NCBI GenBank assembly: GCA_003283765.1
Contig: QBVY01000003.1
Span: 12,183 to 76,182 of the forward strand
Reading direction: 5' to 3'
Source: SAR86 cluster bacterium AG-313-N18
GTDB lineage: Bacteria > Pseudomonadota > Gammaproteobacteria > Magnimaribacterales > D2472
Length of the DNA stretch: 64,000 bases
Part shown: piece by piece, positions 1-64,000 of the stretch
Numbering within the stretch: the stretch's first letter is position 1
Layout of the letters: every line of letters starts with the position of its first letter
Notes under the pieces: model-generated
Databases searched by the model: none
Told to the model about the DNA's origin: nothing
Seen by the model: only the letters and a program-made list of their open reading frames with translations
Made by a program: the position numbers and the translations under genes

Positions 1-231
1 TTGGAAGTTGCTGTAACTGGCTATGATGATGAGATTTTAGGAGAAAAAGTTGGAGTTGTAGCTGTGGTTGCAGAAGGTGAGACTATATCTTTAGACGAAA
101 TAATAGAGTTTCTAAGAGACCAACAGATTGCAAAGTATAAAATGCCAGAGGATTTAAGACTGATCGATGCTTTACCAAAAAACCCTGTTGGTAAAGTTTT
201 AAGACGAGAGTTAAAAGATTTATTTAACTAG
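1..231 (+). CDS. Acyl-CoA synthetase / AMP-dependent ligase, C-terminal fragment (5' end outside window)
   Basis: Only the last 76 aa are in the window. The tail ...KMPEDLRLIDALPKNPVGKVLRRELK matches the conserved C-terminal Lys region of adenylate-forming ligases. Confidence 0.65.
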   Translation: MEVAVTGYDDEILGEKVGVVAVVAEGETISLDEIIEFLRDQQIAKYKMPEDLRLIDALPKNPVGKVLRRELKDLFN

Positions 232-1463
232 GTAGTTCCAACAACAAAGCTTACAACTGTTGTAGCGCTTCCACCAATATTTAAAGTTGAAATATTTTTT
301 GCATTTTCAATTTGGTACTCACCTGCATGATCTGTACATTGTTTGTAGCAATCAAGCAGCATTCTCACACCCGTTGCGCCTACTGGATGTCCTAAGCCAA
401 TAAGTCCACCGCTTGCATTGATCGGTATTCTGCCGCCAATCTCTATTTCGCCTGATTCAATAGCTTTCCAGCTCTCTCCAGGTTTTGTAATGCCAAAATG
501 ATCAATTGCCATATATTCAGTTGATGTAAAGCAATCATGAGTCTCAATACCATCTATATCATCTACACCTTGCATCCTAGCTCTTGCAAATGCATCATCA
601 ATGGCTTTTTTTACATGTGGAAAAATGAAGTCTTTATTTTGACTAAAATCGATTTTTTCTTGATACGTTATGGGGCCTGTTTGATGGCCCCAGCCTTTGA
701 TATAAGGAATAGACTTAATATTTATTGATCTTGCTTTTGCATATTCTCTAGCTTTTTTTTCACTCGCTAAGAAAATTATAGCGGCGCCATCAGTTACTTG
801 ACCGCAATCCATCTTTCTGGTCCTACCCTCAATTACAGGATTAGAATGATCTGATCTTGTAAAAGTATCCGATTCAAAAGTCCATCCTCGCGTTTGTGAA
901 TTTGGATTTTTTTTAGCATTACCAAAATTTATCTCTGATATTTTTGAAAGATGATCTTCATTAATGCCATATCTTTTATCATATTCATTTGTCAGCTCAC
1001 TAAACATATGTGGCCAAGGGTACTGAACGCCCTGGCATTCAAAACCTGATCGCATTGCAGGGCCCCCAATATTTTGTGCTGCTTGCTCTCCTGGAACATT
1101 CCTCATTTGCTCAATGCCTAAGACTGCGGCTAGCTCATATCTACCCGATTCAATTTCAGCACAAGCAGCCAAAGTTGCAATACTGCCAGAAGCACATGCG
1201 GCCTCATGTCGTGAAGAGGGCAGCCCAAAAAAGTCAGGGTGCGAGGAAACAAAAAAACCACCTAAATGGCCTTGATTGCAAAATAATTCAGCGGTGAAAT
1301 TACCAACATGAGCAACATCAATATCTTTTGGCTCTAAATCAACAGAGGACAATCCTAGCGTAATTGTATTCTCGAATACATCCAAAAGGTCGAGTTCATT
1401 TCTGTGCCAGTTCTGAGCAAAGTCAGATTGATAGCCCCCTAGAATGTAGACGCGTTCTTGCAT
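228..1463 (-). CDS. SCP2-type (nonspecific lipid-transfer protein-like) thiolase
   Basis: 411 aa. Nucleophile Cys in HEAACASGS. The HDCF motif (GIETHDCFTS) is typical of SCP2-thiolases. GLGHPVGATGVRM His motif present. The stop overlaps the ligase stop by 4 nt. Confidence 0.75.
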   Translation of the reverse strand: MQERVYILGGYQSDFAQNWHRNELDLLDVFENTITLGLSSVDLEPKDIDVAHVGNFTAELFCNQGHLGGFFVSSHPDFFGLPSSRHEAACASGSIATLAACAEIESGRYELAAVLGIEQMRNVPGEQAAQNIGGPAMRSGFECQGVQYPWPHMFSELTNEYDKRYGINEDHLSKISEINFGNAKKNPNSQTRGWTFESDTFTRSDHSNPVIEGRTRKMDCGQVTDGAAIIFLASEKKAREYAKARSINIKSIPYIKGWGHQTGPITYQEKIDFSQNKDFIFPHVKKAIDDAFARARMQGVDDIDGIETHDCFTSTEYMAIDHFGITKPGESWKAIESGEIEIGGRIPINASGGLIGLGHPVGATGVRMLLDCYKQCTDHAGEYQIENAKNISTLNIGGSATTVVSFVVGTT

Positions 1464-1567
1464 TCATTAATTATATGCATGATTCTCTAACATTCAAAAG
1501 AAAAAACCCGAGTGAGAAATAATACAAAACTTGTAATAAACTTAAATTTAGATTTTTATTAGATCCG

Positions 1568-2470
1568 ATGCAAAATTATAAGTTAATTGATGAATTACGA
1601 TTGCCTGTAATCGTTGCTCCGATGTTCTTGGTTTCTGGACCAGATTTAGTAATCGCCAGCAGCAATGCAGGATTGATTGGCTCTTTCCCAGGACCAAATG
1701 CAAGAACTGCTGAGGAGCTTGAAGATTGGATGCATCAAATCAATAACGCTACTTCAAATCCTTGGGCATTTAATATGATCACCCATAAGACCTATGATAG
1801 GTTTTCAGAGGAATTGGACTTAATTAAAAAGTTCCAACCAAAAATTGTAATCACTGCCTTAGGCAGTCCTGAAAGAGTGATAGAGGCTGTGCATGGATAT
1901 GGAGGTAAGGTAATTGCAGATGTTAATAATATTAATTTTGCACGTCGTTGTGCAGAGATGGCTGTTGATGGCATGGCTCTTATTTGCCATGGAGCGGGAG
2001 GCCACACTGGGCACCTTTCCCCATTTTCATTTAGTGCTTATGTAAGAGAGTTCTTTGATGGTCTAATCGTTTTAGCGGGCTCAATTTCTACTGGGCAGCA
2101 TATTAAAGCAGCTCAATTATTAAGTGCAGATCTATGCTATATGGGTACAAGGTTCATTTCAGCCCAAGAAAGTAACGCAGTTGATGAATATAAATCTATG
2201 ATCATTAATTCAACATATGATGATTTGAGAATGACGAATCTATTCACTGGTGCCCAAGCTTATTATTTAAAAGATAGCATTATTAAAAATAATTTAGATC
2301 CAGATAACCTGGACTCTAATACAGAGGGTTTTAATGTTTCAGCCTCGCAGGACAAAATCAAAGCTTGGAAAGATATTTGGTCAGCCGGACAGGGCGTTGG
2401 TTTAATTAAAGATATAGAAAGCGTAGAATCTATAGTAGAAGAACTTGAATCTGAGTTCCTTCAGGGGTAG
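1568..2470 (+). CDS. Nitronate monooxygenase / 2-nitropropane dioxygenase family FMN oxidoreductase (enoyl-reductase-like)
   Basis: 300 aa. N-terminal LPVIVAPMFLVSGPDL and HGAGGHTGH motifs are typical of the NMO/FabK-like TIM-barrel family. Confidence 0.7.
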   Translation: MQNYKLIDELRLPVIVAPMFLVSGPDLVIASSNAGLIGSFPGPNARTAEELEDWMHQINNATSNPWAFNMITHKTYDRFSEELDLIKKFQPKIVITALGSPERVIEAVHGYGGKVIADVNNINFARRCAEMAVDGMALICHGAGGHTGHLSPFSFSAYVREFFDGLIVLAGSISTGQHIKAAQLLSADLCYMGTRFISAQESNAVDEYKSMIINSTYDDLRMTNLFTGAQAYYLKDSIIKNNLDPDNLDSNTEGFNVSASQDKIKAWKDIWSAGQGVGLIKDIESVESIVEELESEFLQG

Positions 2471-2473
2471 AGA

Positions 2474-3931
2474 ATGGAAATTAAAAAAACAAATACCATT
2501 AAATCATCACTAAAAACTCATGATCATCCGTATTTAAAGGATGCATGGATACCTAATTATGATGAATATGAGGTTAATGATTTAAAAGCACTTGGCGACA
2601 TTCCTGAGGACATAGAAGGGGCTTACTATAGAAATACTGAAAATCAAGTGCATGAACCTATTGGACGCTTTCATCCCTTTGATGGAGATGCAATGATTCA
2701 TTCAATTAACTTTGATAATGGAAAAGCTAACTATATTAATAAATTTGTAAAGACAGAAGGCTTTTTAGTCGAGCAAGAAATGGGAAAGTCAATGTGGGCT
2801 GGCTTGATGGAAAGAACAGGCTCATCAAAATTACCGGGCTGGGGAGCTCAAGGCGGTATCAAGGATTCATCTTCGACAGATATCATAGTTCATGCTGGCG
2901 AACCTCTTACAACCTTCTATCAATGCGGGGAAGGATATCAACTAAATCCTTATACACTTGATACAGATCGAAAAGCATCATGGGTTCCGGCTGGAGGCGT
3001 ATCAGCACATCCAAAAGTCGATCTTACGACAGGCGAGTTACTTTTTTTTAATTATTCAAAGCAATCTCCATATTTAAATTATGGTGTTGTTGATAAAAAT
3101 CAAAACTTAAAACATTTTGTTCCAATTGAACTTCCAGGACCAAGACTTCCTCATGACATGGCCTTTAGCAAAAACTATTCAATCATTAACGATCTTCCTC
3201 TTTTTTGGGATCAAGAGATGCTCAAGAAAGGAATTCATGCCACAAGATTACATGACTTGCCCTCAAGATTTGCAGTTTTTCCAAGATATGGGAATCCCGA
3301 AGACATTAAATGGTTTGAAGCCGATCCAACTTATGTCCTTCATTGGAACAATGCATATGAGGTAGGCGATGAATTAATTCTGGAGGGATACTTCCAAGAA
3401 CATCCTTGGCCAGAAAATTATGTCGATGCACCACCAGGACTTGAGCGTATGATGGCTTTTTTAGATTTTTCGCTTTTAAAACCAAGACTGCATAGATGGA
3501 AATTTAATTTAAAAACTGGAACAACAACTGAAGAAGACATTTGTAACGAAACAATTGAGTTTGGTGTCATTAATCAACACATTGCAGGTTTGGAGCACAG
3601 ATACACGTACAGCATGGTTCCAACTAAGGGGCACTTTACTTTTGATGGGATCACCAAACACGATCATCAAAAAAAATCTTTAACTAAATATATTTTTCCA
3701 GAACATATCTTTATTAGTGAAGTTAGCTTTGCACCTAAAACAAATGGAATTGATGAAGATGATGGATATTTAGTAACTATTAGTAATGATGTCAGAGAAA
3801 AGAGCTCATCGTGTTTATTGTTTGATGCAAAGAATATTGAGCAGGGGCCAGTTTGCGATATTCCATTACCACATCAAATTTGTTCTGGCACCCATGCAAC
3901 CTGGGCTCAAAGAAGTGACTTAAAATCGTAA
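2474..3931 (+). CDS. Carotenoid oxygenase family (carotenoid/apocarotenoid or stilbene cleavage dioxygenase, RPE65 superfamily)
   Basis: 485 aa. HPFDGDAMIHS motif present. All four iron-ligand His contexts are present: SAHPKVD, LPHDMAFS, YVLHWNNAYE, GTHATWA. Starts 3 nt after the previous stop. Confidence 0.85.
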   Translation: MEIKKTNTIKSSLKTHDHPYLKDAWIPNYDEYEVNDLKALGDIPEDIEGAYYRNTENQVHEPIGRFHPFDGDAMIHSINFDNGKANYINKFVKTEGFLVEQEMGKSMWAGLMERTGSSKLPGWGAQGGIKDSSSTDIIVHAGEPLTTFYQCGEGYQLNPYTLDTDRKASWVPAGGVSAHPKVDLTTGELLFFNYSKQSPYLNYGVVDKNQNLKHFVPIELPGPRLPHDMAFSKNYSIINDLPLFWDQEMLKKGIHATRLHDLPSRFAVFPRYGNPEDIKWFEADPTYVLHWNNAYEVGDELILEGYFQEHPWPENYVDAPPGLERMMAFLDFSLLKPRLHRWKFNLKTGTTTEEDICNETIEFGVINQHIAGLEHRYTYSMVPTKGHFTFDGITKHDHQKKSLTKYIFPEHIFISEVSFAPKTNGIDEDDGYLVTISNDVREKSSSCLLFDAKNIEQGPVCDIPLPHQICSGTHATWAQRSDLKS

Positions 3932-3935
3932 ATAT

Positions 3936-5135
3936 ATGAATCCTGTTTATATTGTTGATTCAATAAGAACGCCCAGAGCTCGAGCAAATCAAAAAGGCGG
4001 ACTCAATAAGCTCAATCCATATGAATTATTAGATTTTTTGTATAAGGATATTGAGTCTAAAAATTTCTTCAATTTAAAATCTATCGATGAAGTGATATTG
4101 GGTTGTGTCACTCAATTTGGGGAGCAAGCTGGCAATATTGCAAAAGCTTCTTCTTTATTTTCTGGCTATCCAGATTCAATTTCTGGCCTAACTATAAATA
4201 GGTTTTGTTCCTCAAGCTTGGATGCAATAAATTTCGCTTGTTTGAAAGTTCAATCTCAGCAAGCAAATAATGTGATTGCTGGTGGAGTGGAAATGATGTC
4301 CAGGGTACCAATGCTTTCTGATGAAGCGGCAATTTGGAATGACTTAGAGATCGCCGGAAGAGCAAAAATTTTTTTAATGGGCAGTGGAGCGGATCTGATT
4401 GCCAGTCTTTTTGATATTTCTAGAGAAGATGTAGATAAACAAGCTCTAAAATCTCAGCAAAAGGCATTAAATGCTCTAAAAAATAATTATTTTAAGTCAA
4501 TAATTCCAGTTACGAGTAAGAATAAATTAATTCACTGTGTTGAGGATGAATGCATTAGGCCCGATACAACCCTAGAAAGCTTGGCTTCATTAGAGCCTAG
4601 TTTTAAGAAGCTAGGAGAGCAGGGAGCAGACCAAGCTCAATTAAATCTTTTTCGTAACCTAAAAGAGATCTCTCATGTGCATACAGCAGGTAACTCTCCA
4701 GCAATGGCAGATGCTGCATCTATGACTCTTCTTTCAAATAAAAAAATCCAGGAAAATGGACATAGAGCTAGAGCAAAAATTATTTCTGTTGCCACTGTAA
4801 ATGATGACCCTTTATTAGTTTTATCAGGCTGCATCTTAGCTACGCAAAAAATACTTTCACAAAATAATTTAAAAGTATCTGATGTAGATTTATTTGAAAT
4901 ACATGAAGCTTTTGCCTCGACCATGATTCATTGTCAGAAAGAGTTAAAAATAGATGATGCAAAGCTAAACGTTAATGGTGGCTGTATAGCTCTCGGTCAT
5001 CCCATGGGAGCTACTGGCTCAATTATGATGTCAACACTAGTTGATGAGCTCGAAAGACGAGATCTTGCAACTGGAATTGTTGCAACCAGCGGTGCGGCTG
5101 GAGCTGGAACAGCTATTTTAATTGAGAGGATATAA
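3936..5135 (+). CDS. Thiolase-family acetyl-CoA acyltransferase paralog, atypical (C-terminal catalytic Cys replaced)
   Basis: 399 aa. NRFCSSSLDA nucleophile Cys, HEAFAS and GCIALGHPMGATG motifs present. The usual C-terminal C-x-G-G-G motif reads ATSGAAGAG (Ser instead of Cys). Confidence 0.8.
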   Translation: MNPVYIVDSIRTPRARANQKGGLNKLNPYELLDFLYKDIESKNFFNLKSIDEVILGCVTQFGEQAGNIAKASSLFSGYPDSISGLTINRFCSSSLDAINFACLKVQSQQANNVIAGGVEMMSRVPMLSDEAAIWNDLEIAGRAKIFLMGSGADLIASLFDISREDVDKQALKSQQKALNALKNNYFKSIIPVTSKNKLIHCVEDECIRPDTTLESLASLEPSFKKLGEQGADQAQLNLFRNLKEISHVHTAGNSPAMADAASMTLLSNKKIQENGHRARAKIISVATVNDDPLLVLSGCILATQKILSQNNLKVSDVDLFEIHEAFASTMIHCQKELKIDDAKLNVNGGCIALGHPMGATGSIMMSTLVDELERRDLATGIVATSGAAGAGTAILIERI

Positions 5136-5164
5136 AAAAAGCCCCACTAGAAAGTGAGGCTTTT
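5134..5164. terminator. Candidate bidirectional rho-independent terminator between convergent thiolase and TonB-dependent receptor genes
   Basis: AAAAAAAGCCCCACT-agaa-AGTGAGGCTTTT forms a GC-containing hairpin with one C/A mismatch. It is flanked by an A-run on one side and a T-run on the other. Confidence 0.45.
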
Positions 5165-5184
5165 AGAATATCTATTCAAATAGA

Positions 5185-7473
5185 TTAAAAATTATAATCT
5201 AACTTAATGGCTATATTTTTTGGTCTAGCATAAATGGCATCATAGGCTATTCCATCTAGCGCTCCACCTGACGCAAGTCTGACAAATGTTCTTGCGAGTG
5301 GAATAGTTCCACCAACAACTTTAATTCGTTCGTCAGTTAAGTTGTCACCAATCAACGACACTCTCCATTTACCATCTGAGCTAGTTAATCCAAGAACTAA
5401 TCCAACTTTTGAATAGCCGCCTTCTTTGATGTTCTTATCAAGGTTGGTCGTAATGAAGTACTCTGAAGAATAATCAACATTTAAGTTAGCATCAAAAACC
5501 CAGTTATTTGATAAAGTAGTATCATACGCAAAGCCAGCATTTGCTGTATCTTCAGGAGCAAGAATGACACTAGCACCAGATCTATCACAGTAAATACCAT
5601 TTGTTGGAGCCTCACCATATGCACACTGACTATTTTTCCAATCAGTAAATTCGTATGTCAAACTAGCCATTGATGCATAAAACTCTAAGTCATCTGTAAT
5701 AAGATACCTACCTTGCATTTCAAAACCATCCAACTCTGCTGCTGAAGCATTTCCCACTTTAAAGCCTAACACACCATCAAAAACACTGGTTTGCAGGTCT
5801 TCATACTCAGTTGTGAAATAGGTGAAATCAAATGAAGCTCTGTCTGATTTCATTTTATAACCCCATTCAATATTTGTAGCATTTTCTTCTTCAAACTCGA
5901 ACCCACCTTCACTTGAAACTAATGGTGTGCCTGGTATGGAATTACCTCGAATATCAAAACCACCGGCTTTAGATCCTTGTGTGTATGAAACATACATTTG
6001 GGAGTTATCAGATAGGTCATAGCTTAGTCGAACCATTGGATCAAATGAGTTTTCGCTTCTGCTGGCAGCAATGCTGTGAGGACCAACATTCAAAACTCCA
6101 GCCCATAAAGCAGGAAGTAGAGGAGAGCCATCAAGAGCTGTCCCTTTTCCATTTAAGGTTAAAGATCGACTTCCGTCTTTGTCTTCACTAGAGTATCTTG
6201 CTCCAAGCGTTAAGCTCCAATTACCCTCTAAATTAATATCGGCTTGACCAAAAACAGAATACATATCTGAAGATTGTGCATACAGCCTATCCCAATTTGT
6301 TCCTACTAATAAGGATACCGGAGGTCCTGCAAGCGCAAGGAATGATCCCAATGGAACATAATCAGTGACATCAACATCAGCTGTTTGGAAGTAAGCTCCA
6401 ATAATGTAGTCAACATCTTCTCCACCAGGAGAGGTATACCTAATTTCTTGTGACCATTGATCATACTTTTCTGTTTGGTTTGTACCATCTAGGATTTCTA
6501 AACCAACATAGTCAACATCTAACACTTCATATGAATCATATTCAACATGACCGGTAATTGAGGTTAGGGTTCCGCCACCGTCCATTGGATAGTTGGCAGT
6601 CAGCACAAAGTTATCCATTGTATTTTGGCTAAAAGTTTCCCCACTTGATCTAACCCAGTTTTCGGTTGTTTCAACTGCAATAGGTCCACGAAAAACAAGA
6701 CCATAGCCATCTTGTGGCGCTAGAGCTTCCATGGCGTAACCCACAGAATCAAAATCTGCTGTTTCAACTTTAAGATTGTAGTCAACATCTCCAGATGACC
6801 ATGCAAGTTGTCCCCTGATGTATGTCTCATCTCTTTGTGGCTCAAGTCTTTTCATGTTTGTGTTTGTAATCCAACCATCCATTTCTCTTGTAGAAACAGT
6901 TAATCTTCCAAGAACACTCTCTGATAGAGCACCAGATAACACTAAAAGTGATTGATCTTCACCATGTTCAGATTCATGAGATGTAGAAAACTTACCTTCA
7001 AATTCTTCAGTTGGTTTCGCTGAAGTAACACTTACAGCTCCACCAATTGCATTCTTGCCAAATAGGGTAGGCTGAGGACCTCGTAAAACTTCTACACGCT
7101 CCAAATCAACAAGCGGAGTTCTTGCTAATTGACTACGAGGGTAAACAATTCCATCAAAATTTATTGGAACAGATTGCTCAAAGCCTTTGTTAGCACCTGA
7201 TCTAACTCCACGAATAGAAATTGAAGTATCAATTTGCGTTTCAACCACCATAAAGTTCGGTACAGAAGCTGAAAGCGTTTGAAGGCTATCAATACTTCTT
7301 TCATCAATATCTTCCCCAGCAATGGCTGAGACTGAAATTGGAACATCTTGAAGGCTCTGCTCTCTAATTTGAGCTGTAACTACAACCTCTTCAAGAACTT
7401 GTGTAAAGGCCAAAGGCGCCCAAGTGAATAAAATGGCTGCAAAGACCACATTAAAAAAACGTTTACTAAACAT
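5185..7473 (-). CDS. TonB-dependent outer-membrane receptor
   Basis: 762 aa. Signal peptide, then a plug region (LEEVVVTAQIREQSLQDVPISVSAI, RVEVLRGPQPTLFGKNAIGG). Beta-barrel-like repeats follow and the C-terminus ends in aromatic ...KLDYNF. SD AAGGGG lies 5 nt upstream of the ATG. Confidence 0.85.
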   Translation of the reverse strand: MFSKRFFNVVFAAILFTWAPLAFTQVLEEVVVTAQIREQSLQDVPISVSAIAGEDIDERSIDSLQTLSASVPNFMVVETQIDTSISIRGVRSGANKGFEQSVPINFDGIVYPRSQLARTPLVDLERVEVLRGPQPTLFGKNAIGGAVSVTSAKPTEEFEGKFSTSHESEHGEDQSLLVLSGALSESVLGRLTVSTREMDGWITNTNMKRLEPQRDETYIRGQLAWSSGDVDYNLKVETADFDSVGYAMEALAPQDGYGLVFRGPIAVETTENWVRSSGETFSQNTMDNFVLTANYPMDGGGTLTSITGHVEYDSYEVLDVDYVGLEILDGTNQTEKYDQWSQEIRYTSPGGEDVDYIIGAYFQTADVDVTDYVPLGSFLALAGPPVSLLVGTNWDRLYAQSSDMYSVFGQADINLEGNWSLTLGARYSSEDKDGSRSLTLNGKGTALDGSPLLPALWAGVLNVGPHSIAASRSENSFDPMVRLSYDLSDNSQMYVSYTQGSKAGGFDIRGNSIPGTPLVSSEGGFEFEEENATNIEWGYKMKSDRASFDFTYFTTEYEDLQTSVFDGVLGFKVGNASAAELDGFEMQGRYLITDDLEFYASMASLTYEFTDWKNSQCAYGEAPTNGIYCDRSGASVILAPEDTANAGFAYDTTLSNNWVFDANLNVDYSSEYFITTNLDKNIKEGGYSKVGLVLGLTSSDGKWRVSLIGDNLTDERIKVVGGTIPLARTFVRLASGGALDGIAYDAIYARPKNIAIKLDYNF

Positions 7474-7499
7474 ATATCCCCTTAAATATAAAAAATTAC

Positions 7500-7518
7500 C
7501 ATAATGATAACTAAAATG
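7500..7518. promoter_or_regulatory. Weak Fur-box-like sequence upstream of the TonB-dependent receptor
   Basis: cATAATGATAActAaaATg matches GATAATGATAATCATTATC at 13 of 19 positions by my count. It lies 27-45 nt upstream of the receptor ATG. The AT-rich background makes this weak. Confidence 0.2.
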
Positions 7519-7590
7519 AATGTTTATGACTATTTTTTTACTTGTAGGTAAAAAAATTTTACAATTGTGAAAAACTTTATTAATAAAAAG

Positions 7591-8622
7591 CTATTGTCTT
7601 ATAGCATCAACCATTACTTGAACTTTGTTGGGATCAATATCGGGGGTTATGCCATGACCAAGATTAAAAATAAATCCCGGATACTCTTTCATAATATTAC
7701 AAATTCTTTGAGTTGCTTCCCAGATTGATTCATCAGACTTCAGCAATACTTTAGGGTCAAGATTACCTTGTATGGCGTATTGATCTTTAAAATTTTTAGA
7801 TATGCTCTCAATGTCTTCTTGCCAATAAAGACTGACACATGTTATTTCCTTAAAAACTATGTCTTCAAGTTTTTTGTTTGGAGACTTTTCAAATAAGATG
7901 ATTGGAATATCGGCTGTTACTGGATCTTCTTTTAATAACTTACAAAGCATTCGAGTGTATTTTAAAGAAAATGTTTCCAAATTATCACCTGATAATAAAT
8001 CCGCCCATGAATCAAAAATTTGAATTGCATTCACGCCACTCATGACCTGCTGTCTTAAGTATTCAAAACATGCCTTGCTGAGAATTTCTAGAAAATTTTG
8101 AAGTTCCTTTGGATGTTCTCTCATAAAAGCATGAGTTTTATGGAAATCTTTTGAGCCTCCACCCTCAATTGAATATGCTGCTAAAGTCCATGGGCTGCCA
8201 CAAAAACCAATTAGAGGTGTATCTTGTGGTAATTGATTCTTAGTTTCCTCAACTGCTTTGAATACATAATTCAAATTATTTATATCAAATGGTAATAATT
8301 TTTGTATGTCTTGGGGAGATGATATCGGGTTGCTAAATTTTGGTCCTTCTCCTTCATGGAAAGCAAGGCCGAGATTTAATGCATCAGGAATTGTTAGGAT
8401 ATCGGAAAAAAGAATAGAAGCATCTAGACCAAACCTATCGATTGGCTGCAATGCGAGTTCAGCACATGTTCTAGGCTGTTTACACATATCTAAAAAATTA
8501 GTGTAATTTTTTCTAATTTTTTGATATTCCGGCAGGTATCTGCCTGCTTGTCTCATAAACCATACTGGTGGAATTGAATTTGCTTGGAGATTAAGCGCCT
8601 TTATGAATTTAGAATTTTTCAT
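7591..8622 (-). CDS. hemE: Uroporphyrinogen decarboxylase
   Basis: 343 aa. PVWFMRQAGRYLPEY signature and full-length HemE-like sequence. The start abuts the gltD stop (0-nt gap). Confidence 0.9.
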   Translation of the reverse strand: MKNSKFIKALNLQANSIPPVWFMRQAGRYLPEYQKIRKNYTNFLDMCKQPRTCAELALQPIDRFGLDASILFSDILTIPDALNLGLAFHEGEGPKFSNPISSPQDIQKLLPFDINNLNYVFKAVEETKNQLPQDTPLIGFCGSPWTLAAYSIEGGGSKDFHKTHAFMREHPKELQNFLEILSKACFEYLRQQVMSGVNAIQIFDSWADLLSGDNLETFSLKYTRMLCKLLKEDPVTADIPIILFEKSPNKKLEDIVFKEITCVSLYWQEDIESISKNFKDQYAIQGNLDPKVLLKSDESIWEATQRICNIMKEYPGFIFNLGHGITPDIDPNKVQVMVDAIRQ

Positions 8623-14808
<6,186 letters not shown>

Positions 14809-14809
14809 T

Positions 14810-15883
14810 TTAATCTTGCAGGCCTTTCTGTAGATTCTTCGCATCAAATGCATTTGTCACTACTGCATTTGATAATTTATTGAGCAAGATAAGATTTAAT
14901 TTCCCTGCTTTAATTTTTTTATCTCTAAATATGTATGGTTTTAATTCTCTGTATTTATATTGGTCAACAGATAAATCAAATTCGTACTTTTGCAATAAAG
15001 CAATAACTTCCTTGTATTCTTTTTCAGAAATAAGATTTTCTAAATAGGAAATTTTAGAAGCTATTTTCATTCCTTTGGCAACAGCTTCTCCGTGAAGGAT
15101 TTTTTTATATTTACCATGTGCTTCAATGGCATGCCCAAAAGTATGTCCAAAATTTAAAATTGCACGAATACCATTTTCCTTCTCATCCTTGGTCACAATC
15201 TTTGCTTTGGTTTGAAGAGATAGAAAAATTATCTCCTCAATAATTATTTGATCCTTTGATAATATTTTCTTAGGATATTTTTTAAGCAATGAAAAAAGAG
15301 CTTTATTTTGAATGAAGGCATATTTAATTACCTCTGCTAATCCAGCTTTGAGCTGTTTGTTCGGAAGTGAGTAAAGTACATTTGTATCAATAATGACGCC
15401 TTTTGGGTTATAAAATGCACCAACAAGATTCTTACCCGATAAAATATTAATTGCAGTCTTCCCACCCACAGAAGAATCAACCTGAGCAAGAAGCGTTGTC
15501 GGTATTTGTATAAATTGAATGCCCCTCAGGTATGAGCTGGCAACAAAACCCGAGATATCTCCAACCACTCCGCCACCAACAGCCACTATTAGATCCGTTC
15601 TATCGAAATTATTATCTGCTAAAAAATTAAGTATTTTTTGAAAGTTTTGAACAGATTTAGCCTGTTCTCCATGCTGGAGGATTATTTGAAAAACTTTAGT
15701 TGATGGTTTGCAAACAGCAGTAACTTCCCTAACTATCTTTGAAGGCACTCCATCATCTGAAATGAGAAGAGTCTTATTATGGTTTTTAAGAAGAGGGGCA
15801 AGATTTTTTTTAGAAATAGCATTTTTGCTAATCACTATCCTGTACTTACTTTTTCTTTGACCTGCAAATAGCTCTTTAGCCAT
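14810..15883 (-). CDS. aroB: 3-dehydroquinate synthase
   Basis: 357 aa. GGGVVGDISGF, KTAINIL and HTFGHAIE motifs present. Its start overlaps the 3' end of aroK by 8 nt. Confidence 0.9.
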   Translation of the reverse strand: MAKELFAGQRKSKYRIVISKNAISKKNLAPLLKNHNKTLLISDDGVPSKIVREVTAVCKPSTKVFQIILQHGEQAKSVQNFQKILNFLADNNFDRTDLIVAVGGGVVGDISGFVASSYLRGIQFIQIPTTLLAQVDSSVGGKTAINILSGKNLVGAFYNPKGVIIDTNVLYSLPNKQLKAGLAEVIKYAFIQNKALFSLLKKYPKKILSKDQIIIEEIIFLSLQTKAKIVTKDEKENGIRAILNFGHTFGHAIEAHGKYKKILHGEAVAKGMKIASKISYLENLISEKEYKEVIALLQKYEFDLSVDQYKYRELKPYIFRDKKIKAGKLNLILLNKLSNAVVTNAFDAKNLQKGLQD

Positions 15884-16385
15884 AATTTTTAACTAGCTTA
15901 ACAATTTCATTTGCAACCTCAGAGCCGCTCTTATTCTCAGTATTGATTATGTGATCTGAAACCTCTTCATAAAGTGATTGTCTTGATTTTTGTAAATCTG
16001 AGAGAACTTTTTCAGGATCTTTATCTTTCAATAAAGGTCTATCTTTATCTTTGGCTGTTCTTTCAACTTGAGTATTTAATGGGGTATGTAGATAGAAAAC
16101 AGTCCCTCTTGATGCTAATAATTCCCTATTTTCTTCCTCAATTACAATGCCGCCACCAGTAGCAAGAACTATAGAATTCAAGGCAACCATTTCTTTTAAT
16201 ATTGCAGTTTCTCGCTTTCTAAAACCTGCTTCACCTTCAATATCAAAAATCCAATCTATTGTGACGCCTGTACTATCTTCAATCTTTGCATCAGTATCAT
16301 GAAAATCTAAAAATAGCTCACCAGCCACAATCTTTCCTACAGTGGTTTTTCCCGAGCCCATAGGGCCAACAATAAAAATATTCAT
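15876..16385 (-). CDS. aroK: Shikimate kinase
   Basis: 169 aa. P-loop GPMGSGKTTVGK and LATGGG motif present. Classic aroK-aroB order. Confidence 0.9.
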   Translation of the reverse strand: MNIFIVGPMGSGKTTVGKIVAGELFLDFHDTDAKIEDSTGVTIDWIFDIEGEAGFRKRETAILKEMVALNSIVLATGGGIVIEEENRELLASRGTVFYLHTPLNTQVERTAKDKDRPLLKDKDPEKVLSDLQKSRQSLYEEVSDHIINTENKSGSEVANEIVKLVKNYG

Positions 16386-16493
16386 ACTTAGTTTTTAAGT
16401 TGCTGATTCTATCATTTATAGGGGTAAAATAATTCTAATTCATGTATCAAAATATTTTGGAGTTAAGGGTAAAAACATAATCATTTCATTCGT

Positions 16494-18929
16494 ATGTTTA
16501 TAAGATTAATAAATTGGGCATTAGCAATCGCACTTATTGGCACCATTGCATCAATATTGACCATTGGTATTGGATATCTTCTTATTAAGCCTGCTCTTCC
16601 TGAAATAAATTTAGTTGATGAAGATGTTTTGCAAATACCTTTGAAAGTTTTAACGTCTGACGGAGTATTAATCGGAGAGTTTGGTGATCAAAAAAGAAGA
16701 ACAATAGAGTACGATCAAATTCCACAAAATCTTAAAAATGCATTTTTAGCCGCAGAAGATGATCAATTTTTTGGGCATGGTGGCATAAGGATCCCATCAC
16801 TTATTAGAGCTTTTTACCAGATGATTCAATCTGGAGAAATTGTGAGCGGTGGTGGCACAATTACAATGCAGGTTGTGAGAGGATACCTATTATCTCGAGA
16901 ACAAAAAATTATTCGAAAGATTAAAGAGATTTATCTATCTTTTGAATTAGAAAGTTCTGCAACTAAAGAGGAAATTTTTTCCTTATATTTAAATACAATC
17001 TTTTTAGGCAATAGATCCTATGGTGTAGAGGCTGCTGCAAATAAATATTTCTCAAAATCTATTAATGAGTTAACTCTTGCTGAAGCTGCACTAATTGCAT
17101 CTTCCGCCCAACTTCCCTCAAGGATTAATCCTATTCGTTCTCCTGATAGATCTATTGTTAGGCGTAACTGGATTTTAGGAAGAATGCATAAGCTTGGTTA
17201 TATTGGCAGGGCTCAGTTTTTACTTGCAAAATCTGAGCCAATAAAATTAACTCAATTAGATTCGAATTTCTCATTAGATGGACGATACATTTCTGAAATC
17301 ACTAGGCAAGCAATGATTGAAAGATACGGCTTATCAGTTTACAAGGATGGATTATCAGTTATTACCACAATAGATTCTTCACTGCAGCAAGCTGCCCTTG
17401 AGAGCGTTTCAAAAAACTTATATGACTATGATAAACGTCATGGTTGGAGAGAGCCTATAAATCTCTTATCAAAAATTTCTGAATCAATATTTGAAGAATT
17501 ACAAGCTGGCAATTTAGAGATTCTGTACGAAGAGTCTAACACCTCGGATGAGCTGGGCATGAAGCAGCTTAACATATCAGTAATCAGAGATTTTTTTAAA
17601 GAGCTTGTGAATTTAGATAAACATTCAGGCGGAATAGTGATTGATGTAAAACCCGAAAGAGTTCTTTATTTAAATAATGCCTTTCAATTGGAGAGTTTAT
17701 TTTGGGATGATGTATACAAATGGGCCAGACAAAAAATAGATATCAATAAATTAGGTCCGAGACCTCAAAATTTTTATGACATTCTTCGCATGGGCGATTT
17801 AATATATCTATCTGAGCAAAATGGAAATTATTATCTTGACCAAATTCCTGATGCTGAAGTTGCTTTTATTTCAACAGATCCATCTAATGGCGCCATTAAA
17901 ACCTACATTGGTGGTTTGAATTTCTCAAAAAGTAATTTTGATAGGATTAAACAATCATACCCACAAGCTGGTTCTAGTTTTAAGCCATTCATCTATGCGT
18001 CTGCTTTTGCAAATGGTTATCAAGCATCAGATAAAATAAATGATGCTCCAATCATATTTGAGGACGCAAATTTAGAGAGCAGCTGGAGACCTGAAAATTA
18101 TACAGGCAAATTTTATGGGCCTATCAGACTTAGAGAAGCATTGGTTCAGTCAGTGAACTTAGTTTCCATTAAGCTATTAAGAGAAATGGGAATTCCATTA
18201 ACGAAAAATTATTTATCAAGATTTGGCTTCCCTGTATCTAGGTTAGCTCCAGATTTGTCATTAGCGCTTGGGTCATCAAGCTTCTCTCCAGCTGAAATGG
18301 TCCGAGCATACAGCATCATGGCTAATTCTGATGATCCTCAAGACTTATATTTTATAGAGCGAATAGAAGATAGAAATGGAAAGGTTATTTTTCAAAATCC
18401 TCAAACAAAAAATAAGAAAAAAAATATTGATGCTTTTCCATGGTTTCAAACTCAGCTTACAGAGGAAATAAAGCCTTTTTATTTACTGCCTCCCCTCTCA
18501 AGGGAATCATTGGAACCGATTGATCCTAGGGTCACTTTTATTACAAAAGATATTTTGCGTGAAGCTCTATCAAGAGGGAGCAATGGAAGAAAAACTCAAG
18601 TCTTAAGAAGGGGTGACATTGCAGGAAAAACTGGTACTACTAATGATGCGATCAGCACTTGGTTCTCAGGTTTTCATAATGATTTGGTAAGCACCGTATG
18701 GGTTGGAACTGATGATTTCTCTTCATTGGGAGATAACGAATTTGGCTCGAGCATTGCTTTGCCTACTTGGGTAGATTTTATGAAAAAAGCTCTTACTAAT
18801 TTGCCTGAAGAAGATTGGAGCATGCCCAAAGGTCTCTCTTATGTAAGGGTTGATCGTGAGACAGGTCAGCCAGTTGATGAAAATAGCAAAAATTCTTACT
18901 TTGAATTGTTTTTCGATGAAGAGATTTAG
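16494..18929 (+). CDS. mrcA: Penicillin-binding protein 1A (bifunctional transglycosylase/transpeptidase)
   Basis: 811 aa. N-terminal TM anchor. Glycosyltransferase motifs EDDQFFGHGGI and RKIKE. Transpeptidase motifs SSFKPF (SxxK) and KTGTTND. Confidence 0.9.
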   Translation: MFIRLINWALAIALIGTIASILTIGIGYLLIKPALPEINLVDEDVLQIPLKVLTSDGVLIGEFGDQKRRTIEYDQIPQNLKNAFLAAEDDQFFGHGGIRIPSLIRAFYQMIQSGEIVSGGGTITMQVVRGYLLSREQKIIRKIKEIYLSFELESSATKEEIFSLYLNTIFLGNRSYGVEAAANKYFSKSINELTLAEAALIASSAQLPSRINPIRSPDRSIVRRNWILGRMHKLGYIGRAQFLLAKSEPIKLTQLDSNFSLDGRYISEITRQAMIERYGLSVYKDGLSVITTIDSSLQQAALESVSKNLYDYDKRHGWREPINLLSKISESIFEELQAGNLEILYEESNTSDELGMKQLNISVIRDFFKELVNLDKHSGGIVIDVKPERVLYLNNAFQLESLFWDDVYKWARQKIDINKLGPRPQNFYDILRMGDLIYLSEQNGNYYLDQIPDAEVAFISTDPSNGAIKTYIGGLNFSKSNFDRIKQSYPQAGSSFKPFIYASAFANGYQASDKINDAPIIFEDANLESSWRPENYTGKFYGPIRLREALVQSVNLVSIKLLREMGIPLTKNYLSRFGFPVSRLAPDLSLALGSSSFSPAEMVRAYSIMANSDDPQDLYFIERIEDRNGKVIFQNPQTKNKKKNIDAFPWFQTQLTEEIKPFYLLPPLSRESLEPIDPRVTFITKDILREALSRGSNGRKTQVLRRGDIAGKTGTTNDAISTWFSGFHNDLVSTVWVGTDDFSSLGDNEFGSSIALPTWVDFMKKALTNLPEEDWSMPKGLSYVRVDRETGQPVDENSKNSYFELFFDEEI

Positions 18930-19498
18930 CTTTTAAAAATACTGCTAGAAATTAGTGACCAATAATTTTTAATATAGCTGCTAGGAATTTCCTTGAATTT
19001 ATTTCTAATAAACCTAGAAATCATGCCTTCCATTATCGAAGTAATAAGATGGGCGCTTTGACCTGCCGTAAGTTGCAAAGAATCTTTTTTTGAAGCTAGT
19101 AGTTGCTTGATCGAAAGCTCCAATCTTTCATAGAATTGATTCACAGAGTCTATTACATTTTGCTCGCTTGGTCCTAATGCCTCACGAGATAAGATACGTG
19201 CAAAACCTTTATTTTTTTCTAAGAATAATGCGTAAAAAAAGAATATTAATCTAACTTTTTCTTCAGCTTCGACACTATCATCCTTTTTAATTTCTCCAAC
19301 CTTTTGAAAAATTGTTTGATCACAGAATGTGAATAATTCTAAAAATATAGATCTCTTGCTTGGAAAATGCCTATATAGAGCAGCTTCAGTTATCCCGCTT
19401 TCCGCTGCAAGAACCGCCGTTGTAACTTTCGTTGCGTCTCTTTCTTCCAAAAGCTTTGCTAAGCTTTGCAGAATAATTTGTTTCCTGTCTTTTGACAT
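18926..19498 (-). CDS. slmA: TetR-family regulator, SlmA-like (nucleoid occlusion factor candidate)
   Basis: 190 aa. QIILQSLAKLLEE...VTTAVLAAESGITEAALYRHFPSKRSIF and MISRFIRNKFK parallel E. coli SlmA (EILQSLALMLE...EAALYRHFPSK...MLSRFVRSEFK). The stop codon overlaps the mrcA stop (TTAG). Confidence 0.6.
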   Translation of the reverse strand: MSKDRKQIILQSLAKLLEERDATKVTTAVLAAESGITEAALYRHFPSKRSIFLELFTFCDQTIFQKVGEIKKDDSVEAEEKVRLIFFFYALFLEKNKGFARILSREALGPSEQNVIDSVNQFYERLELSIKQLLASKKDSLQLTAGQSAHLITSIMEGMISRFIRNKFKEIPSSYIKNYWSLISSSIFKS

Positions 19499-19502
19499 AG
19501 CT

Positions 19503-20876
19503 TTAGCTTATATCAATCTGAATTGTTTCATCAATTAATTTTAATTGATTAAGAAACATATTTTTTATTTCCTCCAATTTAGAAGGTGTTTTAGCTTCAA
19601 ACCTTAGGACAAGTTTTGGGGTGGTATTTGATGCCCGTATTAAGCCCCAGCCATCATCAAAATCTACTCTCAACCCATCAATAGTAACTTTAGAGCCCCC
19701 TTTAAATTTAGCTTTATTTACAAAATCCTTCACTATTTTAAATTTCTTTTCTTCCAGAACATTAATATTTAATTCAGGAGTAGAGAAGGCTTTGGGAAGT
19801 TCATTCAGCATATAAGATAGAGGTACGTCTAAACCTTCCATAATTTCTAATAACCTAAAAGCAGAATAATGACCATCATCAAAACCATGCCACTTATCAT
19901 TAAAAAAAATATGACCACTCATTTCACCTGCAAGCGGAGCATTAGTTTTTTTTAGACTATTTTTTATATGAAAATGACCCGTTGGAGACATTAATGGGAT
20001 ACCCCCAGCCTCATTAATTATATTGCCAAGTAAATTTGTACACTTCACATCAAAAATTATTTCTTTGCCAGGATGATTTTTTAAAATATCTTTAGAAAAG
20101 ATCATCATAAGTTGATCTGGAAAAATAATATCTCCTTCTTCAGTCACAACTCCTAACCTATCCCCATCTCCATCAAAGGCTATTCCCAAATCAGCTGAAT
20201 TTTCTTTTACCGCCCCAATTAAATCTTGTAGGTTCTCTATTTTTCCAGGATCAGGGTGATGATTGGGGAAGTGTCCATCAATCTCACAATAAAGTTCAAT
20301 TACTTCATAACCTAACGAGCGCATTAGTTTGGGAGCAATTTCGCCTGCTGAACCATTACCACAATCAAGAACAACCTTAATTTTTTTCGGCCCCTTCGAA
20401 CTTTGTGATAGCACTTCTTGGATGTATTCATCCATCAGATTTTTCTTATAGATCTCCTTGCCAACATTTCTTTTAGCGATTGGTTCATCAGATACCAAAC
20501 TCAAGATCTCAAGACCTGATACAGGAGAATCGTTAATTACTATTTTCAACCCATTATAGTTTTTTGGATTATGGCTTCCAGTAATCATGATTCCAGATTT
20601 CGAAGACAGCTTTTTAGCCGCATAATATAAAAGGGGGCTGGTAACTATCCCAATATTCACAATATTGATTCCAAGAGATTGGAGCTCTTGAGAGAGGAGA
20701 TTTAATATTTGTTCTCCAGATATTCTTCCGTCTCTTCCAAGTGCCAGCTCATCAATATTTTCATCATTGCATTTTTTAGCAATTGCATGAGAGATAATTT
20801 TTATAGAGGCTTCATTTATTTCAGAGGGCACAATTCCCCTAATGTCATATTCTCTAAAAATGGATTCATCAATCAT
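19503..20876 (-). CDS. algC: Phosphomannomutase/phosphoglucomutase
   Basis: 457 aa. Active-site loop TGSHNP, metal site FDGDGDR and GEMSGH sugar-binding loop are present. Confidence 0.85.
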   Translation of the reverse strand: MIDESIFREYDIRGIVPSEINEASIKIISHAIAKKCNDENIDELALGRDGRISGEQILNLLSQELQSLGINIVNIGIVTSPLLYYAAKKLSSKSGIMITGSHNPKNYNGLKIVINDSPVSGLEILSLVSDEPIAKRNVGKEIYKKNLMDEYIQEVLSQSSKGPKKIKVVLDCGNGSAGEIAPKLMRSLGYEVIELYCEIDGHFPNHHPDPGKIENLQDLIGAVKENSADLGIAFDGDGDRLGVVTEEGDIIFPDQLMMIFSKDILKNHPGKEIIFDVKCTNLLGNIINEAGGIPLMSPTGHFHIKNSLKKTNAPLAGEMSGHIFFNDKWHGFDDGHYSAFRLLEIMEGLDVPLSYMLNELPKAFSTPELNINVLEEKKFKIVKDFVNKAKFKGGSKVTIDGLRVDFDDGWGLIRASNTTPKLVLRFEAKTPSKLEEIKNMFLNQLKLIDETIQIDIS

Positions 20877-20917
20877 AGGAATTTTAATTTCATTATCGAG
20901 GTTGTTTTGTCATAATA

Positions 20918-21862
20918 ATGAGACTTAAAACCATACACAACATGTTTCTTAACACCGACTCAAAATTTATCTGGCTTAATGGAAGTTTTCAGCCATTTAA
21001 TGAAACAAATATTCATCTTTTGTCTAACACGCTACATTATGGAATGGGTGTTTTTGAAGGAGTGCGAGCCTATGAAACAGCAGATGGCGGTGCAATCTTT
21101 AGGCTAGATGATCATACCAAAAGATTATTTGATGCTGCATCCAAAATTAATATTTCCATTCCATTTTCAATCGATGATTTATGTCAAGCGCAGAAAGCAG
21201 CAATGATTAAAAATAATCTTCTCGAGGGCTATATACGACCAATCGTTTTTTTAGGCAGTGAATCAATGGGCTTGAGATCTCAAGATTCACTTTCAGTCAA
21301 TGTTGCAATCGCATGTTGGGAATGGCCATCATATATGGATCCAGGCGCCAAGAGGAATGGCATTTCCGTGGTTAAATCCCCATTTCAACAATATGACAAT
21401 CCTCTATATTCCAATAACAAAATTATTGGAACATATGTTAATTCGATTATGGCAGTCAATGATGCAATCTCTAAGGGAGCTGAAGAAGCAATATTGCTAG
21501 ATAAAAACGGTTTTATTTCAGAGGGAAGTGGTGAAAACCTGTTTATAGTTAAGAACTCTAAGCTTATGACGCCAACAACAGATTATTGTTTAAATGGAAT
21601 TACTAGACAAAGTGTTATCACTATTGCCCAAAATCTTCGATTCATTGTTGAAGAGAAGAATTTAACTTTTGATGATTTGTTATCGGCAGACGAGGCTTTC
21701 TATTCAGGCACAGCAGTTGAAATTACTCCAATAACCAGTGTTGATGGGACTAAAATAGGCAGTGGCTCAATTGGGCCAATCACCGATCAACTTCAGAGCA
21801 ATTATTCTGACATAGTTTATGGGCGCGATGAAAACTACTCCAACTGGCTAACTTCAATTTAG
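20918..21862 (+). CDS. ilvE: Branched-chain amino acid aminotransferase
   Basis: 314 aa, co-linear with E. coli IlvE (FIWLNGSF..., LHYGMGVFEGVRAY, GYIRPIVFLG). The start could instead be Met9 at 20942. Confidence 0.9.
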   Translation: MRLKTIHNMFLNTDSKFIWLNGSFQPFNETNIHLLSNTLHYGMGVFEGVRAYETADGGAIFRLDDHTKRLFDAASKINISIPFSIDDLCQAQKAAMIKNNLLEGYIRPIVFLGSESMGLRSQDSLSVNVAIACWEWPSYMDPGAKRNGISVVKSPFQQYDNPLYSNNKIIGTYVNSIMAVNDAISKGAEEAILLDKNGFISEGSGENLFIVKNSKLMTPTTDYCLNGITRQSVITIAQNLRFIVEEKNLTFDDLLSADEAFYSGTAVEITPITSVDGTKIGSGSIGPITDQLQSNYSDIVYGRDENYSNWLTSI

Positions 21863-21874
21863 TCTAAATTTAAA

Positions 21875-23119
21875 TTGAGTCAAAAATTAAACATTGCTAT
21901 TTGTAGTTACCGAAGCGCACCCTTTGGAGGCGGTCAAGGTATATTTGTATTTGAGTTATCCAGAGCTTTGAATGATTTAGGTCATCAAGTGGATGTTATT
22001 TCAGGACCACCATATCCCAACCTTGCAAATAATGTAAAGCTAATTCAGTCTCCAGGCTTAGATTTGTTTAGAACTTTTAACTTTAGAGAAAGGCTAAAAA
22101 TTTTTTTTAAAAAAAAAAATAAGACTTCAGACGATTGGTATGAATTTATTTCAGCCCTATTTGGAGGGTTTCCAGAATTGAAGACTTTTGGTAACAGGGC
22201 GCAAACTCTTCTCAATAAATCTTCATATGATGTTGTCGTTGACAATCAATCTCTTAGTTACGGGATGATCGAAGTTCAAAAAAATCTACCCTTAATTGAA
22301 ATTATCCATCATCCTATTACAAAAGATTATCAATATGATATTCAATTCTCAAAAGGAATTATCCAAAAATTATCTAAATGGAGATGGTTTTCCTTCTTAA
22401 AAATGCAAAAAAGGGTATCTCTGGAATTAAAGGTTATTTCTACGCCATCACATAATTCAAAAAAAGATATCGTAAGGGATTTCGGTGTGCTTGAAAAAAA
22501 TATTTCAGTAATACCTAATGGCATCGATCATTTAAGTTTCACACCTTTGCAAGATATTAACAGAGTTCCATCACAAATTATTACAACCGCCAGTGCAGAT
22601 GTTCCTCTTAAAGGACTAGATTTTACATTGCATGCCGTTGCTAGATTAAAAGAAGATTATCCACAATTAAAATTAGTGATTATTGGTTCACCAAAACCTG
22701 GTGGACATACGGAGAGATTAATTAAAAAATTGCAAATCGATCAATATATATTATACAGATCTAACCTTAGCAGATACGAGATTGCTGTTGAATATGCTAA
22801 AAGTAATGTTGCTATTGTGAGTTCTCTGTATGAGGGTTTTGGATTTCCTGTAGGGGAGGCTATGTCTTGTGCAATACCTCTTATTGCAACAAATGTCGCA
22901 TCTATTCCAGAAATAACGCAATCTTTTGCGGAACTTATCCCAGCTGAAAGCACAGATGCAATAGAATCAGCTATCAGAAAAATTTTTGCCAACCCTGAAA
23001 CGAGTCAATTAAGAGCAGATGCTGGAAGAATGCATATAAAAGAGAACTTTGATTGGCAAAAAATTGCAAAGTTATATGAAGATTTAATATACAAAACGAT
23101 AGATGAGTTCCAGTGTTAA
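21875..23119 (+). CDS. Glycosyltransferase family 4 (GT-B fold)
   Basis: 414 aa with a TTG start. N-terminal GGGQGIFVFELSRAL. C-terminal EGFGFPVGEAMSCAIPLIATN (E-x7-E type GT4 motif). Confidence 0.8.
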   Translation: MSQKLNIAICSYRSAPFGGGQGIFVFELSRALNDLGHQVDVISGPPYPNLANNVKLIQSPGLDLFRTFNFRERLKIFFKKKNKTSDDWYEFISALFGGFPELKTFGNRAQTLLNKSSYDVVVDNQSLSYGMIEVQKNLPLIEIIHHPITKDYQYDIQFSKGIIQKLSKWRWFSFLKMQKRVSLELKVISTPSHNSKKDIVRDFGVLEKNISVIPNGIDHLSFTPLQDINRVPSQIITTASADVPLKGLDFTLHAVARLKEDYPQLKLVIIGSPKPGGHTERLIKKLQIDQYILYRSNLSRYEIAVEYAKSNVAIVSSLYEGFGFPVGEAMSCAIPLIATNVASIPEITQSFAELIPAESTDAIESAIRKIFANPETSQLRADAGRMHIKENFDWQKIAKLYEDLIYKTIDEFQC

Positions 23120-23817
23120 CTTTTAGTCTAAATAAGATTGCTCTTAAGCCGCACTCAAAAGTTTTAGATGTGGGTTGTGGAGAGGGACGTCATATATTTG
23201 GATCTTTGCATGAGTATACTAATGTCCATTGTGTTGGACTGGACCAGGATATTCCTTCATTAAATAAATGTATGGAAGGCTTGGAGTTTTTTAAAGAGCT
23301 CAATTCTGGCTCTACTATTTTTATGCAAGGTTCTGTATACAGATTACCATTTGACGATAATAGTTTTGATCTTGTTATTTGTTCAGAAGTGCTAGAGCAT
23401 CTTGATGATTACCATGCAGCATTAGATGAAATTTATAGAGTTTTAAAACCTAAAGGCAAATTTTTACCTAGTGTTCCATCGTATTGGCCTGAAAAAATTT
23501 GCTGGTCTCTTTCATCCAGTTATCAAAATATGCCAGGTGGTCACGTAAGAATTTTTAAAAAACGTCAAGTGATTAATGAGATTATGGATCATGGGTTCAC
23601 GTATGATTATGCTGAAAGGTTTCATGGTCTGCATAGCGCATATTGGTGGCTTCGATGTCTTTTTTGGAACACTCAAGATTCAAACTATTTTATAAAGATT
23701 TATAAAAAATTTCTTGAATATCAAATTCTTCACAGCCCAGCATGGTTGAACAATTTTGAAAAAATTCTAAATCCCATTTTTGGAAAAAGCATTGCATTTT
23801 ATTTCGAAAAAAAATGA
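23113..23817 (+). CDS. Class I SAM-dependent methyltransferase
   Basis: 234 aa with a GTG start that overlaps the GT4 stop (GTGTTAA). Motif I VLDVGCGEGRH. Motif post-II/III reads DLVICSEVLEHLDD...LKPKG. Confidence 0.8.
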   Translation: MLTFSLNKIALKPHSKVLDVGCGEGRHIFGSLHEYTNVHCVGLDQDIPSLNKCMEGLEFFKELNSGSTIFMQGSVYRLPFDDNSFDLVICSEVLEHLDDYHAALDEIYRVLKPKGKFLPSVPSYWPEKICWSLSSSYQNMPGGHVRIFKKRQVINEIMDHGFTYDYAERFHGLHSAYWWLRCLFWNTQDSNYFIKIYKKFLEYQILHSPAWLNNFEKILNPIFGKSIAFYFEKK

Positions 23818-24857
23818 AAAGGTTTCCAAATACATCTCAAATTGATCCCAGTTCTCTAGATGGGTTAAACCATTTAGGTGAGTTTTTAGATCACGTTCAG
23901 TTTCATTCCGGTGCTATTCCATCCAATCAAGATGGCTCACATGATCCGTGGGATCATCTTGAAGCTGTTATGGGTTTAACAACTTTAGGTTACAAGGATC
24001 AAGCGCTTAATGGTCTTAATTGGATGGCCGCTAATCAAAATGAAGATGGCAGTTGGTATGACCTATATCAAGATAACAAGCCATTAGAGCTCAACAAACA
24101 GACTAATTATTCTTCCTATATTGCAGTTGCTGTATGGCACTTTTATTTGCTTAATGATGATATTCATTTTCTCAAAAATTTTTGGGAGCCAGTTAAAAAA
24201 GGTGTTTTATTCTCTCTTTCTCTTCAGCATAGCAATGGAGCAATTGCATGGAATATAGATAAGTCTAAAAAAATAGATGAAGACTATCTTTTGACTGGGT
24301 GTAGCTCTATTGCAAAAAGTCTCGAGTGCGCGATAGCAATTTGCCAAGTTTTGGAACACAAGATCTTTGAATTAGAATGGAGAGATTCACATTCAAAATT
24401 ACTAGTTGCACTTGAAAATCCAGCAGAAATTTTTGATCTAAAGAAAGATCGCAGCAGGTTTTCAATGGACTGGTATTATCCTATTCTGGGTGGCATTAAT
24501 TCAAAACAAAGAATCGTCTCCCTAATAGAGATGATCAAAAATTCCTTTTGGATCAAAGACCTTGGAATTAAATGTGTTGCAGATGAGCCATGGGTAACTG
24601 TTGCAGAAACAAGTGAATGTTCTATTGCATTTAAAAAAATTGGAGAAGATAAGATTGCATCAGAACTCCTTCAAAATGCCATTGCTATAGTTGATTCGCA
24701 GGACATTCCTTATATGGGCTGGCAATTTCATGAAAATATTTATTGGCCTGAAGAAAACCCTTCATGGACTGCCGCAGCATGCATCCTCGCTGCTGATGCA
24801 AATAATAAACTCACCCCCGGTGCTGATTTATTTACCAAGCTTCAATTTAAGTCTTAG
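23814..24857 (+). CDS. Alpha/alpha-toroid protein resembling prenyltransferase / squalene-cyclase repeat proteins (function unknown)
   Basis: 347 aa. ATGA start/stop overlap with the methyltransferase. QW-like repeats: SNQDGSHDPWDHLEA, ANQNEDGSWYDLY, LQHSNGAIAW. Assignment is by motif pattern only. Confidence 0.45.
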   Translation: MKRFPNTSQIDPSSLDGLNHLGEFLDHVQFHSGAIPSNQDGSHDPWDHLEAVMGLTTLGYKDQALNGLNWMAANQNEDGSWYDLYQDNKPLELNKQTNYSSYIAVAVWHFYLLNDDIHFLKNFWEPVKKGVLFSLSLQHSNGAIAWNIDKSKKIDEDYLLTGCSSIAKSLECAIAICQVLEHKIFELEWRDSHSKLLVALENPAEIFDLKKDRSRFSMDWYYPILGGINSKQRIVSLIEMIKNSFWIKDLGIKCVADEPWVTVAETSECSIAFKKIGEDKIASELLQNAIAIVDSQDIPYMGWQFHENIYWPEENPSWTAAACILAADANNKLTPGADLFTKLQFKS

Positions 24858-25452
24858 TTAGGCAAACAATCGTATCAACTCTTTCATGAAGCTGAAAACC
24901 TTCTGTCAAAGCTTTTTGATATATTAAATAAGGTGCTTGCCCGCCATCCTCTGGTTTTTCATAAATATCATGAATTACCATTGCTCCATGAGAATGGAGC
25001 TTGGAGTTCCAATTGTCATAATCATTCATTGCAGATGTTTCAGTGTGACTGCCATCAATAAATAAAAGTCCCAATTCTGTTTTCCATGAAGGCGCAATAG
25101 AATTTGCATTTGCAAGAATTGGCACTACCCATTTGCTTTCTTCAAATTGTTGAAGGTTTGCTTGCATTAAAGGTACCGTATTCACTCGACCTAATTTTCT
25201 GTCATAAATTTCTGGATCAAAATAATCTTCACCGAGCTGGTGTTCCTCTGATCCAGAATGATGGTCTATAGTATAAACAAGCTGATTATGAATTGAACTT
25301 CCAGCTGCAATGTATAAAGAAGACTTGGCACCAAAGGTACCAATTTCTAGTGCAGGCCCATGAAGAGAAAACTCTTCGGCCCATTTTGTTAATGCTAAGC
25401 CCTCATGACTTGGCATAAATCCTTTAAGATTATCTAATTGTTCAAAATCCAT
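24847..25452 (-). CDS. Class I SAM-dependent methyltransferase (Methyltransf_24-like)
   Basis: 201 aa. ALEIGTFGAKSSLYIA and LLFIDGSHTETSAMNDYDNW motifs present. It sits 1 nt downstream of lpxL. Its 3' end overlaps the convergent ORF by 11 nt. Confidence 0.7.
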   Translation of the reverse strand: MDFEQLDNLKGFMPSHEGLALTKWAEEFSLHGPALEIGTFGAKSSLYIAAGSSIHNQLVYTIDHHSGSEEHQLGEDYFDPEIYDRKLGRVNTVPLMQANLQQFEESKWVVPILANANSIAPSWKTELGLLFIDGSHTETSAMNDYDNWNSKLHSHGAMVIHDIYEKPEDGGQAPYLIYQKALTEGFQLHERVDTIVCLTKT

Positions 25453-25453
25453 A

Positions 25454-26308
25454 TTACTTATAAAAGTTTTTTCCTAATGTTGATTTAAATCTTCTATGGC
25501 TCCAAAGATACTCAGCAGGATGCTGAAGAATCTTATGTTCCATCAAGTCATTAATTTTCTGGGCTAACTCCATCGAATTGAGTTCCGCATGATCAATTAA
25601 TTCTATCTCAAGAACTAATTTATTATTTTTATAATATGAATTTAAAAATAATAAATTTGAATTTGTAGCATCAATAATTTTTTTTGTTGATGTGATCGTA
25701 GCAGCTTCTTGATTAAAAAATTCTAATTTAACAGAATGATCCCAGCCATAATCTTGATCTATAGCATACATGACGTTTTTTCCGCCTTTAAGCCATCTCA
25801 TAAATTTACGTGGATTATTCTTATCTGCGGTATCTTTAATGCTAGAAAGTCGGCCTTTATCTTGTATTTTATTCATTGAAGCTGAATTATGTGTTCTGCT
25901 GACACCATATACCTCAGCATTCATAGCAAAAATACGAGCATCTAATTCTAAGTGTTGAGAGTGTTTAAAAATGATTAAATTTCCATTCTCAGAGTCACTG
26001 TTAGACAAAAGATCTATTCCACTGAGCTCATAATCAACTTTATTTTGTATTTTTTTGTCTGACCAAAACCAAGCTATACCTGTTTCAACGAATGATCTTC
26101 CCAAGTACAAGAAATTATCTTGCAAGAGTTGTTGTTGCTCAGTTTTTGAAAAATCCGGAAAGCATACCTCAATATTTACTTGAGCAATTTTTTTTCTACT
26201 CTTAGCTAAAATAAACAGGAGCTTGCCACAAGATTTTCCTATTGCCGGATGCCATGAAGTTGGTAGATGGCAAAGACATTGCCATAATGTCATCATTAAC
26301 CTAATCAA
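25454..26308 (-). CDS. lpxL: Lipid A biosynthesis late (lauroyl/myristoyl) acyltransferase
   Basis: 284 aa with LpxL/HtrB-like architecture. H-x4-E catalytic motif (HSQHLE) present. Divergent from waaA. Confidence 0.7.
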   Translation of the reverse strand: MIRLMMTLWQCLCHLPTSWHPAIGKSCGKLLFILAKSRKKIAQVNIEVCFPDFSKTEQQQLLQDNFLYLGRSFVETGIAWFWSDKKIQNKVDYELSGIDLLSNSDSENGNLIIFKHSQHLELDARIFAMNAEVYGVSRTHNSASMNKIQDKGRLSSIKDTADKNNPRKFMRWLKGGKNVMYAIDQDYGWDHSVKLEFFNQEAATITSTKKIIDATNSNLLFLNSYYKNNKLVLEIELIDHAELNSMELAQKINDLMEHKILQHPAEYLWSHRRFKSTLGKNFYK

Positions 26309-26369
26309 TATTATGAGTATATAAAAATTAAAGAATGTATTATTACATTAATTTAAATATACCTTTTAT

Positions 26370-27943
<1,574 letters not shown>

Positions 27944-27949
27944 AAGTAG

Positions 27950-28903
27950 TTGAAACGTAATAATAAACCCATAATATTTCTCTTGGGCCCGACCGCATCT
28001 GGCAAGACTGACTGGGCCATTAATTTTCAAAATCAATTTCCAGTCTTAGAGATTATAAGCGTAGACTCTGTCATGGTTTATAAGGAATGCAATGTTGGAT
28101 CTGCAAAGCCTTCAAATGCAATCCTAAAAAAACATCCTCATCATTTAGTTAACCATGTTTCTTTGGATTCTATATTTTCTGTTGCAGATTTTTATGATTC
28201 AGCCCTTAGGCTTATCGATGACATTCATGCGAGAGATCAGATTCCATTAATGGTTGGTGGGAGCATGATGTATTTCAATCTTTTAAAAAAAGGAATCAGT
28301 GATCTTCCCTCAGCTGATCGTATGCTACGTGACGAGTTAGAGCAAAGAATTTTTACAGATGGGGTAGATGCCCTACATGCAGATTTAAGTAGGCTTGACC
28401 CTCTAGCAGCAAAAAATATTGATTCTCATGACTCTCAAAGAATTATAAGAGCAATTGAGATTATCACTTCAACAGGCATGAGCTTGAATGAAAATTTATC
28501 ATCTGAACAGACTAGGGAATTAAAAGAAAAATATACATTAATAGAGTTTGGAATTTTTCCAGAAGAAAGAGCAAAGCTTCATGAAAGAATCGAGTCTAGA
28601 CAAGAGATATTGGTTGGAGATAAATTGCTTGAGGAAATAGTGAACATTAAAAATATTTTTAATATTTCCACTGAACATCCAGCAATGAAAGCAATAAACT
28701 ATAGACAAGGATTGCAAGTAGTCGAGGGGAAGTTAGAGAAATCTAAATTATTTGAAAAATCTCTTTTTGCCACACGTCAATTTGCTAAAAGACAGTGCAC
28801 TTGGATGAGAGGGTGGGAAAACTTGATCTGTTTTGATCTTCATCAAGGAGAAGACGCTGCTGAGCAACTAAAAAAGCAACTTAATTTGCTCGAAATTGTT
28901 TAA
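27950..28903 (+). CDS. miaA: tRNA dimethylallyltransferase
   Basis: 317 aa with a TTG start. P-loop GPTASGKT. The DSQRIIRAIE region is typical of MiaA. Confidence 0.9.
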   Translation: MKRNNKPIIFLLGPTASGKTDWAINFQNQFPVLEIISVDSVMVYKECNVGSAKPSNAILKKHPHHLVNHVSLDSIFSVADFYDSALRLIDDIHARDQIPLMVGGSMMYFNLLKKGISDLPSADRMLRDELEQRIFTDGVDALHADLSRLDPLAAKNIDSHDSQRIIRAIEIITSTGMSLNENLSSEQTRELKEKYTLIEFGIFPEERAKLHERIESRQEILVGDKLLEEIVNIKNIFNISTEHPAMKAINYRQGLQVVEGKLEKSKLFEKSLFATRQFAKRQCTWMRGWENLICFDLHQGEDAAEQLKKQLNLLEIV

Positions 28904-28963
28904 TTCTTAAGATTTACCCCCAAATTAAATTTATAATTAAACTTTACAACTATAGGTATCTAC

Positions 28964-30001
28964 GTGAATTGGGATAATCAAAACAATCAAGACCCTTGGG
29001 GCAGAAAAGATCAAGACGAAGTTTCGTTTGATGATTTAATAAAAAAGTTTTCCGTTATGTTCGGTAAACAAGGTTCTGGCTCCAATGGATCTTCTGGTGG
29101 AAATGGATTTAATTTTCCAACTAAAAAAGCCTTTTTATACGGTTTTTTTGGATTACTAGTGATTTACGCAAGTATGTCTATTTATCAGCTGGACTCTCCT
29201 GAAAGAGCAGTGGTCTTAAGGTTTGGTGAATATCATGAAGAAACGGGCGAAGGCTTAAACTTTATGTTAGCTGGAATTGATGAAAGATATGTAGAAAATG
29301 TTGCCTTAACTAGACGTTATTCACAAACAGCAAACATGCTTACCAAGGATGAAAACCTAGTTGATGTAACCATTTCTGTTCAATATCGAATAAAAAATTT
29401 AAAGGATTTTGTTTTGAATGTTCGCGATCCTGAAAGCAGTTTAAGAGAAGCTACAGAAAGCTCATTGCGTCATGTTGTTGGAGATAATACCCTTGAGGAA
29501 ACACTTACAACCGGTCGTGAAATGATCGCGCAGGATGTTAATACAAGACTTCAAAGTTATTTGGATTTATATGCAACCGGGCTGATAGTTCAGCAGGTTA
29601 ATATAGAAAAAACTGATCCGCCTTCAGCAGTAAAGGCGTCTTTTGATGACGTTGTTGCTGCGAGAGAAGATAAGGAAAAATTACAAAATGAGGCTGATAG
29701 ATACGGACTTTCTATTGTCCCAGAAGCTCGAGGCCAGGCATTTGCTAGAATCCAGGCAGCTGAAGCATACAGAGAGGAAGTTGTGGCTAATGCAGAGGGT
29801 GAAGCTGTGCGTTTTGATAAGCTATTAGCTGAGTATGAAAAAGCACCAAAAGTGACGCGGGATCGACTTTATTTAGATGCCTTGCAAGGTCTTTACAGCA
29901 ATTCAACTAAAGTATTGATGGACGTCGAGGGTGGCAATAATTTGATGTACCTCCCGTTAGATAAAATTCTTGAACAAAATAGATCACAGGAGGAAGACTA
30001 A
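28964..30001 (+). CDS. hflK: FtsH protease modulator HflK
   Basis: 345 aa with a GTG start. Gly-rich N-terminus, a single TM and an SPFH/band-7 domain. Followed directly by hflC. Confidence 0.9.
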   Translation: MNWDNQNNQDPWGRKDQDEVSFDDLIKKFSVMFGKQGSGSNGSSGGNGFNFPTKKAFLYGFFGLLVIYASMSIYQLDSPERAVVLRFGEYHEETGEGLNFMLAGIDERYVENVALTRRYSQTANMLTKDENLVDVTISVQYRIKNLKDFVLNVRDPESSLREATESSLRHVVGDNTLEETLTTGREMIAQDVNTRLQSYLDLYATGLIVQQVNIEKTDPPSAVKASFDDVVAAREDKEKLQNEADRYGLSIVPEARGQAFARIQAAEAYREEVVANAEGEAVRFDKLLAEYEKAPKVTRDRLYLDALQGLYSNSTKVLMDVEGGNNLMYLPLDKILEQNRSQEED

Positions 30002-30870
30002 TGACTAAAGGAATGAATCTCTTAGTTCTTGCAGGGCTTATTCTTGCAATAATACTTAACAGCATATTTGTTATTGATGAAAAAGAAGATGGAATTGTTT
30101 TTCAGTTTGGTGAAGCTATTAAATCCGATCTTCCAACTGGCTTAAATTTTAAATTACCTATTATCCAGAATGTTAAAAGATATGATTCAAGGTTGCAGAC
30201 TCTAGATGAAGAACCAAATAGAATATTAACAGTTGAGAGTAAATATCTTATTGTCGACTCGTTTGTAAAATATCGAATTACGAATGTCCGAACCTTCTAT
30301 GATGCTACCAGTGGAAGTTTTATAAACTTGAATAATTTGCTTGGACAAAGAACTGCCTTTGAGCTGAAAAATCAATTTGGCCGAAGAACAGTGACCGAAT
30401 TAGTTTCAGGAGAAAGAGACCAGTTGATGAGCGACATGCGAGATAATTTAGGAAATTCTGTCTCTGATTTAGGTATTGAGATTATTGACTTTAGAGTCAA
30501 AAGAATCGATTTGCCGCCTGAGCTTAGCAACTCTGTGTATGAAAGAATGCGCTCTGAAAGAAACAGATTAGCTGAAGAATTACGTGCTGAAGGAAATGAG
30601 CTTTCTAATGAAATCCGTTCAACTGCAGATAAAGAAAAAGTCATTATTCTTGCAGAAGCCTATAAAACTTCTGAAGAAATAAGAGGAGAAGGCGATGCTA
30701 CAGCAGCAGCAATCTACGCTGAATCATTCTCAAGAGATCCAGAATTTTATGAGTTTACTCGAAGCATGAAAGCTTATGATGCAACTTTTAATAATAAGTC
30801 AGATGTTTTGGTTATCGATCCTAAATCTGATTTCTTCAAATACCTCAATAAGTCAAAAGGCAATAACTAA
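30001..30870 (+). CDS. hflC: FtsH protease modulator HflC
   Basis: 289 aa with an N-terminal TM and SPFH domain. Its ATG overlaps the hflK stop (TAATG). Confidence 0.9.
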   Translation: MTKGMNLLVLAGLILAIILNSIFVIDEKEDGIVFQFGEAIKSDLPTGLNFKLPIIQNVKRYDSRLQTLDEEPNRILTVESKYLIVDSFVKYRITNVRTFYDATSGSFINLNNLLGQRTAFELKNQFGRRTVTELVSGERDQLMSDMRDNLGNSVSDLGIEIIDFRVKRIDLPPELSNSVYERMRSERNRLAEELRAEGNELSNEIRSTADKEKVIILAEAYKTSEEIRGEGDATAAAIYAESFSRDPEFYEFTRSMKAYDATFNNKSDVLVIDPKSDFFKYLNKSKGNN

Positions 30871-30876
30871 CATCCC

Positions 30877-32100
30877 ATGAGCAATAACACCCTTATCTTG
30901 GGCTTGCAGTGGGGTGATGAGGGTAAAGGAAAAATTGTAGATGCTTTGGCAGAAAGTTCTGAGGCAGTATGTCGCTTTCAAGGCGGTCATAACGCAGGCC
31001 ATACACTCAAAGTGGATGGTGAGCAAAAAGTCCTTCATCTGGTCCCATCCGGTATTCTTCACCCTTCAGTTCATTGTGTCTTGGGTAATGGTCTTGTTTT
31101 ATCTCTTCCAGCTTTAGCTAAAGAAATTAAGGAATTACAAGAGAGTGATATTAATTTCAATGACCGTTTTTATATCAGTGAAGATTGTTCATTAATCTTG
31201 CCTACTCACATAGCAATTGATCAGGTTCGAGATAAAGAAGAAGGTATTGGAACAACCGGTAGAGGAATTGGCCCAGCATATGAAGACAAAATTGCTAGAC
31301 GTGCAGTGCGTTTTGGAGATTTAAAAAATCTTGAAGAGCTCAAGATAAAATTATCAACATTGGTTAATTATCACAATCAAATTTTACAGAATTTATATAA
31401 TGCCCAACCTATAGCTTTTGAGGATGTCTTGGAAGAGCTGACCAACAACATAGAGCTTTATAATAAATATCATTGCAAAACTCAGGATCTTTTAAAACTT
31501 TGGGTAAAGCAGGGCAAAAGCATTCTTTTTGAAGGTGCGCAGGGTTCTATGCTAGACATTGATCACGGCACCTATCCATATGTCACTTCTTCAAGTACTA
31601 CTGCAGGTGGCTTATCTTCAGGTTTGGGAGTGGGCCCGCGACATATTGATTCTATTTTGGGCATTACCAAAGCATATACTACTCGTGTTGGTGAGGGGCC
31701 TTTTACTACTGAGTTATTTGATTCCAATGCAGACCAGCTGGCAAAGATTGGACATGAATTTGGTGCAACAACAGGCCGCCCAAGAAGATGTGGATGGTTG
31801 GATTTAAAAGCGTTAGAAACGATTGTTTTTATCAACTCTGTTACCAACCTATGCATCACAAAATTAGACGTTCTAGATGGCTTTGAAGAAATTCAAGTGT
31901 GCATTGACTACGATCAAAATCAGCAACCTATTTATAAAACATTTTCTGGTTGGAAGCAGGATACATCCAATGCTAGGTCTTTTAATGATTTACCTAAAGC
32001 TGCTCAGGACTATATACTATTTATTGAAGAGACCTTGGATTGTCCTGTTGGCATAGTTTCGGTGGGACCATCAAGAGATCAAACAATTTATAGAGATTAG
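30877..32100 (+). CDS. purA: Adenylosuccinate synthetase
   Basis: 407 aa. QWGDEGKGKIVD P-loop, GTTGRGIGPAYEDK and GATTGRPRRCGWLD motifs present. Confidence 0.95.
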   Translation: MSNNTLILGLQWGDEGKGKIVDALAESSEAVCRFQGGHNAGHTLKVDGEQKVLHLVPSGILHPSVHCVLGNGLVLSLPALAKEIKELQESDINFNDRFYISEDCSLILPTHIAIDQVRDKEEGIGTTGRGIGPAYEDKIARRAVRFGDLKNLEELKIKLSTLVNYHNQILQNLYNAQPIAFEDVLEELTNNIELYNKYHCKTQDLLKLWVKQGKSILFEGAQGSMLDIDHGTYPYVTSSSTTAGGLSSGLGVGPRHIDSILGITKAYTTRVGEGPFTTELFDSNADQLAKIGHEFGATTGRPRRCGWLDLKALETIVFINSVTNLCITKLDVLDGFEEIQVCIDYDQNQQPIYKTFSGWKQDTSNARSFNDLPKAAQDYILFIEETLDCPVGIVSVGPSRDQTIYRD

Positions 32101-32121
32101 CTTTATATAATCTGGAGAGAC

Positions 32122-34353
32122 ATGAAAAACCTTCTAATTTCAATCGTTCTGCTTTGTATTTTTACTGTAGCTATTTTTTTTGGAGGCGCTTTTTTCAAAG
32201 TCTTTGGAACATTGGATGGACCCGGAGTTATAGAAGGAAGAGTTCTTCCAGAACAAGCAATTCAAGATAGAGCCACTCGGATCAATGTGGTGAAATCAGA
32301 TTTAGAGGTTTTGGGTGACAAACAAATTCTCTTTGGCGATCTTCATGTTCATACAACCTATTCAACAGATGCATTCATGTGGTCTTTACCCTTTATGAAC
32401 GGTAAAGGGGCTTCGCCATTAGCTGATGCATGTGATTACGCCAGATTTTGTTCAGCTTTAGATTTTTGGTCCATTAATGATCATGCTGAAGCAAGCACCC
32501 CAAGAAAATGGTTGGATACCAAACAAAGTATTCAACAATGTAATAATTTATCAGAAGGAACAGATGATTTGGTTAGCTTCTTAGGATGGGAATGGACTCA
32601 AGTTGATCCGAATCCAGAAAATCATTACGGGCACAAAAACGTTATTTTTTTAGAAACCGATGATGCTGTGGTGCCACCAAGAGCAATTGGCTCAGGAGGA
32701 GTCGCACCATTAGTTATGAGACTAGGTTTGCCTTGGACCATGTCAGCCTTGCCTGCAACTTTAGATTTCAAAAATAGAGACAGATTCTTTGCATTTGATA
32801 AATTCTTTGACGAAATCCAAGCAACACCTATATGCCCTGAAGGAGTAAATACCAGAGATCTCCCTGTAAATTGTTATGAGGAGGCAACCAATCCAAATAT
32901 TTTGTTCCAGAAATTGAAAGATTGGGATACACCCTACATGGTCATTCCACATGGTACTACTTGGGGGTTTTATACTCCACCAACATCTGATTGGAAAAAA
33001 CAATTAACAGATTTTAAGGACGATGAATCTCAATTTTTGTTTGAGATATATTCTGGTCATGGTAACTCAGAAGAATACAGAACTTGGAATGATTCAGACA
33101 TTGATCTAAACGTTGAGCTTTTTTGTCCCAATGAAACTAAAGATTTCTTACCAACCTGCCAGCAAGCAGGCAATATTATGGCTGAAAGATGTGAAACCTC
33201 TGGGATGGATGATCAAACTTGTAAGTATTTAGTAGATCAAACAAAATTATTTGCGGCTCAAATGGGCTCAACAGGATATGCTGCAGTGAATGAAACAAAT
33301 CCAGATGATTACTTAAATGCTGGACAATGCAATGATTGTTTTTTGCCGTCATTTAACTACAGGCCTCTAGGCTCTGCTCAGTATGTTTTAGCATTAAGTG
33401 ACTTTACCGATAAAGAGAATCCACAACGTTTTAAGTTTGGGTTTATTGGCTCAAGCGATAATCATGGCGCTCGGCCTGGTACCGGATACAAGGAAATTGA
33501 TCGACTTTTTAATACTGAGGCTAATGGCTTCAATGATCCATTTTATGAAAAAATGAGTGATTTAAGGCGCCCCAAAGGTGAATTAGAACCATCTTATGTT
33601 GATTTAGGTAATACTAACTTGACCAGCATTATGGATTTGAATATTGCCACGGATGCTGAAAGGCAAAGTGCATATTTTATGTCAGGAGGACTGGTTGCTG
33701 CCCACTCAACATCTCGAAAAAGAGAATCAATTTGGGATGCTCTAGAAAGAAAAGAAGTTTATGCAACCTCGGGACCAAGAATTCTTTTATGGTTTGATGC
33801 AGAAACTCAATCTGAATCTTTATCAATGGGCTCAGAAGTTGAGAGTAATCAATCACCGGTATTTACTGTAAAAGCAGCAGGCTCTCTTAAACAAAAACCT
33901 GGCTGCCCTGACTACAGCAACAATGGATTAACAAAAGAGCGTTTAGAGAAGATCTGTAATTCAGAATGTTACAACCCTAGCAATGAAAGAAGAGTGATTA
34001 CCCGAATTGAGGTTATAAAAATTTTGCCACAACAATATGAAAATGAACCAGTTGAAGGACTTGTAGAAGATGTGTGGAAAACCATCCCCTGCAATAGTAC
34101 GAGTTGCAAGGTGTCATTTGAAGATGAGCAATTCTCAATTGGTCGAAGAGATGCTGTTTATTATGTCAGGGCTATTGAAGAGCCCTCGCTAAAGCTTTCT
34201 GCTGATCCGCTGGGATGTGAATTTGATGAAAATGGTAAATGCATTAAAACTGAAATATGTAGAGTGGGAGTTCATGAGAATAGGGGAGACTGTCTTGCAC
34301 CAGCAGAAAATAGAGCTTGGTCTAGCCCAATTTATGTTAACTACCCTTCCTAA
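32122..34353 (+). CDS. DUF3604-like membrane-anchored putative metal-dependent (PHP-like) protein, function unknown
   Basis: 743 aa with an N-terminal TM helix. His-rich motifs: FGDLHVHTTYSTDAF, WSINDHAE, IPHGTTWG, EIYSGHGNSE, GSSDNHGARPG. Many Cys residues. Confidence 0.55.
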   Translation: MKNLLISIVLLCIFTVAIFFGGAFFKVFGTLDGPGVIEGRVLPEQAIQDRATRINVVKSDLEVLGDKQILFGDLHVHTTYSTDAFMWSLPFMNGKGASPLADACDYARFCSALDFWSINDHAEASTPRKWLDTKQSIQQCNNLSEGTDDLVSFLGWEWTQVDPNPENHYGHKNVIFLETDDAVVPPRAIGSGGVAPLVMRLGLPWTMSALPATLDFKNRDRFFAFDKFFDEIQATPICPEGVNTRDLPVNCYEEATNPNILFQKLKDWDTPYMVIPHGTTWGFYTPPTSDWKKQLTDFKDDESQFLFEIYSGHGNSEEYRTWNDSDIDLNVELFCPNETKDFLPTCQQAGNIMAERCETSGMDDQTCKYLVDQTKLFAAQMGSTGYAAVNETNPDDYLNAGQCNDCFLPSFNYRPLGSAQYVLALSDFTDKENPQRFKFGFIGSSDNHGARPGTGYKEIDRLFNTEANGFNDPFYEKMSDLRRPKGELEPSYVDLGNTNLTSIMDLNIATDAERQSAYFMSGGLVAAHSTSRKRESIWDALERKEVYATSGPRILLWFDAETQSESLSMGSEVESNQSPVFTVKAAGSLKQKPGCPDYSNNGLTKERLEKICNSECYNPSNERRVITRIEVIKILPQQYENEPVEGLVEDVWKTIPCNSTSCKVSFEDEQFSIGRRDAVYYVRAIEEPSLKLSADPLGCEFDENGKCIKTEICRVGVHENRGDCLAPAENRAWSSPIYVNYPS

Positions 34354-34780
34354 GCCATTCAGCTTGATTTGTTTTTAACCAATCGTCGAGTTTTGCATTT
34401 ACAAATTTATAAGAATTTGGATTAGAAAATTTCTTTGCTAGGCGTATACACTCATCAATAACTACAGGATGAGCCAGCTCATTAGCACGTATCTCCACTA
34501 TTCCAAGCCACAAAATAGCTTCATCTATAATCTCAATATTCTCACCTTCATTATTCCGTAGGTCTCTTGTGATCTCTTTTAAGTCATCTGATTGCTCAAA
34601 AATATTTTCTATTCTTTGTTTGAAGTAATTAAAGCTTATCTTTTTTGGGGTATTTTCTTTTAGGAATTGATCTACAAGAGAGTTTAAATTCGTTTCATCA
34701 AATATGTATTGATAGATTGCTTGAACTAGGCACTCTCGTGTTTGAAGTTCTTGTTTGTACTTTCCAAGATTTTTAGACAT
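34337..34780 (-). CDS. nusB: Transcription antitermination factor NusB
   Basis: 147 aa with a NusB-like N-terminus (RECLVQAIYQY). Conserved ribH-nusB order. The 3' end overlaps the convergent DUF3604 gene by 17 nt. Confidence 0.85.
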   Translation of the reverse strand: MSKNLGKYKQELQTRECLVQAIYQYIFDETNLNSLVDQFLKENTPKKISFNYFKQRIENIFEQSDDLKEITRDLRNNEGENIEIIDEAILWLGIVEIRANELAHPVVIDECIRLAKKFSNPNSYKFVNAKLDDWLKTNQAEWLRKGS

Positions 34781-34782
34781 CT

Positions 34783-35229
34783 TCAGCTCAGCATCTCAAC
34801 AAGTGATTGTGCAATTTCTTTACCTTTATTTAATTTTGATGAATCAGTTCGCTCTTGAGCTTGAGATAAATTTTCAGCAGCAATTAAGCCAAAGCCAATG
34901 GGCTTATTTGCATTCACGCTCACTTGCATTAATCCATGAGCTGCTGACTCAGATATGAGTTCATAATGTGTTGTTTCGCCTCTAATGACCACTCCATATA
35001 CAATGACTCCATCTGCATCAGCTAATTCTCTTTGCGCTGCATGGACAAGTTCCCATGCGCCAGGAACATTTACAGTTTTGATCTTGGTGAAACCCAGCTC
35101 TTCTAAATGTGCTTTGCCTGACTCTAATAATTCGTCAACAAGGTCAGCATTCCATTTTGATGCAACTATAGTAATTTTTTTATTAACATCAATTTCATTT
35201 GATGAGAATGTGAATCCATCTTTGCTCAT
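34783..35229 (-). CDS. ribH: 6,7-dimethyl-8-ribityllumazine synthase
   Basis: 148 aa. VPGAWELV and VIRGETTHYE signature motifs present. Confidence 0.9.
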   Translation of the reverse strand: MSKDGFTFSSNEIDVNKKITIVASKWNADLVDELLESGKAHLEELGFTKIKTVNVPGAWELVHAAQRELADADGVIVYGVVIRGETTHYELISESAAHGLMQVSVNANKPIGFGLIAAENLSQAQERTDSSKLNKGKEIAQSLVEMLS

Positions 35230-36302
35230 TGTTCAAACCCCGTGACCTCAAGATCAAATCCAGACAAGGAGGGGTATTTTACTGGCGTTCCAAGTAATTT
35301 AATTTGTTGCAATCCAAGCTCTTTAAGGATTTGTGATCCTATGCCGACGGTCTTTGTTTCAGGTTTAATGGATGATTTTGTTCCCATAAGATCATTCATA
35401 ACCTCATCTGCATCTTGATAATTTCCAATTAACAGCAAAACACCACATTTCTCTTTCCCGATTCTTTTGAGGGCTTTTTCTAGGTTAAGTCTTTCGCCAA
35501 ATTCTTCAATCCCAATTAAGTCATGTAATGTATTGGGAACATGAACCCTAACAAGCGGGGAGTCAGAAGCAGCAAGATCACCTTTAACAAATGCTAAATG
35601 GAGATTATCAAAAATGCTGTCTCGCCATGCAGAAAGTTCAAATTGAAGACCATCAATTTCAACAGATTTTGAATATTCCAGATGAACAGATTTTTCTTTA
35701 AGAGTGCGATAATGAATTAAATCAGCTATTGTCCCAATCTTCATTTCATGAGTTGAAGCAAATTTCATTAAATCATCTCTTCGAGCCATGCTTCCATCAT
35801 CATTCATAATTTCGCATATCACTCCAGCTTCCTCAAGACCTGCCAGTCTTGCTAAATCACATGCAGCTTCAGTATGGCCTGCGCGGCTCAACACTCCCCC
35901 TTCAAAAGCTCTTAATGGGAAAATATGGCCTGGTTGAACTATATCTCCTGCTTTAGCATTTTTTTTAGCTGCTGCGATTATAGTTCTAGCTCTATCCTCA
36001 GCAGATATGCCTGTAGAGATTCCCTCAGCAGCTTCAATGGAAACAGTAAACCCTGTGCCATGTTTGGCTCGATTATTATTGGTCATCATAGGGAGATTAA
36101 GTTGATCACATTTTTGAGGAGATAGCGGCAAACATACTAAACCCTTTGCTTTGCTGATCATAAAATTGATTTTTTGATCATCAACAAGCTCTGCAGCACA
36201 AACTAAATCACCTTCATTTTCTCTATCTTCATCATCAAGCAAAATAACCATCTTGCCAGCTGCAATATCCTGAATGATTTCTTCTGTTGTATTAAATTCC
36301 AT
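35226..36302 (-). CDS. ribB: 3,4-dihydroxy-2-butanone-4-phosphate synthase fused to a degenerate GTP cyclohydrolase II-like domain (RibBX type)
   Basis: 358 aa. The N-terminal DHBPS domain has DDEDRENEGDL and HTEA motifs. The C-terminal domain reads RVHVPNTLHDLIG where active GCHII has [10 protein letters not shown]...RCDCG, so the Zn-binding Cys residues are absent. Confidence 0.85.
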   Translation of the reverse strand: MEFNTTEEIIQDIAAGKMVILLDDEDRENEGDLVCAAELVDDQKINFMISKAKGLVCLPLSPQKCDQLNLPMMTNNNRAKHGTGFTVSIEAAEGISTGISAEDRARTIIAAAKKNAKAGDIVQPGHIFPLRAFEGGVLSRAGHTEAACDLARLAGLEEAGVICEIMNDDGSMARRDDLMKFASTHEMKIGTIADLIHYRTLKEKSVHLEYSKSVEIDGLQFELSAWRDSIFDNLHLAFVKGDLAASDSPLVRVHVPNTLHDLIGIEEFGERLNLEKALKRIGKEKCGVLLLIGNYQDADEVMNDLMGTKSSIKPETKTVGIGSQILKELGLQQIKLLGTPVKYPSLSGFDLEVTGFEQ

Positions 36303-36338
36303 CTCTTTTATATATAGGCATTAAATGCTTAAAAACAA

Positions 36339-37451
36339 TCAAAGATTCTCATTGTAATAAGTTGTCTTGATATCCTCTTTAAATCTCTCCAATCTAACCA
36401 TCTTTAATTTCATTGAGGTTCTGATGGTATCAGGAGAATTAACACTCAGAGCATCTTTACTTCCTTTGCCTAAAAACATGGGTGCAGTATATAGCACCAA
36501 TTCATCAAATAAATTATTAACAATGAATGCATTTAAAGTCTTTTGACCGCCCTCAACCAAAATACTAGATATATCTCTATCCAAAAGGTCTTGGAGAAAT
36601 TCTTCTAGAAAATTCTTCTTCTTATATTCCAAATACTCTATATTTTTTGATTTTTTAGCTGATTCCTTAGATCCAATTATAATTTGTGAATTACCAGCAA
36701 AAATTTTGCTAACTTTTTTTGATTTCTTAAGCCTACCTAAGATAATTTTTACTGGCTGCTTAATTGCTTCACCTTTGCCCAAACCTAACTCATTACTAGT
36801 TAATCGAACTGTTAGTGAAGGATTATCTTGCTCAGCAGTATTTCTTCCTACCAGGATACCTTTAACTTTTGATCGAATGTGATGACTATTTTTACGTGAT
36901 TCAGGATTTGAGATCCAGTTGCTTTCTCCACTTTGAAGTGCAATTTTTCCATCAAGCGACTGAGCACTTTTAAGAATGATATAGGGACGAGATTTTTTTT
37001 GATTAGTAAAAAAAACTCGATTTAATTCCTTGCACTCTTGATTAAGCATCCCAACGCTTGTTTCAATGCCAGCCTTTTTAAGTAATTTAATTCCTCGCCC
37101 ATTAATTTTTGGATTTGGATCAAGGGTTCCACAAAATAACTTTTTAATCTGATATTCAATCAAGGCATTTGAGCAGGGAGGAGTATTTTTCTCAATTGAG
37201 CATGGTTCAAGGTTCACATAAACATTTGATCCAGCAATAAGTTTAAGAGCTTTCTTAACACCAAATTTTTTCTTACAGTTTTTTATAGCATTTATTTCGG
37301 CATGATCTTTACCATACTCCCTATGCCATCCTTCGCCAATTATTTTATTATTTTTTACTATTACGCAGCCAACCATAGGATTTGGTTGAACTTTGAGTTG
37401 ACCTTTTTTTGCAAGCTCAATGGCTCTAGCCATAAAGTCAAGGTCTTTCAT
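36339..37451 (-). CDS. ribD: Bifunctional diaminohydroxyphosphoribosylaminopyrimidine deaminase / 5-amino-6-(5-phosphoribosylamino)uracil reductase
   Basis: 370 aa. Deaminase Zn motifs HAEINA and [12 protein letters not shown]-terminal reductase domain is present. Confidence 0.9.
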
Positions 37452-37927
37452 TTTTTCTTTTTTGTTCTTTTTGGTTTTTCTTTGGATAAAGAAGATATTT
37501 CTTCAGCAAACTCTTTGATGTCTTGGAAGTCACGATATACAGATGCAAATCTAACATAGGCAACCTGATCAACACGCTTTAAATTTCGCATAACAATCTC
37601 ACCGAGTTGACGTGACGGTATTTCTCTTTCGCCGAGCTGGCGAATTTCAGTCAAAATACTACCAAACACTCCATCAACTTCCTCAGCAGATAAAGGTCTT
37701 TTTTCAAGGGCTCTCAGCATTCCGCCTTTCAACTTAACGCCATTAAATGGTTGCCTTTCACCGTCACTTTTAACAATTCTAGGCAAAGCAAGATCAGCGG
37801 TCTCAAAGGTTGTAAACCTAGCATGACAAACTTCGCATTCTCTTCTTCTTCTAATCTGTGAGCCATCACCAACAAGCCTTGAATCAACAACTTTGGTATC
37901 TTGGGCTTGGCAGAAAGGGCAAAACAT
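37448..37927 (-). CDS. nrdR: Transcriptional repressor NrdR
   Basis: 159 aa. Zinc ribbon MFCPFCQ...[12 protein letters not shown] followed by an ATP-cone. Lys-rich tail. Confidence 0.9.
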
Positions 37928-37929
37928 TT

Positions 37930-39204
37930 TTATTTATATACTGGGAATTTGTTGCACATTTGAACTACCTGATCTTTGATTGAATTAATTGTGTCAGCAT
38001 TACCCAAGTCAAGAACAATATCACAAATCCAATTAGTTAATATTTCTACTTCGTCACTTCTAAACCCTCTTGTAGTAACAGCAGGTGTTCCCAATCGAAT
38101 CCCTGAAGTTACAAATGGTGACTGAGGATCATCTGGAACTGCATTTTTATTTACTGTTATGTTTGCTTGTCCTAAAGCTTGCTCACAATCTTTGCCAGTT
38201 AATCCCTTGCTTCTTAAATCCATAAGAACAATATGGTTGTCAGTTTTGCCAGATACAACATCAATGCCTCGGTCCTGAATAACTTTGCACATGAGTTGTG
38301 CATTATCAATTACCTGTTTCATATATAGTTTGAAATCCGGCTCAAGAGCTTCTTTGAAACATACAGCTTTAGCTGCAATCACGTGCATTAGTGGCCCACC
38401 TTGAGAACCTGGAAATACAGCTGAGTTTAATTTTTTTTCTAGAGCTTCATTTGATTTTGCGAGAATAATTCCTGATCTTGGGCCTCTCAGAGTTTTATGA
38501 GTTGTAGAGGTCACCACATCTGCATAAGGCACGGGTGAGGGGTATAGTCCAGCAGCAACTAACCCTGATACATGAGCCATGTCGACTAGGAAATAAGAAC
38601 CTGTTTCATCCGCAATATCTCTAAAAATTTGCCAATCTATAGTTCCTGAAAAAGCTGAAAAGCCAGCAATGATCATTTTTGGGTTATGTTTTTTTGCTAA
38701 ATCTCTAACATGATCATAATCGATGTCATGCGTTTTAGGATGCAGACCATATTGAAAAGCAGTATAGTTTTTTCCTGAAAAATTTACTTTCGCTCCATGG
38801 GTTAAATGACCCCCTTGATCAAGGCTCATTCCGAGAATCGTATCGTTTGGTTCAAGCATTGCCAAAAATGCAGCTGCATTTGCTGATGATCCTGAGTGAG
38901 GTTGGACATTTGCATAATCTGCTTTGAAGAGCTCTTTTGCTCTATTGATTGCTAGTTCCTCTGCAATATCAACATGTTCACAGCCACCATAGTATCTTTT
39001 GTTTGGATAGCCCTCTGCATATTTATTTGTCAGCAATCCCCCTTGAGCCTCCATCACTCTCTGGCTGGCATAATTTTCGGATGCTATTAGCTCTATGTGT
39101 TCTTCTTGACGGACAGACTCTTGATCTAGGGCCTGCCAAAGTTCAGCATCATATGTTTCTATAGTCTGTGAATTAGCAAATATTGAATCGGCTCGAGATT
39201 CCAT
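37930..39204 (-). CDS. glyA: Serine hydroxymethyltransferase
   Basis: 424 aa. PLP-Lys motif [14 protein letters not shown]. Co-linear with GlyA throughout. Confidence 0.95.
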
Positions 39205-39264
39205 TGATTACTCCAAAATATTAATAATTTTAATAAAAAGCTTGAGAACCTTATTCTAAATTAT

Positions 39265-39918
39265 CTACGGCTTCTTGTGGGAAAAAGGGCGCGATCTTTT
39301 AGGAAAAGTTGCTTTGCAAATTTTACAAGTAACACCATGGCATTGTTGAGCTTGACAGAATTCTCTTCCCCAAAAGATGATCTGCAAGTGCAGCTTATTC
39401 CAATAATCTTTTGGAAAGATTTTTTTCAGATCTTTTTCGGTTTGTTGAATATTTTTTCCTTTGGTCAAACCCCATCTTTGAGCCAGTCTATGGATATGAG
39501 TATCTACAGGAAATGCAGGGTGTCCAAACCCCTGACTAATAACCACGGATGCGGTTTTATGACCCACTCCTGGAAGTTTTTCTAGTGCCTTTATGTCATC
39601 AGGAACTTCTCCGTTATAAGAATCACATAAAATATTGGAGAGCTCATGTATGGCTTTGGATTTTTGAGGCCCTAAACCACATGGCTTAATAATGTTATAT
39701 ATTTTCTCTGGACTTTTAGCTCTCATATCTCTTGGGTTATCTGCCAGTTGAAAAAGTTTTGGTGTTACCTTATTGACTCTTTCATCTGTGCATTGGGCAG
39801 ATAATAAAACTGCAACTAGAAGCGTGAAATTATCTTGATGATCAAGCGGTACAGGAGTTTTAGGGTAATGTGCCTCTAAAATTTTTAGCACAATCGATGC
39901 TCGCTCTGCTTTTCTCAT
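39265..39918 (-). CDS. nth: Endonuclease III (HhH-GPD DNA glycosylase/AP lyase) with atypical Fe-S Cys spacing
   Basis: 217 aa. LLSAQCTDERVN, HhH LPGVGHKTASVV (catalytic Lys) and VDTHIHR (Asp) present. The C-terminal Cys cluster reads C-QAQQ-C-HGVT-C-KI-C. Confidence 0.85.
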   Translation of the reverse strand: MRKAERASIVLKILEAHYPKTPVPLDHQDNFTLLVAVLLSAQCTDERVNKVTPKLFQLADNPRDMRAKSPEKIYNIIKPCGLGPQKSKAIHELSNILCDSYNGEVPDDIKALEKLPGVGHKTASVVISQGFGHPAFPVDTHIHRLAQRWGLTKGKNIQQTEKDLKKIFPKDYWNKLHLQIIFWGREFCQAQQCHGVTCKICKATFPKRSRPFSHKKP

Positions 39919-40081
39919 TGTTTAAACTTTAGTTAGCAATATTAGCCTTATCTTATAATTCAAATTTTTGAATATTCGCCATATCAATAGTCATTGATTT
40001 GACTAATTAATACCTTTAACATCTTTACACAATGTTTTACTTTTACAAGTAATCAACTATCAATTTCATCGCAAAAATTTA

Positions 40082-41203
40082 ATGCAAGACTACAACACAG
40101 AACATCCTTTCGATCTCACTTTATCTGAAGAGCAGCAAATGACCTGGGACATGCTCAGAAAATTTGCTGAAACTGAGCTTCGCCCTCATGCAAGGCAAGC
40201 CGAGAGTGATGGCAGGCCTAGCGATGAATTGCTTGAGAAAATTAAATCTTTGGATCTTATTTCTCTTATTATCCCTGAAGCATATGGTGGCATGGGATTA
40301 GAACAAGATTCTGTTTCAAATGCTTTGGCACTTGAGGCACTCGCCTATGGAGATCTATCACTAGCTATGTCTGTTTCTGTTCCTTTGTTGGCTGCACAAA
40401 TTATTTCAGAGCATGGTAGTGAAGAACAGAAAGCAGAACTTTTACCAAATCTTGTTAATGGTTCAATCTTTCATGTCGGTCTCGGGATTAACAATGCATT
40501 GCTGGCGACTGATCCATATCAATCAAGTGTTATTGCAGATGAGAGTGGTGAAGAGATTATTCTTAATGGATCGAAAACAGGTGTTGCTTTTGCGGATGAA
40601 GCTAAAACTTTTTTAATTTCCGCATCCAATGAATCTGGCGAATGTAATCTATATTTCGTGAATAAAGATCAAGAGGGAGTCGAGCTTGAGCAAAAAGAAT
40701 TTATGGGCTTAAAGGGCGCGCCTTTATCACAGATTAATTTTTCTAATTGCAAAATTAATGCTTCACAAAAACTCGGTGGACACAATTACTCTATTAATTA
40801 TGAAGCGCTTGTAGACTCTTCTCGAATCGGCATGTCCGCTCTAGCGCTAGGAGTTTGCCAAGCAGTTCTAGATTATGTTGTTCCATATACCAATGAACGA
40901 GTCGCTTTTGATGAGCCTATTTCAAACCGACAGTCGGTAGCTTTTATGGTTGCTGATATGGCAATTGAAACTGAGGCCTTGAGATTGATGGTATATAAAT
41001 CCTCTGCCTTAAAGGATCTTGGCGAAGACTTTCATAAACAGGCATCACTTACATATCGGTTTGCTGCCCATCATGGCATGAAAATAGGAACTGATGGAGT
41101 TCAATTGCTTGGAGGCCATGGTTTTACTCATGAGCATCCTGTTGAACTTTGGTACAGAAATTTAAGAGCCATTGGCATATTTGAAGGGGGCGCAGGAGTC
41201 TAA
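40082..41203 (+). CDS. Acyl-CoA dehydrogenase family protein (short C-terminus)
   Basis: 373 aa with an ACAD fold pattern. It ends at ...YRNLRAIGIFEGGAGV, immediately after the position of the usual catalytic-Glu motif, so the last helix is missing. Confidence 0.8.
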   Translation: MQDYNTEHPFDLTLSEEQQMTWDMLRKFAETELRPHARQAESDGRPSDELLEKIKSLDLISLIIPEAYGGMGLEQDSVSNALALEALAYGDLSLAMSVSVPLLAAQIISEHGSEEQKAELLPNLVNGSIFHVGLGINNALLATDPYQSSVIADESGEEIILNGSKTGVAFADEAKTFLISASNESGECNLYFVNKDQEGVELEQKEFMGLKGAPLSQINFSNCKINASQKLGGHNYSINYEALVDSSRIGMSALALGVCQAVLDYVVPYTNERVAFDEPISNRQSVAFMVADMAIETEALRLMVYKSSALKDLGEDFHKQASLTYRFAAHHGMKIGTDGVQLLGGHGFTHEHPVELWYRNLRAIGIFEGGAGV

Positions 41204-41204
41204 A

Positions 41205-42404
41205 ATGATACATCCACTTTTACCAAATCAATTACAAAAAACTCAAGAGACCATGAGAATGGCCGCTGAGTTTATATTACGTCCTATTTCTAGAAAATAT
41301 GATAAAGCAGAGCATGAACCGCCTTTAGAAATGGAGCAGCTGAATCAAGCCGCTGCAGCGCAAAAAAAAGAAACTGGAATGGGTAATGATTCAGTTAAAT
41401 CAATGGATTTGGGCGGAAGAAATCTTTGGGCTGTCATTTCTTTAGAGCAAATGTGTTGGGGTGATGTCGGGCTATTTCTTGCGAGGCCAGGCACTGGATT
41501 AGGCAATGCTGCCATCATGGCGGTTGGCAACACAGACCAAAAGGCTTTATGGGGAAAAAGATGGGCCGCTATGGCAATAACAGAACCTGCAGCTGGTTCA
41601 GATTCAAAAAATATCTCAACAACCGCAGTCTTGGAAGGGGATGAATGGGTTTTAAATGGTGAAAAGATTTATGTCACTGATGGAGATCGATGTGATTGTG
41701 TTGTTGTCTGGGCAACCTTAAACAAAGATATGGGAAAAACAGCAATCAGATCCTTTATTGTAGAGAAAGGCACGCCAGGATTTACCGTTGCAAGGCTTGA
41801 AAAAAAATTAGGCATCAGAGCCTCTGATACTGCCACTTTAATTTTTGATAATTGCAGGATCCCTCGTGAAAATTTGCTTGGTGGCAAGGAAGAGATTGAG
41901 ACGGATATCAATGCAGCTAAAAAATCATTTGGTGGAGCCATGCAGACTTTTGATAATACTCGACCAATGGTTGCTGGAATGGCAATCGGTCTTGGCCAAG
42001 CTGCATTAGATATGACAAGAGCGTTATTGGCTGAAGAGGGTTATGAAGATAATTTTGGTGGATCTATGCACCAACAAACAGCCATTCAAAATGAATTAGA
42101 GATGCTTGAAGCTGAGCTAGAGGCTGCAAGATTGCTTGTTTATAAGTCGGCTTGGATGATGGATAACAAAATGCCAAATTCGAAGGAAGCATCCATGGGC
42201 AAGGCAAAAGCCGGCAGAATTGGGAATAGAATTTCTTTAAAATGTGTTGAAATATGTTCTATGCAGGGCTTTTCAGAGGATCATTTACTCGAAAAGTTCT
42301 CTCGCGATTCCAAAATTCTTGATATTTTCGAGGGTACTCAACAGATCCAGCAACTGATTGTTGCAAGGCAAGTTTTAGGCAAAAGCTCGTCACAGCTAAA
42401 ATAA
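41205..42404 (+). CDS. Acyl-CoA dehydrogenase family protein
   Basis: The ATG at 41205 lies 1 nt after the upstream stop, with AGGAG 7 nt upstream. The TTG at 41172 in the ORF track is less likely. AITEPAAGSD and LDIFEGTQQIQQLIVAR motifs present. Confidence 0.8.
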   Translation: MIHPLLPNQLQKTQETMRMAAEFILRPISRKYDKAEHEPPLEMEQLNQAAAAQKKETGMGNDSVKSMDLGGRNLWAVISLEQMCWGDVGLFLARPGTGLGNAAIMAVGNTDQKALWGKRWAAMAITEPAAGSDSKNISTTAVLEGDEWVLNGEKIYVTDGDRCDCVVVWATLNKDMGKTAIRSFIVEKGTPGFTVARLEKKLGIRASDTATLIFDNCRIPRENLLGGKEEIETDINAAKKSFGGAMQTFDNTRPMVAGMAIGLGQAALDMTRALLAEEGYEDNFGGSMHQQTAIQNELEMLEAELEAARLLVYKSAWMMDNKMPNSKEASMGKAKAGRIGNRISLKCVEICSMQGFSEDHLLEKFSRDSKILDIFEGTQQIQQLIVARQVLGKSSSQLK

Positions 42405-42532
42405 TTAGAATTTATCTTACTTATAAGTAAAAAATATAATAAAAATAGCAACCTTATTACCATTGCAATGCCTTTACCATTAGGTATATCATTGTTTTAC
42501 GAGTTCAAACAATCAACTTAAGGGGGAAGATT

Positions 42533-45412
42533 ATGAACAGATATTTCTATGCTTTTTTATTAGCATTTTCATTTAGTGCAGTACCAACAATAGCTCAAGA
42601 GGACACAGGTCGTGAGATTGAAGAAGTTGTAATTACTGCTTTAAGAAAAGAAACAAATCTACAAGATACTGCGATTACAATTACAGCGATCACAGGCGCT
42701 GATCTTGAGGTTAAACAAATTGAAAACTTTGAAGATCTTCAGTTTGCTGTTCCAACATTAGGCTTTCAAAAAGGAGCTTACTCAGGTGCTGGTATTACTC
42801 TAAGGGGTATCGGTAACTTTGCAGTTGGAAATTCTACCAGTGCAAGTATCGGTTACTTCTGGAATGGTCAAACCGCATCTGCTAGTGGGCTTTATGAGCA
42901 AGAATTTTTTGATGTTGAGCGTGTAGAGGTTTTGCGTGGACCACAGGGATCACTCTTTGGTGCTGGTACAACTGGTGGCTTGATTCAAATGATCACTAAA
43001 AGACCTGATGCTGAAGCAGGTGGCTACCTAAAAGCTGATGTTGCTGATTATGATTCATTGCGAATGGAAGGAGCGATTAACCTCCCTCTAACTGATAAAT
43101 TGAGATCAAGATTTGCATTTGCTTCACTTCAAAGAGAGGGTTTTGTAACTAACTCTCATACAGGCAATAAGCTTGATGATAGGAATACTCAAGGCGCTAG
43201 GATGTCTTTTGAGTATGATTATTCAGATGACACAACCATGACTTTGATCTATGAAACAACTCAAGCAGATGACAACAGACTAAGAGCTGCTAGACAATAC
43301 TGTAAGCAAGATACATTCTTTGGTTGTAGCCCATTTGAAAATGGCAATGATGCTGTATGGTCACCTGGAAGTTATGGTCATTGGGTCCCTTACATTCAGT
43401 TCCAGAACACAGGCTTAGACTATACGATTTACGAGAATAATCCTTCCTCTGATTTAAGAAGTGTTAATCTTGATTTCGAACCTACTCATGAGGCTACGCT
43501 TCAGAACACTGTATTTGAAATAAACAGCGCTCTTTCAGATACCATGAACATGGTCTTTACTTATTCATATCACACAAGAGAGTATGAAGATTTTGCTGAT
43601 TATGATCATTCTGTATCAGTGGTTCCATATGCTATGGGCCCCATTACATCTAATATTTTCTATGATACAACTAAAGGCAACATGGCTGGTGCAGGTCTAG
43701 GCATGAAAACTTATACAAGTGATCAGGCTATGGATAGATCTTTTAATGAATCTGAGTGGGAACAGTATGAACTAAGATTCTCATCTGACTATGATGGTTC
43801 TTTTAACTTCACTTTTGGTCTTTTCTCTTCTGCTAGTGATAGTGAAACCAATTACAACATCGGAACGCCATACATGAATTACTGGAGTGATGTTTCCACT
43901 GGACCAGTTGGTGCAATTTTCCCTGATGCAGCTCCATATGGAGGAACTCCATTCTGGCTGGGTTGGTTCCAGACTTTACCAGTTGCCTCTGCGCAAGCAA
44001 CTCAACTTGTCTTAGCAGGATTATTACCGCCAGCTCAGGCGCAAGGTTACACATTAAATCTGGCCAAAAATGGTGGTATTGCTAATGCCAACGCAAGTAT
44101 TGGACCAATGCATTTAGCTGAATGGCAGCAGTACTTCCATGTTGACAGTAACCTCAATAGAAGCAGCGAAGCTATATATGGTGAAATGTATTTTGATCTA
44201 AGTGATTATACAACTGTGACAGTTGGAGGTCGTTATACAGAGTTTGAAATTAATAGTAAGGCATTTAACTCTTTACTTGACCTACAAAACCAAGGTGCTG
44301 GCTACTACGGAAAAGTAAAACCAGCTCCAATACCTAGAAGTTATGCTGCAGAAGAATCAACTTATAAGCTCGGTATTGATCATCAGCTCAATGAAGATCA
44401 ACTTCTATATGCAACTTATTCAACTGGGTTCAAGCCTGGTGGATTTAACACCACTGATATCGAAGGTTTAGTTAATTTTGATTCAGAAGTTGCGAATGTA
44501 TTTGAGGTAGGTTTAAAAAGCACTCTCATGGAAGGAGCTCTTCAATTAAATGTATCTGCATACACCAATGATTATGAAGGCCTCCAGCTTTCACAAATTG
44601 TTAATCGTGCTTCCATTAACCAAAATGCTGATGTAACAATTGAGGGTATAGAAGCAGAATTTACATTGTTGTTATCTGATACCTTGATCATTGACGGTTT
44701 TGTATCTCATACAAGCACAGAAATTGAGGATTTCCAGTCTGTTGATCCATTGAATATTAATCAGGCTACCAAAAAACTTCCGCTTCCGGCTGGAGCGACA
44801 GGTTTCCTATCAGACTTTAAACCTTTGGCAGCAACTTGTAATCCATTGGTCTTTGTAGGACAGGCAGCGCCTTCTGCTAATTGTTCTTTAGGATTAGCCG
44901 CTTCTAATGCATTACTCGGAGCGCTGGTTTTATATGCGCCTACTGATGCTGGGTACGTATTTAAATCTTTTGGACCTTTGTGTACACAACCATTCTTTGG
45001 TTTAGATTCAACAACACTTCCATGCCCAATCACAGATGGAGTTGAAGCAGATTTATCAGGAAATTCTCTTCCTATGGCTGCAGAACTTAACTACAGACTT
45101 GGTGTTACTAAGTTTGTGGATACATCCGCTGGTTCATGGGCATTTAGAATGGATTATTCCTACAGAGATGATTATTACAGTACTGCATTTAATAGACCTC
45201 GAGGTCATATTGAAGATGTAAGTCTAATTGATTTATCTGTTAAATATACTCCTGTTTCTGAGGCTTGGTTTGTTGGAGCCTACGTAAGGAACATGACTGA
45301 TGAAGATCATATTTATGCATACTACTCAACGGATGTAACTGTGGGTGGTTTCCAAAATGGTGTTGCCATAGATCCAAAAATCTTTGGTATTAACTTTGGA
45401 ATGAATTTTTAA
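42533..45412 (+). CDS. TonB-dependent outer-membrane receptor (large)
   Basis: 959 aa. Signal peptide and plug (IEEVVITALRKETNLQDTAITITAI, RVEVLRGPQGSLFGAGTTGG). C-terminus ends ...INFGMNF. Strong SD AAGGGGGA upstream. Confidence 0.85.
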   Translation: MNRYFYAFLLAFSFSAVPTIAQEDTGREIEEVVITALRKETNLQDTAITITAITGADLEVKQIENFEDLQFAVPTLGFQKGAYSGAGITLRGIGNFAVGNSTSASIGYFWNGQTASASGLYEQEFFDVERVEVLRGPQGSLFGAGTTGGLIQMITKRPDAEAGGYLKADVADYDSLRMEGAINLPLTDKLRSRFAFASLQREGFVTNSHTGNKLDDRNTQGARMSFEYDYSDDTTMTLIYETTQADDNRLRAARQYCKQDTFFGCSPFENGNDAVWSPGSYGHWVPYIQFQNTGLDYTIYENNPSSDLRSVNLDFEPTHEATLQNTVFEINSALSDTMNMVFTYSYHTREYEDFADYDHSVSVVPYAMGPITSNIFYDTTKGNMAGAGLGMKTYTSDQAMDRSFNESEWEQYELRFSSDYDGSFNFTFGLFSSASDSETNYNIGTPYMNYWSDVSTGPVGAIFPDAAPYGGTPFWLGWFQTLPVASAQATQLVLAGLLPPAQAQGYTLNLAKNGGIANANASIGPMHLAEWQQYFHVDSNLNRSSEAIYGEMYFDLSDYTTVTVGGRYTEFEINSKAFNSLLDLQNQGAGYYGKVKPAPIPRSYAAEESTYKLGIDHQLNEDQLLYATYSTGFKPGGFNTTDIEGLVNFDSEVANVFEVGLKSTLMEGALQLNVSAYTNDYEGLQLSQIVNRASINQNADVTIEGIEAEFTLLLSDTLIIDGFVSHTSTEIEDFQSVDPLNINQATKKLPLPAGATGFLSDFKPLAATCNPLVFVGQAAPSANCSLGLAASNALLGALVLYAPTDAGYVFKSFGPLCTQPFFGLDSTTLPCPITDGVEADLSGNSLPMAAELNYRLGVTKFVDTSAGSWAFRMDYSYRDDYYSTAFNRPRGHIEDVSLIDLSVKYTPVSEAWFVGAYVRNMTDEDHIYAYYSTDVTVGGFQNGVAIDPKIFGINFGMNF

Positions 45413-45434
45413 TTCTTCATTTTAGATATAATAA

Positions 45435-45462
45435 AGCCCGGATTATTTCCGGGCTTTTTTTT
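45435..45462 (+). terminator. Rho-independent terminator after the TonB-dependent receptor
   Basis: AGCCCGGA-ttatt-TCCGGGCT is a perfect 8-bp GC-rich stem. It is followed by a run of 8 T. Confidence 0.75.
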
Positions 45463-45463
45463 G

Positions 45464-45781
45464 ATGAAAATTTTTACCAAACGATTTAATAGGATCCTTG
45501 CAAAACTCCAGGAGAGTTTTCTTGAAGAAAATCGTGAAAATAAAAAAATGCTTGATACGTATCTAAAATTTGTTGAAGGTTCTGTTACTGAGCGTGAATT
45601 AGAGTTAGCCAACTCTCAACTACAACAAATTCTTAAAAATCTTGGTTTAGGCATATTATTAATTTTGCCTTTTAGTCCAATTACTTTGCCATATATATTT
45701 TCAAAAGCTAAAGAGCTAAACATAGATTTAATACCAAATTGGTATAAGTCTTTAAGTAATGACGACGATCGTTTAGAATAA
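45464..45781 (+). CDS. Small hypothetical membrane-associated protein
   Basis: 105 aa from the ATG (TTG at 45461 is also possible). A predicted helical N-terminus is followed by a hydrophobic segment, LGLGILLILPFSPITLPYIF. No family is confidently recognised. Its start sits inside the terminator T-tract. Confidence 0.4.
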   Translation: MKIFTKRFNRILAKLQESFLEENRENKKMLDTYLKFVEGSVTERELELANSQLQQILKNLGLGILLILPFSPITLPYIFSKAKELNIDLIPNWYKSLSNDDDRLE

Positions 45782-45807
45782 CTCGTTACTAATTTTGGAG
45801 TATAAAA

Positions 45808-47001
45808 ATGAAAACAGCGGTTATCGTAGATAGTGTAAGAACGGGTCTTGCTAAATCACATCGCGGAGGCTTTAACATGACTCGTCCAGATGATATGTTG
45901 GCTCATATTATTAATGGAATGTTAGACAGAAATCCTAACTTACCCCCTGAAATGGTTGAAGATGTAATCATGGGTTGTGGTAATCCTGAGGGCGCAATGG
46001 GACATAACATTGGTAGAAATGCTGCTGTCCTATCTAATCTTCCACTGACAGTCGGAGGTACAACTGTTAATCGTTATTGCTCTTCTGGATTACAATCAAT
46101 TTCTATGGCTGCAAGTCAAGTTATGGCAGGGTGCTATGACACAGTCATCGCTGGTGGTGTTGAGCAAATTACTATGCTTTCTGGCAAGCAAAATATGGAT
46201 GGTTTTGTAAATGAGAAATTAGCAGAGAGTCATCCTGGTATTTATCATCCAATGGGAATGACTGCTGAATGTGTAGCTAACAGATATAACGTTTCAAGAG
46301 AGACTCAAGATGAGATTGCTTTTGAAAGTCAAAAGAGAACAGCGGCCGCTCAAGAAGCAGGTAAGTTTGCTGATGAGATAATTCCGATGGATACCAAGAT
46401 GATGCTCATGAATAAAGAAACAGGTGAATCTAAAGAAGTAGATTACACAGTTGATAAAGATGAGTGTAATAGACCTGGAACAACTTTAGAGGCCTTGGCA
46501 GCATTGAAGCCAGTCTTTGATCCTGAAAATGGATCAGTTACTGCTGGTAATTCTTCTCAGCTTTCAGATGGCGCCTCAGTAACACTTGTAATGAGTGAAG
46601 AAAAAGCTCTTGAACTAGGTTTAAAACCAATGGCTTATTTTAGAGGATTTACAACCATGGGCTGTGAACCAGATGAAATGGGAATTGGACCAGTATTTTC
46701 TGTTCCTAAGCTTTTAAAATCCCACAATATGAGTGTTGATGATATTGATCTTTGGGAGCTCAATGAGGCTTTTGCAGTGCAAGTTGCATATTGTCGAGAT
46801 CAACTAGGCATTCCAATGGATAAACTCAATGTGAATGGCGGCTCTATCTCAATTGGACATCCTTTCGGTATGACAGGATCAAGACAAGTTGGTCATATTG
46901 TTCGTGAGCTGAATAATCAAGATAAGCAATTTGGTATTGTGACTATGTGCGTTGGTGGCGGAATGGGCGCAACTGGCTTATTTGAAAGATACCCAAGTTA
47001 A
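45808..47001 (+). CDS. Acetyl-CoA C-acyltransferase (3-ketoacyl-CoA thiolase), canonical
   Basis: 397 aa. NRYCSSGLQS (nucleophile Cys), NEAFA, GGSISIGHPFGMTG and MCVGGGMG (acid/base Cys) are all present. SD TGGAG upstream. Confidence 0.9.
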   Translation: MKTAVIVDSVRTGLAKSHRGGFNMTRPDDMLAHIINGMLDRNPNLPPEMVEDVIMGCGNPEGAMGHNIGRNAAVLSNLPLTVGGTTVNRYCSSGLQSISMAASQVMAGCYDTVIAGGVEQITMLSGKQNMDGFVNEKLAESHPGIYHPMGMTAECVANRYNVSRETQDEIAFESQKRTAAAQEAGKFADEIIPMDTKMMLMNKETGESKEVDYTVDKDECNRPGTTLEALAALKPVFDPENGSVTAGNSSQLSDGASVTLVMSEEKALELGLKPMAYFRGFTTMGCEPDEMGIGPVFSVPKLLKSHNMSVDDIDLWELNEAFAVQVAYCRDQLGIPMDKLNVNGGSISIGHPFGMTGSRQVGHIVRELNNQDKQFGIVTMCVGGGMGATGLFERYPS

Positions 47002-47911
47002 TATAAGTTCAGAGTTTTCAATTATTAAGAAGTATCTATCAGGCATAGGTACTTCTTATTTAAATACCAATGGCATTAATCTTGCTGGTGGTGATGACTG
47101 CGCTGTAATTGCAGTCAATTCAAAATTACTTATTAGCACTGACACTTCTGTGGCTGGCGTGCATTTTTTAAAATCTATGCCTGCAGAATCAATTGCTTAC
47201 CGATCTGTTGCAACTGCTCTAAGCGATATAGCAGCGATGGGCGGTAACCCAGTTGCCTTCAATCTTTCTTTGGTTATGCCGAAATTTAACCCTGACTGGA
47301 TGAAAGCATTCAGAAAAGGACTACAAAAAATTTCTAAGGAGTTTAAGCTCCCATTGATTGGCGGTGATCTTGTAAAAGGTCCTTTGCAGATCAGCGTAAC
47401 AGTATTGGGCAAACCTGAGAAAAAAATCTTACTAAGATCTAATGCTCAACCTGAGGATATATTATGTTTATCTGGTGCTCTGGGGTCTGGATATATTGGG
47501 TTAAAAGAATACAAGCGAAGTGGTGAGCTAAACAATAAAACCAAACCTTATTTATTCCCTTCTGCTCAAATAGATTATGGGCGAATAATTGCGAGCATTG
47601 CTTCTTCTGCCATAGATATCTCTGATGGAATCATTCAAGATCTTTCTCATCTCGTTTTGAGCTCTGGGGTTGGATGTCACCTTGATCTAGAACAAGTCCC
47701 TGTAGCTGATAAAAAATATTCTAAGCAATGTTTAGAGTTTGGAGATGACTATCAACTATTATTCACCGTACCCCCGAAAAAATTATTAGCGCTTCAAGCA
47801 AAACTCAATTCCTACAAAAAAAAATGTCATACTATTGGCGTTATGGGCGGCAAAAAATTAACACTTTCGAACAACAAGGGTTCAATAAAAAATTGGGATC
47901 ATTTTCAGTAG
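46982..47911 (+). CDS. thiL: Thiamine-monophosphate kinase (start uncertain)
   Basis: SEFSIIKKYL... and GGDDCAVI motifs plus an AIR-synthase-like fold pattern. The ORF is open from 46952. I chose the TTG at 46982, so either start overlaps the thiolase 3' end. Confidence 0.8.
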   Translation: MKDTQVNISSEFSIIKKYLSGIGTSYLNTNGINLAGGDDCAVIAVNSKLLISTDTSVAGVHFLKSMPAESIAYRSVATALSDIAAMGGNPVAFNLSLVMPKFNPDWMKAFRKGLQKISKEFKLPLIGGDLVKGPLQISVTVLGKPEKKILLRSNAQPEDILCLSGALGSGYIGLKEYKRSGELNNKTKPYLFPSAQIDYGRIIASIASSAIDISDGIIQDLSHLVLSSGVGCHLDLEQVPVADKKYSKQCLEFGDDYQLLFTVPPKKLLALQAKLNSYKKKCHTIGVMGGKKLTLSNNKGSIKNWDHFQ

Positions 47912-47912
47912 A

Positions 47913-48374
47913 ATGAATTTTCCAAACTTAAAAAAACCTTCCCATCTTTTTGCTACCTGGTTTGGTGTAGGTTTAATAAGACCAGCACCAGGCACTTGGG
48001 GGAGTTTAGCTGCCTTACTTATTTGGTATTTTGCAGAGTTTTTGCATTCATCAATTCAAATCGTTTTACCAATTTTTATTTTATTTTCTTGGCTAGCATG
48101 CTCTCAAGCATCTCAAGACAGCCAATCTAAAGATCACTCTTCAATTGTAATTGATGAAGTGGCAGGAATGCTTGTAGCTTTATCTTTAGTCGCTCATGAA
48201 ATTATTATTTACTTATGTGCTTTTTTGCTTTTTAGGTTGTTTGATATTTGGAAGCCTTGGCCGATCTCTTGGGCAGACAAAAATGTAGAAGGAGGCCTGG
48301 GCATTCTTCTTGATGATTTAATAGCAGGATTGTTTGCCGGTGGTATAATTTACGCAATTTTTATCTACATTTAA
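47913..48374 (+). CDS. pgpA: Phosphatidylglycerophosphatase A
   Basis: 153 aa. [21 protein letters not shown] and IVIDEVAGM motifs present. thiL-pgpA synteny is conserved. Confidence 0.85.
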
Positions 48375-48379
48375 ATCAA

Positions 48380-48964
48380 TTGAATAGCTGTAAATTTATT
48401 TCTGAATCAGAATTGCCAACAAAGTTTGGTGATTTTACTATTTCAGCTTTTGAAGAACCAAATGGTAAAGATCATATAGCTTTAACTATTGGTGATATTC
48501 ACAATCAAGATGCTGTGATGTGCAGGGTTCATTCTGAATGTTTAACTGGAGATGCATTGCATAGCCTAAGGTGTGATTGTGGTCCTCAATTACAATCGGC
48601 CCTAAAAATGTTGGCTGAAAATAAATCTGGAATTCTCTTGTATTTAAGACAAGAGGGCAGAGGTATAGGCCTGGTCAATAAAATCCGAGCATATGCTTTG
48701 CAAGATCAAGGTCATGATACAGTTGAGGCTAATGAATTGTTGGGTTTTCCAGCAGACTTAAGAGAATATAATATTTGCCTGGATATAATGCAGCATTTTA
48801 ATATCACCTCAGTGAATCTCTTAACAAATAATCCAAAAAAAGTAGATGCCTTAGAAGAGGTTGGCATCAAGGTCGTGAAAAGGACTTCTCTTCATGAAGG
48901 CGCCAATGAAAAGAACCAAAATTATCTCGATACCAAAAGAGATAAGATGGGTCACTTAAGATAA
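48380..48964 (+). CDS. ribA: GTP cyclohydrolase II (catalytically intact)
   Basis: 194 aa with a TTG start. [23 protein letters not shown] Zn/catalytic motif is intact. Co-linear with E. coli RibA. Confidence 0.9.
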
Positions 48965-50824
48965 GCTATCTTTTATTTTCGCAAGAATTCCTTTTTTATC
49001 CAGACCAGTCATTTCTAGCATTTCAGCTCGACTGGCATGCTCAATAAATTCATCTGGGATACCGCACATGATGATTTGATGTTTCATTTTATTTCCTTGA
49101 GCCCATTCACTAACTGCTGAGCCTGCACCGCCAGATATGGCACCATCCTCAATAGTGATTATTACTTTTTTATCATGTGAATGTTCAGCAATTAATTCTT
49201 CATCTAGAGGCTTAACAAATCTCATATCTAATAAAGTAGCATTAAGCTCTTGAGCAACTTCCTCTGCCGTTTCTATAAGTGCTCCAAAATTCAGCACGAG
49301 CATGTCTGATTCTTGGATATTCATAACTCTTCCTTTGCCAATTTTTACTGGATTAAGCTGTAGCTCTATGGATGAGTTAATTCCCCCACCTCTTGGATAC
49401 CTTACGGCAGCGGGGCCATTATGCAAAAATGCAGTTGTCAGCAATTTTCTTGCTTCATTTTCATCTGCTGGGACTGCAACAATCATGTTCGGAATGCACC
49501 TAAGATATACAAGATCATAATTACCAGAGTGAGTAGGGCCATCCTCACCAACCAACCCAGCTCGGTCAATTGCAAATAGAACATTAAGATTTTGTAATGC
49601 TACATCGTGGATTAATTGATCATAAGCACGTTGAAGAAAGGTCGAGTAGATTGCCACAACAGGCTTTTTTTCCTCACATGCCATTCCCGCAGCAAGTGTT
49701 ACTGCATGCTGTTCAGCAATAGCAACATCAAAGAATCTTTCAGGAAATTCTCTGCTGAAATTGACAAGACCAGAGCCTTCACGCATGGCAGGAGTAATTG
49801 CCATTAATTCTTTATCTTCATTGGCCATATCCACAATCCATTGCCCAAAAACATCTTGATATTTAGGCCCATTTGTTTTTTTAGATGCATCCAATGGTTT
49901 TATTTTTCCAATGGCATGAAAGCCTATTCTGTCTGCTTCTGCAGGATCCAAACCAGCACCTTTTTTTGTAATTACATGCAAAAATTGTGGACCTTCAAAG
50001 TCCTTTAAATTACCTATCACTGTAATCAATTCATTGATGTCATGACCATCTATTGGACCGATATAATTTAGACCTAACTCTTCAAAGATGCTTCCGGGAG
50101 CAACCATAGCTTTCATTTGAGTTTCAACCTTTCTTGCTATGTGATGAGCTTGAGGAAGATTTTCTAAAAAACTTTTTCCACTTTTTCTTATTCCCTTATA
50201 GACTTTTGATGCCCAAATTCTTGAAAAATAATTGTTTAGCCCCCCAACATTTTCTGAGATAGACATATCATTATCATTTAGAATAATTAACATATTGGGT
50301 TTAATATGACCCGCATGAGCTAGGCCTTCGAACGCCATTCCGGCCGTCATAGCCCCATCACCAATAACAGCTACAACCTTTTTATTTGTATTAATGTTAG
50401 CAATTGCCATACCAAGTGCAGCACTTATTGATGTGCTGGAGTGACCGACCCCAAAAGCATCATATGGACTTTCTTCTCGATTTGGAAATGGAGCCAAACC
50501 ATCTTTATGACGAATTGAAGTAAGAGTATCTTTTCTTCCAGTGAGAATTTTATGCGGATAGGCTTGATGACCAACATCCCAAATTATTTTGTCATCGGGA
50601 GTATCGTATAGATACTGCAATACAACTGTAAGTTCTACTACCCCAAGACCTCCGCCAAGATGGCCGCCGCTCTGACCAACACTGTATAGCATATGTGCTC
50701 GAACATCATCAGCTAATGCCTTGAGCTCTATGGGGGTTAAGTTTTTAATGTCTTCAGGTAAGTTTACCTTGTCTAAAACTGGTGTTTTGGGAGAACTTGT
50801 TGGAATTTCAGAGAATATTTTCAT
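48956..50824 (-). CDS. dxs: 1-deoxy-D-xylulose-5-phosphate synthase
   Basis: [30 protein letters not shown] and [12 protein letters not shown] (TPP) motifs present. The ATG at 50824 lies 1 nt after the ispA stop and is preferred over the upstream TTG at 50842. Confidence 0.95.
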
Positions 50825-50825
50825 C

Positions 50826-51695
50826 TTAACTCTTTCTTTCAACCATAAATTTAGCTAGTTCAAGTAATTCAGCCACCTCATTATTAGCAAATGAACTTTC
50901 TAATCTAGAAATACACGCACTTGATAAAGCATGAGCTTGCTCAATTGATACTTGTTTACCAAAGACACTTACATAGGTTAGTTTTTCATTTATCAAATCT
51001 GATTGATTACTTTTCCCCAGCGTGGTTGAATCTGAAGATACCTCCAAAACATCATCGATAATCTGAAAAGCAAGACCAAGATCTCTTCCAACTTCATCTA
51101 AGACTATTAGTTGATTTTTTTTTGTCTCATTTCCTAAATGAGGCATTGTCATTGCAACTCTGATTAACTTTCCTGTTTTTAGTTCATGAATTTTTTTAAT
51201 ATCATTGTATTCATTTTTTTCAGCATCTAAATCATACTGCTGACCTAAAATCATGCCTTTATGTCCGCATGCATCTGCCAGGGCCTTGATTGACGCAATT
51301 TTTTGCGAATCAGTTATTTCAGGCGAAGAAACAATATTCTCATAAGCTAAAGCTTGCAGCGCATCCCCAGTTAAAATAGCTGTAGCTTCATTAAATTTTA
51401 TATGATTTGAAGCTTGCCCTCTTCTCATCTCATCGTTATCCATTGAAGGCAAGTCATCGTGTATTAAAGAGTAGGTGTGCATGAGTTCAATGCTAGCAGC
51501 CATATCAATTAATGCTGAATTAGAAATTTCACTATTTAAATTTCCAGAGGCAAAGACTAAACCAGCTCGAATGCATTTACTGTCTGCTAAAGCTGAATAT
51601 CTCATGGAAGAAACTATTTTATTGTTATCTGAAAGCAGGGCATCTATTCGATTGAATACTTTTTCTTTGCATTCAGATAGAAAGCTTAAAGACAT
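50826..51695 (-). CDS. ispA: Farnesyl diphosphate synthase
   Basis: 289 aa. First and second Asp-rich motifs LIHDDLPSMDNDEMRRG and FQIIDDVLE. Confidence 0.9.
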   Translation of the reverse strand: MSLSFLSECKEKVFNRIDALLSDNNKIVSSMRYSALADSKCIRAGLVFASGNLNSEISNSALIDMAASIELMHTYSLIHDDLPSMDNDEMRRGQASNHIKFNEATAILTGDALQALAYENIVSSPEITDSQKIASIKALADACGHKGMILGQQYDLDAEKNEYNDIKKIHELKTGKLIRVAMTMPHLGNETKKNQLIVLDEVGRDLGLAFQIIDDVLEVSSDSTTLGKSNQSDLINEKLTYVSVFGKQVSIEQAHALSSACISRLESSFANNEVAELLELAKFMVERKS

Positions 51696-51705
51696 AGATC
51701 CAATC

Positions 51706-51924
51706 TTAGCTATCCAGATCTACTGAATCGCCGCTATCTAAAAGTTTTTTTACTTTTAACTCAGCTGCAGAAAGCTGTTTCTGACATTCTTTTACCAAAC
51801 CAATCCCTTCTTCAAAAGATTTAACGCTATCCTCTAAGCTAATGTCTCCATCTTCAAGTTTGGCAACAATTTGCTCAAGTTTTTTAAGAGATGATTCAAA
51901 ATTTACTGTATCTTTTTTTGTCAT
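51706..51924 (-). CDS. xseB: Exodeoxyribonuclease VII small subunit
   Basis: 72 aa. FESSLKKLEQIVAKLEDGDISLEDSVKSFEEG is typical XseB. xseB-ispA-dxs order is conserved. Confidence 0.85.
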   Translation of the reverse strand: MTKKDTVNFESSLKKLEQIVAKLEDGDISLEDSVKSFEEGIGLVKECQKQLSAAELKVKKLLDSGDSVDLDS

Positions 51925-51958
51925 GCTTTATTGTAACCGATGCTATTTTTTTGAGCAC

Positions 51959-54900
51959 TTAACTTGCTGTTTCAAACAGACCGAATCTATTTTGAAGCCA
52001 TGCTTTAACTCTTGATGGAAGTATTAGTGCTGCCGGAGTAAAAATTAAGGTTAATACTGTGCTAAATGATAGACCAAATACGATTGATGAGGCTAATAAT
52101 GTCCACCACTCAACAACCCGGCTGCCTATTAATATTTCTCTAGACAACACATCAATGCTAACACCTACAGCTAATGGAAGAAGGCCGAAGATGGTTGTTG
52201 TGGTTGTTAATAAAATCGGTCTAAGTCGCTGCTTGCAGGCCTTCATAATCACATCTTCTTTTGAAAGATTTGGAAATTCTCCAATCAGTCGATTAAAAGT
52301 ATCAATAAGGACTATGTTGTTATTTACAACTATTCCCGACAAGGCAACAATTGCAATTCCATTCATCGTGGTGCTAAATGGCTTACCCATGATCATCAAG
52401 CCAATTAAAACGCCTACCACTGACATAAACACCGCACTTAATACGAGTATTGATTGATAAAAGCTATTAAATTGAGTCACTAGCAATATTAACATTAGAG
52501 CTAGAGCAGTCATGGCTGCGCCGCTTAAAAATGCAGTGACTTCCTCGGTTTCTTCTTGTTGGCCCCTAAATTGAGTTGAAATATCAGAGCCAAAGTCTTG
52601 AGTTTCTAGCCAAGCTCCAATTTCAGTTACTTTGTCAGATACAAGATATCCAGTATCAGTAGCAATTCCTATCTCATGGAAAAATTTACCATTCCTTCTT
52701 ACAACAGATTGACGATTTTGCGCAGGCACAAGCTTTATAAAGGTACTGATTGGAATAAGGCCATTAATTGAATTTACCTTAAGATCTTTAATGCCACTCA
52801 ATGATCTAAGTTCAGTATCAAATCTTGCTCTGATTTCAATTTCATCTTTTGAATCATCTGGCCTGTACTCTCCAACCTTGAAACCATTTGTGAGCATTTG
52901 AACTAATGCACCTATATCCATCATGCTCACACCAAGTTGAGCAGCTTTTTGTTTGTCTACTTCAACCTTCCACTCAATTAATGGGTGAGGCAGTGTTGTA
53001 TTTATATTTGTAAGGCCGATGACGTCCTCTTGCAAATATTTTTCAATTCTTTGGGTTGCTTGCGCAACCTGATCTTCATTGTTTCCAAAAATACCAAGTT
53101 CTATAGGTGAGCTAAAGCCAGGGCCTCCTTCTTCTGGAGTAATTTCAACAATTATTCCTGGTAGGTTAGAAACTGCTGCCTCAACATTTTTAATAATCTC
53201 ATTTCCCGTTAACTCCCCATCATTTGTCATTCCTACTTCAAGAAAGCCCCTAGACATGGTATCTCCTCCTGAGTTAAACCACTGTGAGCCAGTTGTAAGA
53301 TATAGGTTTTCAACGCCACGCACTTCAGATATGGAAGACTCAACTTTTTCCATAATCTCTTTTGATTCAAGTGCTGAGAAGTTTCCTCGCGCTCGAATAT
53401 TTATTTCCGCTGCAAAAGGATCCACATCAGCAAAATAAATGGTACCTTTCCCAAAGTTTCCATACATCGCATATCCAAAGAACCAAAGAAGCATCAACAC
53501 AGCAATTAGGGTTTCTCCAGGATTCTTAACAAATGTTCTTAGCCATTTTCCATAAAAAGCAGAGATCTTATCGAATACAATTTCCCCAGTTTGTTCATTT
53601 TCACCAGATACTAAAGTAGATCTTCTTTGCCCAAATATTGAACCTATGACAGGAGTTACGATCATTGCGTAAACAAGAGATGCAGTCAAAACAATAAAAA
53701 CCGTTACAGGAAGATAGCGCATAAATTGACCAGTGAAGCCTGGCCAGAAGATTAAAGGTATAAAAGCTGCAATGGTGGTGGCTGTAGAAGAAAGAATAGG
53801 ATAAAACATTCTTTTAGAGGCCAATCGATATGCCTCTAATCTATTTAAACCCTCAGAAATTTTTCTATCGGCATACTCGGTTACTACTATTGAACCATCA
53901 ATCAACATTCCCAACCCAAGAAGAAGACCCATCATGACTAGAAAATTAAACTCAATTCCTACAACCTTTAAAATAATAAAAGTTAATAGAAAACAAAAAG
54001 GGATCGAGAGACCAACCAACATTCCAACTCTCACTCCCATGCTTGCAATAACCAACACCATAACTAAGAATATGGCCGTAATAATATTTCCTTCCAGCTC
54101 CGAAATCATCATTTCTGCCCAGACAGTTTCATCATTCGTTTTTACTATCGAAAGATTTGGTGGCAAGGTTTCCTGAAAGTTAGATACTACTTTTAAAATT
54201 TCGGTTTTAGCATCAATTGCATTTGCGCCTACTCTTATTCTAATTTCAAGCGTTATTGCATCTTCGCCATTAACTTTTGCAAAAGAAGAGTAATCTTTAA
54301 ACGTTCTTTTTATTTCTCCAATATCGCTTAAGGTTACAACTGCATCGGGAGTAACTTTAATTGGAATGTTGTAAACATCTTCTGCAGTTTCGAAAATTCC
54401 TGGCACTTCGATATTAAACTTGCCTGAGCCTGTGTCTTGAGCTCCACCTGGAATAATCAAATTATTGCTTGAAATAGAGTTATAGAGTTGGTTTAAGGTA
54501 ATTCCATATGTTTCCATTTTGGATTTATCTATGATTCCAACAAGAACCTCTTGCGGAACTCCCTCAAGATCTGCGGCAAGCACTTCGCTGATAGATTCCA
54601 ATTTATCTTGAAGTTCTCTTGCTATAAAAACTTTTTGTCTTAATGACGCTGACCCAATAAGACTTAAATTCATCACAGGAAACATAGCAAAGGAATATTC
54701 TCTGATTTGAGGATCTTCTGCCTCTCTTGGAAGCTCAAATTTAACTTCCTCCACTGCTTGTTTGATATCTCTTAGAGCCGTATCTATGCTGTAACCAACC
54801 TCGAACTCTGCAACTATTCGCGCGTAACTTAATCTAGCCGATGAGGAAAGCTCTTTTACACCAGGAACACTTCTTAATCTGGTCTCTAAAGGTCTCGCAA

Positions 54901-55090
54901 TGAGTCTTGAAGCATCCTCTGGAGAGGCTCCATCTAAAAATACTGACACGCTAACAAGAGGCAATTGAATATTTGGATCAGCAGCCACACCAAGAGAAGA
55001 TCGTGCGATCGATCCAGCAACAATTACAAGCAGAGCTAGGGCAAGGGTAGTTCTTGCTTTTGATAAAGCAAAATCTACAATTTTAGTCAT
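51959..55090 (-). CDS. RND-family efflux transporter, inner-membrane permease (AcrB/AcrD/AcrF-like)
   Basis: 1043 aa with two large periplasmic loops and a 12-TM pattern. Typical RND length. Overlaps the adaptor gene by 4 nt. Confidence 0.9.
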   Translation of the reverse strand: MTKIVDFALSKARTTLALALLVIVAGSIARSSLGVAADPNIQLPLVSVSVFLDGASPEDASRLIARPLETRLRSVPGVKELSSSARLSYARIVAEFEVGYSIDTALRDIKQAVEEVKFELPREAEDPQIREYSFAMFPVMNLSLIGSASLRQKVFIARELQDKLESISEVLAADLEGVPQEVLVGIIDKSKMETYGITLNQLYNSISSNNLIIPGGAQDTGSGKFNIEVPGIFETAEDVYNIPIKVTPDAVVTLSDIGEIKRTFKDYSSFAKVNGEDAITLEIRIRVGANAIDAKTEILKVVSNFQETLPPNLSIVKTNDETVWAEMMISELEGNIITAIFLVMVLVIASMGVRVGMLVGLSIPFCFLLTFIILKVVGIEFNFLVMMGLLLGLGMLIDGSIVVTEYADRKISEGLNRLEAYRLASKRMFYPILSSTATTIAAFIPLIFWPGFTGQFMRYLPVTVFIVLTASLVYAMIVTPVIGSIFGQRRSTLVSGENEQTGEIVFDKISAFYGKWLRTFVKNPGETLIAVLMLLWFFGYAMYGNFGKGTIYFADVDPFAAEINIRARGNFSALESKEIMEKVESSISEVRGVENLYLTTGSQWFNSGGDTMSRGFLEVGMTNDGELTGNEIIKNVEAAVSNLPGIIVEITPEEGGPGFSSPIELGIFGNNEDQVAQATQRIEKYLQEDVIGLTNINTTLPHPLIEWKVEVDKQKAAQLGVSMMDIGALVQMLTNGFKVGEYRPDDSKDEIEIRARFDTELRSLSGIKDLKVNSINGLIPISTFIKLVPAQNRQSVVRRNGKFFHEIGIATDTGYLVSDKVTEIGAWLETQDFGSDISTQFRGQQEETEEVTAFLSGAAMTALALMLILLVTQFNSFYQSILVLSAVFMSVVGVLIGLMIMGKPFSTTMNGIAIVALSGIVVNNNIVLIDTFNRLIGEFPNLSKEDVIMKACKQRLRPILLTTTTTIFGLLPLAVGVSIDVLSREILIGSRVVEWWTLLASSIVFGLSFSTVLTLIFTPAALILPSRVKAWLQNRFGLFETAS

Positions 55091-55968
55091 GCATCAGACG
55101 GGAAAGTTGTTTGTACCTTCTCGCCATTTTTTACAAATCCCTGACCAAGCACAATAAGCTTTGAAAGATTTGGAATTCCTGTAACCCATATTCCATCATT
55201 AGTATCTTCAATAATTTTAATTGGTAAAAATTTAACCTCATCATTTTCATTGACAGCTCTTACACCAAGGTCACCTTCATCTGATAGTAGTAAAATAGAT
55301 GGCGATATTTTATTCGCAAGCACCTTATTGGTTTGGATTGTCATTGTGCCGGTAATTCCATCTCTTATCTTGCCACTAGCATTTGAAACTTTTGCTTCGA
55401 CTCTAAAGGTACGAGTAGAAGCCGATGCACTTTTTGATACAAAACTTAATTTACTCTTGATCACTTCACCTGTAACAAGTTCAATTGAAACTTTTTGCTC
55501 ATTGATTACCCTTTTAATTTCTGTTTCAGGAACTTCAGCAACAAAGGTGATAGGATCCAATTCAATTATCACAGCGCATGCTTGACCTTTGCTTAGGTAA
55601 TTACCTGGCTTAACAATTCTTTCAATATAGCCTTTGAATGGTGCTTTTACTTCTGTTCTGTTGAGTTCAACTACGCCTAGTCTGCAGAGTACTTGGTCTT
55701 TTTCTACCCAGTCGCCTTGAAAGACATTATTTGGCATAACTTCTCCTGAGGTTTTAGCTAAAATATTTACTCTTTTCTCAGAAGTGGCTGAAGAATTTAA
55801 TTTAATTGAAGGCGAAAAGAATGCAGATTGACTTTCAGCAATAACAACTGAAGATAATTTATTATTTGCCTTTTCTGCTAATTTTACGTCTTCTACAAAT
55901 TGACCAGAAATCATCCAGGCTATTACTGGAATTAAAATATATAGAGAAATCCTGACGTTTTTTGACAT
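55087..55968 (-). CDS. RND efflux periplasmic adaptor (membrane fusion protein)
   Basis: 293 aa with an N-terminal anchor. Lipoyl/beta-barrel pattern (VKAPFKGYIERIVKPGNYLSKGQACAVI). Located upstream of the RND permease. No outer-membrane factor gene is adjacent. Confidence 0.8.
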   Translation of the reverse strand: MSKNVRISLYILIPVIAWMISGQFVEDVKLAEKANNKLSSVVIAESQSAFFSPSIKLNSSATSEKRVNILAKTSGEVMPNNVFQGDWVEKDQVLCRLGVVELNRTEVKAPFKGYIERIVKPGNYLSKGQACAVIIELDPITFVAEVPETEIKRVINEQKVSIELVTGEVIKSKLSFVSKSASASTRTFRVEAKVSNASGKIRDGITGTMTIQTNKVLANKISPSILLLSDEGDLGVRAVNENDEVKFLPIKIIEDTNDGIWVTGIPNLSKLIVLGQGFVKNGEKVQTTFPSDA

Positions 55969-56038
55969 TTCTTATTTTTTATAATTTTTACGCTATTTTT
56001 ATTTCGACAAGCGGGAGTGGATTATAGTTCATCTTTTT

Positions 56039-56056
56039 TGTAAAGTACACTTTACA
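56039..56056. promoter_or_regulatory. Perfect 18-bp palindrome TGTAAAGT-AC-ACTTTACA (candidate operator upstream of the RND operon)
   Basis: 8-bp arms with a 2-bp spacer, matching TGTAAA-N6-TTTACA. It lies 71-88 nt upstream of the adaptor ATG and 3 nt after the lambda-P-like gene stop. No U-run follows on the transcribed strand, so it is not a terminator. Confidence 0.3.
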
Positions 56057-56058
56057 TT

Positions 56059-56718
56059 CTAGATGTTGTGTTTTTTTCTAAGTTTTTCTAATAAATCTAT
56101 ATCTAAAGGCTCCAAAGCATCTAATTGTTCCTTGGGTGCAACTTTAAATTCTTTTCCAGCTTTCATTTCTCTGACCAAGCGCATATAGGTTTTTGAAAAA
56201 GCTTGAAAAGCATTATTATTATTTTGAGAATTAATTAAATCCCAGCCAATCTCTCTTCCTGCCCAATAAACAATGGGATGAGTCCAAGCAAAGTTTTGCC
56301 TTGGTGATGAAGATTTCTGAGCTTCAATAAATGCCTCTTGCGGAGTTGGAATATTTATTGCACCCATTGATCCTGAGCATGCTTTGAGGACTTCCGTAAG
56401 AGTTGGGAGATAGTCATTTGATTGAATCACCGTTTCTACAGCAGCATTAATGCATTCAGCTGGATATTTTTTTAAGCTTTCTGCCCAAAGCTTTTTTGCC
56501 TCAGTGAGTCTGATATCAGTGCCAAAAACTTTATAAAATTGATAATGATAAGAAAGCTCCAGCTTTAAAAAAAGATTATCAATTGCCTCAATAAAGCTTT
56601 TTCTATCAGAATTCGAGATTTTCTGCCCAGGAATCATCTTTTGTTCTGTCTTTGAACTTTTGAGAAAATTCTCCTGGTTCATTATGTCTGTTATTTTTTT
56701 TGTCATTTTTTTCTTCAT
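56059..56718 (-). CDS. Phage lambda replication protein P-like protein (putative helicase-loader homolog); start uncertain
   Basis: 219 aa. By-eye co-linearity with lambda P: LPTLTEVLKAC vs LPSPGQFVAWC, FAWTHPIVYWAGREIG vs YPWKSNAHYWLVTNLY, and a C-terminal KAGKEFKVAPKEQL vs RGEAIPEPVKQL. Alternative Met codons at 56706, 56682 and 56637. Confidence 0.55.
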   Translation of the reverse strand: MKKKMTKKITDIMNQENFLKSSKTEQKMIPGQKISNSDRKSFIEAIDNLFLKLELSYHYQFYKVFGTDIRLTEAKKLWAESLKKYPAECINAAVETVIQSNDYLPTLTEVLKACSGSMGAINIPTPQEAFIEAQKSSSPRQNFAWTHPIVYWAGREIGWDLINSQNNNNAFQAFSKTYMRLVREMKAGKEFKVAPKEQLDALEPLDIDLLEKLRKKHNI

Positions 56719-57424
56719 AGGAGCCTATAAACTCTTTGCGTTTAACAAAATCTACAAATTTTGAGTTCCAAGACCTTAGAGCAGTTCCATTTTCTTTCCA
56801 ATAGAGTATAAACTCCTTCAAGTGTTTTAATGCATCATTTTTTGAAACATTCGCTAATTCTAAAATATCAAAAGCATCAGAAGAGGGTGACCAGCTTTCA
56901 TCTATACAGACAGGCAAACCCTTATTTTCAGAGTTTTCTTTGACCCACTCTCTACGAATAAAATCCACAAATAACACATTCCAGTTATCCCTAACTTGAT
57001 TTTTTTCCAACCAATACATTTTGAATTCATTCACTTTGCTCTCAATAAATTCTTTATTAATCTTGCCCATACTCAAGACTTCAAATGCTTGAATAGAAGG
57101 GGCCCAAGAGTAATCAAGCTTTCTTTTTCCGGCATTGAGATTATTGGAAGGTAGCTTCAAAGAATAAAGGTTTTTTTTTCGAGAATCTTCGTTTTTTTTA
57201 GAGGCTGCTTCTGAAGGGATTAATTTTAGATCAATTAATCTCTTTATATGTTTAAGGATTTCCTCGTTCTCTAAAAAAGGAATTTTCTCTTTCAGGCTTG
57301 TTGCTATTTCGCTTGGCGTAAATATTTTAGTTTTAATTGTTTTAGCGGCAGCTAGAACAACAGCACATTCTATGCCCAATGTTTCTGCTTCTTGAATGGA
57401 GAAAGTAAATAAGTCTTCTTTCAA
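56606..57424 (-). CDS. Protein with two tandem DnaT-like (primosomal protein DnaT C-terminal, ssDNA-binding-type) repeats
   Basis: 272 aa. Repeats at aa ~104-160 and ~175-230 (SWAPSIQAFEVL...FKMYWLEKNQVRDNWNVLFVDFIRREW and SWSPSSDAFDILEL...FILYWKENGTALRSWNSKFVDFVKRKE). They parallel E. coli DnaT DWQPDADFIRLAAL...[25 protein letters not shown]. The start abuts the aroG stop. Confidence 0.55.
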   Translation of the reverse strand: MKEDLFTFSIQEAETLGIECAVVLAAAKTIKTKIFTPSEIATSLKEKIPFLENEEILKHIKRLIDLKLIPSEAASKKNEDSRKKNLYSLKLPSNNLNAGKRKLDYSWAPSIQAFEVLSMGKINKEFIESKVNEFKMYWLEKNQVRDNWNVLFVDFIRREWVKENSENKGLPVCIDESWSPSSDAFDILELANVSKNDALKHLKEFILYWKENGTALRSWNSKFVDFVKRKEFIGSYEEKNDKKNNRHNEPGEFSQKFKDRTKDDSWAENLEF

Positions 57425-58477
57425 TTATCCTCGCCTCTTTTCAACAGCTTCGCTGATTGTGTTAAGGCAGTTAAGAGTGTCATCCCAGTTCATGCATGCA
57501 TCAGTAATGCTTTGACCGTAAGTGAGGCTTTCTGTAATACTTTGATTTCCCTCAACTAAATGACTTTCGAGCATCAGACCTCTTAAACTTTGATTGCCTG
57601 CTGAAATTTGTGTAGCTAGATTATTTACAACATCAATTTGTTTTTTAAATTGTTTTTGACTATTTCCATGGCTCGCATCAACCATAATGGAGTCATTTAC
57701 ATCAGCCTCAACTAATGCTGTTAATGTTTGTTGGATTGCTTCTGAACTAAAATTAGGCTCTTTTCCACCTCTAAGAATAATGTGTGAGTCTGAATTTCCA
57801 GATGTCTTATATATTGAAACTTTCCCATCTTTGGTATTTGAAAAAAATACATGCGGATGATTTGCAGCTTGAATACCATCAATTGCAGGTTTTAACGCAC
57901 CAGTTGTTCCATTCTTTATGCCAATTGGACAAGATAGGCCAGATGCAAGCTCTCTATGCGACTGACTTTCTGCAGTTCTAGCCCCTATGGCTCCCCAAGA
58001 AATAAGATCTGCAACATATTGAGGTGAAATTGGATCTAAAAATTCCGTTCCGACTGGTAGACCCATTGAAGTGATGTCTCTGAGAATTTTTCTTGCTAGC
58101 TTTAAGCCTTTGTTTGCGTCATAGCTTTCATTAATATCTGGATCATTAATTAAACCTTTCCAGCCTACAGTTGTTCTTGGCTTCTCAAAATATACCCTCA
58201 TGATGATAAGCAAATTAGCGTTTAATGATTCTTTGGCTTCTTTTAACAAGTGGGCGTATTCAAGAGCAGATTTTGGATCATGAATTGAGCAAGGACCACA
58301 CACAACAATCACTCTATCGTCTTTCCCATGAAGGATTTGGCTAGCCTCATTCCTTGTTCCATACACTAATTTTGAAATTTCATCAGTAAGTGGATATTCA
58401 GAAATTACGTCATTCGGCGTAATGAGATCGAACTTTTCAACAATTCTTGTATTGTCTGTGTGGTAAATAGATTCCAT
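57425..58477 (-). CDS. aroG: 3-deoxy-7-phosphoheptulonate (DAHP) synthase, class I
   Basis: 350 aa. GPCSIHDP, KPRTTVGWKGLINDP and IGARTAESQSHRELASG motifs present. The isozyme (Phe/Tyr/Trp-sensitive) cannot be told from sequence alone. Confidence 0.9.
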   Translation of the reverse strand: MESIYHTDNTRIVEKFDLITPNDVISEYPLTDEISKLVYGTRNEASQILHGKDDRVIVVCGPCSIHDPKSALEYAHLLKEAKESLNANLLIIMRVYFEKPRTTVGWKGLINDPDINESYDANKGLKLARKILRDITSMGLPVGTEFLDPISPQYVADLISWGAIGARTAESQSHRELASGLSCPIGIKNGTTGALKPAIDGIQAANHPHVFFSNTKDGKVSIYKTSGNSDSHIILRGGKEPNFSSEAIQQTLTALVEADVNDSIMVDASHGNSQKQFKKQIDVVNNLATQISAGNQSLRGLMLESHLVEGNQSITESLTYGQSITDACMNWDDTLNCLNTISEAVEKRRG

Positions 58478-58643
58478 GCATCAAATATTAATGCAATTAA
58501 ATTAAAAAAATAGGTTTTCACTGATCTTATTATTTCTTTTTCAAAGTCAGTAAAAACCCTTTAAATCAACATTTTTATGCAAAATCACAAGATGTTGTGT
58601 TAAAAACAGCTTATAATTACAGCATCTTGTATAAATTGAACTT

Positions 58644-59438
58644 ATGAAGTCTCAAGCACAACTAGAATTTCCACAATTTAAAGGAGAGGCTTTAACGCAA
58701 CTTCCTGACGATTTATTTATTCCACCAGAAGCATTAGAAATTTATTTAGAGGATTTTTCTGGCCCAATGGATGTCTTGCTTTATTTAATTCAGAAGAAAG
58801 ATATTGATATCTTAGATTTAGATATTTCCGAGATTACTGATCAATACATTCAGTATATTGAATTAATGGATGCTCTAAAGATTGAACTTGCCGCTGATTA
58901 TTTGGTGATGGCTGCAACACTTGCTCAAATTAAATCTAGAATGCTTATTCCACAGTCCGAAGAAGAGGAAGAGGAGCAAGATCCACGGTCTGAGCTTATT
59001 AAACGATTACAAGAATATCAAAGGTATAAAAGCGCATCAGAATATATTTCTAATCTGCCCAGACTGGATAGAGATTTCTTTCTTGCAACAACAGGATTGC
59101 CCAAGTTTAAAGAACGAGAAGTATCCATAAATATTTCTCCCAAAGAGCTTGCTGCAATCTTTCAAGAAGCTAGTTCGCGACCTAAATTTTCTGCTCATCA
59201 TGAAATTCATTTTGAAGAATTATCTACGCAAGACAGGATTGCTTTAATCTTATCCATTCTCAATAAAAGAAATGTGATTCAATTCTTTCAAACATATCAA
59301 AAAAAAGAAGGTAAGCAGGGAGTTGTTGTAGCGTTATTGGCTTCTTTAGATTTGGCCAAAGATGGACATGTTGAACTTATTCAAAACAAAGATTCTAATC
59401 AACTTTATCTTAAATCAACCAATCGAGGAGTTCACTAG
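58644..59438 (+). CDS. scpA: Segregation and condensation protein A
   Basis: 264 aa. GPMDVLLYLIQKKDIDILDLDISEITDQY is the ScpA N-terminal signature. Followed by scpB. Confidence 0.85.
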   Translation: MKSQAQLEFPQFKGEALTQLPDDLFIPPEALEIYLEDFSGPMDVLLYLIQKKDIDILDLDISEITDQYIQYIELMDALKIELAADYLVMAATLAQIKSRMLIPQSEEEEEEQDPRSELIKRLQEYQRYKSASEYISNLPRLDRDFFLATTGLPKFKEREVSINISPKELAAIFQEASSRPKFSAHHEIHFEELSTQDRIALILSILNKRNVIQFFQTYQKKEGKQGVVVALLASLDLAKDGHVELIQNKDSNQLYLKSTNRGVH

Positions 59439-60002
59439 ATGACTAATACTGAAAACTTACCAAATCTTGTTGAATCTATTCTTTTCGGTGCAGGGAGACC
59501 GATGCGTTTATCTGAGATTAAAACACTAATGGGATCTCAGAATATAGAGGTAGACTTGCCCAGCATTAAAGTTGCATTAAATATGTTGGAGGAAAGATAC
59601 GCAGAGAGCTCTATTGAAATTAAAGAAGTTGCTTCAGGTTTTAGAATGCAGGTAAGAGAGAGTTATGGTGATTGCCTTTACCCTTTATGGAATGACACAT
59701 CAAGCAGGCTCTCAAAAGCATTGATGGAAACGGTATCCATAATTGCCTACAAACAACCAGTTACCAGAGGTGATATAGAGGATATAAGAGGCGTCACTGT
59801 CAGCACTCAGATAATTAGAGCATTACTTGATAGAGAGTGGATAAAAGTATCTGGCTATCGTGATGTTCCAGGCAGGCCTGCTTTATATGAAACAACCAAA
59901 GCTTTTTTAAATGATTTAAATCTTAAATCAATTAATGATTTACCTCCATTGCCTGAGGCTTTACCTGCGGAAGATGCACTGGATCAGCTAGAAGCTGGTT
60001 AA
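59439..60002 (+). CDS. scpB: Segregation and condensation protein B
   Basis: 187 aa. VESILFGAGRPM... and SIIAYKQPVTRGDIEDIRGV winged-helix motifs present. The ATG directly follows the scpA stop. Confidence 0.85.
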   Translation: MTNTENLPNLVESILFGAGRPMRLSEIKTLMGSQNIEVDLPSIKVALNMLEERYAESSIEIKEVASGFRMQVRESYGDCLYPLWNDTSSRLSKALMETVSIIAYKQPVTRGDIEDIRGVTVSTQIIRALLDREWIKVSGYRDVPGRPALYETTKAFLNDLNLKSINDLPPLPEALPAEDALDQLEAG

Positions 60003-60006
60003 CTCG

Positions 60007-60729
60007 ATGCTGCGTTTGCAGAAATTCTTGGCCCAAGCCGGTTTAGGTTCAAGACGTTCATGCGAACAACTTATTAAAGATAATAAAGTTTTTGTTAATG
60101 GCAAGGTGGCTATCCTGGGAGCCAAAGTCTCTGAAGCTGACGAGGTAACTTTCGAAGGCGAAAGGGTGCTTTTAAAAAAAGCAGACTTAAAAGTAATTAT
60201 GCTAAATAAGCCACGCGGAGTTCTGTCTTCAAAGAAAGATGATAAAAAAATTAAACTTGTGTTTGATTTTCTTCCAAAAGTTCTAAATGAACCTGACTGG
60301 ATTGCAGTAGGAAGATTGGATATTAATACTTCTGGATTAATGTTATTTACCAATGATGGCACCCTTGCACATCAACTCATGCATCCATCATTTGAAATTG
60401 ATAGAGAGTATCTTGTTCGAGCCAGAGGCCATTTTAATGAGCAAAAGAAAAAAAATATGTTGTCTGGAGTTAAAATTGAGAACGAGATTTATCAATTTTC
60501 AGACATTGTTCCAGGAGAAAAGCAAAGTTCAAATCAGTGGTTTTCAGTTTGCATGCTCACTGGAAAAAATCGTGAGGTCAGGAAACTTTTTGAATCTCAG
60601 GAGTTAGAGGTAAGTAGGTTGAAGAGAGTTAGAATTGGACCAATTTTTTTACCTTCAACTCTCAGAGAAGGTTCATGCATAAATTTAACTGAGTCTCAAA
60701 TAAAAGAACTCCAGAATTATGGAAAGTGA
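60007..60729 (+). CDS. rluB: 23S rRNA pseudouridine synthase, RsuA/RluB family
   Basis: 240 aa. S4 domain RLQKFLAQAGLGSRRSCEQLI. Catalytic Asp motif GRLDINTSGLMLFTNDG. Conserved scpAB-rluB order. Confidence 0.85.
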   Translation: MLRLQKFLAQAGLGSRRSCEQLIKDNKVFVNGKVAILGAKVSEADEVTFEGERVLLKKADLKVIMLNKPRGVLSSKKDDKKIKLVFDFLPKVLNEPDWIAVGRLDINTSGLMLFTNDGTLAHQLMHPSFEIDREYLVRARGHFNEQKKKNMLSGVKIENEIYQFSDIVPGEKQSSNQWFSVCMLTGKNREVRKLFESQELEVSRLKRVRIGPIFLPSTLREGSCINLTESQIKELQNYGK

Positions 60730-61303
60730 TAATGCTCACAAAACTTTATTAAGGGTCTCAAAAGAAAAAAAATTTGATTTATTAGAGAAATACCTTCAAG
60801 AGTCTGAACCAGTTCAAATTAATTTATCATCATTGCCCTTGGTTGAATATCTTTCATCAGTTGTTGTGAGTCAGCAAGTTTCTACAAAGGCTGCTAAAAC
60901 TATATGGTCAAGAGTTCATCCAATCATCAAGACCCATACAAATTATCAAAAACTAGAAACCGAATTACATGCAGCAGGACTATCAAAATCAAAAGCAAAT
61001 TATGTAATTGGTATGATCAACAATTTAAATTTATCCTCATTGCAGCGAAGCGATTTAAAGCAATTATCAAGTATTGAATTTGAAAATTTACTTATTGCAA
61101 ACAAAGGAATTGGACCCTGGTCAGTTCAGATGGCTAAAATGTTTTATTTAGGAGATACAGATGTCATGCCTATCAATGACCTTGGAATAAAGCATGCCCA
61201 TGAATATTTTTTTAGTGAGCATGAAATGAGTGAAAAGTTTTATGAGCCCTTTAGGCCTTGGAGAACTTATTTGAGTCTTCTTATGTGGAAGTCACTTTCT
61301 TAG
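60719..61303 (+). CDS. DNA-3-methyladenine glycosylase II-like (HhH-GPD family)
   Basis: 194 aa. HhH GIGPWSVQMAKMF and a downstream Asp (PINDLGI) as in AlkA-type glycosylases. Overlaps rluB by 11 nt. Confidence 0.6.
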   Translation: MESDNAHKTLLRVSKEKKFDLLEKYLQESEPVQINLSSLPLVEYLSSVVVSQQVSTKAAKTIWSRVHPIIKTHTNYQKLETELHAAGLSKSKANYVIGMINNLNLSSLQRSDLKQLSSIEFENLLIANKGIGPWSVQMAKMFYLGDTDVMPINDLGIKHAHEYFFSEHEMSEKFYEPFRPWRTYLSLLMWKSLS

Positions 61304-62027
61304 ACAGATCAGCATATTCATAATACTTTTCAGTTGAATTAGAGCTTTCCTCACTAAAAAACCATAAGTAACAATCTATTAGAGCATGAGGGGTTTTAAT
61401 GGAATTAGGATCTTCAGCAGGTCTAGCAGATGACCTCATTTTTGTTTTAGTTGCCCCAGGATCAAAATTAAATACTTTAATCGAAGAGGTTGTTTCAAGC
61501 TCATTAGCAAAAATTTCTGCCAAGCCTTTTAAGCCAAATTTTGAAACTGAGTAGGCGCCCCAAAAAGCCCTGCCAATATTTGCTACGCCAGAAGAAGTAA
61601 AAATAATTCTAGGTAGTGTTGAGTCTTCAAGGATTGATTTAAGTGTTTTGGTTAATAGAAAAGGAGCTCTTAGATTAATATTCAATACTTCGTCCCATTT
61701 AGATAATTCATAATCCTCCAAAGTAGTCATGGTGCCTAAGATTGCAGCATTATGAATAATGCCATCTAAGCAAGTAAATTCTCCCGTGATTGCTCTTAAA
61801 ATTTCATGAGCTGATTCATTGTTCAATAAATTAAGGTCTGCCTGCAAGATTAAATGTTTTTGAGAGCTAAAAGATTGATCGAGTTGATCATAAACTTTAT
61901 CTAACTTTGCAGGATTTCTTCCTAGAAGGATAATATTAGAACCTAGTTTTGAAAATTCGACTGCTAAAACTTCACCAATTCCATCAGATGCTCCAGTTAT
62001 AAGTATTGTCTTATTCAGAAGATCCAT
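61281..62027 (-). CDS. Short-chain dehydrogenase/reductase, YciK-like
   Basis: 248 aa. ILITGASDGIG and YSVSK motifs present. Its position after ubiG and the HAD phosphatase mirrors Pseudomonas/E. coli order. Confidence 0.7.
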   Translation of the reverse strand: MDLLNKTILITGASDGIGEVLAVEFSKLGSNIILLGRNPAKLDKVYDQLDQSFSSQKHLILQADLNLLNNESAHEILRAITGEFTCLDGIIHNAAILGTMTTLEDYELSKWDEVLNINLRAPFLLTKTLKSILEDSTLPRIIFTSSGVANIGRAFWGAYSVSKFGLKGLAEIFANELETTSSIKVFNFDPGATKTKMRSSARPAEDPNSIKTPHALIDCYLWFFSEESSNSTEKYYEYADLSKKVTST

Positions 62028-62028
62028 T

Positions 62029-62691
62029 TTATAGTCGAGAAATTAGTTCATATAATTCATCTGGATGATGCACTCCGTGAACATGTTCTTTATGATCACT
62101 AGCTTTGAGTGAATACCCAAAATAACAAGCAATAACTTGTGTACCCGCGTTTATACCCGCTTCAAGATCTTTCTTATGATCACCTACATAAATGCATTCA
62201 GCTGGGTGAAAGCCTAAATCTTTACAGCCTCTTAAAATTCCTTCTGGATCTGGTTTGATAGCATCTAAATGATCTGGACATATTAATGTTTTGCAATCTT
62301 TGAATGCAATCTCATTCATTAATATCGGTTTGGCAAAACGTAACGGTTTATTGGTTACAATGCCATAAGGGATATTATCTTTCTCCAAGGAAGCTAGCAC
62401 CTGTTTAATCCCATCAAATGCTCCTCCATATTTCAGAAGATTTGATTCATATTCTTCTAATAATTCATCTCTTAAAACTGCACACTGATCATCAGATATA
62501 TCAATATTAAAACCCAGGCTTGTAAGTTTCCAGCTTCCATCAGATACATGGCTTCTAATTATTTCTGGATCAAGTTTTGGTTTGTTATGTTTTGTCAGAA
62601 GATTGTTTAAGCTAGCAACAAAGTCAGGCGCTGAATCTAAAAGAGTACCATCAAGATCAAATAATACGCCTTTAGGCATTTTTAGATCCAT
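62029..62691 (-). CDS. HAD-IA phosphatase (phosphoglycolate phosphatase / MurNAc-6-P phosphatase-like)
   Basis: 220 aa. DLDGTLLDS, VTNK and GDHKKDLEAG HAD motifs I-IV present. Confidence 0.7.
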   Translation of the reverse strand: MDLKMPKGVLFDLDGTLLDSAPDFVASLNNLLTKHNKPKLDPEIIRSHVSDGSWKLTSLGFNIDISDDQCAVLRDELLEEYESNLLKYGGAFDGIKQVLASLEKDNIPYGIVTNKPLRFAKPILMNEIAFKDCKTLICPDHLDAIKPDPEGILRGCKDLGFHPAECIYVGDHKKDLEAGINAGTQVIACYFGYSLKASDHKEHVHGVHHPDELYELISRL

Positions 62692-63379
62692 GCATCATAT
62701 AATTCACCCCGAGATCATCATTTAAAGTTGCAGTATGGAAAATAGGATTATAAAACATCCCCTTGCTTTCATTTAATTTTATACCTGCATTTCGCATATA
62801 CCTTTCTAATTCTGATGGCTTAATAAATTTATTCCATTCATGAGTTCCTTTTGGTAATACATTAAAAATATATTCTGCACCAACAATTGCCGTAACAAAG
62901 GACCTAGGATTTCTATTTAAAGTAGAAAGAAACATTTGACCATTTGACTTGAGAAGATCAGAACAAGCTTGAATAAGCTGCCCTGGATCTGGCACATGCT
63001 CAATTACTTCCAGGCACGTAACCACATCAAAGGCTTCCTTTTTTTCTGTTGCTAATTCTTCAGCAGTGATTAGTCTGTAATCAATACTTATTTGCATCTT
63101 TTTGGCATGCAACCGAGCAACCCCAATATTAGCTTCAGTTACATCAATGGCAGTTACCTCTGCTCCTTTTGCATTAAGGGCCTCTGCCAAGAGACCTCCA
63201 CCGCACCCAACATCTAATACTTTTAAACCCTCAATAGATGATTTTTGATCAATGTAATTCGCGCGAAGGGGATTGATCACATGCAAGGGTTTAAAATCAC
63301 CGGTTGGATCCCACCAATTCTCAGCTATTTCAGCAAATTTATTTACTTCATTTTGATCAATATTTTGGCTCATAAACAC
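62672..63379 (-). CDS. ubiG: Bifunctional 3-demethylubiquinone-9 3-O-methyltransferase / 2-polyprenyl-6-hydroxyphenol methylase
   Basis: 235 aa. FAEIAENWWDP..., VLDVGCGGGLLAEAL and CLEVIEHVPDP motifs present. Confidence 0.9.
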   Translation of the reverse strand: MFMSQNIDQNEVNKFAEIAENWWDPTGDFKPLHVINPLRANYIDQKSSIEGLKVLDVGCGGGLLAEALNAKGAEVTAIDVTEANIGVARLHAKKMQISIDYRLITAEELATEKKEAFDVVTCLEVIEHVPDPGQLIQACSDLLKSNGQMFLSTLNRNPRSFVTAIVGAEYIFNVLPKGTHEWNKFIKPSELERYMRNAGIKLNESKGMFYNPIFHTATLNDDLGVNYMMHGSKNA

Positions 63380-63460
63380 TACTTCTTTAAGTTGGCAGAT
63401 TACTTTATTGCATGCAAGAATAGGTAAGTTTATTATTTTTTATAAAAGGAAGCTAACACT

Positions 63461-64000
63461 ATGTCAGATAATCCAGTCGCTATTGTTACCGGGGGAAGCC
63501 GAGGGGTAGGTGCTGCAACGGCAAAAATGCTTTCTGAAAATGGTTGGAATGTAATAATTACATGCTCCTCATCTATTGAAGAGGCAGAAAATGTAGCCAG
63601 TTTATGCTCAAATAAAACTGCAGAGGTGATTGCTATTCAAGCTGATGTTTCAGATAACTCAGACTGCATAGCCACCGTTAATAAAGCTATAGAAAAATGG
63701 GAAAGGGTTGATGCTCTTATCAATAATGCTGGAACAACTAAATTTGTTTGGGACCACTCCGATCTGAATGGTCTTGATGCTGCTGACTTTCAATATATTT
63801 ACGGTGTAAATGTTATTGGACCATTCCAGATGGTAAAAGCAGCAAAAGAGAAACTTTTAAAAAGTGAAAATCCTTGTGTTGTGAATGTATCATCAATCGC
63901 AGGTCTTAAGGGCATTGGTAGTTCGCTTGCTTATGCTTCCTCAAAAGGAGCTTTAAACACTATGACTTTATCTATGGCAAGAAATTTAGGACCAATCAGA
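63461..64000 (+). CDS. Short-chain dehydrogenase/reductase (3-oxoacyl-ACP reductase-like), 3' end outside window
   Basis: Not in the supplied ORF track because the frame runs off the window. I translated from the ATG at 63461: MSDNPVAIVTGGSRGVGAA...NNAG...SSIAG...YASSKGAL. SD AAGGAAG lies upstream. Confidence 0.75.
   Translation, partial: MSDNPVAIVTGGSRGVGAATAKMLSENGWNVIITCSSSIEEAENVASLCSNKTAEVIAIQADVSDNSDCIATVNKAIEKWERVDALINNAGTTKFVWDHSDLNGLDAADFQYIYGVNVIGPFQMVKAAKEKLLKSENPCVVNVSSIAGLKGIGSSLAYASSKGALNTMTLSMARNLGPIR

Follow-up and report, generated by a model that had tools for sequence, protein, structure and literature searches.

A carotenoid-cleavage oxygenase in a SAR86 gene cluster related to a conserved catabolic module of Proteobacteria

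All characterised carotenoid-cleavage oxygenases (CCOs) act on conjugated or aryl-activated alkenes, and the described members serve different ends. The plant enzyme CCD1, a carotenoid 9,10(9',10')-dioxygenase (structures 9m3e, 9m6z, and 9luz), is a stand-alone enzyme for volatiles and signals rather than a member of a CoA-linked catabolic cluster with a receptor, and the apocarotenoid-15,15'-oxygenase of Synechocystis (ACO, or Diox1; 2biw) forms retinal. The lignostilbene dioxygenases (LSDs) of sphingomonads, such as LsdA, LSD4, and NOV1/NOV2, are catabolic enzymes for exogenous compounds, in which Tyr101 and Lys134 hydrogen-bond the 4-hydroxyl of the substrate (PMC8191317). SaCCO of Sphingopyxis alaskensis RB2256, a proteobacterial enzyme with an inactive paralog, converts apo-8'-carotenal from its open end to apo-10'- and apo-12'-carotenal, with no retinal formed (PMC5133782). 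Outside the CCO family, the phenylacetate (paa) pathway, with the ligase PaaK, the aldehyde dehydrogenase PaaN, and the thiolase PaaJ, combines CoA ligation, oxidative opening of unsaturated systems, oxidation of a CoA-bound aldehyde, and thiolysis, and the steroid ring C/D (HIP) pathway places a ligase (FadD3), a FabK-like flavoprotein working on acyl-CoA (IpdC), and a thiolase (FadA6) in one regulon (PMC5380842).

In the window (the whole 64,000-nucleotide stretch of SAR86 cluster bacterium AG-313-N18 that was analysed), a CCO gene (485 aa; 2474–3931, plus strand) lies between genes for an NMO/FabK-like FMN oxidoreductase (300 aa; 1568–2470, plus strand) and a thiolase-fold paralog (399 aa; 3936–5135, plus strand), with gaps of 3 nt (2471–2473) and 4 nt (3932–3935). 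An SCP2-type thiolase gene (411 aa; 228–1463, minus strand) diverges from this operon across 104 bp (1464–1567), where the promoters of both flanking units are presumably located; one sigma-70-like match occurs there (minus strand, 1497–1470), as a consensus match only. At its other end, the same gene converges on the 3' end of an acyl-CoA ligase gene (76 codons plus stop; 1–231, plus strand), with a 4-nt overlap at the stop codon, and the ligase translation ends ...PVGKVLRRELKDLFN. A TonB-dependent outer-membrane receptor gene (762 aa; 5185–7473, minus strand) faces the operon from the opposite side. Every gene named in the original prediction was thus confirmed in its place, including the 3–4 nt spacing. 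The window is 91% and 90% identical to two genomes of SAR86, including SAR86E.

Profile search with Pfam covered the entire CCO (PF03055, 354 bits), no signal peptide was present, and the four expected iron-ligand histidines (H179, H227, H290, and H474) were each borne out in canonical context. The closest solved homolog is plant CCD1, a full-length match (9luz; 30% identity, 177 bits), followed by ACO (26%, 122 bits) and an LSD (25%, 125 bits). CCD1 shares with the SAR86 enzyme the seven-bladed propeller family, the four histidines, and two of the three second-sphere glutamates (E362 and E416); however, the ALSE glutamate of CCD1 is replaced by Q150. The SAR86 CCO has motifs that are invariant in its own clade (FYQCGEGY, PGPRLPHD, and SGTHATWA), with CCD1 lying outside, and every NCBIfam equivalog scores far under its own cut-off. 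Placement among ACO and the LSDs, a check proposed with the original prediction, indicates from these comparisons that the protein belongs to an uncharacterised proteobacterial clade outside every characterised one. Relatives occur in more than 580 genomes, including Sphingopyxis (three loci), and a sister CCO clade at 36–41% identity lies in clusters of the same kind. Likened by its described activity alone, SaCCO shows an activity type that fits a catabolic model. The similarity to CCD1 (30% identity) is too low to settle which class of substrate the enzyme acts on, and the clade members have no known substrate.

The original prediction had offered the salvage of retinal as an alternative role: the receptor would import carotenoids or apocarotenals, the CCO would cut them at the 15,15' position to supply SAR86 proteorhodopsin, and the CoA genes would discard the other fragment. 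The intact CCO fold and iron site would be consistent with this role, as would the occurrence of proteorhodopsin in SAR86 without a crt/blh pathway (PMC3358033, PMC3569297) and the automatic annotation of the SAR86 gene as an apo-carotenal 15,15'-oxygenase (bioRxiv 10.1101/2024.03.17.584874). However, retinal-forming ACO, although it shares the superfamily and iron site, is less similar to the SAR86 enzyme than CCD1 is and differs in gene context, and 15,15' regiospecificity is without support in the SAR86 CCO. The 2024 preprint that had already noted this CCO in SAR86 reports it in lineages without proteorhodopsin, and only for Magnimaribacteraceae and some RedeBAC7D11 genomes (two of four families), whereas rhodopsin is near-universal in the order (bioRxiv 10.1101/2024.03.17.584874). 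The oxygenase also occurs with catabolic genes in Woeseia, Sphingomonadales, Caulobacterales, and Burkholderiales, and the module is widespread in bacteria whose lineages are not known to use rhodopsins. All 51 window ORFs with a length of 150 aa or more were compared with Pfam or NCBIfam models, and none was identified as a rhodopsin, blh, or crt gene, in agreement with the earlier statement that rhodopsin and blh were missing from the window. Retinal salvage is therefore poorly supported as the purpose; the module probably does not lead to retinal, and we consider this role very unlikely. A single ORF of the 51 (23814–24857) had no family match.

Orthologs of the CCO at 52–61% identity were found with the same gene set in Woeseia, Thiotrichales, Erythrobacteraceae, Sphingomonadaceae, Caulobacterales, and Burkholderiales. 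Many aquatic bacteria besides SAR86 share the set. All six families form one block in six loci of Erythrobacteraceae/Sphingomonadaceae, and a partial block in two more; the alphaproteobacterial order is TonB receptor (minus strand), NMO, CCO, ligase, SCP2-thiolase, thiolase, aldehyde dehydrogenase (ALDH), and lipocalin, with the six families at 36–57% identity. Rearranged clusters occur in Woeseia, Thiotrichales, Brevundimonas, Maricaulis, and Burkholderiaceae. Among the 46 well-flanked CCO loci (at least 8 kb on either side of the CCO), 33 carry one or more of the four core partners, and in 15 there are three or more; the partner genes are all missing in 12. The adjacency of these families exceeds chance, since the same families lie beside CCO orthologs in distant genomes, and the recurrence of the set around these orthologs in many lineages shows it to be a genuine module for catabolism that has been conserved. 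The proposed functional unit of oxidative C=C cleavage, CoA activation, and thiolysis is likewise supported by this co-conservation in Alpha-, Beta-, and Gammaproteobacteria, and by the ALDH genes that adjoin the CCO in relatives.

Clusters of the relatives often add a PaaN-type ALDH, an HxlR regulator, a DUF1295 reductase (steroid-reductase-like), NTF2/SnoaL (SnoaL/LEH) proteins, and an MFS transporter, and additional CoA ligases and SDRs are recurrent. One ALDH type of the related clusters passes PaaN_2 (588.6 bits vs. a cut-off of 578.75), and in one locus a classical ALDH and an ACAD adjoin the CCO. The module thereby shares its logic with the paa pathway; however, the PaaABCDE epoxidase and PaaG are not part of it, cleavage being assigned to the CCO instead. 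Its likeness to the HIP pathway is one of logic only, as IpdAB, EchA20, and FadE are not in the module and the oxygenase is of a different type. The SAR86 cluster itself has no gene for an acyl-CoA dehydrogenase, hydratase, hydroxyacyl-CoA dehydrogenase, or ALDH. Its description as a beta-oxidation-like operon consequently holds only in part, the first three of these enzymes being missing from the cluster.

The acyl-CoA ligase, of which the window holds a fragment (C-terminal end ...PVGKVLRRELKDLF(N)), is complete on a Logan contig as a 561-aa AMP-binding family protein. Its best NCBIfam match is the long-chain-fatty-acid–CoA ligase PRK06187 (286 bits, below the cut-off of 476), among solved structures it most closely resembles the aryl-acid adenylating enzymes, FadD13, and the 4-coumarate-CoA ligases, and its orthologs (41–51% identity) lie inside CCO clusters of other bacteria. 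Together with the PaaN-like ALDH of relatives, this ligase would also fit an aromatic alkenoic acid, which counts against a polyene substrate. In SAR86E, a secreted tannase/feruloyl-esterase-family gene comes after the TonB receptor and points to ester or aromatic substrates. The module could accordingly be read as serving the catabolism of an aromatic alkene (a stilbenoid, phenylpropenoid, or ester-bound hydroxycinnamate-like acid), with the CCO in the role of a lignostilbene or isoeugenol oxygenase whose products feed into a paa-like CoA pathway. In Sphingobium, a TonB receptor is paired with an MFS transporter for lignin-derived biaryls, a pairing that would favour this reading. LSDs are partly from the same bacterial orders, an LSD model is the top-scoring NCBIfam match of the CCO (176.8 bits), and LSD Phe59 is conserved as F69. 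However, the LSD models score 172–177 bits, far under their cut-offs of 650–800, and the phenol-binding Tyr101 and Lys134 (roles as in PMC8191317) are replaced by M112 and Y149 within an invariant family motif, both of which disfavour the stilbenoid suggested in the original prediction. Ring-cleavage or demethylase genes were not found in the clusters examined, and lignin-derived compounds would be scarce for open-ocean SAR86. We therefore judge an aromatic alkene to be distinctly unlikely.

The two thiolases differ in their catalytic residues. The SCP2-type thiolase matches NF004936 at 631.7 bits (cut-off 375), as well as PF22691 and PF02803 in Pfam, and its catalytic set is complete (Cys90, HDCF at 309–312, and GHP at 358); its nearest solved structures are the trypanosomatid SCP2-thiolases 4bi9 and 3zbg. 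It is the commonest CCO neighbour, present in 27 of the 46 well-flanked loci at 45–66% identity. SCPx-type thiolases process 2-methyl-branched isoprenoid acyl-CoAs (2-methyl-branched 3-oxoacyl-CoAs). The operon's thiolase paralog matches PRK08242 at 433 bits, under the cut-off of 514, and keeps the nucleophile Cys91 and GHP. Ordinary thiolysis by this paralog appears doubtful, because the CxG acid/base cysteine is missing (ATSGAAG) and HEAF replaces NEAF; its nearest solved structure, M. tuberculosis FadA Rv0859, has NEAF and LCIGGG. The cysteine is likewise missing from the cluster members of Woeseia, Thiotrichales, and Alphaproteobacteria, whereas Zhongshania and betaproteobacterial types still have it.

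The NMO/FabK-like protein (PF03060, 95.5 bits) scores 109 bits against the FabK equivalog TIGR03151 (cut-off 453), with the FabK enzymes 7l00 and 2z6i as nearest solved structures, and its orthologs are found in CCO clusters at 44–57% identity. It is predicted to reduce a C=C bond of an enoyl or dienoyl thioester. Such an IpdC-like reductase and an SCP2-type thiolase are typical of steroid and terpenoid pathways (PMC5380842), as are the DUF1295 (steroid 5-alpha-reductase-like), SnoaL/KSI-like NTF2, SDR, and lipocalin neighbours in relatives, which weigh against a polyene. These genes would be consistent with another lipid-like terpenoid as substrate (such as a sterol whose side chain is unsaturated, the prenyl chain of a quinone, a compound derived from phytol, or a polyunsaturated lipid that has been oxidised), in which the CCO would remove or open an alkene that blocks beta-oxidation, and degradation of steroid side chains and phytol has been predicted for SAR86 (bioRxiv 10.1101/2024.03.17.584874). 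However, the characterised CCO substrates are all conjugated or aryl-activated (reviewed in PMC5133782), and KstD, KshA, and Hsa-type steroid genes were not found in the clusters examined; this class of substrate seems unlikely.

In the TonB receptor, the Plug and barrel domains were both matched, a signal peptide and the TonB box EEVVVTA are present, and no specific NCBIfam subfamily reached its cut-off. It forms its own transcription unit, convergent to the operon and beyond a bidirectional terminator-like hairpin (5137–5164; 12-bp stem with A and T runs on either side) in the 49-nt gap after the thiolase gene; the hairpin is a consensus match from which its function is inferred. Receptor homologs at 38–45% identity abut NMO-CCO in eight Erythrobacteraceae/Sphingomonadaceae loci. 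Of six close homologs from bacteria other than SAR86, two belong to a CCO cluster or are no more than 5 kb away from one, and two others adjoin ferritin/Bfd, sulfatase, or Sox genes. The receptor is a candidate substrate importer whose tie to the operon, assumed in the original prediction, is only partly supported. Its separate unit, the ferritin/Bfd neighbours, the JGI name for the receptor proteins ("iron complex outer membrane receptor"), and the 12 partnerless CCO loci might instead suggest no dedicated pathway, with independent housekeeping lipid paralogs side by side by chance and a transporter for iron or another nutrient. Against this stand the very short operon gaps, the six-family alphaproteobacterial block, and the reciprocal search from the receptor, which reached CCO clusters in two of six cases; no riboswitch was found upstream of the receptor, and its best Fur-box match was at background level. 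A chance assembly is extremely improbable.

Our literature search returned no published description of such a pathway. We propose, with moderate confidence, that the module breaks down an unsaturated, conjugated compound taken up from outside the cell, for which a carotenoid-derived or isoprenoid polyene (an apocarotenoid or apocarotenoic acid) is the likeliest candidate, and that the SAR86 cluster is most likely a streamlined form of the conserved proteobacterial module. The receptor would bring the compound across the outer membrane, assisted in relatives by the MFS transporter and periplasmic NTF2-like proteins, and the CCO would cut one C=C bond with O2 in the cytoplasm to yield two carbonyl fragments. 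An ALDH, encoded within the cluster in relatives, would oxidise the aldehyde end to an acid, and the ligase would convert the carboxylate to a CoA ester, either before or after cleavage, since the presence of a PaaN-type dehydrogenase in relatives suggests that the aldehydes may be CoA-bound. The FabK-like flavoprotein may then reduce the conjugated double bonds of the polyenoyl-CoA and the SCP2-type thiolase shorten the chain, with the Cys-less paralog either serving as a partner or catalysing an atypical acyl transfer or cleavage. Since the SAR86 cluster has no hydratase, dehydrogenase, or ALDH gene, the pathway must rely on enzymes from genes outside it.

SAR86 has been noted for numerous TonB receptors and for lipid catabolism (PMC3358033). 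A second cluster in the window, at 40–47 kb, combines ACADs with a TonB receptor and a thiolase.

The original prediction had placed a carotenoid-cleavage oxygenase in a beta-oxidation-like operon next to a TonB-dependent receptor. Gene-by-gene reading of the first 7.5 kb of the window confirmed this observation in every item, with inventory and layout borne out by coordinates, motifs and domain matches. The stretch opens inside an acyl-CoA ligase gene (product 561 aa), of which the final 76 codons are present (1–231, +); the full gene lies on Logan contig L004, with unrelated genes past it. The ligase gene converges with an SCP2-type thiolase gene (228–1463, −; NCBIfam NF004936, 631.7 versus a cut-off of 375), the two genes overlapping by 4 nt at their stop codons, as they do identically in L004. 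Beyond a divergent intergenic region of 104 bp (1464–1567) lies a three-gene operon encoding a FabK/NMO-like flavoprotein (NMO protein; 1568–2470, +), the carotenoid-cleavage oxygenase family protein (CCO; 2474–3931, +) and a thiolase paralog (3936–5135, +), separated by gaps of 3 nt and 4 nt. A terminator-like hairpin (5137–5164), whose 12-bp stem sits between runs of A and T, could act in both directions, and is followed by the convergent TonB-dependent receptor gene (5185–7473, −). Past these first 7.5 kb come hemE, gltD, gltB and further housekeeping genes. The entire locus is syntenic with those of SAR86 AG-447-M16 and SAR86E, whose oxygenases are 91% and 90% identical to the window CCO; G+C is 33–41%, and the cluster shows no break.

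When one genome per species was scanned by pattern, at least 582 stretches encoding CCO relatives were returned, the best 80 of which were compared, with 10-kb flanks, by tblastn with the six SAR86 proteins. Among these best 80 of at least 582, the six SAR86 families adjoin the CCO in distant lineages. Six Erythrobacteraceae/Sphingomonadaceae loci (L014, L019, L024, L034, L043 and L049; partially also L018 and L058) carry a block ordered as receptor (−; 38–45% identity to SAR86), NMO protein (46–50%), CCO (53–55%), ligase (41–43%), SCP2-thiolase (56–58%) and thiolase (33–36%), then an aldehyde dehydrogenase and a lipocalin-like protein, and rearranged versions were found in Woeseia (L001), Thiotrichales (L009), Brevundimonas, Maricaulis, Parasphingorhabdus and Burkholderiaceae. 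In the 46 loci, among the best 80 of at least 582, with at least 8 kb on either side of the CCO, at least one core partner was present in 33, at least three in 15 and none in 12. The SCP2-thiolase occurred in 27 of these 46 loci, the thiolase paralog in 21, the NMO protein in 18 and the ligase in 14. Adjacency by chance is a rival to a module. Orthologs of the CCO without partner genes occur in Sphingorhabdus/Parasphingorhabdus (L040, L077, L078 and L085), where the L040 gene sits in a housekeeping context between dxs-HAD-dapD and ruvAB, beside the first gene of isoprenoid synthesis.

Several further families recur beside the CCO relatives, including a two-domain HxlR regulator (23/46 well-flanked loci), a DUF1295/steroid-reductase-like membrane protein (21/46), SnoaL/LEH-type NTF2 proteins (some with signal peptides), an MFS transporter, SDRs, a second ligase and acyl-CoA dehydrogenases. 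A classical aldehyde dehydrogenase lies immediately upstream of the CCO in one locus (L029), and a 559-aa aldehyde dehydrogenase of related clusters scored above the NCBIfam PaaN_2 cut-off (588.6 versus 578.75). Genes of this type were seen in L086 (12849–14528, −), L009, L014, L073 and L079, with other paa genes absent; in the phenylacetate pathway, PaaN-type enzymes oxidize a CoA-bound semialdehyde. None of the DUF1295, HxlR, PaaN-type aldehyde dehydrogenase, MFS, SnoaL/LEH or lipocalin genes was present when the window was searched for them, and the SAR86 version is a minimal six-gene set. A sister CCO clade (36–41% identity) occupies similar clusters, either alongside the first CCO (L003, 8001–10993; L047, L068, L072, L076 and L079) or alone (L086 and L091), which hints that two enzymes of different cleavage specificity supply a single downstream route.

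The window CCO is a full-length member of the RPE65 family (PF03055; 354.2 bits, cut-off 27; residues 28–478 of 485) with no signal peptide. Its four histidines, H179 (SAHPKVD), H227 (LPHDMAF), H290 (VLHWNNAYE) and H474 (GTHATWA), align with the iron ligands of plant CCD1, lignostilbene dioxygenase (LSD) and apocarotenoid-15,15'-oxygenase (ACO), and E362 and E416, two of the three second-sphere glutamates that in this superfamily hydrogen-bond three of the histidine ligands, are conserved. The first second-sphere glutamate (ALSE in CCD1, ALKE in LSD), which is conserved in CCD1, LSD and ACO, is replaced by Gln150 within FYQCGEGY, a motif invariant across the CCO family; Glu153, three residues further on, might substitute for it. 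Arg224 (PGPRLPHD) was considered as a carboxylate-binding residue and set aside; in register with ACO it lies at −3 from the histidine ligand, probably facing away from the tunnel.

No curated NCBIfam equivalog was reached by the CCO, which fell below the cut-offs for LSD (NF053778; 176.8 versus 800), the lignostilbene dioxygenase NOV2 (NF053780; 171.7 versus 650) and 8'-apo-carotenoid 13,14-cleaving dioxygenase (NF052295; 165.5 versus 675). Its best match among solved structures, and closest solved relative, was CCD1 ('carotenoid 9,10-dioxygenase'; 177 bits, 30% identity), followed by Pseudomonas LSD (125 bits, 25%) and Synechocystis ACO (122 bits, 26%), the latter too weak for a close relationship to the retinal-forming ACO/Diox1 type (KEGG K00464). 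Phylogenetic placement had been proposed together with the original prediction; in a neighbour-joining tree with CCD1, one LSD and ACO, their sequences rebuilt from pairwise alignments, as the sole characterised references (SaCCO, NOV1 and VP14 left out), the CCO family and its sister clade grouped apart from these three.

An aromatic alkene is one rival to a polyene as substrate of this enzyme. In LSD, Tyr101 and Lys134 hold the 4-hydroxyl of the substrate and Phe59 also binds the 4-hydroxyphenyl group (PMC8191317). HMMER pairwise and MAFFT alignments concur that Phe59 is kept in the CCO as F69, and that Tyr101 and Lys134 are replaced by M112 and Y149. The loss of this pair makes a phenolic stilbene or phenylpropene an unlikely substrate and, together with the scores below both lignostilbene dioxygenase cut-offs, argues against LSD identity; a polyene is the simplest candidate that remains.

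The SCP2-thiolase has a complete active site (C90 nucleophile, HDCF at 309–312 with the acid/base cysteine, GHP at 358), and its nearest structures are the SCP2-thiolases 4bi9 and 3zbg; this enzyme type is the one known for thiolysis of 2-methyl-branched 3-oxoacyl-CoAs derived from isoprenoids. The thiolase paralog keeps the Cys91 nucleophile and the GHP354 histidine, with HEAF in place of NEAF and the CxG motif replaced by SGA (VATSGAAGAG), leaving no cysteine in the loop. It scored below the PRK08242 cut-off (433 against 514), and its nearest structure, Mycobacterium tuberculosis FadA Rv0859, carries NEAF and LCIGGG. This incomplete tetrad does not fit a canonical degradative or biosynthetic thiolase, so the paralog is unlikely to be an ordinary thiolase and may instead be a partner of the SCP2-thiolase or catalyse a variant reaction. 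Loss of the CxG cysteine (to Ser, Thr, His or Leu, with FMEAF) is common to the Woeseia, Thiotrichales and alphaproteobacterial cluster members; the cysteine is kept in the Zhongshania and betaproteobacterial types. Many, not all, cluster-linked orthologs in other phyla share the loss. The top 120 matches in a homolog search with the paralog were all from SAR86 (85–98% identity).

The NMO protein matched the nitronate monooxygenase domain model (PF03060, 95.5 bits) and is nearest to FabK enoyl reductases, scoring far below the equivalog for FabK, enoyl-ACP reductase II (TIGR03151; 109 against 453); it can be assigned to the superfamily, and not to a particular specificity within it. IpdC of the steroid pathway provides a precedent for a FabK-like protein acting on acyl-CoA in catabolism (PMC5380842). 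The ligase matched generic models only, with aryl-acid adenylating enzymes, FadD13 and 4-coumarate ligases as nearest structures; a substrate whose carboxylate is conjugated with an unsaturated system would fit this profile.

A catabolic module is the best-supported model for this gene set, and we regard its general logic as very probable. Uptake of an exogenous conjugated unsaturated compound would be followed by cleavage of one C=C bond by the CCO with O2. The aldehyde product would then be oxidized; since the SAR86 window has no cluster aldehyde dehydrogenase, this step would have to use an enzyme encoded elsewhere. The acid would be converted to a CoA ester, or the substrate may be a CoA ester from the start, as the PaaN-type dehydrogenase of relatives suggests. 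The flavoprotein would reduce conjugated double bonds and the SCP2-thiolase release acetyl or propionyl units, and oxidative cleavage would also sidestep the obstacle that 3-methyl branches pose to beta-oxidation of isoprenoid chains. We give a carotenoid-derived or isoprenoid polyene at best an even chance of being the substrate, a sterol or other terpenoid being a further candidate. The original prediction of import, double-bond cleavage, CoA activation and thiolysis is partly supported by the conserved catabolic gene context, with the qualifications that a phenolic stilbenoid is unlikely, the receptor is a probable rather than an established importer, and the operon thiolase is devoid of its loop cysteine.

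The oxygenase gene itself is already known in SAR86 as an annotation. Three points are new, judged by the searchable literature: that the gene belongs to a conserved module of several genes, that its CCO clade is set apart by Gln150 and by lack of the LSD phenol-binding pair, and that the thiolase is cysteine-less. A literature search for this set of genes, or for a cluster devoted to carotenoid catabolism in bacteria, turned up nothing relevant. The module is made of known families that act in a recognisable manner. Should the substrate prove carotenoid-derived, the locus would offer a genetic handle on how microbes turn over the breakdown products of carotenoids in seawater and define a new functional CCO clade; the thiolase paralog, lacking its acid/base cysteine, poses an enzymological puzzle of its own. 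Culturable relatives suited to testing include Zhongshania antarctica DSM 25701, Brevundimonas staleyi, Hirschia maritima and Qipengyuania.

SAR86 bacteria are among the most abundant of the surface ocean, the source of their retinal has been in question since 2011, and this locus carries the oxygenase suggested as a possible source. Because SAR86 has proteorhodopsin and lacks the crt/blh pathway (PMC3358033, PMC3569297), the retinal salvage raised as an alternative in the original prediction is a natural idea, and 'apo-carotenal 15,15'-oxygenases' have already been reported, in a 2024 preprint, from Magnimaribacteraceae and from some RedeBAC7D11 genomes (bioRxiv 10.1101/2024.03.17.584874). 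Against salvage as the purpose of the CCO stand its greater similarity to CCD1 than to retinal-forming ACO, a catabolic gene context conserved in many bacteria outside SAR86, and a 64-kb window in which, as the prediction had stated, no rhodopsin or blh gene, nor any crt gene, occurs among ORFs of at least 150 aa. This context either shifts the retinal question elsewhere or makes retinal a by-product of cleavage, which it may be. A broader joint reading, which we consider improbable as a whole, would make this the first genetically defined bacterial pathway consuming exogenous carotenoid-derived polyenes: a module fed by a TonB receptor, shared by over 500 sequenced genomes and present in a bacterium that ranks among the most abundant of the ocean, in which the CCO clade would cleave a polyenoic acid (perhaps bound as a CoA ester), the FabK-like reductase, SCP2-thiolase and cysteine-less thiolase partner would complete the breakdown, and rhodopsin-bearing SAR86 could also gain retinal or a precursor, explaining the source of its chromophore.

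The TonB-dependent receptor is the probable importer for the catabolic module. It has a signal peptide and TonB box (N-terminal sequence MFSKRFFNVVFAAILFTWAPLAFTQVLEEVVVTA) and matches PF07715 (Plug) and PF00593 (22-strand barrel), without reaching a specific subfamily model (best TIGR01783, 112.5 versus 223.5). A Fur-box scan gave at best 13/19, the shuffled-background rate, and an Rfam scan upstream of the gene found no credible match and no riboswitch; neither subfamily score, Fur box nor cobalamin riboswitch supports a siderophore, haem or B12 receptor class. Receptor homologs (38–45% identity) directly adjoin NMO-CCO in eight alphaproteobacterial loci. In the reciprocal test, two of six close homologs outside SAR86 (61–68% identity) lay in or near a CCO cluster: P0234, within the complete cluster of L086 (HxlR, ligase, receptor, lipocalin, PaaN-type aldehyde dehydrogenase, thiolase, SCP2-thiolase, NMO, CCO), and P0227, 4.6 kb from the CCO cluster of L091. 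The other four neighbour ferritin/Bfd, sulfatase or Sox genes, so that the receptor link, at first taken as part of the operon, is now rated likely without being obligatory. Coupling is also weakened by the SAR86 receptor gene being a separate unit convergent with the operon, and by an insertion in SAR86E (L007, 12666–14120, −), where a gene for a secreted 484-aa tannase/feruloyl-esterase-family protein (PF07519, 299 bits) lies between thiolase paralog and receptor, just downstream of the receptor and in the same direction; it is absent from the window and from contig L006.

Receptors 65% identical to that of SAR86 were seen beside acetyltransferase, DUF155 and MFS transporter genes in L088 and L089 (P0232) and L087 (P0233), with no CCO within 10 kb of the receptor in these three loci; two ferritin genes and a Bfd gene follow in L088 and L089. 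Elsewhere in the window, genes for two acyl-CoA dehydrogenases, a TonB-dependent receptor of 959 aa and a canonical thiolase lie side by side in a second lipid-type cluster (40082–47001, +), a further case in this genome of a receptor paired with CoA-pathway genes. Farther along are a dxs and polyprenyl synthase (ispA-like) pair (48956–51695, −) and, after it, an AcrB-type RND pump and the membrane-fusion protein that goes with it (51959–55968, −). Two overlapping ORFs (56059–57424, −) in an otherwise housekeeping region carry phage-type replication domains, one lambda P-like (33 bits) and one a DnaT DNA-binding domain (108 bits).

Follow-up and report, generated by a model that had tools for sequence, protein, structure and literature searches.

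A source for the gene cluster for 3-O-methylmannose polysaccharide (MMP) in mycobacteria is reportedly a study by Ripoll-Rozada et al. (2019, PNAS). The cluster comprises manT, pmeT3, mmpH, and meT1, present in M. hassiacum as MHAS_04402 (ManT), MHAS_04403 (pMeT3), MHAS_04404 (MmpH), and MHAS_04405 (MeT1) and in M. smegmatis as MSMEG_6481-6484 (Maranha et al. 2023 Commun Biol, PMC9883506). The same paper confirms the PDB entries of ManT, MmpH, and MeT1 as M. hassiacum MMP enzymes, whereas pMeT3 is a putative enzyme in mycobacteria too. Mycobacterial ManT uses GDP-mannose as its donor, the recycling of primers by MmpH has been named “partially conservative replication,” and the polymer, which helps the cells grow in the cold, has a proposed role in sequestering fatty acids and long-chain acyl-CoA (PMC9883506). 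MMP, like its alpha-(1->4)-mannosyl linkage, has been described as a rarity found essentially in mycobacteria; the published survey of genomes for the cluster was restricted to actinobacteria (PMC9883506), and the function proposed for MMP is bound up with the fatty-acid and envelope biology of mycobacteria. Outside mycobacteria, Streptomyces griseus is the sole organism in which a polymer of this type has been demonstrated chemically; its MMP is acetylated, and its ManT shares 53% identity with the M. hassiacum enzyme (PMC9883506). Our literature search found no report of chemically evidenced MMP outside Actinomycetota. A second mycobacterial polymer, the 6-O-methylglucose lipopolysaccharide (MGLP), is likewise a polymethylated alpha-1,4-hexose polymer of the cytoplasm; it binds acyl chains and is built by a GT4-type glycosyltransferase and SAM methyltransferases, but it differs in its enzymes, its glucosylglycerate primer, and its acylated chain.

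How does the SAR86 locus compare with these systems? We analyzed a 64,000-nucleotide stretch (the window) of a contig from SAR86 cluster bacterium AG-313-N18, in which positions 21875-25452 hold four adjacent genes with no other gene between them. We consider this segment probably to be a complete four-gene orthologue of the actinobacterial cluster for MMP biosynthesis and recycling. The gene for a ManT-like GT4 protein (21875-23119, plus strand, TTG start, 414 amino acids) overlaps that for the pMeT3-like methyltransferase A (23113-23817, plus strand, GTG start, 234 amino acids; Pfam Methyltransf_11/25) by 7 nt (GTGTTAA, 23113-23119), and the latter overlaps the gene for an MmpH-like protein of 347 amino acids (23814-24857, plus strand) by 4 nt (ATGA, 23814-23817). 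The gene for the MeT1-like methyltransferase B (24847-25452, minus strand, 201 amino acids; Pfam Methyltransf_24) converges on the MmpH-like gene with an 11-nt overlap and lies 1 nt from lpxL (25454-26308, minus strand; Pfam Lip_A_acyltrans and an NCBIfam match). A divergent spacer of 61 nt separates lpxL from waaA (26370-27608, plus strand; Pfam Kdo transferase and an NCBIfam match), and neither gene is part of the system. A preliminary description of this DNA had given the same coordinates, overlap signals, 1-nt gap, and divergent waaA, all of which we confirmed; it was also right about the broad classes of one GT4 and two SAM methyltransferases (Pfam GT4, Methyltransf_11, and Methyltransf_24). 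Independent gene calls on metagenomic relatives (95% identical) yielded the same gene boundaries. The overlaps are not due to chance: across the 80 related loci, the 4-nt overlap is the commonest junction between the methyltransferase A and MmpH-like genes and short overlaps between the ManT and methyltransferase A genes are usual. The translational coupling of the cassette is like that of many other family members.

The first gene encodes a predicted orthologue of ManT, expected from its sequence to act as a retaining alpha-(1->4)-mannosyltransferase that elongates a methylmannose chain. A phmmer search of the PDB placed M. hassiacum ManT (7QSG) first, with an E value of 6.8e-76 compared to 1e-15 for the next match, and the two proteins are 39% identical across 389 amino acids. 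The window protein and ManT of the actinobacterial clusters were reciprocal best hits. The catalytic signature of the GT-B fold (the Gly15 loop, His142, Lys240, Glu313, and Glu321) is present in full: ManT residues G15, H142, K240, E313, G314, F315, and E321 correspond to G19, H145, K246, E320, G321, F322, and E328 of the window protein. E320 and E328 are invariant among 62 ManT orthologues, and G19, H145, and K246 are found in 58 to 61 of them. K240, E313, and E321 have been validated by mutation in the mycobacterial enzyme (PMC9883506).

The middle gene would encode a class I SAM methyltransferase orthologous to pMeT3, a putative mannose 3-O-methyltransferase. Like MHAS_04403, it sits between ManT and MmpH (PMC9883506). 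In six actinobacterial MMP clusters, the middle gene and the window gene were each other's best hits, at 33 to 39% identity and 156 to 180 bits; these actinobacterial genes matched the other Methyltransf_11 open reading frame of the window with only 39 to 51 bits. The best PDB match of methyltransferase A reached 49 bits. Proteins in which methyltransferase A is fused to MmpH (pMeT3::MmpH) also exist (P0132 and P0212). Reciprocal best hits and the conserved position point to orthology with MHAS_04403 and MSMEG_6483, and the activity is putative.

For the 201-amino-acid methyltransferase B, the sequence predicts a MeT1 orthologue, a 1-O-methyltransferase of the Methyltransf_24 family that would cap the reducing end. 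Over residues 5 to 185 it matched the PDB entries of M. hassiacum MeT1 (6G7D, 6G80, and 6H40; E value of 2e-43), beyond which phmmer returned no other real match in the PDB, and blastp gave 41% identity to the M. hassiacum enzyme. All motifs that are invariant in the MeT1 family (DHHxGSEExQ, FIDGxH, HD, and GG..P) are present. This second methyltransferase had been linked earlier to lpxL. That link did not hold; the gene belongs to the cassette, since it follows MmpH convergently in Actinomycetota and Alphaproteobacteria with no lpxL beside it.

The third gene encodes a predicted orthologue of MmpH, the alpha-(1->4)-endomannosidase with an (alpha/alpha)6 barrel, and its residues suggest that it would cut the mature polymer into primers. 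MmpH (7QSJ) was the only significant sequence match in the PDB by phmmer (E value of 3.7e-57, 36.6% identity across 309 amino acids). Ten of the 11 active-site residues of MmpH are identical in the window protein (D47, W49, D50, N101, T163, M215, Y219, E262, E265, and W315), the exception being F102, which is Tyr99; for the subsite residues W49, N101, F102, T163, M215, Y219, E265, and W315, this means 7 of 8. These positions are near-invariant in 81 homologues. The catalytic base Glu262 and the candidate acids Asp47 and Asp50 of MmpH, all three validated by mutation (PMC9883506), correspond to E265, D44, and D47 of the window protein, of which D44 is invariant in the homologues, E265 is kept in 80, and D47 is kept in 73. 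The inverting (alpha/alpha)6 hydrolases of families GH15 and GH125 (clan GH-L) share the fold and the general-base glutamate with MmpH and the window protein (PMC9883506). However, their sequence identity to MmpH is 8 to 13% (figures for MmpH, PMC9883506), MmpH is endo-acting, and the -1 subsites differ in their residues.

Three of the four proteins therefore have the corresponding M. hassiacum MMP enzyme as their sole strong PDB match, and none of the window proteins points to the MGLP enzymes. The order and orientation of the genes are those of MHAS_04402 to MHAS_04405. The true unit is four genes that include the convergent methyltransferase, one-for-one with the mycobacterial cluster, and the locus, previously called uncharacterized, holds orthologues of the characterized ManT, MmpH, and MeT1 and of the putative pMeT3. 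As in mycobacteria, the same four protein families occur in the same order with a convergent meT1, ManT and MmpH keep their validated catalytic residues, and the proteins are all soluble, by prediction in our case. Unlike the mycobacterial cluster, that of the window lies between ilvE and lpxL/waaA in a low-GC, Gram-negative marine gammaproteobacterium with FAS-II, its proteins are 36 to 41% identical to the M. hassiacum enzymes, the equivalent of ManT D293 is Arg, and its product is predicted.

We then compared the 65 related loci that had enough flanking sequence. All four genes were present in 45 of these 65, from Gamma- and Alphaproteobacteria, Desulfobacterota, and Actinomycetota. The order ManT (+), methyltransferase A (+), MmpH (+), and methyltransferase B (-) was seen in all 45 complete cassettes, with MeT1 convergently after MmpH in 34. 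The actinobacterial loci L060, L075, L079, and L080 have the order of the window. The enzymes of the actinobacterial loci share 54 to 68% identity with those of M. hassiacum, so that these loci can be taken as genuine MMP clusters, and all four window genes are reciprocal best hits of actinobacterial MMP cluster genes. Within this set, the window proteins have diverged furthest, and S. griseus ManT is no closer to that of M. hassiacum than some proteobacterial orthologues (Microbulbifer, 50%; Haliea, 47%). A concatenated tree follows taxonomy, so that the cassette evolves as a unit. At least dozens of species of proteobacterial, desulfobacterotal, and chloroflexotal affiliation carry the complete cassette, with synteny and catalytic residues kept, and no fewer than 594 species genomes contain MmpH homologues. 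No other gene family co-occurred with the cassette across phyla in the related loci. A hexapeptide-repeat acyltransferase gene lies beside MmpH in 18 other loci; in contrast to the acetylated system of S. griseus, the window has no acyltransferase gene, and the hexapeptide-repeat type was absent from the two Streptomyces loci sampled.

What might the cassette make? None of its four proteins has a transmembrane or signal segment (the WaaA control was clearly positive), and all four are predicted to be soluble proteins of the cytoplasm; the expected product is accordingly a polymethylated oligo- or polysaccharide that is amphipathic and stays inside the cell. The product is likely a cytoplasmic MMP-like polymer rather than an envelope glycolipid or terpenoid. 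By the steps carried over from the mycobacterial system (PMC9883506), the ManT-like enzyme would add alpha-(1->4)-mannose from a nucleotide sugar to oligomannoside primers of at least three units, the pMeT3-like enzyme would methylate new residues at 3-O in a SAM-dependent manner, the MeT1-like enzyme would cap the chain by methylating the 1-OH of the reducing end, and the MmpH-like endomannosidase would cleave mature chains into defined oligomers that prime daughter chains. We show homology, retained catalytic residues, and synteny across phyla, and from this correspondence we infer which product is made, from which sugar donor, what the pMeT3-like enzyme does, and what physiological role the polymer has. 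MMP classically stimulates FAS-I, a role with no clear equivalent in a gammaproteobacterium that has FAS-II.

The same enzyme set may have acquired a different product in the diverged SAR86-like lineage, a methylated oligosaccharide that is made with a different hexose or nucleotide-sugar donor or whose chain is far shorter than that of MMP; we regard this as unlikely, though worth weighing. It would fit the modest identity to the characterized enzymes, the lack of a mannose-1-phosphate guanylyltransferase gene (manC) within the 64-kb window, and one substitution in ManT. Leu291 and Asp293 of ManT are proposed to contact the guanine N2 of GDP-mannose (PMC9883506), and the window protein keeps the former as L298 but has R300 in place of the latter. 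This column is variable (D in 12, T in 21, and R or K in 8 of the 62 orthologues): the window protein and its SAR86-like relatives have Arg or Lys, the majority of Cellvibrionales have Thr, and Asp is limited to Actinomycetota plus a few others. In view of this replacement and variability, GDP-mannose is a tentative sugar donor for the window GT4. However, the role of D293 was assigned by analogy with PimA, without mutation (PMC9883506), the mannosyl contacts E313, G314, and F315 are invariant in the family, the MmpH substrate pocket is essentially identical, and the MeT1 motifs are invariant, all of which favors an MMP-like product. A phosphomannomutase/phosphoglucomutase gene of the PgmG/AlgC type (19503-20876, minus strand; NCBIfam NF046027, E value of 2e-138) lies two genes upstream of the cassette, outside its core, a position kept in SAR86-type loci only; its enzyme is a possible supplier of mannose-1-phosphate.

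The preliminary description had proposed, among other possibilities, an envelope role, in which the cassette would act with lpxL and waaA to add a methylated sugar to LPS core, lipid A, or a different glycolipid of the envelope. The idea of a methylated glycan was sound; its placement on LPS core or lipid A was not supported, and we consider it very improbable. The proximity of methyltransferase B to lpxL and the divergent waaA favor such a role, as does the 3-O-methylmannose LPS O-chain of Oligotropha carboxidovorans (as cited in PMC9883506). SAR86-type loci and two loci of Cellvibrionaceae have lpxL close to the cassette, and SAR86 and some Cellvibrionales (L022, L044, and L048) have waaA close to it. 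In the related loci, however, this adjacency is confined to Gammaproteobacteria: cassettes of Alphaproteobacteria and Desulfobacterota have neither gene nearby, the identical four-gene architecture occurs in Gram-positive Actinomycetota, again without them, and in four SAR86 loci (L010, L042, L053, and L074) 2 to 4 kb of other genes separate the cassette from lpxL. The adjacency is a lineage-specific chromosomal position, and co-inheritance with lipid A and core genes was not borne out. No flippase, polymerase, ligase, or polyprenyl-phosphate glycosyltransferase co-occurred with the cassette in the related loci, its proteins carry no membrane anchor or signal peptide, and an endo-hydrolase that recycles its own product misfits O-antigen or core assembly.

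A glycosylated, methylated terpenoid made with a prenyltransferase- or terpene cyclase-like 347-amino-acid protein can be dismissed almost entirely: an alpha/alpha toroid with DGSW-like loops and the NCBI name “prenyltransferase” of a protein 84% identical to it (P0054) speak for it, but the MmpH catalytic acid and base and the sugar-binding Trp, Asn, and Tyr are all kept, MmpH is the sole PDB sequence match, Pfam gave no prenyltransferase or squalene-hopene cyclase (SQHop_cyclase) match, a weak NCBIfam match was to a GH15-type oligosaccharide amylase, and the Foldseek top 50 of a weak AF2 model began with 7QSJ, continued almost only with (alpha/alpha)6 glycoside hydrolases and phosphorylases, and held no cyclase, prenyltransferase, or LanC. 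The DGSW-like repeats noticed earlier, at residues 40 (DGSH), 78 (DGSW), and 141 (NGAI), are modest, and such loops are a general mark of (alpha/alpha)6 barrels that does not single out a prenyltransferase or cyclase fold. The fallback suggestion of a six-hairpin glycosidase-like enzyme was correct, and the protein maps confidently to a characterized family unrelated to envelope chemistry.

An MMP-type cassette in SAR86 is a known system in a host range that has apparently not been reported before. Its presence in one of the most abundant groups of marine heterotrophs and in many non-actinobacteria suggests that a “mycobacterial” polymer is widespread, and we predict that the polymer and its self-priming “replication” are far more common than thought and that its function is independent of FAS-I or mycolic acids. 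The MMP prediction is directly testable, because cultured carriers of the cassette exist (for example, Microbulbifer agarilyticus, Zhongshania aliphaticivorans, Pseudomaricurvus hydrocarbonicus, and Seongchinamella sediminis). Speculatively, and with considerable doubt, MMP-type polymers could, instead of being exclusive to actinobacteria, be ancient, widespread cytoplasmic acyl-chain carriers that buffer acyl-CoA and fatty acids while lipids are broken down or at low temperature in SAR86, OM60/NOR5-type heterotrophs, and many lipid- or hydrocarbon-degrading Proteobacteria and Desulfobacterota. Our assignments also correct public annotations, which now read “hypothetical protein” or “prenyltransferase.” Methyl sugars are reported to be a major component of marine HMW-DOM (Quan & Repeta 2007, as cited in PMC4817625), and the cassette is a candidate bacterial source of its O-methyl hexoses.

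Comparison of each cassette protein with the sequences of proteins of solved structure was decisive. The 347-aa protein (23814-24857, plus strand), which had no Pfam match and only a subthreshold GH15-like match in NCBIfam, matched a single structure, 7QSJ (E = 3.7e-57, 36.6% identity over 309 residues), the methylmannose polysaccharide hydrolase MmpH of Mycolicibacterium hassiacum (PMC9883506). The GT4 glycosyltransferase (21875-23119, plus strand) matched 7QSG with an E value of 6.8e-76, compared with only 1e-15 for the runner-up GT4 structure, and the 201-aa methyltransferase (24847-25452, minus strand) matched 6G7D/6G80/6H40 (E = 2e-43), with no other genuine matches. The M. hassiacum cluster consists of four genes encoding ManT (MHAS_04402), the putative 3-O-methyltransferase pMeT3 (MHAS_04403), MmpH (MHAS_04404), and the 1-O-methyltransferase MeT1 (MHAS_04405), and its product is the intracellular 3-O-methylmannose polysaccharide (MMP) (Maranha et al., PMC9883506). 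The order in the window (GT4, methyltransferase, hydrolase, methyltransferase) is that of the M. hassiacum cluster, and thus the 234-aa methyltransferase (23113-23817, plus strand) occupies the pMeT3 position. Each of the four window genes and its counterpart in the actinobacterial clusters were reciprocal best hits; scores for the pMeT3-like gene were 156 to 180 bits, whereas the other Methyltransf_11 ORF of the window reached 39 to 51 bits. The cassette is very probably an orthologue of the MMP cluster.

This identification replaces the envelope glycolipid or terpenoid locus proposed in the preliminary description, whose coordinates and junctions nevertheless stand: every structural claim was borne out by the list of ORFs and by the raw sequence. 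The GTG start of the 234-aa methyltransferase gene overlaps the GT4 stop (GTGTTAA, 23113-23119), and the ATG of the 347-aa gene overlaps the TGA of the 234-aa methyltransferase gene (ATGA, 23814-23817). The 3' end of the 201-aa methyltransferase gene extends 11 nt into the 347-aa gene, 1 nt separates the 201-aa methyltransferase gene from lpxL (25454-26308, minus strand), and lpxL and waaA (26370-27608, plus strand) are transcribed divergently. Pfam and NCBIfam upheld the GT4, Methyltransf_11, Methyltransf_24, LpxL, and WaaA assignments. Independent gene calls on 95%-identical metagenome contigs gave the same boundaries; the exact window protein had no record in the contig index. A promoter and terminator scan of 20800-26450 was uninformative, since promoter-like sites were rarer than in shuffled sequence and no convincing terminator was found between the convergent genes. 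A PF20706 "GT4-conflict" match on the GT4 protein was rejected as evidence of a defense system; it reflects generic GT4 similarity.

Does the 347-aa protein have the fold of a terpene cyclase, a prenyltransferase, or a LanC-like protein, the alternatives that the preliminary description raised? An AlphaFold2 model, for which the alignment was shallow and confined to sequences with at least 80% identity, was of poor quality (mean pLDDT of 57.5, with the C-terminal third below 50), and the fold search with it therefore provides only weak corroboration. Searched against the PDB with Foldseek, the model had 7QSJ as its top match (E = 3e-11), and nearly all of the lower matches were to (alpha/alpha)6 glycoside hydrolases or phosphorylases (GH78, GH116, GH94, GH76, GH63, and GH100). 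None of these three folds appeared in the top 50. Public names for the family are mostly "hypothetical protein," with one "prenyltransferase." The protein that NCBI so named (P0054) is 84% identical to the 23814-24857 product and is probably a misannotated MmpH-family glycoside hydrolase.

We then mapped the residues named by Maranha et al. through the printed alignments. The MmpH catalytic base Glu262 and candidate acids Asp47/Asp50, which were validated by mutation (PMC9883506), correspond to Glu265 and Asp44/Asp47 of the window protein. MmpH residues Trp49, Asn101, Thr163, Met215, Tyr219, Glu265, and Trp315 are identical in the window protein, and Phe102 is replaced by Tyr. The window GT4 keeps ManT residues Gly15, His142, Lys240, Glu313, Gly314, Phe315, and Glu321; the sole exception among the mapped residues is Asp293, which is Arg300 in the window (codon 22772-22774). 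The catalytic positions were invariant or nearly so among the 81 MmpH and 62 ManT homologues. The proposal that Asp293 contacts guanine N2 was made by analogy with PimA (PMC9883506). In the alignment of the 62 ManT orthologues, Actinomycetota have Asp in this column, most Cellvibrionales have Thr, and the window's clade and SAR86-like loci have Arg or Lys. This variation in sequence suggests either that donor specificity is not set by this residue or that the donors differ. The MeT1-like protein carries the family-invariant motifs DHHxGSEExQ, FIDGxH, and HD.

Is the cassette kept as a unit in other genomes? When GTDB species, each represented by one genome, were scanned with a pattern, at least 594 genomes were found to encode an MmpH relative, and the best 80 of these loci were retrieved and searched with the window proteins by tblastn and ORF-level blastp. 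All four genes were present in 45 of the 65 loci having enough flanking sequence, and all 45 complete cassettes had the same order and orientation, with ManT, the 234-aa-type methyltransferase, and MmpH on one strand and the 201-aa-type methyltransferase on the other. Thirty-two of the 45 were from Gammaproteobacteria or unclassified Pseudomonadota (SAR86, Halieaceae, Luminiphilus, Microbulbifer, Pseudomaricurvus, Seongchinamella, and others), six were from Alphaproteobacteria (Phenylobacterium, Parvibaculum, and OCS116), three were from Desulfobacterota/Syntrophia, and four were from Actinomycetota; one Dehalococcoidales locus carried three of the four genes. With 54 to 68% identity to the M. 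hassiacum enzymes, the actinobacterial loci are genuine MMP clusters. Several proteobacterial orthologues are ∼50% identical to the M. hassiacum enzymes, and those of Streptomyces, from which acetylated MMP has been isolated (PMC9883506), are no closer. A neighbor-joining tree of the four concatenated proteins tracked taxonomy, with the window grouping with SAR86-type loci (L002 to L005). All-against-all clustering of neighboring ORFs revealed no other family that co-occurred across phyla and no universally associated fifth gene.

The adjacency to lpxL and waaA is real. The wider synteny (PBP1A, SlmA, PMM, ilvE, cassette, lpxL, waaA) is common to SAR86 single-cell genomes, and waaA lies close to the cassette in some Cellvibrionales. 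The association with lpxL/waaA was not found at related loci outside Gammaproteobacteria, Gram-positive hosts included. In a SAR86 subgroup (L010, L042, L053, and L074), 2 to 4 kb of extra genes separate the MeT1-like gene from lpxL, so that the 1-nt spacing is not fixed even within SAR86. The four cassette proteins also lack hydrophobic segments: their highest 19-residue Kyte-Doolittle mean was 1.42, whereas the WaaA anchor reached 2.55. The adjacency is best explained by a conserved position on the chromosome and not by a functional link.

By analogy with the mycobacterial system, the ManT-like GT4 would lengthen alpha-1,4-oligomannoside primers, the putative pMeT3-like enzyme would 3-O-methylate newly added residues, and the MeT1-like enzyme would cap the reducing end. 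The MmpH-like enzyme would cut mature chains asymmetrically, releasing oligomers that prime daughter chains. It is likely that the cassette makes a cytoplasmic alpha-1,4 3-O-methylmannose polymer by such a self-recycling mechanism. In M. smegmatis, loss of MmpH abolished MMP and slowed growth at 15°C, and the role proposed for MMP is cytoplasmic sequestration of acyl-CoA and fatty acids (PMC9883506). Least certain in this reading are the sugar donor, the exact product, the putative pMeT3 activity, and the role in a Gram-negative FAS-II host. Among the scanned window ORFs of at least 130 aa, a set that excluded the 1,486-aa ORF at 10348-14808, there was no manC (GDP-mannose pyrophosphorylase) gene.

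The window is rich in genes for lipid catabolism and uptake (three thiolases, two tandem acyl-CoA dehydrogenases, and two TonB-dependent receptors) and also encodes an RPE65-family carotenoid oxygenase; together these genes lie at 228-1463(-), 3936-5135(+), 45808-47001(+), 40082-42404(+), 5185-7473(-), 42533-45412(+), and 2474-3931(+). Circumstantially, the catabolism and uptake genes fit a lipid-catabolizing lifestyle in which an MMP-like carrier could help.

The MMP system itself is already known, and the published cluster survey covered only actinobacterial genomes (PMC9883506). In the literature searched, the 2019 PNAS MeT1 paper excepted, no report linked the methylmannose polysaccharide pathway to Proteobacteria; papers on methylmannose or polymethylated polysaccharides dealt either with mycobacteria and related organisms or with fungal and invertebrate glycans of an unrelated kind. 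A complete, conserved cassette in SAR86 and many non-actinobacterial lineages thus appears to be unreported.

Other arrangements of MmpH relatives were also observed. A hexapeptide-repeat (LbH) acyltransferase follows MmpH on the plus strand, about 0.9 to 2 kb downstream of the MmpH start, in 18 of the 80 loci, with or without a full cassette (L008, L009, L011, L012, L020, L021, L027, L030, L032 to L035, L043, L047, L049, L061, L063, and L070). It is limited to certain lineages and absent from the window; by analogy with Streptomyces griseus, whose MMP is acetylated, its role could be acylation of the polymer. In Desulfobacterota, 11 well-flanked loci carry MmpH with no ManT, pMeT3, or MeT1 within 8 kb (L011, L013, L021, L027, L029, L030, L035, L047, L049, L056, and L062), often together with the acyltransferase. 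In L021, a FadB-like gene and a thiolase gene lie divergently to the MmpH-acyltransferase pair, and thiolase or acyl-CoA dehydrogenase genes lie near MmpH in L020 and L035 too; a recurrent link to beta-oxidation was rejected as general evidence because only these three loci display it. Two homologues representing independent 50%-identity clusters are full-length pMeT3-like::MmpH fusions (P0132, 590 aa; P0212, 606 aa), and two others have N-terminal extensions of ∼410 residues (P0150, 740 aa) and ∼185 residues (P0158, 519 aa).

Elsewhere in the window, two minus-strand ORFs overlapping by ∼110 nt (56059-56718 and 56606-57424) match the phage lambda replication protein P domain and the DnaT DNA-binding domain, respectively; the two could form a primosome/helicase-loader pair or represent a frameshifted or mis-started gene. 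Directly downstream of purA, a 743-aa protein (32122-34353, plus strand) has as its sole Pfam match a partial DUF3604 domain at residues 433 to 560.
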